From: a virus
Lineage: Duplodnaviria; Caudoviricetes
Direction: 5' to 3' (one strand)
DNA: 29,059 nucleotides
Virus record (IMG/VR): IMGVR_UViG_3300030372_001671
Location: 1 to 29,059 of that record
Shown: in pieces, positions 1 to 29,059 of the stretch
Numbering within the stretch: the stretch's first letter is position 1
Layout of the letters: every line of letters begins with the position of its first letter
The notes under the pieces: model-generated
What the model saw: the letters and a program-made list of their open reading frames with translations, nothing else
The model's database searches: none
What the model was told of the DNA's origin: nothing
Made by a program: the position numbers and the translations under genes

Positions 1-198
1 AATCTATCTCATGGTCCTAATGCATGGAATGAAGTGCTTAGAATACAAGCACAGATAAGAAAGAAAAAGAAAGAAGCTCTGGAAGAAGCTAAAAGAAAAC
101 AAGCACAAATGATAGAGAATATTATTCTTGGAGTTCTTCTGATATTTTTTCTTGGTGCTGTTGGCTTTGTTCTGTATTTAATTTTAATTGTAAAGTAA
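1..198 (+). CDS. 3' end of a gene (partial) with a C-terminal transmembrane helix; last gene of the opposite arm
   Basis: Frame 1 is open from base 1 to TAA at 196-198: NLSHGPNAWNEVLRIQAQIRKKKKEALEEAKRKQAQMIENIILGVLLIFFLGAVGFVLYLILIVK*. Not in the ORF track. Confidence 0.75.
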   Translation, partial: NLSHGPNAWNEVLRIQAQIRKKKKEALEEAKRKQAQMIENIILGVLLIFFLGAVGFVLYLILIVK

Positions 199-610
199 AA
201 TCACATTTACTAAGTATACTTTCTACTTTCTTTTTACCTAATATATTAAGTGAATTAATTATATTTTTTTCTAATCCTTCAGGAGAAGTATCCACTTCTT
301 TATCACTCTTTGCTCCTCTTATCTTAGATAATAATTCTAAAGCTTTAATAGCACTATTAGTATGTCCATTAGTTTTTGCAAACTCATATTGTCTTTCTAT
401 CTCAGTAATAACATCAACATTAGTTTCAAGATTATCTTCTAATTCTTTTATTCTATCTTTTATCTCAGGTAAGTTTTTTAATCTAAATCCTGTATTAGCT
501 AATGCATGAGAAGAGTTTGCTGTATATCCTGCATATCTAGCTGCTTCTGTAGCATTGTTATGAATAACCATACCTTGTGCAAACTTCTCATACTTTTCTT
601 TTAATGCCAT
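122..610 (-). CDS. terS: Terminase small subunit-like protein (Terminase_2-type HTH)
   Basis: N-terminal pattern FAQGMV..NNATEAARYAGY...ANTGFRLKNLPEIKDRIKEL and later AIKALELLSK, typical of TerS. Confidence 0.7.
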   Translation of the reverse strand: MALKEKYEKFAQGMVIHNNATEAARYAGYTANSSHALANTGFRLKNLPEIKDRIKELEDNLETNVDVITEIERQYEFAKTNGHTNSAIKALELLSKIRGAKSDKEVDTSPEGLEKNIINSLNILGKKKVESILSKCDFTLQLKLNTEQSQQHQEKISEELQE

Positions 611-688
611 TTAACCACCTACAATCCAATGAAAACCACCTGCAACTAAACCAGTTATAACTGCATAAATAAATAATTCTATATACAT
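611..688 (-). CDS. 25-aa hydrophobic peptide
   Basis: MYIELFIYAVITGLVAGGFHWIVGG*; AAGGAG upstream; its stop abuts the terS ATG. Confidence 0.6.
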   Translation of the reverse strand: MYIELFIYAVITGLVAGGFHWIVGG

Positions 689-732
689 AGCTTCTATACT
701 CCTTATTTTATAATAAATATATTTTAAAAAAT

Positions 733-936
733 TCATCTGTATATCCTTACATTAGGGTTATTAGCATCTACCTCTATAGGTTTACATATAGCTTTATATC
801 TAGCACCACCAGGTACAGCAGGTTGTCTCATTAATGTTTTTGCAAAATATTTACATCTATTAATATCTGCAAAAATCATGTTACTTTCTTGCTGTGCTTG
901 TCCAAGATAGATAACTAATAAAAATACTGTTGTCAC
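733..936 (-). CDS. Small hypothetical protein with hydrophobic N-terminus and two Cys
   Basis: ORF track; start overlaps the holin stop (GTGA). Confidence 0.7.
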   Translation of the reverse strand: MTTVFLLVIYLGQAQQESNMIFADINRCKYFAKTLMRQPAVPGGARYKAICKPIEVDANNPNVRIYR

Positions 937-1340
937 TTTAAATTATCTCTTGCTACATTTTTTGATTTTTCAAAAGACCTCATTGCTCCTAATCCTAATA
1001 AAGACATTACTAATGTAATTAATCCCTCTACTTCTAGCTGTGGTGGCACTACATCAGGCATCCATATACCTGTAGCCCATGTTAAAATTGGACCTATGAA
1101 GAACTGCCATAGTAGTCCTAGGCAACAGACCCACATTATTGCAGGACGTGCTCCTGAAACAAATAAACTAGGATGTTTAGCTTGTTCTTTGTTTACTTCT
1201 ATTTGTGATTTAGCTAATTCTTGTGCATGTTTCTCTGCCATAGTAGACAGGTCATGAGCAAGTTGCATTTGCTTATCTTTATCTTTTATAAACTTGCCAA
1301 GTAATTTACTAGCAGGTCCTATTAAAGCTGTTAAAGCCAT
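933..1340 (-). CDS. Holin of 3TM family (GTA_holin_3TM-like)
   Basis: SQIEVNKEQAKHPSLFVSGARPAIMW...SLLGLGAMRSFEK signature of this family. Confidence 0.85.
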   Translation of the reverse strand: MALTALIGPASKLLGKFIKDKDKQMQLAHDLSTMAEKHAQELAKSQIEVNKEQAKHPSLFVSGARPAIMWVCCLGLLWQFFIGPILTWATGIWMPDVVPPQLEVEGLITLVMSLLGLGAMRSFEKSKNVARDNLK

Positions 1341-1951
1341 TATTCTTCCTCCTTTTTTATACAGTCAACATGAGTATAATCTTTACCCACACAAACCATA
1401 TATATTTTTAAATGTTTAAAATTATTCCAAATATTTTTTACTTTAGCTGACCACCAATGACCATTAAACACAGACACATGTACATTCTTTCCTTTAAATT
1501 TACCTTCTTTAAAATGTTTAAGTGCAGGTTGACAAGATATATTTAAGAATACTGTTTTTTTACTATGAGATAATATCTCTGTTAATACCCAATCTATATC
1601 TTGTTCTGCTATATGCTCCATAACATCTGTGCATATAACAATATCATATTTTTTATTAGGTAATTTATTATATTTAGGATAAGCAGGGTCATATAAATCA
1701 AATGAATCTAAGTTACATAATTCTTGAATAGGTTTTCTTATTCCTAATTCTTTACATTTTCTTTTCATGTAAGGAACTGCTTTACCACAACCATAATCTA
1801 ATAATGTTTTACATTTATTTTCTTTTACAATATTCATTAATGTAGGAACAAGAGGTATTAAACTTATACCTCTAAATTTACCTTCTTCTTTATGTAATTT
1901 TTTATAAGAGTCTAGTAGTTCATAATAATCTTCTGATGGTTTTAACATCAT
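1340..1951 (-). CDS. Class I SAM-dependent methyltransferase
   Basis: Motif I LLDYGCGK, then YDPA and YDIVICTDVMEHI. Confidence 0.85.
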   Translation of the reverse strand: MMLKPSEDYYELLDSYKKLHKEEGKFRGISLIPLVPTLMNIVKENKCKTLLDYGCGKAVPYMKRKCKELGIRKPIQELCNLDSFDLYDPAYPKYNKLPNKKYDIVICTDVMEHIAEQDIDWVLTEILSHSKKTVFLNISCQPALKHFKEGKFKGKNVHVSVFNGHWWSAKVKNIWNNFKHLKIYMVCVGKDYTHVDCIKKEEE

Positions 1952-4248
1952 ACTAAGTCTCCTTTAAAAGATTGTTGCTTTTGTGTATATCTAGCAGATA
2001 ACTGCCATAATGCAGACACTAATGTATTTTCACCATGAAAATTAATATCCATCTCCATAGGTGATTCGTTAAAATACTTTTCACAATCTTGTGCTAAAGC
2101 AAGTAACTCACCTGTTGTCCAAAACTCTTGTTTATTAACAGATACCTTAAAGTATTTAGGTCTAGGTTGTTCATCTTCTGCACCTGTAGTTTCTTTCTTT
2201 TGTTCTTCACTAGGTTCTTCCATGTTAGAATCAAAACCAAATAAATCAAAGAAACGAAAACCCATAGTATGCATAATACCTATAGCTCTCATAGCTGCAC
2301 AAGTACCACCTGTTATTAATGTAGTGCCTTCTGGTAAACCTAAATCTTTATTTAAGGTAACTTGATTATTTTGTATACCTTTTTTTTGTTCTTCAGGGTC
2401 ACGTAATGATTCTGTAAATGCGTGCCATCCCCATATATTTGCTTTCTTTTCTATTAAATAATCAGTAACAGAAGGGTCAGTCATAGAAGCAACAAAGAAT
2501 TTTGTACTAGGGTCTATAGTTTTAAATAAATCTTTTCTTATTATACCATGTGTACTTTTACCTGTAATAGGTCTAGGGTCTAATACAACACATGCCCAAG
2601 GTTTAATACCATGCTTTAATAATCTAGGATAAGAATGTTTAACAGTAACAACTTTACTATTAGGATTATCTTTAATTAATTTTTTTAATTTATCAAAATT
2701 AATATAAGGTCCACCTGATACTAATATACATTTGTAATCATGTAAAGGAAACTTACCTAACCACTTATTAATCTTTTTAAAATTAGTTCTTATATTACCT
2801 CTAATATAATCTTTAGGTACACAATCTCTAGGATTAACTTTAATAGGTACACTAAATAAATGTTTAGGAGGAGAAGTTAACTTATCATTGTGTAATATAA
2901 ATAATAAATGTGTATGTCCACCTTCTCTTACTTTATCTTCACTAGGTAATATATTATTCTTTATTTTTTTACCTAACATTTCTTTAACTTTATTTGTACC
3001 TTTATATTTATCTTCTACTTCATTACCATCTGTATCTTTAGAAAAGTAATTATCCATAACAACTACAGGTACATGTTTTAAACAATCATAATCACTTTGT
3101 TTTGTCTGTATACTATCACCACCACCTATAAAAGCATAGTCTATAGTAGGTAAAAATTCAAATAAATTTTCAGCTTTTAATGTTTCTCTACTATTACCTT
3201 TAGTTAAAACATAATTAAATGTTTTATTTTTTTCTTTCATTTTAACTTTAAATTCTTGTAATCTTTTCTCTACAGCTTCTAAAGTATTATGAGCTTTAAC
3301 ATTAAACTCTTCTTTATCTGTTTCTATTGTAGCATCTTCAAACAAATCAAAACCATAATACTCTAATGTATCTGTGTTTTCAAATGCAGCTAATGCCATC
3401 TCAATAGCACGACCACCATTCCATGTACCAACTTCTAATATAGTTTTAGGTTTAAAATGTCTAATTAACTCAGCATTTTTTTGATACCTTGAAGGTAATA
3501 TATCTTGTGATACTGTATCTTTAGATAATTCAAATACACGATTACCTTTTGCATCTCTTAAAGGTATTATATTAGAATTAGAAACACCTTTTAAATGCAC
3601 TAAATATTCTGACATTTGTTCTTCAATACTATGTATTTTTAAACCATGTGCTTTATATAAATTTAATAGCCTTTGAATAACAAAACCATCATGCCATTCT
3701 CTATAGCTAGTAAGTTCATCATTCATATATATTCTACGCAAATCCCATAATAAATCTAATGGTGGTTTTTTATTTAAATTAAATGCCATAAAAGACATAT
3801 CTTCACCATGTACAATATCAACATTATCAGGTAGCATAGATAACATTTCTTTATAAGTTAATCTTTTATTTGTGTAAGAATCAATATCAACCCATATTAA
3901 CCAACCTGCTTCTTTATTATTATCAGTTAAAGTAAAAGCATAATCTGTTAGTGCAAACATTTTGTGACACCATTTAATAGCATCAAGTTTTATATTGTAA
4001 GGTATCTGTCCATCTTCAGTACCATTATGTTTAGCATTATCTTCTAAAAACTTTACATATTTTTTATTATCTTTTAAATTAGAATACTCAATGTTTTTAT
4101 TTAATGAATATTTAGAAAAAGGAAAGTTATGATAGTAAGCTTTTATTTTTAAACTAGGTTCCCAATTTTCTTGTATAGATTTAAAAAATACATTACCAAA
4201 TCTGTTATATAAATCTTCATTAAAAGAGGTAACAAAATTTATTTTCAT
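1948..4248 (-). CDS. Three-domain protein: GT-A-like glycosyltransferase, class I methyltransferase, and Maf/DUF115 (MptE-like) domain
   Basis: N-terminal WLIWVDID (DxD); middle ILEVGTWNGG and YYGFDLFE; C-terminal ILVSGGP, GIKPWACVVLDPR, GGTCAAMRAIG..MGFR.FDLFGFD. Confidence 0.7.
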   Translation of the reverse strand: MKINFVTSFNEDLYNRFGNVFFKSIQENWEPSLKIKAYYHNFPFSKYSLNKNIEYSNLKDNKKYVKFLEDNAKHNGTEDGQIPYNIKLDAIKWCHKMFALTDYAFTLTDNNKEAGWLIWVDIDSYTNKRLTYKEMLSMLPDNVDIVHGEDMSFMAFNLNKKPPLDLLWDLRRIYMNDELTSYREWHDGFVIQRLLNLYKAHGLKIHSIEEQMSEYLVHLKGVSNSNIIPLRDAKGNRVFELSKDTVSQDILPSRYQKNAELIRHFKPKTILEVGTWNGGRAIEMALAAFENTDTLEYYGFDLFEDATIETDKEEFNVKAHNTLEAVEKRLQEFKVKMKEKNKTFNYVLTKGNSRETLKAENLFEFLPTIDYAFIGGGDSIQTKQSDYDCLKHVPVVVMDNYFSKDTDGNEVEDKYKGTNKVKEMLGKKIKNNILPSEDKVREGGHTHLLFILHNDKLTSPPKHLFSVPIKVNPRDCVPKDYIRGNIRTNFKKINKWLGKFPLHDYKCILVSGGPYINFDKLKKLIKDNPNSKVVTVKHSYPRLLKHGIKPWACVVLDPRPITGKSTHGIIRKDLFKTIDPSTKFFVASMTDPSVTDYLIEKKANIWGWHAFTESLRDPEEQKKGIQNNQVTLNKDLGLPEGTTLITGGTCAAMRAIGIMHTMGFRFFDLFGFDSNMEEPSEEQKKETTGAEDEQPRPKYFKVSVNKQEFWTTGELLALAQDCEKYFNESPMEMDINFHGENTLVSALWQLSARYTQKQQSFKGDLV

Positions 4249-5033
4249 ATCATGTAATCCTTATTAGCATCTAGTATACCTTGCATCTGTAACCATTGAG
4301 CATCATTACTCCATTCAATAGCATACTGTGCATCTTTGTCTCTTTTAGTTCCCCAATTTTTAAACCAAGGTCCACCTGTTGTAAAGTGTACATTCTTTGC
4401 ATCTATATCTGTAGATGAATGATTGTCTAACCAATTCCACTCTTCTGGTATTGTACCTATATCTGCTTCTTTATCTGGTAACCATTGAAATGTATGTAAC
4501 CATCTGCCTGACCTAGTATTTACTTCTTGTGGTGTAAGTTTTTGATTTACTTCATGACCACAATTAAACATAATTAAACTAGACCAATTTTTTCTAGGAT
4601 AAGCATGTTGTTCTTTACCATCCATTTTCTTTTTATCTTTAGGTTCATACTTATGTTTAACTACATGTATAGGATAATAATTATTATTACATATTTCAAA
4701 TAACTCTGATACATCTGCTCTAATATACATATCAGAATCCATATACAAAGCTAATCCTTCATACATATTTAAAGCAGGTATTAAAAATCTACTAAAACTA
4801 AATTGTGTAGAAAAAGGTTTACCATCTATTTCATCATAGTCTTGTCCACTAATTGTATTATGTTTTCTAGTATAGACACCTATCTTAGTAAGTATATCTC
4901 TTCGTAAAGGTATAACACGTACAGCTTTAGTAGATATTCTTTCTAATGAAAATTTTAATACCTCATAAGCAGTATGTTCTTTAGGGTCATACCCTATGTA
5001 AACTGTGTTTACCATTTGTTTCTTTAATAGCAT
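4245..5033 (-). CDS. GT-A fold glycosyltransferase (GT8/CDI-like)
   Basis: VYIGYDPKE, STQFSFSRFLIP, LYMDSD (DxD), YPRKNWSS, HFTTGGPWF. Start moved from 5066 to 5033 because AAGGA lies 7 nt upstream. Confidence 0.85.
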   Translation of the reverse strand: MLLKKQMVNTVYIGYDPKEHTAYEVLKFSLERISTKAVRVIPLRRDILTKIGVYTRKHNTISGQDYDEIDGKPFSTQFSFSRFLIPALNMYEGLALYMDSDMYIRADVSELFEICNNNYYPIHVVKHKYEPKDKKKMDGKEQHAYPRKNWSSLIMFNCGHEVNQKLTPQEVNTRSGRWLHTFQWLPDKEADIGTIPEEWNWLDNHSSTDIDAKNVHFTTGGPWFKNWGTKRDKDAQYAIEWSNDAQWLQMQGILDANKDYMI

Positions 5034-5043
5034 ATGCATTTCC

Positions 5044-5289
5044 TTAAAATTTATATTCTTGGTCAATAAACCAAGTACCTGCTTCTACTCCACGACCTGT
5101 TCTTTTTCTTTCATAAGCAAACTTTAATTTACTTTGATAAAAATTTTTTGTAGCATAAGCTCTAAACTTTGAACCATCATGTTCATTATCTAAATCATGA
5201 TAGTATCTATAACCTAGTGAATCCAAAATATTATCTCCTGAATAACTAACAGTAGTAAAAAAAAATAATAATACTAATAACTTTTTCAT
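5044..5289 (-). CDS. Small secreted protein with signal peptide and C-terminal beta-signal-like end (..EYKF)
   Basis: MKKLLVLLFFFTTVSYS signal peptide; GAGGA before the ATG at 5289; terminal Phe. Confidence 0.7.
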   Translation of the reverse strand: MKKLLVLLFFFTTVSYSGDNILDSLGYRYYHDLDNEHDGSKFRAYATKNFYQSKLKFAYERKRTGRGVEAGTWFIDQEYKF

Positions 5290-5299
5290 ATATTTCCTC

Positions 5300-5330
5300 A
5301 AAAAAAATGGGGGTATATTTCAACCCCCTA
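5300..5330 (-). terminator. Rho-independent terminator after hsp20
   Basis: Minus strand GGGGGT-tgaaatat-ACCCCC-A followed by a T run. Confidence 0.75.
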
Positions 5331-5340
5331 ATTTATAAAC

Positions 5341-5742
5341 TTAATTAATCTTAATCTTCTTAGGTTTTTGTTCTTCAGGTACAATCTGTTTAAGAGTTAT
5401 TCTTAATATACCTTCGTTGAATGTAACGTCTTCAACGTTTAACGTATCGTGTAGAACAAAGTCCCTAGTAAAAGACCTTTTAGCTATACCCTTATGTAAG
5501 TATTCACTCTCTTCTGCTCTTACATAATCACCTTCTATAGTTAAATGATTTTCTTTTACAACTATATTCAAATCATCTTTTTTAAATCCTGACAGAGCAA
5601 ACTCAATCAGAAAAGTTTCTTCATCTTCTTTTATAATATCATAAGGTGGATAGTTTGTATCTGTCCCTCTTATGTTGTTCATTACATCAAACAATCTATC
5701 AAAGCCAATAGCTTGTCTTGCAAATGTATCTACTTCAAACAT
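5341..5742 (-). CDS. hsp20: Small heat-shock protein Hsp20 (IbpA-like)
   Basis: IGFDRLFD..NYPPYDI..IEFALSGF..YLHKGIAKRSFTR..GILRITL..VPEEQKPKKI. Confidence 0.95.
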   Translation of the reverse strand: MFEVDTFARQAIGFDRLFDVMNNIRGTDTNYPPYDIIKEDEETFLIEFALSGFKKDDLNIVVKENHLTIEGDYVRAEESEYLHKGIAKRSFTRDFVLHDTLNVEDVTFNEGILRITLKQIVPEEQKPKKIKIN

Positions 5743-5797
5743 ATATTTATCTCCTTATTAAGCAAGTTAAAAAACGAGTCCATTTCTGGCACTCATG
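5743..5797 (-). promoter_or_regulatory. ROSE-like RNA thermometer in the hsp20 5' UTR
   Basis: Hairpin GAGUGCCA-GAAA-UGGACUC, then CUUGCUU-AAU-AAGGAG in which U(U/C)GCU pairs with the SD and a G is bulged. Confidence 0.7.
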
Positions 5798-5802
5798 ATG
5801 TA

Positions 5803-5831
5803 ATTATACACCACCTAATTTTAAAAGTCAA
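5803..5831 (-). promoter_or_regulatory. sigma70-type promoter for hsp20
   Basis: TTGACT-17 nt-TATAAT. Confidence 0.8.
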
Positions 5832-5838
5832 GAACTTT

Positions 5839-5961
5839 TTATATATTTAATAAACCAAATGTATTTAATATAGCCATAAGTATTACATATAGCATCCATA
5901 ATCCTACACAAATAGCCATACCATTAACTATTAATTTACATATTATATCTAGTAGTGTCAT
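5839..5961 (-). CDS. 40-aa hydrophobic membrane peptide
   Basis: MTLLDIICKLIVNGMAICVGLWMLYVILMAILNTFGLLNI*; ATG immediately follows the DUF59 stop. Confidence 0.55.
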   Translation of the reverse strand: MTLLDIICKLIVNGMAICVGLWMLYVILMAILNTFGLLNI

Positions 5962-6273
5962 TTATATTAATCCTAATTCTAGTTTACCACTCTCTGAAAT
6001 CATATCTTGTGTCCAAGGTGGGTCCCAAGTAATACCAACTCTGACTATATTAACCTCTTCTAACTTTGCCACTTCATCTTCTATTTGCTTTGGTAAATCT
6101 TGAGCAACTGGACAATGTGGTGTAGTAAGAGTCATAAGAATGTCAACATTATTATTTTCTTTTATATCTACATTATATATTAAACCTAAATCATATATAG
6201 AAATAGGTATTTCAGGGTCATATACTTTTTTTAACACGTCTACAATACTTATTTTTAAATCTTCATTATTCAT
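5962..6273 (-). CDS. sufT: DUF59 / SufT-like Fe-S cluster assembly protein
   Basis: VYDPEIPISIYDLGLIY..MTLTTPHCPVA..ITWDPPWT (DPE-T-C motif). Confidence 0.9.
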   Translation of the reverse strand: MNNEDLKISIVDVLKKVYDPEIPISIYDLGLIYNVDIKENNNVDILMTLTTPHCPVAQDLPKQIEDEVAKLEEVNIVRVGITWDPPWTQDMISESGKLELGLI

Positions 6274-8198
6274 TATATATCAACCAATTCACATGAACCT
6301 GCAGTACAAGCTAACTCTTGTGAACCTCTTGTATTATCTTCTGTCTCAAACTTTTGTAATAAAGACCAGTCAATATTTTTAGGCATCTTAGATTCTAATT
6401 CTTTATATTTCATTTCATCTATATCTTGATAAGGTGCTTGTTGATATGTATGGTCTGAGAAAGGTAAGAATGATATACCAGATAGTGTATCAAAATTATC
6501 CCAACACCAGTTACCTACATTAATCCATTCATGTTCCTTAACAGATATAGTTACTGAAGGTTTATGTTCACACCAATGTTGTGCATAACACTTCCATATC
6601 TCTAACTGTTCAATAGCTGTCATAGTATCTCTATATATAGCACCAGGTTCTGTTTTCATAGGAAAAGAAAAGACAGAATTATTAGGTTGCATAACATCAT
6701 CTTCACAAGGTATACCCTGCTCTGCCATAAACTGTGTTAGTGGGTCTTTCTTATCTCCCCTTACTGTTCTAATGTAATATGGATTATGTCTAGCATGAAT
6801 ACCACTAGCACTATCAACTAACTGACTAACTGTACCTGAAGGTTTAACACAAGTAATAGCTGTTGATTGTTGTATTCCTAATTTTTTAGACCACTCTTCA
6901 TTTACTAATACAGCTTTGTATCTCATCTTGCTTAAAAAATCTGGTAAAGGAGTTCTCATTCTAGACAATAAACTATTATCCATAATACCTGTAAGAGACA
7001 CACCTAATAATCTTTCTTCTTCTGTATTTGTTTGCCATCTTTTTCTAAGATAACCAAAGTCTGTTAGTGTTGCTTGTATTGTACCTAGTATAGTAGCTAC
7101 TTCTATCTTATCATGTAACATATCTTCTGTATCTGTAGGTCTTACAACTACCTCTGTAAGATTACAAAATTGATTAGGTCTTAATATAATTTCACTACAA
7201 GGATTAGTACCAAAATCCCAATTACTATTACGTCTACCATTTTCTTTAGCTTTTTCTTGAGCAGACTTTCTATTAAAGATACCACGTTCACCAGATTTAC
7301 TTTCATATAATGCTAACCATTCTTTCATAAAGATACCTGCATCTGGTTTCTCTGTATATGCTACAGAGTTATTAGCTAATGCTCTTTCTGGATTAGTCTC
7401 CCACCAAGCACCAGACTTAGCAACTCTTAATCTCTGGTCTGATAAATTAGACAGAGATATAAGAGCTGACCTACGCACACCACCTACAACTACAACCTCA
7501 CCTGTTTTACAAACTATATCATGGCACTCCATAGAAGATAGTTTTCTACCTTTAGCATTTTTAAACTTCTCAATAGTAAAATCAAAAAGATTAACTAAAG
7601 GTTGAGGACCACTTGCTCTACCACCAAATGTTTTTAATCTCTCACCTGCAGGTCTTATTTTGCTTACATTTATCTTTGGTATTCTACAAGTATAAAGAAA
7701 AGATATTAAATCTTTAAAAGCTCTTGCCCATCCTTCTTTAGAATCAGCAACAGATATAACATCTTCTGTCTTTTCAAACTCTCTATCTGGTATAGTAGGT
7801 AACTTATCTACATACTGTCTTTCAACAGAAAAACCTACACCTGTACCATTCATAAGTATATATAATACTTCATCAAAAGATTTAGGTGTATCAATAGGTA
7901 TATACGAACAGTTATATCCTGCTATGTTTTCTCTTTCTAATGCATTGCCTGCAGTCATTAATGCTCTCATAGAAGGCATAACATTTAATCCTATTATATT
8001 ATCTTCTATTCTTCTCCATACTTCACTATCTAATTTAACACCTAGATTTTTATTTAAATGTATTTGAAAGAAATTAGTTAATCTAGTTACTGTTTCTATC
8101 CATGTTTCTCTTCTACCCTCATCAGGTAGCCAACGTGCATATCTAGATGCATGAATAAACGTCTGATATTCTGTTGGTAAATAGTTATTCCCTGCCAT
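6273..8198 (-). CDS. nrdJ: Class II (adenosylcobalamin-dependent) ribonucleotide reductase
   Basis: MPSMRALM, YNCS, GTGVGFS, GGVRRSA, TNPCSEI, TCVKPSGTVS and C-terminal ACTAGSCE; no NrdB small subunit in the window. Confidence 0.92.
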   Translation of the reverse strand: MAGNNYLPTEYQTFIHASRYARWLPDEGRRETWIETVTRLTNFFQIHLNKNLGVKLDSEVWRRIEDNIIGLNVMPSMRALMTAGNALERENIAGYNCSYIPIDTPKSFDEVLYILMNGTGVGFSVERQYVDKLPTIPDREFEKTEDVISVADSKEGWARAFKDLISFLYTCRIPKINVSKIRPAGERLKTFGGRASGPQPLVNLFDFTIEKFKNAKGRKLSSMECHDIVCKTGEVVVVGGVRRSALISLSNLSDQRLRVAKSGAWWETNPERALANNSVAYTEKPDAGIFMKEWLALYESKSGERGIFNRKSAQEKAKENGRRNSNWDFGTNPCSEIILRPNQFCNLTEVVVRPTDTEDMLHDKIEVATILGTIQATLTDFGYLRKRWQTNTEEERLLGVSLTGIMDNSLLSRMRTPLPDFLSKMRYKAVLVNEEWSKKLGIQQSTAITCVKPSGTVSQLVDSASGIHARHNPYYIRTVRGDKKDPLTQFMAEQGIPCEDDVMQPNNSVFSFPMKTEPGAIYRDTMTAIEQLEIWKCYAQHWCEHKPSVTISVKEHEWINVGNWCWDNFDTLSGISFLPFSDHTYQQAPYQDIDEMKYKELESKMPKNIDWSLLQKFETEDNTRGSQELACTAGSCELVDI

Positions 8199-8481
8199 AA
8201 TCTTTCTCCAATATTAATTCACAATAATGTATTACTTTCTCAATGTCTCTTGCACCTTCACCTTTTCTTCTATGTCTTGTAATATATTTTACTACATTAC
8301 CCTCAAGAAATGTAAGGTTATTTTCTACAATATAATCAACAGGTTGTATCTTACATGTCTTGTAATGGTCACCACCTACCTGTCTATCAGTAGCAATTCT
8401 AGCTTCTTTCTCTAAATTTATTTTCTTAAAACCTTTTTTATCTTTTACTGTTTCTCTAATAGCTTCATCCATTTGTCCCAT
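8185..8481 (-). CDS. DUF3310 (SaV / T7 gp1.7-like) protein
   Basis: QVGGDHYK..IQP..FLEGNVVKYITR..KG..DIEKVIHY. Confidence 0.85.
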   Translation of the reverse strand: MGQMDEAIRETVKDKKGFKKINLEKEARIATDRQVGGDHYKTCKIQPVDYIVENNLTFLEGNVVKYITRHRRKGEGARDIEKVIHYCELILEKDYGRE

Positions 8482-8490
8482 AAACCTCTC

Positions 8491-8580
8491 CTATAATTTT
8501 GTTAAAAAGTATGCTATCAAAACAATAAACATACCTAAAATTATTCCTATAATAAAACATGTTAATAAATTAAATTCCAT
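8491..8580 (-). CDS. 29-aa hydrophobic peptide
   Basis: MEFNLLTCFIIGIILGMFIVLIAYFLTKL*; fills the gap between tightly packed genes. Confidence 0.5.
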   Translation of the reverse strand: MEFNLLTCFIIGIILGMFIVLIAYFLTKL

Positions 8581-8581
8581 A

Positions 8582-8887
8582 TTATATCATCTTTTTTATT
8601 CTTTGTCTAACATATTTTAAATCTGGTGAATGAATAACTTTATATGCAAAACTTCTTGTGTATGTAGGACTTAATCCTGCATGGTCACATATCTGTTCAA
8701 AGTTATCACATGTAACACCAACACTACAAAAGAACCATGCTATTGCTCTATCTTTATTTACCTTACTCTTATTATTAGTAGCATCTAATAATGCTTGTAA
8801 GATAACAGACAAAAATAAACCTCGTTCAGGAGCTTCATGTTTCTTTTGCTCTACATCTATAAATATATCAATTTTCTTTTTCATCAT
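8582..8887 (-). CDS. Hypothetical phage protein
   Basis: ORF track; ERGLFLSVILQALLDA..AIAWFF..FEQICDHAGL pattern; packed between neighbours. Confidence 0.8.
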   Translation of the reverse strand: MMKKKIDIFIDVEQKKHEAPERGLFLSVILQALLDATNNKSKVNKDRAIAWFFCSVGVTCDNFEQICDHAGLSPTYTRSFAYKVIHSPDLKYVRQRIKKMI

Positions 8888-9089
8888 TTACTATTGTATG
8901 TAACATTTCTATAGCATCTTTTGCTTCAGATGCTTTATGCACTAGACCTATTACATCTTCTACAATCTTAGGATGTTCACCTACACCCACAGGATTATTG
9001 ATATGTATTTTAATATTTGCTAATGCTTTGTCTCTTTCTGCTGTATAATGAGACATAACTGCTTCTAATATATATGCTTTTGCTACCAT
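8868..9089 (-). CDS. Hypothetical phage protein
   Basis: ORF track; AAGGA SD; NPVGVGEHP motif. Confidence 0.8.
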   Translation of the reverse strand: MVAKAYILEAVMSHYTAERDKALANIKIHINNPVGVGEHPKIVEDVIGLVHKASEAKDAIEMLHTIVNDEKEN

Positions 9090-9099
9090 TTTATTTCCT

Positions 9100-9963
9100 T
9101 TACCAATCTATTATTTCTTGAACCCTAGGTTCTTTATAAACTTGTGTAAGATATGTTGTGCCTTTTTCATACTTAAAAGCACGAAGTCCTTGACCATTGT
9201 TAGCATCAGACCAACACTCTCTTTTATGAGCACAAAAAACACAACCAATAGCAAGCTTCCTATTCCCAGAAATACCTTCAGGAATATCACTATAACATCT
9301 ATCAGGAACTCTTTTACTTTCCAATGCACCTTTAAGATATTTAATTCTTTCTTTTGCATCTATCATCTCCAAATCATGTACTCTTGTTAAGGCAATATTA
9401 CCATGCTGTTTATCTATAGCTAAGAAACATGCTTCTTTAACATTATTACCTGCAGAGTATGCAGATATTTGTGCTATATATCCAAAGGGGTCATCATCAG
9501 CTAGTCTATTATTAGCAAATTTTTTAAATGCATAACCACTAGCACTCTTACAATCTACTAATACATTATCTATCTTACAATCTTGATGTCCTTTAATACC
9601 TTCTACATCTACTTGCTTTTGTTCTTCTGTAACTGTATGACCAGATGCTCTAGACAATAGTATAAGTAAGTCTTCAAGTATGTGACCATATAAAAATTTA
9701 ATTCTAGTAGCAGAAGATATAGGTCTTGCTTCTGAACTAGAATGTTTATCATACCATAACTGTCTAGTAGGTTTACCTATAGCTGATAAAGATAATTTTC
9801 TTTGCTTTCTAGGTTGTTCATTTAAAACAGTCTTTATATTATTAGTTACATTCTTTGTAAATTCTTTTAGATGTTTATCTAATTCTTTTTCATCTATAGT
9901 ATTTGTAACCATAGGGTCAAATAAATTATATATATCTTCTACTAATGTGTCTATTGTTTTCAT
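9100..9963 (-). CDS. Cas4-like PD-(D/E)XK exonuclease
   Basis: LSAIGKPTRQLWY, GHQDC..LVDCKSAS, YIAQISAY, CVFCAHKREC. Start at MKTID preferred over 9984. Confidence 0.85.
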   Translation of the reverse strand: MKTIDTLVEDIYNLFDPMVTNTIDEKELDKHLKEFTKNVTNNIKTVLNEQPRKQRKLSLSAIGKPTRQLWYDKHSSSEARPISSATRIKFLYGHILEDLLILLSRASGHTVTEEQKQVDVEGIKGHQDCKIDNVLVDCKSASGYAFKKFANNRLADDDPFGYIAQISAYSAGNNVKEACFLAIDKQHGNIALTRVHDLEMIDAKERIKYLKGALESKRVPDRCYSDIPEGISGNRKLAIGCVFCAHKRECWSDANNGQGLRAFKYEKGTTYLTQVYKEPRVQEIIDW

Positions 9964-10017
9964 ATCTAATGTAGTGCCCTGCAATAATACAAGGCACTAC
10001 CCTTTCTATGTTAAAGA

Positions 10018-10497
10018 TTAACTAGCAAAAGAAACTTCTTCGTCAGCTTCTTTAGATACAAAACCATCTTCAACTACACCAAATGCTTCTTCAGCATCTG
10101 CATCAGTATTGTATGGTACTAAGTTTGTTACTTGTATTGCTCTTAAATCAGCAGATACACCAGACTTACCACCAAACTCCCACTCATATGTAGAGTATAA
10201 TACATTAACTTCAGAACCATTACCAATTAATGTACCAATCATTGCTCTCTTCTGAGCATCTACAACTTCAGGAGCCTTATTTAAGTTACCATCTTTTCTT
10301 CTTACTTTTCTTTTGATAGTAACAAAGTCACCTCTGTCATCATTCTTATTCTTCACAGAGATTCCATCAGCTTGAGCAATCTTTTTATTCTTCTCGTCAA
10401 GATTACCAACATCAATAGTCCACACACCATCTGAATCAAATGTTGTATTTGGACTTGTTATACTTGCCCAATGGGCATTACCTTTTATTACACTCAT
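10018..10497 (-). CDS. ssb: Single-stranded DNA-binding protein (T7 gp2.5 / DUF2815-like)
   Basis: MSVIKGNAHWAS..PEVVDA..IGNGSEVNV..DLRAIQVTNLVPY with an acidic tail; own SD (AAGGA) and promoter; in frame with the upstream gene. Confidence 0.85.
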   Translation of the reverse strand: MSVIKGNAHWASITSPNTTFDSDGVWTIDVGNLDEKNKKIAQADGISVKNKNDDRGDFVTIKRKVRRKDGNLNKAPEVVDAQKRAMIGTLIGNGSEVNVLYSTYEWEFGGKSGVSADLRAIQVTNLVPYNTDADAEEAFGVVEDGFVSKEADEEVSFAS

Positions 10498-11088
10498 ATT
10501 ATTATCCTTTATTGTTGTTAAAATAGAATTATCACATATTCTAGTAGAAAAGTCAAGACTTTTTTTCCAATTAAATGTACTTTTTAATTGTAATACTTTT
10601 GACATTTCTATTCTAGATATTAAATCTTTTTTGTTTTGGTAACTCCTACCCCAAACTTTATAGTTTGCTTCACGAAAATACTTAACCTTATCAGTTAAGT
10701 CTACAACTTCATGACACAACTCTCTTAACTCTTCAGAGTTAGCAAAAACATATTCATCTTCTTGTTCAAAAACAAAGTAATCACATTTGCCATATAACCA
10801 ACCTGCATTACCCATGGTATTTTTGAACTCCACTACAGTCCATAAGTCATCAAAACCTTTTGACTTATCTGTTCCTGTTCTTCTTGCTTTTATATCTACT
10901 GTAAATGTTTCATCCCCTTTCATTAAAATTAAATCAATATGGTCAGACATGTTCTGAGAATCAGAAGCAACCTTAACTTCATAACCTAATTTAATTGCTT
11001 CATCTATAAATAAATTCTCTGTTCTTATACCACGTTTAATATAATCTTTGTGGTCATGTCTTCCCTTAAACTCTTTAACTGTTACCAT
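10498..11088 (-). CDS. PD-(D/E)XK nuclease-like domain reading in frame into ssb
   Basis: E..F, HIDL, TVDIKA, VEFKN..GWLYG motifs; no stop before the ssb ATG. Confidence 0.65.
10528..10556 (-). promoter_or_regulatory. Internal sigma70 promoter for ssb
   Basis: TTGACT-17 nt-GATAAT with extended -10 TG. Confidence 0.75.
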
Positions 11089-11524
11089 TATATTTCTCCA
11101 AATAGTTTACTGCTCTTTTTAAAAAATCTATGTTATCATCAAACCAACCTAAAGCTGAATTACATTTATTACATAACCAACCTCTAGCTTTTCCTGTGTC
11201 ATGGTCATGGTCTAAACACCATTGATTATTTCTTTGCTTGTTTTCTTCAGCACTTGTCAAACAAATAGGACATCTATAATCTTTAGGTGGAGGAGGAGTA
11301 ACTAATCTTAATTGTCTTGTTTGTCTATTCCTCTCATTAGCACAAGATTTACAAACTCTTTCAGTAGAAGGTAATCCTGTAGTCTTTTGATTATAACCAT
11401 AACTTTGAAAGGCATCTAATGGTTTAGTCTTATTACATTTAACACATGTCTTTAATGGTTTGCTTGTATCAATAGATTCACAATCATTAAACAATTCTTT
11501 TTGTACTAATGAGTCTCTGCCCAT
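11075..11524 (-). CDS. Recombination endonuclease VII family (His-Me) nuclease with N-terminal CxxC motifs
   Basis: CVKC, CKSC, CPIC, LDHDHDTGKARGWLCNKCNSALG. Confidence 0.85.
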   Translation of the reverse strand: MGRDSLVQKELFNDCESIDTSKPLKTCVKCNKTKPLDAFQSYGYNQKTTGLPSTERVCKSCANERNRQTRQLRLVTPPPPKDYRCPICLTSAEENKQRNNQWCLDHDHDTGKARGWLCNKCNSALGWFDDNIDFLKRAVNYLEKYNGNS

Positions 11525-13140
11525 GTCGTGCCTTCCTTCCATTCACTATCTAATGGACACTTCATCTTCAACTGATGCTCTGTATCTTTCATAGCATCTT
11601 TGGTAATACTACCAAATCTTTTTACATCTTTCTTTGCAACTTCATATTGGTATTCATCATGTATAGATGCAACTAACTTAGCATCAACACCTGTTTGTAC
11701 TATTCTTTTATTCATGTTTATTAACCACAACTTACATACAACAGCACCTGCTCCTTGCAGTAATGTATTTAATGCACTATGTGGAGAACGTACATGTAAT
11801 AGTCTACCATCAATACCTTTTATCTTACCTCTCTTAGCTGTTTCAGTTACACTATCCCTAACTCTTTTAAGAGCAGGCATGTTAGAAAGAAACCTATCTA
11901 TTAATATCTGTCCTTCTTTAGCACCTGCACCTACTATCTTACCTATCTTAGATGCACCTGCACCATACATAAAAGCATATATAAATGTTTTAGCTTGGTC
12001 TCTATCTGTTAAACCTGCCATCTTCATATTAGCTGTATGTATGTCTCCATTTAATACTTCTTCAGTAAAGTTTTTATCATCCATAAGATGTGCTAAACAT
12101 CTAAGTTCTAAACCACTAGCATCAGTACCAACAATGGAGTGAGTATAGGGATTGTCAACAGTCCAACATTCCCTACACTCTTTACCATATGGAGAACGAA
12201 CAGCAGGAATCTGAGCCATGTTAGGACTGTTATGTGCCATACGACCTGTTACAGTACGTAATGTCATAACTCTACCATGTACTCTACCATCCTTATCATT
12301 ACACGATTCAATCCAAGATTTAATCTGTGCAATTCTTTTTTGTAATAACAAATACCTAGCAAACTTCTTTGCTTCTTCTAAGTCTATGCTATTCAAAACT
12401 TCTTCATTAACAATTACATTACCTTTATCAGTATGCTTCTTAGGTTTCCAACCTAGTTCTTGTAATCTATCAGCTATCTGTTGTCGTGAACCTATATTAA
12501 AAGGTATGTATTTTGTTTTTGTTTTTAAGTCTTTTCTTGTAGGGTCAAAGTGTATCTTACCCCACTTTTCTAACTCACTTGCTTCATCTCTCAATGTATT
12601 ATATAAAGACATAGCTTTACGAACATCTAATGCAAAACCATTTCTTTCTTGTTGGTCAATTATAACTCTTACTTGATGTTCTAAATCAATAGAAGACCTA
12701 GAAAAACCTTTGCCTTCTTTCTTTAAATGTTCATATAACTTATGTGTTATATTTACATCTTGCATACAATATCTTTTTAATTCTTCTGTATATTGACCAA
12801 AGGATTTTATATCTCCTTTAGGAAAATTAAATCTATCTCCCCATGCTCTTAGTCCATGACCACCATCACGTAATGGATTAAATAACTGTGATAATATTAA
12901 TGTATCTAATACTTGTGAAGGTTTAATATTTGTACCTAACAATCTATTTAATACAGGAGCATCAAAAGATAAACCATTATGCATAATATATTGTTTAATA
13001 TCTTTAGACCAGTCTTTAAATACATGCATATTACTTGGGTCAAATACTGTAGACACATTTGTTTCAATATTTTTAGCAACAATACAATTAATTACTTTAG
13101 CATTTATCTGGTCTGTTTCTATATCAAGAACAACTTTCAC
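11506..13140 (-). CDS. polA: Family A DNA polymerase with 3'-5' exonuclease (Tyr762 type)
   Basis: LDIET, HNGLSFD, YCMQD, TGRMAH..PNMAQ, DASGLELR, AKTFIYAFMYG, SIHDE. GTG start at 13140 after AGGAGG. Confidence 0.96.
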   Translation of the reverse strand: MKVVLDIETDQINAKVINCIVAKNIETNVSTVFDPSNMHVFKDWSKDIKQYIMHNGLSFDAPVLNRLLGTNIKPSQVLDTLILSQLFNPLRDGGHGLRAWGDRFNFPKGDIKSFGQYTEELKRYCMQDVNITHKLYEHLKKEGKGFSRSSIDLEHQVRVIIDQQERNGFALDVRKAMSLYNTLRDEASELEKWGKIHFDPTRKDLKTKTKYIPFNIGSRQQIADRLQELGWKPKKHTDKGNVIVNEEVLNSIDLEEAKKFARYLLLQKRIAQIKSWIESCNDKDGRVHGRVMTLRTVTGRMAHNSPNMAQIPAVRSPYGKECRECWTVDNPYTHSIVGTDASGLELRCLAHLMDDKNFTEEVLNGDIHTANMKMAGLTDRDQAKTFIYAFMYGAGASKIGKIVGAGAKEGQILIDRFLSNMPALKRVRDSVTETAKRGKIKGIDGRLLHVRSPHSALNTLLQGAGAVVCKLWLINMNKRIVQTGVDAKLVASIHDEYQYEVAKKDVKRFGSITKDAMKDTEHQLKMKCPLDSEWKEGTTWAETH

Positions 13141-13444
13141 AATCTTCTTCCTCCTTCCCACACCAATTACAAGGTTCACCTTTACCTACTGCCATCATAC
13201 TATGTTCTTCATGGCAATAGTGTTCCCACATTTCAGGCTCTTCTTCGTTTTTATCTAACCATTCTTTATAACCTTCTATCCAAATTTGCTTATCATCTGT
13301 TTCATTTTTTGGTAAGTATACCATATGAAAAGCACCACAGTTAGGACAGGATAAATTTGTTTCCATACAATAGTCCTCATCTTCATGGGCAATGTCATGG
13401 TCTCCTCCCCATATTAACTCTGTATCACAATGCCAACACTTCAT
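13124..13444 (-). CDS. Cys/His-rich acidic protein, probably Zn-binding
   Basis: CWHC, CPNC, CNWC, CESC; coupled to the helicase stop (TAATG). Confidence 0.7.
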   Translation of the reverse strand: MKCWHCDTELIWGGDHDIAHEDEDYCMETNLSCPNCGAFHMVYLPKNETDDKQIWIEGYKEWLDKNEEEPEMWEHYCHEEHSMMAVGKGEPCNWCGKEEEDCESCS

Positions 13445-15087
13445 TAGAATGGTACCTCCTCATTATTCTCTGCATTATAATCTACTTCATAAGGATTGTT
13501 AATCTCTTTCATACGACCTGTCTCTTTATTATAATGTAGATGTGTGGCTATACCTGTTTCTCCTGTATACCTGTTCTTTAAAATACGAATCGTAGTAGTG
13601 TTAGATTTAACTTCATCATCATCTTGTTGGTTTCTTTCTAATCCAATTACACCATCACTTAAATGAGCAATAGATGCTGAACCTCTAAGATGTGATAGAG
13701 TAATCTCTTTACCATTCTCATGTCCTGCATCACCTGCAGGTCTTCTTAAATGAGATACTAATAACATACCAATACCTGTTTGCTCTACAAGAGAACGCAT
13801 CTTAGTCATTAATACATCAATAGACTTTCTTTCATCTCCATCTTCCTGACCTGATACAAGTATAGATAAGTGGTCAACAAATATCCATTTACATTCTAAT
13901 GCTTGTGCCATGTATCTAACTCTAGATAGTATCTCGTCATTATCAATAGAACCAAAATGGTCAAAGGCAAAGAACCTACCAGAGCCAACTGTATTCTTTT
14001 GATACTCTTGTAATTGCTTTCTACTAAAACAATTATCTCTAATCTCTTTGATATATAATCTAGCATTAGCTTCTACTGACATAATATTAAATGCAGTATT
14101 TTTAATACTCTCTTCTAATGCAAGTATACCTATGTTATGATTTGTATTTTTGAGTAAATGATGCATGAGTTCTCTCATAATAGAAGACTTACCCATACCT
14201 GCACCAGATGTAAATGTAATCAACTCTCCTGTTCTCATACCATAAGTCTTTTCATTCATCTTACTCCAAGGATAAGGTACTGTTTCACAATACTCTTCTG
14301 TGTATAAAGCATCTCCTAAATCTCTAAGATTAGTAATACCTGCAGGAGTAAAAGGCTCTGCGTTCCACCATGCTTGAGAAAACTTTTCTCTCTTACCCAT
14401 TTTTAGATACTCATTAGCATCTTTAAATTCCATGTTCATTATCTTACATTTGTTAGGACTAAACAACTGTGCTACTTTTTCACTAGCTTCTCTACCTTGC
14501 TTATCCATATCAAATGATATGACTATATTTTGAAAGCTATCTAAGTATTCAAATGCTTTTCTACAATCACGTACAGCAGACCCTGCACCTGTCTTAATAG
14601 AAACACATGCCCACTTGCTACCTAATAATTCATAGGCAGACATAGCATCTACTTCACCTTCAGTAATGGTTACATACTTACCACCACCTGTAAATAAATC
14701 TTGTCCAAACAATACTGCATTAGTTACATTTCCTTCTACCCACATATTTTTTGTGGCTACATCTCTAACCTTATTACCAATATTGTTTCCACCACTATCA
14801 AAGTATTTATATATATGATGTGTATTCATATTACCATTTACTTTAACTTGTGTGTGATATTTTTGTGCAGTTTCCTTACTAATATTTCTTTCAGTCAACG
14901 CACCTGTTACACCTACAGTTTTTATATTACTTTCAGTAGGTATAGGTACTACCTTTTCATGTTCCATATGCTCTCCAAATCTAGTGTTACAGGAAAAACA
15001 AAAACTATACCCTTCTGCATGATTGACGTTGCCATCACTTGACCCACACTTAGGACAAGCACCCCTATCTAGCCATGTTTTATCCAT
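13444..15087 (-). CDS. T7 gp4-like primase-helicase
   Basis: Zn finger CPKC..CFSC, TOPRIM ITEGEVD / FDMD, Walker A SGAGMGKS, FVDHL, LVSHL, LRGS, KNRYTG. Confidence 0.96.
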   Translation of the reverse strand: MDKTWLDRGACPKCGSSDGNVNHAEGYSFCFSCNTRFGEHMEHEKVVPIPTESNIKTVGVTGALTERNISKETAQKYHTQVKVNGNMNTHHIYKYFDSGGNNIGNKVRDVATKNMWVEGNVTNAVLFGQDLFTGGGKYVTITEGEVDAMSAYELLGSKWACVSIKTGAGSAVRDCRKAFEYLDSFQNIVISFDMDKQGREASEKVAQLFSPNKCKIMNMEFKDANEYLKMGKREKFSQAWWNAEPFTPAGITNLRDLGDALYTEEYCETVPYPWSKMNEKTYGMRTGELITFTSGAGMGKSSIMRELMHHLLKNTNHNIGILALEESIKNTAFNIMSVEANARLYIKEIRDNCFSRKQLQEYQKNTVGSGRFFAFDHFGSIDNDEILSRVRYMAQALECKWIFVDHLSILVSGQEDGDERKSIDVLMTKMRSLVEQTGIGMLLVSHLRRPAGDAGHENGKEITLSHLRGSASIAHLSDGVIGLERNQQDDDEVKSNTTTIRILKNRYTGETGIATHLHYNKETGRMKEINNPYEVDYNAENNEEVPF

Positions 15088-15109
15088 ATTAATCCCCATT
15101 AAAAATTTT

Positions 15110-15138
15110 ATTATATACTATTATATATTGTTAGTCAA
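15110..15138 (-). promoter_or_regulatory. sigma70 promoter for the replication operon
   Basis: TTGACT-17 nt-TATAAT. Confidence 0.8.
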
Positions 15139-15310
15139 TATCAAAAGAACTATCATATATTTTATTATAAGCATCTATCTCAACTTCTTTTGTTTCATGT
15201 ATATCTCTTTTGGCTAATTCCATAGCTTCAAAAGATTCATAACCTTCCTCAAGGTACTCATAATATCTTTCTTTAATTAGTTCTTTTATTTCTTTTTCTA
15301 ATAAATTCAT
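15131..15310 (-). CDS. Small acidic hypothetical protein
   Basis: MNLLEKEIKEL.. start preferred (GAGAG upstream) over 15391. Confidence 0.7.
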   Translation of the reverse strand: MNLLEKEIKELIKERYYEYLEEGYESFEAMELAKRDIHETKEVEIDAYNKIYDSSFDID

Positions 15311-15454
15311 CTTATTCTCTCTTGTTATAATGTAAGTAAATAAAATATAAAACTTACAGTTAAAAGTATAGGAAACAAATGGTTTACCCATAATATTTTC
15401 TTATGACTTTTTTTAAACCATTTTCCTGTGGCTTTTAATCTTCTTTCTCTATCT

Positions 15455-15652
15455 TTATTCATCTTTAATATGTCCTGCATCTGGATTTTCTACTACTAAA
15501 TCATATCCAAAATCACTTTGCACTCTTTTAAATTGTTTGAGTTCTGTTTTTAGCACACTAACTTCTGATACTAACTCTTTAACTCTAACTCTTAATCCAT
15601 GCACTTCTTTTTCTTTTTCTGCTAAAGATTTTTCATATATATTTTCAGTCAT
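15455..15652 (-). CDS. Hypothetical coiled-coil protein
   Basis: ORF track; ATGA overlap with the upstream gene. Confidence 0.7.
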   Translation of the reverse strand: MTENIYEKSLAEKEKEVHGLRVRVKELVSEVSVLKTELKQFKRVQSDFGYDLVVENPDAGHIKDE

Positions 15653-15840
15653 TGTACACTCATAATTTCTATATTGTCATCTATCAATGCTTGTATTTGT
15701 ATATTTCTTTCATCATATAAATTTTGTAAAAACTTTTTAGCATCTGTTTTATTTTTAAAATACATAACTTTACCATCATCTTCTTCTAATATATCTGGTA
15801 ACTCTACTTGATTAGGATATGGCATAGCTATTACATACAT
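15649..15840 (-). CDS. Hypothetical protein
   Basis: MYVIAMP.. start lies just downstream of the promoter at 15850-15878 (nearly leaderless). Confidence 0.65.
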   Translation of the reverse strand: MYVIAMPYPNQVELPDILEEDDGKVMYFKNKTDAKKFLQNLYDERNIQIQALIDDNIEIMSVQ

Positions 15841-15849
15841 ATTATTTTT

Positions 15850-15878
15850 ATTATACATTACATTTTTCATATAGTCAA
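15850..15878 (-). promoter_or_regulatory. sigma70 promoter
   Basis: TTGACT-17 nt-TATAAT. Confidence 0.75.
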
Positions 15879-15950
15879 TACCCAATGTAAGGCACAATAA
15901 AACATAGAAAATACCACCCTAAAATACCTGCAAGTATTTGCATCATTTCT

Positions 15951-16127
15951 TTATTTATATTTATCATTCTTAATACTCCTTTCAACTTTTTTGTATAAAC
16001 TGTTGTTATATTTGTGTAATTTATAATTAACTTTATTATCTTTTAGCATATCAAACAACCTATCTAGCACATCTTTTTTAGAAGGTCGTCTATTAAAATC
16101 TAATTCTATTTCTACTTTGTACTTCAT
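15951..16127 (-). CDS. 58-aa hypothetical protein
   Basis: MKYKVEIELDFNRRPSKKDVLDRLFDMLKD..*; ATGA overlap; below the ORF-track cutoff. Confidence 0.6.
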   Translation of the reverse strand: MKYKVEIELDFNRRPSKKDVLDRLFDMLKDNKVNYKLHKYNNSLYKKVERSIKNDKYK

Positions 16128-16291
16128 ATCTTAATCTCTTGTATATTTATGTCTAAATAATCTGCAAGTAAATATCTTATCTCTGTGTAGCAATCATCAC
16201 ATAATAAAAGATTACATGCTCTATTCTCCATATCTTCTGGGTATGCTTTATTAGAGCAATCTTCTTTTTGACATTTAATTTTTTTACTCAT
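16124..16291 (-). CDS. Small Cys-rich hypothetical protein
   Basis: MSKKIKCQKEDC...LLCDDC; GGAG upstream. Confidence 0.65.
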   Translation of the reverse strand: MSKKIKCQKEDCSNKAYPEDMENRACNLLLCDDCYTEIRYLLADYLDINIQEIKI

Positions 16292-16610
16292 CTTTATTCT
16301 CTTTCTCCCCAGAGATAGCACCTATCTTTCCTTTGAAAGGTATAACTTTTGCACTAGGTCTAGTATCAATAGGCATATCTGAATCAAAAGATACCTCTGG
16401 TGGAAACATAAAATCTTCTAGTTCATTAAACCCACCTATGTGTAGAAAGATTTGTGGCACAGTCTTATGTCCTGCTTCTCTAAATCTTTTTATCTTAGGT
16501 AAGTTATCTAGCACTCTCTCTTCGTATACTTCTCCTGCTTCATCTAGTAATGCCTTTGCTTTGGCACAATACTCACAGTTCTTTTGTGTGTATATAATAT
16601 ATTTAATCAT
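16284..16610 (-). CDS. grx: Glutaredoxin
   Basis: YTQKNCEYCAKAK..TVPQIF..IGGF. Confidence 0.9.
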   Translation of the reverse strand: MIKYIIYTQKNCEYCAKAKALLDEAGEVYEERVLDNLPKIKRFREAGHKTVPQIFLHIGGFNELEDFMFPPEVSFDSDMPIDTRPSAKVIPFKGKIGAISGEKENKDE

Positions 16611-16848
16611 CTGCTAAGTCCTCCTCTCCTTCTTCCATTTGATATTGTGCATCATCTCCAAACTCAGTACCTTCAAAGGTAGCTTTACCTTCATTACATG
16701 TAAAGGTTTCTCCTTCTGTCTGCTCTACTGACCAAGCTAAATCTTGCATCTCAGCTTGAGTAAGTTTAGTATTAGATTCTACCTTGTAGTATCTAGTATC
16801 TACTGTCTGCTCACTAAATCTATATGTGTATTTATATTCACTCATCAT
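16603..16848 (-). CDS. Small acidic early protein
   Basis: ORF track; GAGGAGG SD. Confidence 0.75.
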   Translation of the reverse strand: MMSEYKYTYRFSEQTVDTRYYKVESNTKLTQAEMQDLAWSVEQTEGETFTCNEGKATFEGTEFGDDAQYQMEEGEEDLADD

Positions 16849-17140
16849 CTTCCTCCTCTACTTTGCTAGGGTCAAATGCTTTTGGGTCTGTATGACATAC
16901 ATAATCACTATGCCAAAACTGTTGGTACTTACCTTTGTCTGCTCCATAGTCGTGTATACCACCTTCTTTCTTTAGGTCATAGTGACTAATAGCTTCTTGA
17001 AAAGCATCTTGTAATCTTATTATATCTCCTATATTTATATACTCCCAAGCACCTTCGTTGATTGTATCATCTATCTTCTTGAGTTTATTAATTAAGTTTA
17101 ATGTTACTGTATTTATTGTTGGTTTAGCTTTTGTTGTCAT
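16838..17140 (-). CDS. Hypothetical early protein
   Basis: ORF track; GAGGAG SD. Confidence 0.75.
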   Translation of the reverse strand: MTTKAKPTINTVTLNLINKLKKIDDTINEGAWEYINIGDIIRLQDAFQEAISHYDLKKEGGIHDYGADKGKYQQFWHSDYVCHTDPKAFDPSKVEEEDDE

Positions 17141-17309
17141 AAAATTTCTCCTCTATCTTTTTTAAGTTATAAACATATGAAAGTATATCTTCGTGAGTAT
17201 ATCTTTCAGTAGCATCTATACCTACTAATGCTTCACATAGTTCTTCATACTTTTCTAGCTTATCAGTTATGTCTGAGTTTACTGCACCTTCAAAAAAATT
17301 ATCTGCCAT
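17124..17309 (-). CDS. Hypothetical early protein
   Basis: ORF track; TAATG coupling; GGAGG SD. Confidence 0.75.
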   Translation of the reverse strand: MADNFFEGAVNSDITDKLEKYEELCEALVGIDATERYTHEDILSYVYNLKKIEEKFYDNKS

Positions 17310-17545
17310 TAGTCTTCCTCCACTTCTATTCCTAGTTCATCTCCATAATCATACTTGTCCATTTCTTCTATGTCACTAATATAAAACTCTTCGTGTACTT
17401 GGTCAAACGTATCTGGAGTTTGTAATGCTTCCATGCGTCTACGTACTTCTCCTGCATCTACATTATCTGGGTACTCTACATATCTTTTATAGTGTATAAT
17501 TGTTTGTCCTCTTACTTCGTAATATCTTTTCTTTTGTTTAGCCAT
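17309..17545 (-). CDS. Small early protein with acidic tail
   Basis: MAKQKKR.. start after AAGGA preferred over 17575. Confidence 0.7.
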   Translation of the reverse strand: MAKQKKRYYEVRGQTIIHYKRYVEYPDNVDAGEVRRRMEALQTPDTFDQVHEEFYISDIEEMDKYDYGDELGIEVEED

Positions 17546-17705
17546 CTTGCATATCCTTTGTTTCATATTTAACAAACTTTAATTTCATTCTATCATCAGG
17601 ATTAGGAAAGTCAAGTCCAAAATGTTCCCATATATCTTGGCACTCATCTCCATAGATGTATACCCAAGTATTTCTTTTAGGTTTCTTTTTATATATTTTA
17701 CTCAT
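17538..17705 (-). CDS. 55-aa hypothetical protein
   Basis: MSKIYKKKPKRNTWVYIYGDECQDIWEHFGLDFPNPDD..*; AGGAG SD; not in the ORF track. Confidence 0.65.
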   Translation of the reverse strand: MSKIYKKKPKRNTWVYIYGDECQDIWEHFGLDFPNPDDRMKLKFVKYETKDMQDG

Positions 17706-17887
17706 AGTTTTTTCTCCTGTAAAATTCCTAATGCTGAGTAAGTGTACTGTATATTTTCTTTCTTGTCAACATATACAATATTATTTCTATCTTTATAGAT
17801 GAGTTTCATATCACAACCTAGCATATTCCATAGTCCTTGATGCAGTTCCCAATGTTCTTTAAGTGTTAGATTATGTCTTTGTTCCAT
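17702..17887 (-). CDS. Hypothetical early protein
   Basis: ORF track; overlaps both neighbours by short junctions. Confidence 0.7.
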   Translation of the reverse strand: MEQRHNLTLKEHWELHQGLWNMLGCDMKLIYKDRNNIVYVDKKENIQYTYSALGILQEKKL

Positions 17888-18138
17888 ATAACTCTTCCTT
17901 CATTGATTAGTTTCATTACTTCTTCTTTGGTAGCAGAAGACTTATGCACTTTCCAATTACCTTTCTCATTAGGTAATGTTTCTACAACAAAGTCCCCACT
18001 TGTATTGTGTCTAAATATAGACATATATATTTCCTCTACAATATCTACATATTCTTTTTGAGTATACTTGGATACATCTATATCTTGCACAAGTGTAGCA
18101 AAGTGTTGTACGTTTACTTGTTTAAATCTTTTACTCAT
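17866..18138 (-). CDS. Hypothetical early protein
   Basis: ORF track; GGAG SD. Confidence 0.75.
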   Translation of the reverse strand: MSKRFKQVNVQHFATLVQDIDVSKYTQKEYVDIVEEIYMSIFRHNTSGDFVVETLPNEKGNWKVHKSSATKEEVMKLINEGRVIWNKDII

Positions 18139-18301
18139 TTTTAATCTCCACTTTTATTATTTTTAATATAGCTTCTAACTTAGCCCATGCTTCTACTCTT
18201 TCTATCTCATTAAGACTACCTACCTGTAAATCATCTACTATTGTCTCTGCTTCATCTAATAGAATCTCAAGTTTATGTTTTTGTTGTTGTCGTAGTTTCA
18301 T
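18131..18301 (-). CDS. 56-aa hypothetical protein
   Basis: MKLRQQQKHKLEILLDEAETIVDDLQ..*; TAATG coupling; not in the ORF track. Confidence 0.6.
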   Translation of the reverse strand: MKLRQQQKHKLEILLDEAETIVDDLQVGSLNEIERVEAWAKLEAILKIIKVEIKNE

Positions 18302-18603
18302 TAATCAATCCAAACTTCTTCTGGTTTTCCTAACCATTCTGTATTAAGCCAAAACTTTTTAAAATCTTTAGTAACAAAAGTAAACTTACTAAAATCAATC
18401 TCTCTTACTACTGCATCATCTCCATAGTTTTCTATGTTCTGTTTATTTTTAATGTGTATATTATCTAGTCTATCTATTAAATCTTTTTTAGATACCTTAA
18501 CATACTCACCTTCGTGACCTTCTTGGTTCATATTTACATAGGTATAAACTCTCTTTGACATTACTATGTATGTTCTAAATTTTATGTAATCTTTTCTATT
18601 CAT
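18301..18603 (-). CDS. Hypothetical early protein
   Basis: ORF track; GAGG SD. Confidence 0.75.
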   Translation of the reverse strand: MNRKDYIKFRTYIVMSKRVYTYVNMNQEGHEGEYVKVSKKDLIDRLDNIHIKNKQNIENYGDDAVVREIDFSKFTFVTKDFKKFWLNTEWLGKPEEVWID

Positions 18604-18612
18604 ATCCTCTCC

Positions 18613-18804
18613 TTAATATCTATCCCTTATAAAATCTATGTAATCATTAGCTTCATCTTCTGTCCAATCTAACTGCTTAATAACACTATACACATCATTA
18701 GCTATTTCATCTGGTGTTCGTAGTGTACCTACAGAAACACTAAACTGGTACTCATCATCTAAACTAAGTAGTTTTTGTTTTAATTCTTTTTCACTTACAC
18801 TCAT
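18613..18804 (-). CDS. Small acidic early protein
   Basis: ORF track; AGGAG SD. Confidence 0.7.
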   Translation of the reverse strand: MSVSEKELKQKLLSLDDEYQFSVSVGTLRTPDEIANDVYSVIKQLDWTEDEANDYIDFIRDRY

Positions 18805-18959
18805 TAGTCACTATCTCCTATCCAAAAATCTTTATTCTTTTCTATAAAATGTTCTGCTCTAGCTACTGCTTGTTCTTCAGTCATGCCTTGCTTCATATTG
18901 TCTTCAACCATTTGTTCAAATGCTTGTTCTTTTCTTTGTTCGTTACCACTATGTGACAT
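18804..18959 (-). CDS. 51-aa hypothetical protein
   Basis: MSHSGNEQRKEQAFEQMVEDNMKQGMTEEQAVARAE..*; GGAGGT SD; TAATG coupling at both ends. Confidence 0.7.
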   Translation of the reverse strand: MSHSGNEQRKEQAFEQMVEDNMKQGMTEEQAVARAEHFIEKNKDFWIGDSD

Positions 18960-19258
18960 TATAACACCTCCTCTAATAAAAATTCTATCTCATCATCTTG
19001 ATATGTTTGCCTATCAAGTTCAGTACAATCAACAGTTATATCATCTACCTCTGAACCATCTGGGTGCGTATCATTCTCTGATTTTTTTCTTCCATAATGT
19101 TCAGCTTCTTCTTTTGTATCTGCATCTACAACAAATTCTTCAGTAATTGTTTTTGTAACAAACACTCTCCAAGTCTTAGGTTTATCCCTTAGGTCTTGTT
19201 TCTCCTGCTCGTCTAGGTCTGGGTAAGTTATTGTCGTTTCTATTTTTTCTTTATACAT
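18959..19258 (-). CDS. Strongly acidic early protein
   Basis: ORF track; AAGGA SD; V.A..KEEA motif. Confidence 0.75.
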   Translation of the reverse strand: MYKEKIETTITYPDLDEQEKQDLRDKPKTWRVFVTKTITEEFVVDADTKEEAEHYGRKKSENDTHPDGSEVDDITVDCTELDRQTYQDDEIEFLLEEVL

Positions 19259-19266
19259 ATTAATTC

Positions 19267-19333
19267 CTTATAACATATTAAATTTATTTTGTCTACCTAT
19301 ATCTCTTATAAGTTTTTCCTATAGCACTTATAG
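19267..19333 (-). promoter_or_regulatory. Promoter (TAGACA-17-TATAAG, extended -10) with adjacent OxyR/LysR-like box
   Basis: Plus strand CTAT-N7-ATAA-N7-CTAT-N7-ATAG at 19297-19333, 1 nt from the -35 at 19290-19295. Confidence 0.6.
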
Positions 19334-19509
19334 GTGGAGAGTAAAGGACTTGAACCAATCTTCAGGTAGTTATAGTACCTGCCTAGACACCTTAGCTATA
19401 ACTCTAAGGGCTTGTCTTTTATTACTCTAGGAACGTGCCATGCATGTACCACTCTGGGGATATAACTCCTTGTCCATACTAAATACATACCCACATGGGA
19501 CAACTCTCC
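19333..19509 (-). ncRNA. tRNA-like structured RNA with a 121-nt insert
   Basis: 7-bp acceptor GGAGAGU/ACUCUCC followed by ACC, GG-UUCAAGU-CC T loop, 6-bp hairpin with a 7-nt loop; GC-richer than the flanks and intergenic. Confidence 0.7.
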
Positions 19510-19520
19510 ATATATAAATG

Positions 19521-19682
19521 CTATTCTCTAGCATCTTTTTGTACTGCTCTTATGAAGTGTATAAAATCCATATCTCCAAACTTTATACCTTTTCTTTCTT
19601 GGTTCATAAAATCTACCACATCTTTTGGCATTTGTTTTTTATGAGCCTTAGCAATTATTTTTATTACTTTAAAATTTATCAT
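19521..19682 (-). CDS. 53-aa hypothetical protein
   Basis: MINFKVIKIIAKAHKKQMPKDVVDFMNQERKGIKFGDMDFIHFIRAVQKDARE*; AAGGA SD. Confidence 0.65.
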   Translation of the reverse strand: MINFKVIKIIAKAHKKQMPKDVVDFMNQERKGIKFGDMDFIHFIRAVQKDARE

Positions 19683-19718
19683 TTTATTTTTTCCTTTCAT
19701 TTATATTTAATATAATTA

Positions 19719-19774
19719 TATATACTATACATCTATTATAATTTCAATCTATATCTGCTATAGGATTTTCCTAT
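19719..19774 (-). promoter_or_regulatory. Promoter (TTGAAA-17-TATATA) with OxyR/LysR-like box
   Basis: Plus strand ATAA-N7-CTAT-N7-ATAG-N7-CTAT at 19738-19774. Confidence 0.6.
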
Positions 19775-20022
19775 CATCTCATAGGTATTAACTTCATCAT
19801 TACTAAACCTGCTACACATATTAAACCACCTATCCACATCATAAAAAACCATAGCATAACTCTAAATGTTCCTTCAATGCTACTTAAAAAATATTCTTTA
19901 TCTGTTAATGCTTTTATTAAGTGGTCAAAGTATAGCAGTAAGTTATCAAAAGTATCTATCATCATAGCTGATAAAAAAAACATTACTCCCATAGTAAAAA
20001 CAATAAATCCTAGTTTAGTCAT
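19774..20022 (-). CDS. Small membrane protein with two TM helices
   Basis: Two hydrophobic stretches; AGGAG SD. Confidence 0.75.
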   Translation of the reverse strand: MTKLGFIVFTMGVMFFLSAMMIDTFDNLLLYFDHLIKALTDKEYFLSSIEGTFRVMLWFFMMWIGGLICVAGLVMMKLIPMR

Positions 20023-20024
20023 AG

Positions 20025-20177
20025 TTATATTCTCCTAAAGTTAAAATATCCAAGTAATCTTAATGTGTTTCTTGATGGCAATCTTCTACCACTACATAAC
20101 CCTGCAAAGCTTTTAGTTATATTTCTTGTACCATATTCTTTATGGTCTGCGTATAAACATTTATCTTTTTTATTCAT
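20025..20177 (-). CDS. 50-aa basic hypothetical protein
   Basis: MNKKDKCLYADHKEYGTRNITKSFAGLCSGRRLPSRNTLRLLGYFNFRRI*; GGAG SD. Confidence 0.6.
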   Translation of the reverse strand: MNKKDKCLYADHKEYGTRNITKSFAGLCSGRRLPSRNTLRLLGYFNFRRI

Positions 20178-20319
20178 AGTTATATTCTCCCTCTCTATCT
20201 AAATGTGATTCTCTTAATTGCTCAACTATTTCTAAAGCATTAGAAAGTTCTCCAATATTACCATTGATTGCCTCTGATATAGCAAAATGTAACCATTCTA
20301 TTTTATTATATTCATTCAT
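20170..20319 (-). CDS. 49-aa acidic hypothetical protein
   Basis: MNEYNKIEWLHFAISEAINGNIGELSNALEIVEQLRE..*; AAGGAG SD. Confidence 0.65.
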   Translation of the reverse strand: MNEYNKIEWLHFAISEAINGNIGELSNALEIVEQLRESHLDREGEYNYE

Positions 20320-20388
20320 ATTTTTATTCTCCTTGTATTGTATATGGTGCTATTAAAAATTAATTCAATAGCACCAAGTTAATTTAAT

Positions 20389-20709
20389 TTAAAATTGTAG
20401 TATTTTATTTCTTAATAAACTTATATGCGTTTCTTTTGGCTTAATAGTTTTACTTTTTCTATGTTGGTTTATCTGTAAATTAGAATGGTCTGCTCTAATC
20501 TCTGTACCTTGCAAATCTATTATGGCATTGTCTACTAAATCAACTTTAGTATTAGGATAAACAACTAAATTATTTATTTCTATTCTTAATTGTTTTTCTT
20601 TTGTCTCTGATACTTCAATATATTTTTTATTTCCTATTGTTACAATAGGATTAGCTTTATATTTTGATTTTCTTATTCTGATAATATGTGACATATATTT
20701 AAACTCCAT
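20389..20709 (-). CDS. Hypothetical basic early protein
   Basis: ORF track; the true start may be the second Met (MSHII) after GGAG. Confidence 0.7.
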   Translation of the reverse strand: MEFKYMSHIIRIRKSKYKANPIVTIGNKKYIEVSETKEKQLRIEINNLVVYPNTKVDLVDNAIIDLQGTEIRADHSNLQINQHRKSKTIKPKETHISLLRNKILQF

Positions 20710-21029
20710 TTAATAATTAATAAAAACTTAATATACATATTACAGCATATTTTTTTATTGTCAATAGCATAATAAAAATAATTTTTTTATGTTGTATTTA
20801 TATCACACTATTAGATGTCAATCTATAATGCTTATTAGTTTTTCCTATGACCTGTTTAAATGCATCAGTTTATTTTTTTATGTATCTTACTATCTATTTT
20901 ATATTTATATGTACTCTATGGCTACCATATGGCTATATAAGTTTTTCTTATAATGCTTATTAGTTTTTTCTATAGTGATAAATATATCACACCTGTTGCA
21001 TAAATGTCACAGTCAAAAGTTTGACACAT

Positions 21030-21062
21030 AAAAAAAGAGAGTGCCATTATTTTGACACTCTC
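21030..21062 (-). terminator. Rho-independent terminator
   Basis: GAGAGUGUCA-aaauaa-UGGCACUCUC-U7; the G-U wobble works only on the minus strand. Confidence 0.8.
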
Positions 21063-21103
21063 AATCAGGAGTTTACTATAAAATGAAAAAATAATAATAT
21101 AAA

Positions 21104-21163
21104 ATATAAATATCTTGATAAGTGTTTTATATTATATAAATATCTTTATAAGTATTTTATATT
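21104..21163. repeat. Two tandem 30-bp copies with 2 mismatches
   Basis: atataaatatcttgataagtgttttatatt / atataaatatctttataagtattttatatt. Confidence 0.8.
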
Positions 21164-21181
21164 TATATATTATTAATATAC

Positions 21182-21236
21182 ATTATAGCAACATATATTA
21201 TTATTACAACCTATAAATATTATTAGTTTTTCCTAT
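21182..21236 (-). promoter_or_regulatory. Promoter (TTGTAA-16-TATAAT, extended -10) with OxyR/LysR-like box
   Basis: Plus strand ATTA-N7-CTAT-N7-ATTA-N7-CTAT at 21200-21236. Confidence 0.65.
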
Positions 21237-21352
21237 AGTTTATTTTAAAGCTTACTGATTAACTTAATTTTATTTTATGTTAGATAGTACCATAATTTTA
21301 TTTAATGGCACTCTATGAGCTTTTAAAAGCTTTTAAATTGTATAGTAGATAT

Positions 21353-21390
21353 AAAAAAACCTAGCATTAAATTAATAATACTAGGTTTTT
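21353..21390 (-). terminator. Terminator after the GP88-like gene, possibly bidirectional
   Basis: AAAAACCTAG...CTAGGTTTTT hairpin with A/T runs on both sides. Confidence 0.7.
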
Positions 21391-21412
21391 AGTAGAAGTT
21401 TATGAAAGTTAA

Positions 21413-22354
21413 TTAATTAACTAACATAAAATTATTATCTTTAGAACTAGGTAAAAAACCTTTAGCTTTTAAATATAATGTACTATTGTTAGGTTTTAAG
21501 AAAGTTAAATCGTTATCATCACCATTAACCATATTACTATATAAAAAACCTTGTTTTACATATTTAGCAATAACTTTTTCATGTATCACTACAGCAATAC
21601 GCATTTTTTTTGCTAATGCAATATTAACATATTTTTTATATTTAATTTCATTGCTATAGGAAAAAGTTAAATCAATAAATCCTTGTGTATTTCTTAAAGG
21701 TTTTTTGGTATAGTCATAATATTTAATATCATGTTGTATAGTATAATATTTTATATAATTAAATATATTAGGGTCTTTTTCATATTCAATATCACTAGTC
21801 CCATTTAATCTGATACAAGGTTTTAAATTCTTTTTCTTAGCTATTCTTAAAAGTTTTTCAGTATCTTTTTTTAATAGTTTTAAATATTCATTAGGATATT
21901 GTATTTTAAATAATGCTTTTACTAATCTAAATATATTTATATTTTGAAATACAATAGCGTTGCCAGTATGTACAATACAGGTTCTAAAACAATTAGCAAT
22001 TTTGGCATGACTACAAAATTGTTTTAAATTATATAAATATTGTATACCAGTAATATAACCATTTTTAGAGTTTTTACTTGTCTTTAAATCTTTTTCAATA
22101 GATAAAATAGAATTAGGGAATTTACAGAAAGCATTATATATTTTTTTATCTGTAAATATTTTATGTTTAATTCGTGTTGCTATTTCTTTTGCTGTCTCTT
22201 TTTTACTATCAAATAATAAATTCTCTAAATTATCTAGATTATATATTATTTTATTAGGATTAAAAGTATTATTAATATTAATTTTATTATCAATACTAAT
22301 ATTTTTTAATTGTTTTTTATCTTTTAATAATTGATATAATTCTTTATTTTTCAT
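21413..22354 (-). CDS. GP88-like (mycobacteriophage gene product 88 family) putative Fe-S protein
   Basis: CX7CX3C (CSHAKIANCFRTC), IRLNGTSDI, YYDYTK, LTFSYS, NGDDNDLTF, LKAKG. Confidence 0.75.
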   Translation of the reverse strand: MKNKELYQLLKDKKQLKNISIDNKININNTFNPNKIIYNLDNLENLLFDSKKETAKEIATRIKHKIFTDKKIYNAFCKFPNSILSIEKDLKTSKNSKNGYITGIQYLYNLKQFCSHAKIANCFRTCIVHTGNAIVFQNINIFRLVKALFKIQYPNEYLKLLKKDTEKLLRIAKKKNLKPCIRLNGTSDIEYEKDPNIFNYIKYYTIQHDIKYYDYTKKPLRNTQGFIDLTFSYSNEIKYKKYVNIALAKKMRIAVVIHEKVIAKYVKQGFLYSNMVNGDDNDLTFLKPNNSTLYLKAKGFLPSSKDNNFMLVN

Positions 22355-22437
22355 TTTATATACTCCTATTTATTTAAATTAATTATATATTATAATAGCT
22401 ATCAATTAAAAAATCAATAGCTATTATATATTTTTTA

Positions 22438-22650
22438 TTAGTCTTTATTTTTATATCTCTCTTTTAATTTATTGACACTTATCATATTCTCACAAATAAA
22501 AACTATTTCTTTAGCGTGTCTTAAAATATAATCAATATCTATATTACAGTCTATTATGTTTTCTTTTCTTTCAATAGAATCTTTTTTCAATAATTCTAAT
22601 GCATAAATACATTGCATTAATTGTTCATTTATTTTTTTTCTAACTTTCAT
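22438..22650 (-). CDS. Hypothetical early protein
   Basis: ORF track; AAGGA SD. Confidence 0.7.
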   Translation of the reverse strand: MKVRKKINEQLMQCIYALELLKKDSIERKENIIDCNIDIDYILRHAKEIVFICENMISVNKLKERYKNKD

Positions 22651-22675
22651 TTTATTTAATCCTTTGTTAAATTAA

Positions 22676-22840
22676 TTATATATTGTTAATATCATTTATT
22701 GTAATATTGTCAATATCTTTTTTATCTTTTATTTTATTAATGTTATCATTAATAATATTATTATCATCTATTGTAAAGTCTATATCAATAATATTATTAT
22801 CTTTATTAATAAAAATTTTGTTTTTTTCTTTTATATTCAT
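22676..22840 (-). CDS. 54-aa I/N/D/K-rich peptide, first gene of the early arm
   Basis: MNIKEKNKIFINKDNNIIDIDFTIDDNNIINDNINKIKDKKDIDNITINDINNI*; same 29-nt leader as the next gene. Confidence 0.55.
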   Translation of the reverse strand: MNIKEKNKIFINKDNNIIDIDFTIDDNNIINDNINKIKDKKDIDNITINDINNI

Positions 22841-23246
22841 TTTATTTAATCCTTTGTTAAATTAATAATAATACAATTAATATATATATATTTTAACTTG
22901 TCAATAACTATTTATAATTATTTTTTATACTGTTGTATAATTACAACAATTTATTTATTATTATATAGTACAAATAGAAAGCTATATAAAACAAGTATTT
23001 AGTATTTAATAATATTATAAATAGAAATAACTGGCATTATTATTTTATAATCTATAATTATTTACTTGACATTATAAATGTTCTTGTTTTGTTCTATTAA
23101 GGTATCTTTTTATGGCAGAAAAAACTTGACTGTGACAAAAATGCAACACCCTAGCAAAAAAAAATAGTCTGTGTGTTATATATATATACCCCACCCCCAT
23201 ATATGCACCAAAAACCTAGGCTTTATAATAAAAATAAAAATAATAC

Positions 23247-23275
23247 TTGACACAAGTGGGGGAGTAGTGTATAAT
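23247..23275 (+). promoter_or_regulatory. Consensus sigma70 promoter for the packaging/structural arm
   Basis: TTGACA-17 nt-TATAAT. Confidence 0.85.
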
Positions 23276-23367
23276 TATATATAATATATAAAGATATTAG
23301 AAACATTTAGTACATTGTTTTTCTTTTATTGTTTTTCTTATAAGAAATATAATCAAATACAATTAAT

Positions 23368-24912
23368 ATGAATGAGACTATAGAGACTATAGAGACTATC
23401 TCTCCCTTAATTACCCTAGATAGCTTGTTATCACAAAAGGTTGAACAGGATTCTAATCTAGATTTTATTACATTTGTTAGAAAAGTAGCTCCAACACTTG
23501 TTTCTGATTGGAAGATGGGTAAACATATAGAAAAAATAAGTGAAAAACTACAGCAACTAGAGTCTGGAGAGATAAAAAGGCTCATGGTATTCCTACCACC
23601 ACGTTCTTCTAAGAGTGTTATCTGTTCTAAACTGTTTCCTGCCTGGTATATTGGTAGAAATCCAGAACATGAGATACTAACTATCTCTCATAGTGACCAA
23701 TTAAGCTCTGATTTTGGTAGAAGTGTTAGAGATATTGTTAATACAGAAGACTTTCAAAACATATTTAGAGGTGTTTCTCTAAGAAGTGACGTTAGAGCTG
23801 CAGGTAAATGGAAGACAAACCACAATGGCACGTATTATGCTGCAGGTGTTAGAAGTCAAATAGCAGGAAGAGGAGCTCACATAGCAATATTAGATGATGT
23901 GATGTCTGAAGAGGACTCTTTCTCTGAAGCAGGTAGAAGATATGTTAAAGAATGGTACCCATCAGGACTACGAACACGTATTATGCCTAATGGTTCTATC
24001 TTAATAATAAATACTAGGTACCATTATGATGATTTATGTGGGTGGCTATTAAAACAACAAGAGAATGTGGGTGATTATGCTGTTACTCCTTGGGAAGTAG
24101 TACGTATTCCTGCATGGTTAGATGAAGAATCTGCTGAGTTACTAGATTTACCAGTAGGTAGTAGTTATTTTCCTGAATGGAAACCTGATGATGTTTTAAA
24201 AATAGATGAAGCAGAGATAAAAGCTTCTAATGGTGCACGATATTGGAACGCATTATATATGCAGGACCCAACACCTGATGAAGGTGGTATCATTAAAAAG
24301 AAATGGATACAATATTGGGATGATGAAGAGCCACCACCTTGTGAGTTTATAATACAAACTTATGATACTGCTTTTTCTACATCAAGAACTGCAGACTTTA
24401 GTGTAATACAAACATGGGGTATCTTTCATACCTATGAAGAAAGTGAAGATGGTTATGAACAATATATATCACAACTAATATTATTAGGAAATATAAAAGG
24501 TAGATTTGAATATCCAGAGTTAAGAAGAATAGCACAACAATTATATGATGAACATAGACCTGATGTTTGTATGATAGAAAAGAAAGCATCTGGTCAATCA
24601 CTTATACAAGATATGAGAAGAGCAGGACTACCTGTTTTAGAATATCTACCAGATAGAGACAAAGTATCTAGAGTATATTCTGCTACTCCTATGATGGAAG
24701 CAGGTAGAGTATGGATACCTAGTAATAGAAAATGGTCAGAAGATTTATTAGAAGAACTATTACGTTTTCCAAATGCTGCTCATGATGACCAAGTAGATGC
24801 AATGACAATGGCAATACACTATATGAAAGAGTCATGGCACCTTGAGCATCCTGAAGACCCAGAGTGGGATGACCCACCTGCAAAAAAAAGAGTTGCATAT
24901 TGGAGAACTTAA
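23368..24912 (+). CDS. terL: Terminase large subunit
   Basis: Walker A LPPRSSKS, GRGAHIAILDD (Walker B), INTRYH, LYMQDP, nuclease YDTA, IEKKASG, HDDQVDA. Confidence 0.96.
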   Translation: MNETIETIETISPLITLDSLLSQKVEQDSNLDFITFVRKVAPTLVSDWKMGKHIEKISEKLQQLESGEIKRLMVFLPPRSSKSVICSKLFPAWYIGRNPEHEILTISHSDQLSSDFGRSVRDIVNTEDFQNIFRGVSLRSDVRAAGKWKTNHNGTYYAAGVRSQIAGRGAHIAILDDVMSEEDSFSEAGRRYVKEWYPSGLRTRIMPNGSILIINTRYHYDDLCGWLLKQQENVGDYAVTPWEVVRIPAWLDEESAELLDLPVGSSYFPEWKPDDVLKIDEAEIKASNGARYWNALYMQDPTPDEGGIIKKKWIQYWDDEEPPPCEFIIQTYDTAFSTSRTADFSVIQTWGIFHTYEESEDGYEQYISQLILLGNIKGRFEYPELRRIAQQLYDEHRPDVCMIEKKASGQSLIQDMRRAGLPVLEYLPDRDKVSRVYSATPMMEAGRVWIPSNRKWSEDLLEELLRFPNAAHDDQVDAMTMAIHYMKESWHLEHPEDPEWDDPPAKKRVAYWRT

Positions 24913-24921
24913 TGTTATAAT
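24893..24921 (+). promoter_or_regulatory. sigma70 promoter at the end of terL, driving the cassette genes and portal
   Basis: TTGCAT-17 nt-TATAAT with extended -10 TG. Confidence 0.65.
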
Positions 24922-24942
24922 AAAAGAATAATAGGGGAAATT

Positions 24943-25842
24943 ATGACAAAAGCATTAGCAGGATTAGCAGAACTTTTAGTTAAAGGAGGAAGTGCTAAAA
25001 CTAAAGCACAAGAAGTTCTTGAAACTTATACTAAAAAAAATAAAACAAAAGATGATTTAAAAAATATTTCTGATGAAGACCTTTCATTAGATGATATAAG
25101 AAAAAAATATAAAGTTAATCAAAAACAAAAAAGAATACCTGAAGTTCAAACAGCAGCTCAAAAACTTTATGAAGGAAAAATTGATAAAAAGTTTTATGAT
25201 AGAGTTGTAAAAGCATATCAACCAATAAATTTAATTACAGAAATGCCAGAAGTTCCTTCTCTAAAAAGAATACAAGGAACATTAAAATCTAATCAGTTAG
25301 AAGAAGGTGTAGTAGGTATAAATAAAAAAGGAACTGATTTAGATGGTAAAAGAGTAGCTTCACGTTTAGATATTCCTGCTTATGAAAATTATGATACATG
25401 GGTTGTATCTTTACATGATGGAACTAAAACAGGTGGTAAAGCTATTGGATATGGACAAAGTGCTGTTTTAAAAAATGTTGAATTTAAATCATCTGAAAAA
25501 GGTGGTTTAAATATTGCTAGAGGAAAAACACCAAAAGCAACAATAGGAAGAATACATGGAGATTATTTAGATGCTCCTACTGAAAATGTTTATAATAAAA
25601 TACAACTAGAATTAAATGACCCTAATTCAGAATATGTTCAAATAGGAATGAATCCTTTTAGACATAGTTATTTTTATGATAAAAAAACTGGTGAACCTGT
25701 TTTAGCAGCAGATGAAGTTTTACAACTAGGTCCTTTAGTTTTAGGTAAAGGAGTTGTTAAAGGAAAGCCTAAAGATTTTAAATTTAAAAAAGGTGGTATG
25801 GTAATACGTAATGATAACTATAATACACAGAGAGCAATATGA
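24943..25842 (+). CDS. Cassette protein A: shared termini around a globular core of unknown function
   Basis: ORF track; N- and C-termini match the next gene. Confidence 0.85.
   Translation: MTKALAGLAELLVKGGSAKTKAQEVLETYTKKNKTKDDLKNISDEDLSLDDIRKKYKVNQKQKRIPEVQTAAQKLYEGKIDKKFYDRVVKAYQPINLITEMPEVPSLKRIQGTLKSNQLEEGVVGINKKGTDLDGKRVASRLDIPAYENYDTWVVSLHDGTKTGGKAIGYGQSAVLKNVEFKSSEKGGLNIARGKTPKATIGRIHGDYLDAPTENVYNKIQLELNDPNSEYVQIGMNPFRHSYFYDKKTGEPVLAADEVLQLGPLVLGKGVVKGKPKDFKFKKGGMVIRNDNYNTQRAI
25819..25840 (+). repeat. 22-nt direct repeat, copy 1 (copy 2 at 26340-26361)
   Basis: tataatacacagagagcaatat is identical at both gene ends. Confidence 0.9.
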
Positions 25843-26363
25843 CAAAAGCACTATCAGGTTTAGGTAAGCTATTAACAGGAGCTACAACAAAAACTAAAGC
25901 TCAAGAAATACTTGAAACATATGCAAATAAAAATTTAACAAAGTCTGATAAAAAAACTTTAGATAATTTTTATAAACAAAAAGATGAAGACTTAATAACA
26001 GACTCTGAATTAAAATCAAAGTTAATTGATAAGTTTGGTAAATCAGCTTCACCTTTAAATGAATATAAAATTAACTTTAAAGTAATAAGTCCTAAGATGT
26101 TTTATAGTGGTGAAAAAGGTAGTTTTAGAATTGGAGATAATATTAATAATGTTACTATTAAAGCATCTTCAGAAAAAGAAGCAAAAGAATTATTAAAAGA
26201 AACACCTCAATTTAAAAATGCATATAAATATGTATTAGACAATATGCCTAGTGGTGCACCTGCTAATCCAAGATTAGTTATAAAAGGAATTACAGAAAAG
26301 AAAAAAGGGGGAACAGTAATGAAAGATTATTACAAAAATTATAATACACAGAGAGCAATATAA
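25839..26363 (+). CDS. Cassette protein B: shared termini around a different core
   Basis: ORF track; ATGA and TAATG coupling to its neighbours. Confidence 0.85.
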   Translation: MTKALSGLGKLLTGATTKTKAQEILETYANKNLTKSDKKTLDNFYKQKDEDLITDSELKSKLIDKFGKSASPLNEYKINFKVISPKMFYSGEKGSFRIGDNINNVTIKASSEKEAKELLKETPQFKNAYKYVLDNMPSGAPANPRLVIKGITEKKKGGTVMKDYYKNYNTQRAI

Positions 26364-28012
26364 TGGCAATAGAAAAAAATCCATTTGATAAAATAGAAAA
26401 AACTATATCAAATGTAGTCAAGCTTCCAGAACAAATTAAAGAAGCAGCAGGTTCACCAACTATAGAACCAGATGAAGATGGGGGAGTTACTGTAGACTTC
26501 ACCCAGGCTACTATAGAAATGGAACCTGAAAGTGAAATGAAAGAATGGTATGGTAATATAGCTGATAACTTAGAAGAAGGTGAGTTATCACAAATTGCAG
26601 AAGATGTAATTAATAATTATACTTCAGATAAAGATTCTAGAGCTGAATGGGAGTCAATGTTTGAAAGAGGATTTGATTTACTAGGATTAAAGATAGAAGA
26701 TGCAAGTGAACCTTTTGAAGGTGCCTGTACTGCTGTTCACCCTATGTTAATTGAATCAGCAGTTAAGTTTCAATCAAAAGCTATACAGGAAATGTTTCCT
26801 GCAAATGGTCCAGTTAAAACACAGATATTAGGTAAGGTAACTCCTGAAAGACAATTACAATCTAATAGAGTAAAAGATTTTATGAACTATCAAGTAACTG
26901 AGCAAATGCCAGAATACTTTGATGAGTTTGAAAGAATGTTATTTCATTTACCTCTTATAGGTTCAGCATTTAAAAAAGTTTATTATGATGCTAACTTAAA
27001 AAGACCAGTATCTGAATTTGTTCCTATAGACCAATTCTATGTTTCTTACTATGCTTCTAACTTACGTAAGGCAGATAGATACACACATGTTATCTACAGA
27101 AGTCCAGTAGATTTAGCAAAAGATATGCGTACAGGTATTTATGATGAAATAGAATTACCTGAAGCTACTAATCCTAATCCTACATCTTTCTCAGAAAAGA
27201 TGGATACAATATTAGGATTATCTCCTACAGAAAGTAGTGACCCACAATATACATTATTAGAACAACATTGTTATCTTGAAATAGAAGAAGACTATGCTCT
27301 TCCCTACATTGTTACTGTGGAAGAGCAATCTAGAATTGTTTTAAGTATAAGAAGAAACTATAAGAAAGATGATAAACAACAACAAAAGATTTCCCATTTT
27401 GTCCACTACAGATTTGTTCCTGGATTTGGATTTTATGGGTTTGGCTTGATGCACTTTCTAGGCAATCTTACTATGACTGCAACTGCAGCTATGAGAAGTC
27501 TAGTAGACGCAGGTCAATTTGCAAACCTACCAGGAGGATTCAAAGCAAAAGGTGTACGACTTGTTGGTGATAATGAACCAATTAGTCCTGGTGAATTTAA
27601 AGAAATAGAAGCAACTGGAGTAGATTTGAATAAGGCAATTATCCCTCTCCCCTATAAAGAGCCTTCCTCTACTCTATTTCAGATGTTAGGTTTCGTAACA
27701 GCAGCAGGTCAAAAGTTTGCTGATAGCACAGAACAAATTGTTTCTGATGCAGCATCTTATGGACCTGTTGGTACAACTATGGCTTTATTGGAAGCTTCAA
27801 GTAAATTCTTTTCAGCTATACATAAAAGATTACATAAATCTCAAAGAGAAGAGTTTAAGATTCTTGCACGTATAGACTATGAGTATTTACCTTCAGAGTA
27901 TCCTTATGAAGTTCCTTTTGCTGAACAGAATGTGTTTAAGAAAGATTTTGATGGAAGGGTTGATGTAATCCCTGTCTCAGACCCTAACATTCCTTCTAAT
28001 GCACATACCTAA
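26363..28012 (+). CDS. Portal protein, N-terminal part (frame interrupted)
   Basis: Position after terL; PFEGACTAVHP, MNYQ, GSAFKKVYYD, GFYGFG, PVGTTMALLE, DVIPVSDPN, typical of podovirus-type portals. Confidence 0.85.
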   Translation: MAIEKNPFDKIEKTISNVVKLPEQIKEAAGSPTIEPDEDGGVTVDFTQATIEMEPESEMKEWYGNIADNLEEGELSQIAEDVINNYTSDKDSRAEWESMFERGFDLLGLKIEDASEPFEGACTAVHPMLIESAVKFQSKAIQEMFPANGPVKTQILGKVTPERQLQSNRVKDFMNYQVTEQMPEYFDEFERMLFHLPLIGSAFKKVYYDANLKRPVSEFVPIDQFYVSYYASNLRKADRYTHVIYRSPVDLAKDMRTGIYDEIELPEATNPNPTSFSEKMDTILGLSPTESSDPQYTLLEQHCYLEIEEDYALPYIVTVEEQSRIVLSIRRNYKKDDKQQQKISHFVHYRFVPGFGFYGFGLMHFLGNLTMTATAAMRSLVDAGQFANLPGGFKAKGVRLVGDNEPISPGEFKEIEATGVDLNKAIIPLPYKEPSSTLFQMLGFVTAAGQKFADSTEQIVSDAASYGPVGTTMALLEASSKFFSAIHKRLHKSQREEFKILARIDYEYLPSEYPYEVPFAEQNVFKKDFDGRVDVIPVSDPNIPSNAHT

Positions 28013-28784
28013 AAAAGAACCACAATCTATGGACCCAATATCAGATATTATGGCAGCAACAAAAGGTATTCCAATAAGAGCATTTGAAGGTCAAAATCAT
28101 GATGCTCATATACAAGCTAAGATGGCTTATTTACAAGACCCTAAAAATGGTGCTAATCCTATTATGGCTAGAATTAAACCAATATTAGAATCTAATATAC
28201 AAGAACATTCTGTTATGAAATATCAAGAACAAGTTAATGGTATTACAAGAATGGGATTAGAACAATTACCACCAGAGCAATCACAAGTAGCTACCATAGC
28301 AGAGATGGCAATGGCTCAAGCAGCACAACAAGTATTAAATGCTAATCAAGCTATGGGTCAAGCACAATCACCTGAACAACAATTAGTTGCATTGAAACAA
28401 GCTGAAGTAGGATTAAAAGAAAAAGAATTAAAAATGGAAGAAGCTAAACTTTCTATGGAGTCTACTTTAGATGCTCAGAAGTTACAATTAGAAGAAGCTA
28501 AGTTAATGAAGGATGCAGGAGTTGCAGGTCAAACAGCTATGTTAAGAAAAGAAAAATCTGACCTTGATAGACAAAGTAAAGAAACTATGAAACTATTAGA
28601 TTTAATTGCAAAGTCAGAAATAGCAGAAAAAAAGTCACAAATAGATTTAGAAAAGATAAGAGCACAAGCTTTAGAAAAAGTAGCAAATATGGAAACTTTA
28701 GATGATAGAGAAAGAAGTATGAAACTATTAGATGTAATGTCTAAAGCAATATTAGAAGATTCTAAACAAGAAAAGAATAACTAG
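27999..28784 (+). CDS. Portal protein C-terminal part (Q/E/K-rich coiled coil) in the +1 frame
   Basis: AFEGQNHDAHI motif and helical Q-rich tail typical of portal C-termini; no SD before 27999. Confidence 0.65.
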   Translation: MHIPKKEPQSMDPISDIMAATKGIPIRAFEGQNHDAHIQAKMAYLQDPKNGANPIMARIKPILESNIQEHSVMKYQEQVNGITRMGLEQLPPEQSQVATIAEMAMAQAAQQVLNANQAMGQAQSPEQQLVALKQAEVGLKEKELKMEEAKLSMESTLDAQKLQLEEAKLMKDAGVAGQTAMLRKEKSDLDRQSKETMKLLDLIAKSEIAEKKSQIDLEKIRAQALEKVANMETLDDRERSMKLLDVMSKAILEDSKQEKNN

Positions 28785-28860
28785 GGATATTTTTTGCCTA
28801 TAGACTGCCCTAGCAGACAAGCCAAGACTATAGGTATAATTTTATAAAGGAGAATAAATT

Positions 28861-29059
28861 ATGGCAAACACAACTTTTAGTGGACCATTAAGGTCAGAAG
28901 GTGGTTTTAAATCAATAACTAAAGATTCAGATACAGGAGCAATAACAGAAAATATTACTTATGGTAATAAAGGTGAAGTTGCTACACCTGTAGTATTAGC
29001 AGATGGTGATATTACTATTGTAAATACAACTCATGGTGGTAGAATTAATTTAGTACCAG
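28861..29059 (+). CDS. Partial gene, putative virion structural protein
   Basis: AAGGAG SD; MANTTFSGPLRSEGGFKSITKDSDTGAITEN.. open to the window end. Confidence 0.7.
   Translation, partial: MANTTFSGPLRSEGGFKSITKDSDTGAITENITYGNKGEVATPVVLADGDITIVNTTHGGRINLVP

Follow-up and report, generated by a model that had tools for sequence, protein, structure and literature searches.

Phage T4 carries small stable RNAs, 'species 1 and 2', beside its tRNA genes; they are said to have tRNA-like paired ends, and to our knowledge their function is still unknown. Pairing between the loops of structured RNAs is well established: in the T-box a codon-like loop pairs with an anticodon loop, and the seven-base loops of ColE1 RNA I and RNA II pair fully with one another. 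According to the available text of PMC12286853, the phage RNAs ROOL and GOLLD adjoin phage tRNA islands, and the covariation of their kissing loops, first read as a sign of tertiary contacts, proved to reflect bridges between chains. Like manA, these two have proved to be particles that assemble themselves; some ornate phage RNAs are shorter than 200 nt and self-assembling, and RNAs of this size can form defined oligomers (accessible portions of PMC12286853 and of bioRxiv 10.64898/2026.07.01.735769). Phage tRNA genes also act in counter-defence, as PMC11555353 describes for phage tRNA-Tyr against retron-Eco7/PtuAB.

We analysed a stretch of 29,059 nucleotides from a tailed virus (Duplodnaviria; Caudoviricetes; IMG/VR record IMGVR_UViG_3300030372_001671), hereafter the window. 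Its minus strand holds, from 19509 to 19335, one member of a conserved RNA family of about 175 nt, present at 44 loci on marine viral and metagenome contigs; the phages that carry it are abundant, marine and related to pelagiphages. The family is new to Rfam. Rfam 15 gave zero matches at gathering score in the window, as in the whole G001 genome, which carries another copy. An E-value search of 19100-19750 found no tRNA match up to E = 10, and its single match at the locus, a weak DUF2815-motif (E = 0.078), lies downstream of the RNA. The covariance models of YrlA and bacterial Y RNA, manA, GOLLD, ROOL and the other Rfam families gave no match, and ARAGORN found 0 tRNA or tmRNA genes in the window. 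Among cultured phage records, neither blastn with the locus nor megablast with 15 kb returned a match. A pattern scan of cellular genomes gave two loci, both by chance (the family's model scores a partial 11.6 bits in one and nothing in the other). Supplementary files 3 and 4 of the viral structured-RNA catalogue PMC10690425 do not list the contig numbers, and the motif could be among the catalogue's 8,495 unnamed candidates; DNAVirus_1423, a candidate there that overlaps a tRNA-Tyr, appears in the accessible material as a 66-nt soil motif and is a different RNA. The initial annotation, made from the letters of the window, had proposed a structured, tRNA-like RNA, and on this it was right: the homologues covary and Rfam has no counterpart. 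Every element that it listed lies where it had been placed on the minus strand. The parts of the RNA, with the ORF upstream of it, are as follows.

19521 to 19700, minus strand: upstream 59-aa ORF, tightly linked to the RNA in the window's phage group
19513 to 19523, minus strand: P0 5' strand (leader), UAGCAUUUAUA, pairing with 19332-19322
19503 to 19509, minus strand: P1, 5' strand of the acceptor-like stem, GGAGAGU, paired in 33 of 33 distinct sequences
19436 to 19502, minus strand: P2, long variable arm, with closing stem 19502-19499 on 19439-19436 and tip hairpin 19469-19458
19432 to 19435, minus strand: P2-P3 junction CGUU, the same in all 33 sequences of the main alignment
19382 to 19431, minus strand: P3, comprising outer stem P3a, an A-rich internal loop and inner hairpin P3b
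19431-19426 with 19387-19382, minus strand: P3a, outer stem CCUAGA/UCUAGG, 100% paired
19425-19410, minus strand: A-rich internal loop of P3, GUAAUAAAAGACAAGC
19409-19404 with 19395-19390, minus strand: P3b, inner hairpin CCUUAG/CUAAGG, 99.5% paired
19396 to 19403, minus strand: L3b, codon-like loop AGUUAUAG, whose bases 19402-19396 pair with the anticodon-like loop
19363 to 19381, minus strand: P4, anticodon-like arm CAGGUA-CUAUAAC-UACCUG, loop 19375-19369
19343 to 19359, minus strand: P5, T-arm-like hairpin AUUGG-UUCAAGU-CCUUU, loop UUCAAGU 19354-19348
19335 to 19342, minus strand: P1 3' strand ACUCUCC (19342-19336) and discriminator A (19335), the A invariant
19322 to 19332, minus strand: P0 3' strand (trailer), UAUAAGUGCUA, pairing with the leader

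The window copy alone folds with a minimum free energy of -48.9 kcal/mol (z = -1.25), which is unremarkable for a single sequence, and the case for a real fold thus comes from its homologues. Of the 53 pairs in the main alignment of 33 distinct sequences, 25 have changed on both sides, and 93.3% of the cells are paired. The covariation score reaches 0.310; shuffles give 0.142, none of 500 being as high, and slid partners at most 0.081. A covariance model built on five copies recognises all 21 metagenome loci, as well as each of the 17 new viral loci that a loop-independent pattern had found; two extra loci were reached solely via the neighbouring ORF. The five-arm fold is backed by covariation, which supports the acceptor-like stem, the two long arms that stand in for a D arm and the anticodon-like arm. 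Frequent G-U pairs (e.g. 9-106, UG in 19 sequences, and 28-93, GU in 27) fit the minus strand acting as RNA and are at odds with a DNA palindrome.

The individual parts differ in how much they vary. The acceptor-like stem always has its 7 bp, in L170 as GGAGGGU/ACCCUCC, and its third pair is A-U in 29 sequences and G-C in 4, which agrees with the early remark that the G3-U70 pair of tmRNA is lacking. The closing stem of P2 (positions 8-11 with 71-74) is paired in all 33 sequences, has three of its four pairs changed on both sides and occurs as UGUC/GGCA, AGUC/GGCU or GUCU/AGGC; it replaces the UGUCC/GGACA stem that had been drawn there. At the tip of P2 (GGA-GUUAUA-UCC in the window) all seven stem pairs have changed on both sides. 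The tip loop reads G-U-N-A-U-A, mostly GUGAUA, sometimes GUAAUA and in a few copies GUUAUA, so that the second, alternative loop contact suggested for GUUAUA is not conserved. P2 also varies in length, with insertions in L132, L135, L139 and L143, and the CGUU junction after it is CGUC in L181. In P3, two pairs of the outer stem (as CUUGGA/UCCAAG and CUUAGA/UCUAAG) and four of the six of the inner hairpin have changed on both sides, and the A-rich loop between them is identical across the 21 metagenome loci, a feature that the search pattern did not demand. The P4 stem is 99.5% paired, with two pairs changed on both sides. The T-arm-like hairpin is weaker: its stem has three of five standard pairs in the window and AAAGG/CCUUU in some copies, and since U-U prevails at the two middle positions, pairing reaches only 68.5% of its cells. 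Its loop is UUCGAAU, UUCAAGU, UGCGAAU, GGCAGAG, GGCAGAA or UUGAAGU, the last three being non-canonical T loops found in about 5 of the 33 sequences. With the canonical T loop lost in places and the T stem weak, strict mimicry of the tRNA elbow is not conserved.

The anticodon-like loop has the form Y-U-N-U-A-A-C (N is A, C or G), and in 33 of 33 sequences each of its seven bases has a partner in L3b, with compensatory changes; this confirms the kissing loop predicted in the initial annotation. Position 34 and its partner (pair 145-170) occur as UA in 24 sequences, CG in 5 and GC in 4, position 32 and its partner (147-168) as GC in 29 and AU in 4, and at position 33 a wobble appears (146-169, AU in 29, GU in 4). 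The "anticodon" is thus AUA, CUA or GUA, and the partner in L3b is UAU, UAG or UAC, respectively. The GUA variant is present on two different P2 backbones, and the contact is also kept in two loci found without any RNA pattern. Covariation supports the predicted contact, and it would look alike whether the loops meet within one molecule or between two. Position 34 changes only with its partner in L3b, which argues for selection on the contact and not on a codon.

The RNA also resembles a tRNA. From the anticodon-like stem to the discriminator A, the spacing read from the sequence is that of positions 27-73 of the standard tRNA plan: a 5-bp stem, a 7-nt loop, a 4-nt variable loop, a 5+7+5 T arm, a 7-bp stem and A73. 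Where a tRNA has its D arm (a 4-bp stem with a GG loop), about 121 nt of P2 and P3 are found. In three loci (L103, L113 and L121) the RNA follows a genuine tRNA-Tyr(gta) of 86 nt at a distance of 16 nt, and L007, a contig lacking the RNA, has a tRNA-Tyr(gta) at the same locus. Related variants of the region occur on RNA-library contigs from four runs, and one contig joins the 5' end of the RNA to the 3' end of a tRNA-Tyr; since ends and strand are not visible in these contigs and DNA carry-over is possible, we do not count them as expression.

The element is also longer than first noted. Its core was confirmed, yet the leader (19523-19513) and the trailer (19332-19322) pair over 11-13 bp past the acceptor stem. 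Among 28 distinct pairs of flanks, 23 fold into this P0 helix with 0 of 100 shuffles as stable, and its changes in sequence and in length are compensatory. The first three bases of the leader are the stop codon of the 59-aa ORF. A73 can pair with the U at -1, and this together with P0 makes the acceptor-like stem the inner part of a closing helix of some 20 bp in the precursor. The A-C-C-U tail reported after the acceptor is present in the window copy and in that copy alone; elsewhere A73 is followed by UGU, CUU, UCU, CGC, UUA or CUA. Most copies have no encoded CCA; the neighbouring phage tRNA-Tyr encodes one. The early suggestion that the RNA uses tRNA ends for its maturation is hence doubtful, and given the lack of an encoded CCA, the paired -1 and 73 bases and the long P0, the acceptor-like stem may never become a free tRNA-like end.

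The distribution of the family suggests mobility. The 59-aa ORF stands immediately upstream in 31 of 42 RNA loci; conversely, among 25 viral loci encoding a homologue of it, 21 have the RNA just downstream. This ORF has no Pfam or PHROG match. Among about 14 close relatives with enough upstream DNA, only 2 have the RNA, and from L173 it is precisely absent. It is also found in a second, unrelated phage type, represented by G001 and G002 (54-55 kb, complete according to CheckV). Its distribution across the two phage types is sporadic, and this exchange between unrelated phages points to a portable benefit.

We think, with about even confidence, that a tRNA, most likely tRNA-Tyr, gave rise to this conserved phage RNA gene and that its product likely acts in trans as a non-decoding look-alike. 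The full pairing of the anticodon loop with a codon-like loop and the replacement of the D arm make a look-alike likelier than a working tRNA; an anticodon locked by a covarying partner cannot decode. The RNA would be transcribed within a polycistronic early message and released through the long helix formed by leader, trailer and acceptor strands, a putative substrate of RNase III type, possibly followed by trimming by RNase P and exonucleases. The compact, locked body would then show its tRNA-like acceptor/T-arm surface to a tRNA-binding host factor, for which the leading guess is a defence or processing protein directed at tRNA-Tyr. The decoy idea is a guess made by analogy, and we know of no tRNA-targeting defence in the presumed hosts. 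In the form first put forward, as a decoy for anticodon nucleases, it has become less likely, the loop being fully paired everywhere and position 34 drifting with its partner.

One might speculate that the RNA assembles with itself, its loops pairing between copies into a closed head-to-tail dimer or a larger ring, with the tRNA-like part as mere ancestry or as a handle. This is possible, and it is the strongest competitor of the look-alike. The RNA resembles the phage-associated ROOL, GOLLD and manA RNAs, covariation does not separate intramolecular from intermolecular pairing, and the loop bridges of ROOL and GOLLD and the oligomers of small RNAs offer precedents, as far as the sources cited above go. 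Geometry might point the same way. By reasoning and not by computation, a fully paired 7-bp loop helix usually stacks roughly in line with both its stems, some 19 bp in all, and here the stems are tied together by the 6-bp P3a with linkers of 0 and 2 nt; so tight a tether would seem to strain a contact inside a single molecule, whereas a reciprocal dimer would leave it relaxed. The invariant 13-nt A-rich loop could add A-minor bridges. On the other hand, the 16-nt internal loop could provide the sharp bend needed for an intramolecular contact, and intramolecular kissing loops are common between neighbouring arms in riboswitch junctions. The two ideas may be combined: the codon-like loop would clamp the anticodon between copies, giving a closed dimer or ring of tRNA-shaped protomers, an RNA-only particle whose acceptor/T-arm surfaces would soak up a tRNA-Tyr-directed defence or a tRNA-processing factor of the host while the phage infects marine alphaproteobacteria. 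So specific a proposal is improbable as a whole.

Somewhat less plausible than self-assembly in general is a cis-acting element of the message without a role in trans, either a riboswitch-like or protein-binding leader or a site of processing by RNase III or RNase P and of insulation. The RNA always lies between genes on the coding strand, consensus scans show no promoter or terminator beside it on its own strand, and in the G001 type 12 nt separate its end from the AGGAG ribosome-binding site of the gene that follows. The 3' strand of P1 (CUCUCC) is pyrimidine-rich and, as read from the sequence, complementary to ribosome-binding sites of the GGAG type; the leader-trailer helix resembles a processing site and the invariant unpaired bases of the junction a ligand pocket. 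Yet the gene downstream varies with context, at least four different ones being found 12 to more than 70 nt away, so that no single regulated gene travels with the RNA. The cassette moves with its own P0 arms into varied settings, preceded in some by an ORF and in others by a tRNA or a promoter-like stretch, and a plain processing site needs neither some 175 nt of covarying arms nor a kissing loop. As a side observation, a reading by eye finds TTGACA, 17 nt and TATATA upstream of the G001 copy.

The RNA is no decoding tRNA, tmRNA or decayed tRNA. It is very improbable that the RNA is a working tRNA-Tyr carrying an oversized insert (in the CUA copies, an amber suppressor), or that an intron is spliced out of a tRNA gene here. 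In favour of such a reading, ARAGORN reports a 74-nt tRNA-Tyr(ata) inside four other copies, G001 and G002 included, the loop follows the canonical pattern Y-U-NNN-A-C, its GUA (Tyr) and CUA (amber) variants are suggestive and a short AGAGUU repeat flanks a putative insert in the window. The ARAGORN parse relies on an alternative acceptor that has two mismatches and on a D stem that is incompatible with the covarying P2 closing stem, P3a and P3b. ARAGORN and the Rfam tRNA model are silent on the window, D arm and encoded CCA are missing, and no intron family matches. We rejected both the embedded 74-nt tRNA and the excision of an AGAGUU-flanked insert: the covariation of P3a falls exactly where the would-be D stem breaks, and the D stem left after excision is not conserved. 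As for tmRNA, G3-U70 and a conserved tag frame are both lacking, and neither ARAGORN nor Rfam reports one. Two tmRNA-like frames were discarded. The one running to UAAUAA in the A-rich loop shows non-synonymous changes (GCAUGGCAC, GCGUGGCUC, GCAUAGGCC) and no conserved start; the other, ending at UAG, is open-ended in UGG variants. An antisense target of the A-rich loop was also dismissed: the window holds 9 matches with at most 2 mismatches against 2.6 expected, one being the gene itself, and no convincing site on a coding strand.

Least probable of all is a decayed tRNA gene (the failure that the initial annotation had foreseen for its own reading), a fold arisen by chance or an element acting at the level of DNA, for instance what is left of an attP site or an inverted repeat that binds a protein. 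In favour of these readings, the fold energy is unexceptional, the T stem is weak and, as DNA, the two loops are inverted repeats of each other. They are already contradicted by compensatory changes across 33 distinct sequences, by G-U wobbles in helices and loop contact that break a DNA palindrome, by invariant unpaired stretches, by a G+C content of 43% in a genome of about 30%, by the lack of an integrase nearby and by a scan of cellular genomes that gave two chance matches.

Several known systems bear comparison with the family. To the T-box and ColE1 the likeness is an analogy of mechanism alone: here both loop partners belong to one RNA species, and neither a T-box sequence nor an antisense target accompanies them. 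YrlA, the tRNA-like domain of tmRNA and viral tRNA-like structures, including the tyrosine-accepting class, also place an acceptor/T-arm module inside a larger RNA, and in such mimics the resemblance serves a non-decoding end. Yet YrlA and tmRNA have no anticodon arm whereas the phage RNA has a masked one, tmRNA has a G3-U70 pair and a tag reading frame that the phage RNA lacks, and plant viruses carry such structures, with a CCA end, at the 3' terminus of an RNA genome. The small stable RNAs of T4 share a place beside tRNA genes in a phage. Bacterial and phage tRNA-Tyr, of class II, shares with the family a 7-bp acceptor starting with G1-C72, the discriminator A, a 5+7+5 T arm that stacks on the acceptor, and the loop C-U-N-U-A-A-C, in which N is G in some copies and gives the tyrosine anticodon GUA. 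The phage RNA departs from it in having no D arm, long variable arm or encoded CCA, in two additional arms, about 67 and 50 nt long, in an anticodon loop paired to another loop and variable at position 34, and in its paired leader and trailer. With ROOL, GOLLD and manA it has in common a phage location near tRNA genes, covarying kissing loops and highly conserved, unpaired stretches rich in A, and for none of them is a protein partner known; unlike them it matches none of their Rfam models and has a recognisable tRNA-derived module, and it is far smaller than ROOL and GOLLD. At about 175 nt it is small enough for chemical probing, mutational rescue and cryo-EM, and thus a tractable case for understanding how tRNA genes give rise to new structured RNAs and what tRNA-shaped molecules that are not tRNAs do during infection. 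The family stands between the phage tRNAs involved in counter-defence and the self-assembling phage RNAs.

Re-reading the window located each element listed in the initial annotation at its minus-strand coordinates, within a tRNA-like RNA of about 175 nt (19509-19335).

Elements of the RNA in the window, minus strand, from sequence reading
GGAGAGU 19509-19503 / ACUCUCC 19342-19336: acceptor-like stem, P1
CAGGUA-CUAUAAC-UACCUG: anticodon-like hairpin
T-arm-like hairpin and several intervening stems, as initially described

Two checks proposed in that annotation were negative: ARAGORN called no tRNA and no tmRNA in the window, and no Rfam 15 family matched it at the gathering score. A permissive Rfam search of 19100-19750 returned a single match, downstream of the RNA, to the DUF2815 RNA motif (19256-19299, minus strand; 22.9 bits against a gathering score of 41.2; E = 0.078). 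This weak match sits just upstream of a 99-aa ORF (19258-18959); possibly these phages share it as a leader or promoter-like motif. The single-sequence fold energy of the RNA is ordinary (z = -1.25), and the case for it therefore rests on homologues.

Exact and degenerate DNA patterns derived from the RNA revealed related copies in other viral contigs, and a covariance model, R1, was built on five of these. Scanning metagenomes for the two loops alone gave 21 loci, all matched by R1 (104-195 bits); a viral scan with a pattern lacking both loops gave 22, of which 17 were new and all 17 matched (133-164 bits). Two further copies were reached solely through a neighbouring protein gene. Together, the aligned copies number 42 and comprise 33 distinct sequences. 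In bacterial and archaeal contigs, one genome per species, the loop-free pattern hit two places, where R1 gave an 11.6-bit partial match and nothing; both are chance. No sequence similar to the RNA locus was found in cultured phage records.

Among the 33 distinct sequences, standard pairs occupy 93.3% of cells and 25 of the 53 pairs change on both sides. Covariation scores 0.310 versus 0.142 in shuffles, none of 500 shuffles reaches this value, and sliding the partners gives at most 0.081.

Helices of the RNA family
P1: 7-bp acceptor-like stem, 100% paired; G-C in place of A3-U70 in four sequences
P2: long variable arm; its closing stem (4 bp) begins right behind P1 and occurs in three forms, all fully compensated
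P3a: outer stem, 6 bp, two compensated variants
P3b: inner stem, 6 bp, compensation in 4 of 6 pairs
P4: anticodon-like arm, two compensated pairs
P5: T-arm-like hairpin, stem 68.5% paired; loop canonical in most copies, not in all

Position 8 is paired, so that there is no free U8. The P2 tip loop reads G-U-N-A-U-A. In four loci (L132, L135, L139, L143), P2 carries lineage-specific inserts of about 16-25 nt, an additional hairpin among them, making this a tolerant, expandable arm. Practically no variation is seen in three unpaired stretches: CGUU at the P2-P3 junction, an A-rich run of 13 nt within the P3 internal loop, invariant also in loci whose search pattern did not demand it, and AAG before P5. 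The family lends no support to the UGUCC/GGACA stem of the initial annotation.

The main result of our analysis is the predicted loop-loop contact. The kissing loop anticipated from the window holds throughout the family: in all 33 distinct sequences, each of the seven anticodon-like loop bases has its pairing partner in the P3b loop.

Compensated loop pairs (anticodon-like loop / P3b loop)
CUAUAAC / GUUAUAG
CUCUAAC / GUUAGAG
CUGUAAC / GUUACAG
UUAUAAC / GUUAUAA

A further P3b loop, GUUAUGG, pairs with CUAUAAC through a wobble, which speaks for pairing in RNA and against a DNA palindrome. This variation stems entirely from loci found independently of the loop sequences; the metagenome loci, selected on the loops, add nothing to the test. 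The 'anticodon' is AUA, CUA or GUA and its P3b partner UAU, UAG or UAC, always matching, and the GUA form is present on two different P2 backbones. The constraint falls on the contact, not on a codon. A second contact, proposed with the P2 tip loop, depends on a U of the window where most copies have G, and is not conserved. Covariation is compatible with a contact within one molecule or between copies and cannot say which. According to PMC12286853, kissing loops of ROOL and GOLLD deemed 'tertiary' proved intermolecular, a direct precedent. Simple, uncomputed geometry favours a reciprocal dimer, which we regard as a tentative possibility.

Outside P1, the window leader (19523-19513) pairs with the trailer (19332-19322) after a 2x2 internal loop, forming the helix P0, and the U at -1 is able to pair with A73. 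Other copies have a perfect 11-13 bp extension with compensatory changes in bases and length. When leader and trailer were folded jointly via a fixed clamp, with 100 shuffles per distinct flank pair, no shuffle was as stable in 23 of 28 distinct pairs. CCA is generally not encoded in the RNA and is encoded in the adjoining phage tRNA-Tyr.

Directly upstream lies a 59-aa ORF of no known family; in the window, its stop codon makes up the first three bases of the leader strand. The ORF comes before the RNA at 31 of 42 loci; of 25 viral loci with a homologue, 21 show the RNA right behind it. A hairpin, AUGCUA-GAGAA-UAGCAU (19518-19534, minus strand), spans the end of this ORF. Its 3' arm doubles as the start of the P0 leader strand, and hence two mutually exclusive pairings compete. 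The three competing segments covary across lineages (AUGCUA/UAGCAU/GUGCUA versus AGGCUA/UAGCCU/GGGCUA), and translating the ORF might affect how the RNA folds. A natural RNA-less allele (L173:690-900), with a close homologue of the ORF, keeps ORF and hairpin and precisely lacks the RNA and trailer strand, which are therefore a unit gained or lost. On the strand of the RNA, consensus scans called neither promoter nor terminator next to it, so that the window copy is probably part of a polycistronic transcript.

In three loci (L103, L113, L121) the RNA lies 16 nt downstream of a genuine 86-nt tRNA-Tyr(GUA), and a relative without the RNA (L007) has such a gene at the corresponding place.

Genuine class II tRNA-Tyr(GUA) genes, CCA encoded
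L007:1327-1412
L103:302-387
L113:302-387
L121:660-745

The window represents a fragment, roughly half, of a marine phage and has genes for a T7-type primase-helicase, family A polymerase, endonuclease VII, ribonucleotide reductase, terminase and portal. Among cultured phages, those of Pelagibacter come closest (polymerase identity 46%). Between 20000 and 24000, G+C falls to 0.22-0.23 near the divergence of leftward and rightward gene blocks (terminase starts at 23368, plus strand), a stretch with a possible role in regulation or as an origin. Of the 80 relatives nearest in primase, about 14 loci extend far enough upstream, and two of these carry the RNA. Two complete genomes of 54-55 kb also carry it; their architecture is different and their polymerase is nearest to that of Rhizobium phages.

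Copies in the second phage type, RNA nearly identical in its 3' two-thirds
L127:7506-7672 (genome G001)
L130 (genome G002)

There it is flanked by a PD-(D/E)XK nuclease and a VRR-NUC/SNF2 pair, ends 12 nt before the ribosome-binding site of the VRR-NUC gene, and has weaker leader-trailer pairing. Visual reading places TTGACA-17 nt-TATATA some 18 nt upstream. On the minus strand at L127:8639-8731, opposite the ORF for the SNF2 helicase, ARAGORN calls a 93-nt tRNA-Ile(aat), probably in error. The G+C content of the RNA is 43%, against about 30% for the genome. Since few relatives carry it and a second phage type does, it is an accessory gene exchanged between phage types.

What, then, is this RNA? 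Membership of an Rfam family fails on the search at gathering score. A decayed tRNA or chance fold is rejected by the extensive covariation. A tmRNA would require a conserved frame, of which there is none, and G3-U70, which was rightly said to be missing: the pair is A3-U70, or G-C in the four sequences. Nor is it a decoding tRNA, lacking D arm and CCA and having a masked, drifting anticodon; partial ARAGORN tRNA calls in four copies involve pairs contradicted by covariation. The comparative evidence shows a compact five-arm RNA of tRNA ancestry; its 7-bp loop-loop contact covaries, and the precursor is closed by a long helix. It would be excised from the message through the P0+P1 helix of about 20 bp, an RNase III-type substrate, after which RNase P and exonucleases perhaps act. 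The released RNA would act in trans, as a tRNA look-alike unable to decode. Action in cis is less likely, fitting poorly with downstream genes that change between contexts. Our leading guess for its target is a tRNA-Tyr-directed host factor, because loop shape, A73, the G1-C72 pair and neighbouring genes link the RNA to tRNA-Tyr. By analogy, tRNA-Tyr is under attack from defence systems against which phages deploy a tRNA-Tyr gene of their own (PMC11555353; see also PMC13096335).

Closest among known kinds come tRNA-Tyr, as ancestor, tRNA mimics (YrlA, the tRNA-like domain of tmRNA, viral tRNA-like structures) and phage-borne ornate RNAs near tRNA genes; by the features and Rfam models compared, the RNA belongs to none of them. 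In the literature, including part of a large collection of unnamed candidate viral RNAs, we did not find the combination of a tRNA-derived RNA, a D arm replaced by two arms and an anticodon clamped by a codon-like loop of the same family. We rate the RNA as belonging among phage tRNA-like structured RNAs, as a variant that we have not found described. It is of interest as a small, well defined and testable RNA.

Follow-up and report, generated by a model that had tools for sequence, protein, structure and literature searches.

In bacteriophage T4, the signal that targets internal proteins is N-terminal and is removed by the prohead protease. Encapsulins, which are cellular compartments whose cargo is not ejected, use short and usually C-terminal cargo-loading peptides to bring enzymes unrelated to each other inside a shell of HK97 fold. 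The capsid-targeting sequence of T4 loads internal proteins into the prohead, and one of them, IPI*, is injected and has an anti-restriction role (PMC3012670). In MuF toxins, the variable parts include ADP-ribosyltransferases, and gp7 of SPP1 binds the portal and is present in one or two copies per capsid (PMC5576092). Phage polyvalent proteins occur in a portal–terminase context and are predicted to be packaged (Iyer et al., 2017; PMC5512222), and the crassvirus cargo protein C1 binds the portal via a folded domain (PMC10172136). More generally, the way in which podoviruses select non-structural proteins for packing and injection is known for few phages.

We analysed a 29,059-nt phage fragment (the window; position numbers are those of the whole stretch), in which two adjacent genes, ORF-A and ORF-B, occupy the slot between the genes of the large terminase (terL) and the portal (Table 1). 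A portable C-terminal peptide on polymorphic cargo is a real and widespread feature of this locus and its relatives, and its function is what we infer from sequence comparison: with a probability of about 0.55, the genes are cargo cassettes and the 20-residue tail is a head-loading tag, by which their products would enter the prohead and later be delivered into the next host by injection.

Table 1. Features of the terL–portal slot in the window.
Feature	Position	Strand	Remarks
terL, large terminase	23368..24912	+	left border of the slot
Promoter-like TTGCAT-N17-TATAAT	24893..24921	+	extended -10 (TG before -10); putative promoter function
ORF-A	24943..25842	+	299 aa: leader, core and tail
ORF-A leader	24943..25056	+	predicted helices; lineage-specific MTKAL type
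Core A	25090..25782	+	well-folded domain including L5 gp82-like part (PF25735, residues 144-259)
ORF-A tail, FKKGG to stop	25783..25842	+	free peptide, modelled with low confidence
22-nt exact repeat, copy 1	25819..25840	+	SD-like GAGAG; ATGA overlap with ORF-B
ORF-B	25839..26363	+	174 aa: leader, then a small helical segment, a beta domain at residues 73-155, and tail
ORF-B tail, KKKGG to stop	26298..26363	+	low-confidence in the model
22-nt exact repeat, copy 2	26340..26361	+	TAATG overlap with portal start
Portal	26363..28784	+	right border of the slot
Portal N-terminal EKNPF	26372..26386	+	motif in common with the tail consensus ERNPY

The portal is 41–45% identical to those of the pelagiphages HTVC023P and HTVC027P, the roseophages CRP-901/902, and DSL-LC04, and the order of the head module is the same in all of them. 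CRP-901/902 have been placed beside HTVC023P in a paper whose accessible portion contains no virion proteome (PMC10149686); similarly, no virion proteome or structure of the clade was found in the literature within reach. An estimated 5,200 or so stored viral stretches match the portal patterns, and phmmer found no PDB relative of the portal. The best reading is that the tail-bearing genes belong to HTVC023P-like marine podoviruses.

On the minus strand, positions 125-16610 of the window encode a class II (B12) ribonucleotide reductase, HSP20, an Fe-S assembly protein, glutaredoxin, an MptE-like/methyltransferase fusion, GT8, a 3-TM holin, PolA and a primase-helicase. The small terminase (125-610) lies far from terL, on the opposite strand. 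Among small leftward genes, a 25-nt repeat ending TTTTTCCTAT is present between 19277 and 21251 in four copies (79–100% identity), which are likely to be repeated early-gene start signals. Upstream of terL, at 23247-23275, there is a perfect TTGACA-17-TATAAT promoter-like site.

An earlier note on this DNA had described the pair as cassettes with constant termini and unrelated cores. The leaders of ORF-A and ORF-B have about 38 residues in common and the tails about 20. In a BLASTP comparison, the N-terminal part aligned (45% over 89 columns, E 1e-12) and, besides it, just the last 20 residues; the weak likeness reaches about residue 83, and neither BLASTP nor profile–profile alignment detected any in the cores beyond. 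When the two families were compared profile to profile, the tail alone aligned, and the predicted models of the two proteins differ in secondary-structure layout. The pair does not fit plain tandem paralogues, since the cores do not align along their length and the layouts differ. The termini quoted in the earlier note, the coordinates, the position between terL and portal and the absence of likeness between the cores were all borne out, as was the identical 22-nt repeat with its GAGAG, which leads into overlaps of ORF-A with ORF-B (ATGA) and of ORF-B with the portal (TAATG). The proposed promoter also exists as a site. Its -35 lies in the last codons of terL (VAYW), and it was missing from the scanner's list because the -35 agrees at three of six positions. 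Similar sites follow terL in relatives, where 72 of 120 distinct terL ends carry TTGnnn-16/18-TAYAAT and 56 of 120 carry TGnTATAAT.

Mis-assembly of the gene pair was ruled out by identical contigs from two samples, which cover 24781-26932 (X1, possibly the source sample) and 24850-26384 (X3) with 0 differences. The portal reading frame is split into 549 + 261 aa, with 128 nt missing at 28007-28008 relative to one related locus (L001) and similar gaps against two others (L003, L004). Contigs of X1 and of a further sample, X2, end at 28007 with extra letters, and the split is therefore likely to be an assembly collapse.

The consensus of the tail is xxGG-x-V-x-(ERNPY)-x-Y-xx-[RK]-x-I-stop, about 20 residues long. 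A profile built from 167 seed tails gave 167 distinct matches in 351 loci, all of them C-terminal (three flagged as internal end at most 8 residues off), and 0 on reversed ORFs. By place, 117 of these matches lie in the slot, 8 just after terL, 14 between the portal and MCP genes, 4 after MCP and 24 on stretches without markers; the initial idea that the tail occurs only in the slot was overturned by this wider sampling. Against 1.84 billion representative proteins, the profile had 138 matches, of which 137 stop no more than 2 residues short of the C-terminus; the remaining one (P0193) was discarded as a chance repeat; as the earlier note had anticipated, the tail sits on many different cores. 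Similarly, a DNA pattern that does not include the stop codon gave 81 distinct matches; in 78 of them, 7–8 codons separate the match from the stop codon, the ORF being long or cut by the contig. Of five near-complete relatives, four have one copy of the tail each and the fifth has none; in one of these genomes the tail gene is directly behind the ejection-protein cluster. Seven relatives, six of them cultured and one not, had no match to the profile among those of their head-module proteins that were scanned, and no isolate turned up with exactly this tail. Among PDB sequences the profile found nothing below E 0.06, and NCBIfam had no match to one 30-aa tail. No description of the tail was found in the literature within reach, outside which lie subscription papers, including the original HTVC023P description.

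Two other explanations of the tail's conservation were discarded. A separately translated mini-ORF behind an SD encoded by the GG codons is unsupported, as M is not conserved and 93% of the seeds have V or I at the conserved position that comes first behind the GG-x pair. An internal promoter is ruled out by the TATAAT-like codons, which read TATAAC in 25 of 67 cases.

Among 158 tails, isoleucine is the last residue in 147, R or K stands at -3 in 152 and A at -2 in 86, GG is present in 155, and 13–17 residues follow it in 153. In both models the tail has a pLDDT below 50 (residues 285-299 of ORF-A, 157-174 of ORF-B). A basic residue before a non-polar, free C-terminus recalls the ClpX signal of MuA, RRKKAI (PMC8138137), and the tail could be a C-terminal degron or unfolding tag of this type, by which host ClpX would shorten the lifetime of toxic cargo or unfold it, such as ADP-ribosyltransferases that could damage the producing cell. 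However, conservation extends over about 18 residues, from xxGG through ERNPY, which far exceeds what a degron needs; the tail is also found on muramidases, and only in the late module; its likeness to the portal, described below, is left unexplained; and the [RK]-x-I end is confounded, being partly accounted for by the SD and overlap of the next gene. We consider a degron unlikely.

The content of the slot was examined in two sets of loci. Among 60 loci that were fetched with the portal alone and have both borders, we count 10 tail-bearing slots, 14 empty ones and 36 with other genes. In an enlarged set of 121 distinct slots, 67 have tail genes, 34 other genes and 20 none, counts which are biased and not independent because the loci are related and were partly fetched by tail patterns. 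One tail gene is present in 61 of the 67 tail-bearing slots and two in the remaining 6, so the expandable array of the earlier note is not borne out, a slot holding at most two tail genes. Gene number (0–2 tail genes) and cores do vary, as had been predicted; relatives do not always carry the same two genes. In 19 loci whose portals are at least 88% identical, the cores in the slot belong to six clusters unrelated to one another. Two loci, L098 and L155, differ completely in their cores, which are unrelated, although portal residues 1-330 are identical. In one sample, a short contig joins the promoter to the portal start, with 30 letters on its shorter side, which corresponds to an empty slot. 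In four loci of one lineage (L016, L018, L100, L128), a second copy of the TTGCAT-type promoter lies between the tail gene and the gene behind it, either the portal or a further cassette.

Core swapping was analysed with 78 portal-adjacent tail genes, which provide 178 pairs, not independent of each other, with close backbones and different cores. In these pairs the identity of the tail DNA is 0.84, compared with 0.52 in the 90 nt before the tail, and the common sequence stops at a median of 6 nt upstream of the first Gly codon of GG. Cores are therefore exchanged at xxGG, and the tail remains attached to its backbone. This junction may be a recombination site or the site at which products are kept by selection; as regards the recombination handle of the earlier proposal, it is the boundary that is supported. 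Swappable cargo would explain why a packaging operon that is conserved elsewhere contains a hypervariable island.

Such a sharp junction also fits an alternative in which the tail is a mere DNA or RNA element, namely a recombination handle and a ribosome-binding or coupling site, and the peptide has no role of its own, being a neutral by-product. In different-core pairs, tail DNA follows the backbone (Spearman 0.41); 54 of 58 NYNTQRxI contexts are TAATG-coupled; in L096 and L121, an unrelated gene is flanked by direct repeats of tail DNA; and codon usage is skewed: the tail Arg codon is AGG in 51 of 67 (3% background), the Ile codon ATA in 66 of 67 and the first Gly codon GGG in 34 of 64 (2% background). 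The AGG and ATA skew arises because the last codons are partly fixed by the SD of the next gene; the GGG bias hints at a DNA-level role. However, 52 of the 58 contexts are in frame with ORFs of at least 80 codons, 4 are cut by the contig start and just 2 are short and closed. In addition, K and R exchange at -3 (AAG 33, AGG 17, AAA 16 and AGA 9 of 76), both Gly codons of GG vary synonymously, and tails persist uncoupled and at other genome positions. In ERNPY-type tails, codons for Lys and Arg mix, and the next ATG is at an offset of 2 to 11 or is missing within 20 nt. In the four loci with a second promoter, the tail is kept though a promoter, not a start codon, comes next, and its Arg codon has relaxed to AGA in all four. 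The retention of the tail without a downstream start codon, at varied offsets and at other positions argues for a constraint on the protein. A neutral peptide is therefore improbable, and by these sequence criteria the tail is both a peptide and a DNA element.

In L096 (700-1134) and L121 (1-350), which lie outside the slot, the tail DNA is a 20–29 nt direct repeat that flanks an unrelated 95-aa membrane gene. The upstream copy is a cargo-less remnant whose frame is broken at the GG codons, and the downstream copy is out of frame; a relative of the membrane gene occupies the slot of L054.

The N-terminal leader does not show the constancy of the tail. A profile of the MTKAL leader had 10 distinct matches, all within the window's lineage, and clustering the leaders of 116 intact tail proteins gives 52 families, of which 11 are found with more than one core. 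Of the constant termini proposed in the earlier note, the C-terminal one stands, as a likely signal, and the N-terminal one does not. The leader common to ORF-A and ORF-B is best read as a recent within-lineage copy. A loose motif, [GA][LI]xx[LIV], is present in the first 25 residues of 60 of the 116 tail proteins, compared with a mean of 10 in internal windows. Tat-like (twin-arginine) N-termini were observed on tail-bearing proteins of L134, L144 and L156, with similar ones in L113, L135 and L009 (PF10518 at E 1e-4, just below the cut-off; TIGR01409 at the cut-off); such cargo may use, or mimic, host Tat export. Two small proteins are possibly empty cassettes, or else assembly fragments: P0225 (48 aa), an almost coreless leader and tail, and P0218 (55 aa), which is basic and tail-ended with several xxGG.

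The cores are highly diverse. By the 110 residues before the tail, 155 tail proteins of at least 100 aa from the loci form 31 clusters, and 113 representatives of at least 100 aa from the 138 database matches form 47, an upper bound because some representatives look like chimeric fragments. Cargo sizes range from 170 to 2000 aa. A Pfam scan of 92 of the 113 representatives, short and suspect ones being omitted, identified 20 ART-PolyVal domains (12 above the curated cut-off), 8 muramidases, 3 L5 gp82-like proteins, 1 GNAT, 1 ParB-like and 1 likely spurious family; 58 had no match. The locus proteins additionally include methyltransferases and one Zeta-toxin-domain protein. Core A (model pLDDT 89.7) matches the L5 gp82-like family PF25735 at E 1.4e-6, and its invariant residues include R141, D143, K198 and Q261. 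It recurs as a module in large phage proteins named as containing ART-PolyVal, PcfJ, Zeta or lysozyme domains, and in CRP-9 gp54, which is encoded between the portal and coat genes. The view of the cores as delivered cargo is thus supported as far as their type is concerned, which is that of polyvalent proteins. Core B has 11 database relatives and no family match. Fold searches of the cores gave no clear structural match, the L5 gp82-like part of core A being the one assignment obtained: Foldseek found nothing in the PDB for core A at E 0.001 and VIA a best Z of 2.4; for ORF-B, BFVD gave no match at E 0.001 and the best VIA scores, Z 6.5 (rmsd 2.0, 56 aligned) and 6.4 (rmsd 2.4, 59 aligned, ribosomal chains), are in the common range; the ESM Atlas had no usable match for either.

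A second xxGG-led tail type, ending ALRG[FY]G, was observed on transglycosylases encoded after the MCP gene (L004, 8388-9278; L017, 18303-18941), and a protein with core B, P0131, bears a tail of this type. In L018 (681-2945), a 755-aa protein has three modules that are also present in L067, L016 and L100 at 84–98% identity; judged from these matches, cassettes fuse there into polyvalent chains.

The tail has a motif in common with the portal. Across 3,595 distinct ORFs (916,085 aa), E[RK]NP[FY] has 286 instances, compared with 1.25 expected by composition, and its sites are 182 portal N-termini and 104 tails, with none elsewhere; the tails were partly sampled by this motif and the portal starts were not. 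In a distant clade (portals at 38–45%), the portal starts MP[IV]DKVVN, and 8 of the 10 listed tails read VERVxN or VERMxN, the other 2 VDRKDD. The window's own tails have drifted from ERNPY (IRND, MKDYY), so the likeness is a family-level result. The simplest reading is that tail and portal arm would use a common binding site; alternatively, the tail may have descended from a duplicated portal start. A complex prediction for one tail (L313) with portal residues 62-682 and MCP scored 0.00 in both runs and gives no indication either way, its three chains being unlike the calibration.

The xxGG motif extends beyond the tails. It is enriched in slot genes (212 vs 64 shuffled) and post-MCP genes (103 vs 42 shuffled), unenriched in early genes (14 vs 14 shuffled), MCP and portal, and present in a phrog_4287 DNA ejection protein. 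It can be tentatively supposed that, in abundant marine podoviruses, xxGG tails form an address code of the head interior, in which the tail would copy the portal docking arm and the cargo would be injected ahead of the genome, a fuller scheme that we hold possible and rather doubtful. If it is true, a domain recombined before xxGG would gain a portal docking site, and one short sequence would be at once swap point, ribosome-binding site of the portal gene and packaging signal. Large tail-less slot proteins in L023, L024, L026, L030 and L048 have xxGG followed by a GLSS[IL]-like motif, and so does the phrog_4287 ejection protein of G003.

The basic character of xxGG tails raises a further explanation, that they bind DNA nonspecifically and the cargo enters the head with the genome, as small basic core proteins do. 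Many small K/R-rich late proteins with repeated xxGG exist (HTVC027P gp44 and gp47), and P0218 combines such a sequence with a tail. However, the distal half of the tail (ERNPY, Y and final I) is aromatic or hydrophobic, needs a free C-terminus and matches the portal arm, so that little weight falls on DNA binding. Small, very basic proteins with repeated xxGG cluster after MCP (L361 88-762, L029, L050, L064, HTVC027P gp44-gp52) and are candidate DNA-condensing core proteins.

The earlier note had also suggested that KKGG could be a protease site, at which the tail would be removed during head maturation. The near-invariance of GG, its position at domain borders in large proteins such as CRP-9 gp54, and the processing of T4 internal proteins after loading (PMC3012670) are consistent with cleavage. 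However, in a search that covered S78, S49 and Mu-like prohead proteases, the S78/S49 types were not found in the genomes of five near-complete relatives, and the Mu-like type had no match anywhere; 19 scanned late proteins were likewise without a protease, except for MCP matches to fused head-protease profiles. The MCP, of about 300 aa, has no visible pro-domain. Cleavage at KKGG is not supported by these searches and is unlikely, although an unrecognised or host protease could be the cutter.

We return to the reading of the tail as a head-loading tag. Late transcription would start from the promoter in the end of terL, with translation coupled to that of the portal, the last codons of the tail doubling as ribosome-binding site of the next gene; in HTVC027P, the slot genes gp41 and gp42 are late genes (PMC12753301, Table S3). 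The free tail would then dock on a head protein, most likely where the portal N-terminal E[RK]NP[FY] arm binds, the candidate partners being the coat, the scaffold or a neighbouring portal subunit. After injection, the cores (ADP-ribosyltransferases, muramidases, methyltransferases, GNAT, cores A and B) would take effect during entry, on the cell wall or by countering host defences. A 20-residue tag recognisable in sequence would provide an inventory of the proteins that a widespread group of marine phages injects; many unnamed domains among them would become candidate anti-defence or wall-breaching enzymes. It would also make it possible to test directly whether cargo is loaded by mimicry of the portal arm, and it could be used as a portable signal with which proteins are brought into heads of the HK97 type.

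This arrangement can be compared with the systems introduced above. The encapsulin peptides have a different consensus. The internal proteins IPI, IPII and IPIII of T4 likewise carry a short constant peptide on highly diverse, exchangeable proteins, but the signal of the window's family is C-terminal, of about 20 aa and without noted sequence likeness; its cargo spans the size range given above, its genes are inside the packaging operon, and the variety of leader families leaves no N-terminal targeting peptide common to all cargo. MuF toxins (SPP1 gp7, Mu gpF) are likewise encoded beside the portal and terminase and combine a constant loading part with a variable enzymatic part, and the placement of most tail genes in the slot or just after terL is MuF-like. 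However, the constant part is here a short C-terminal peptide and in MuF an N-terminal domain; most tail genes lie upstream of the portal, and what follows them is as a rule the portal itself (49 of 63 distinct NYNTQRxI tails abut its start), not a small immunity ORF. No MuF domain (PF04233/PF06152 superfamily) was found in the 74, 36 and 92 proteins scanned with Pfam.

Polyvalent proteins draw on the same pool of domains as the tail cargo (ART-PolyVal, lysozymes, ParB-like, methyltransferase, GNAT), but they are multi-domain chains, whereas the tail genes are mostly single-domain cassettes, each with its own tail. Their range of 2–15 domains per chain excludes ORF-A and ORF-B and includes the three-module protein of L018 and a 2016-aa protein of L239. 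The accessible portion of the account of these proteins names no short C-terminal loading peptide (PMC5512222). Among the closest relatives, HTVC023P-type pelagiphages, CRP-901/902 and DSL-LC04 also have a variable terL–portal slot (0, 1 or 2 genes; a PcfJ protein in DSL-LC04) and xxGG motifs; unlike them, the window encodes a T7-like primase-helicase as well as a class II RNR. As there is no shared N-terminal signal, MuF domain or immunity ORF, the tail system stands outside the T4 capsid-targeting and MuF families: by analogy, it would work like either of them and be a member of neither.
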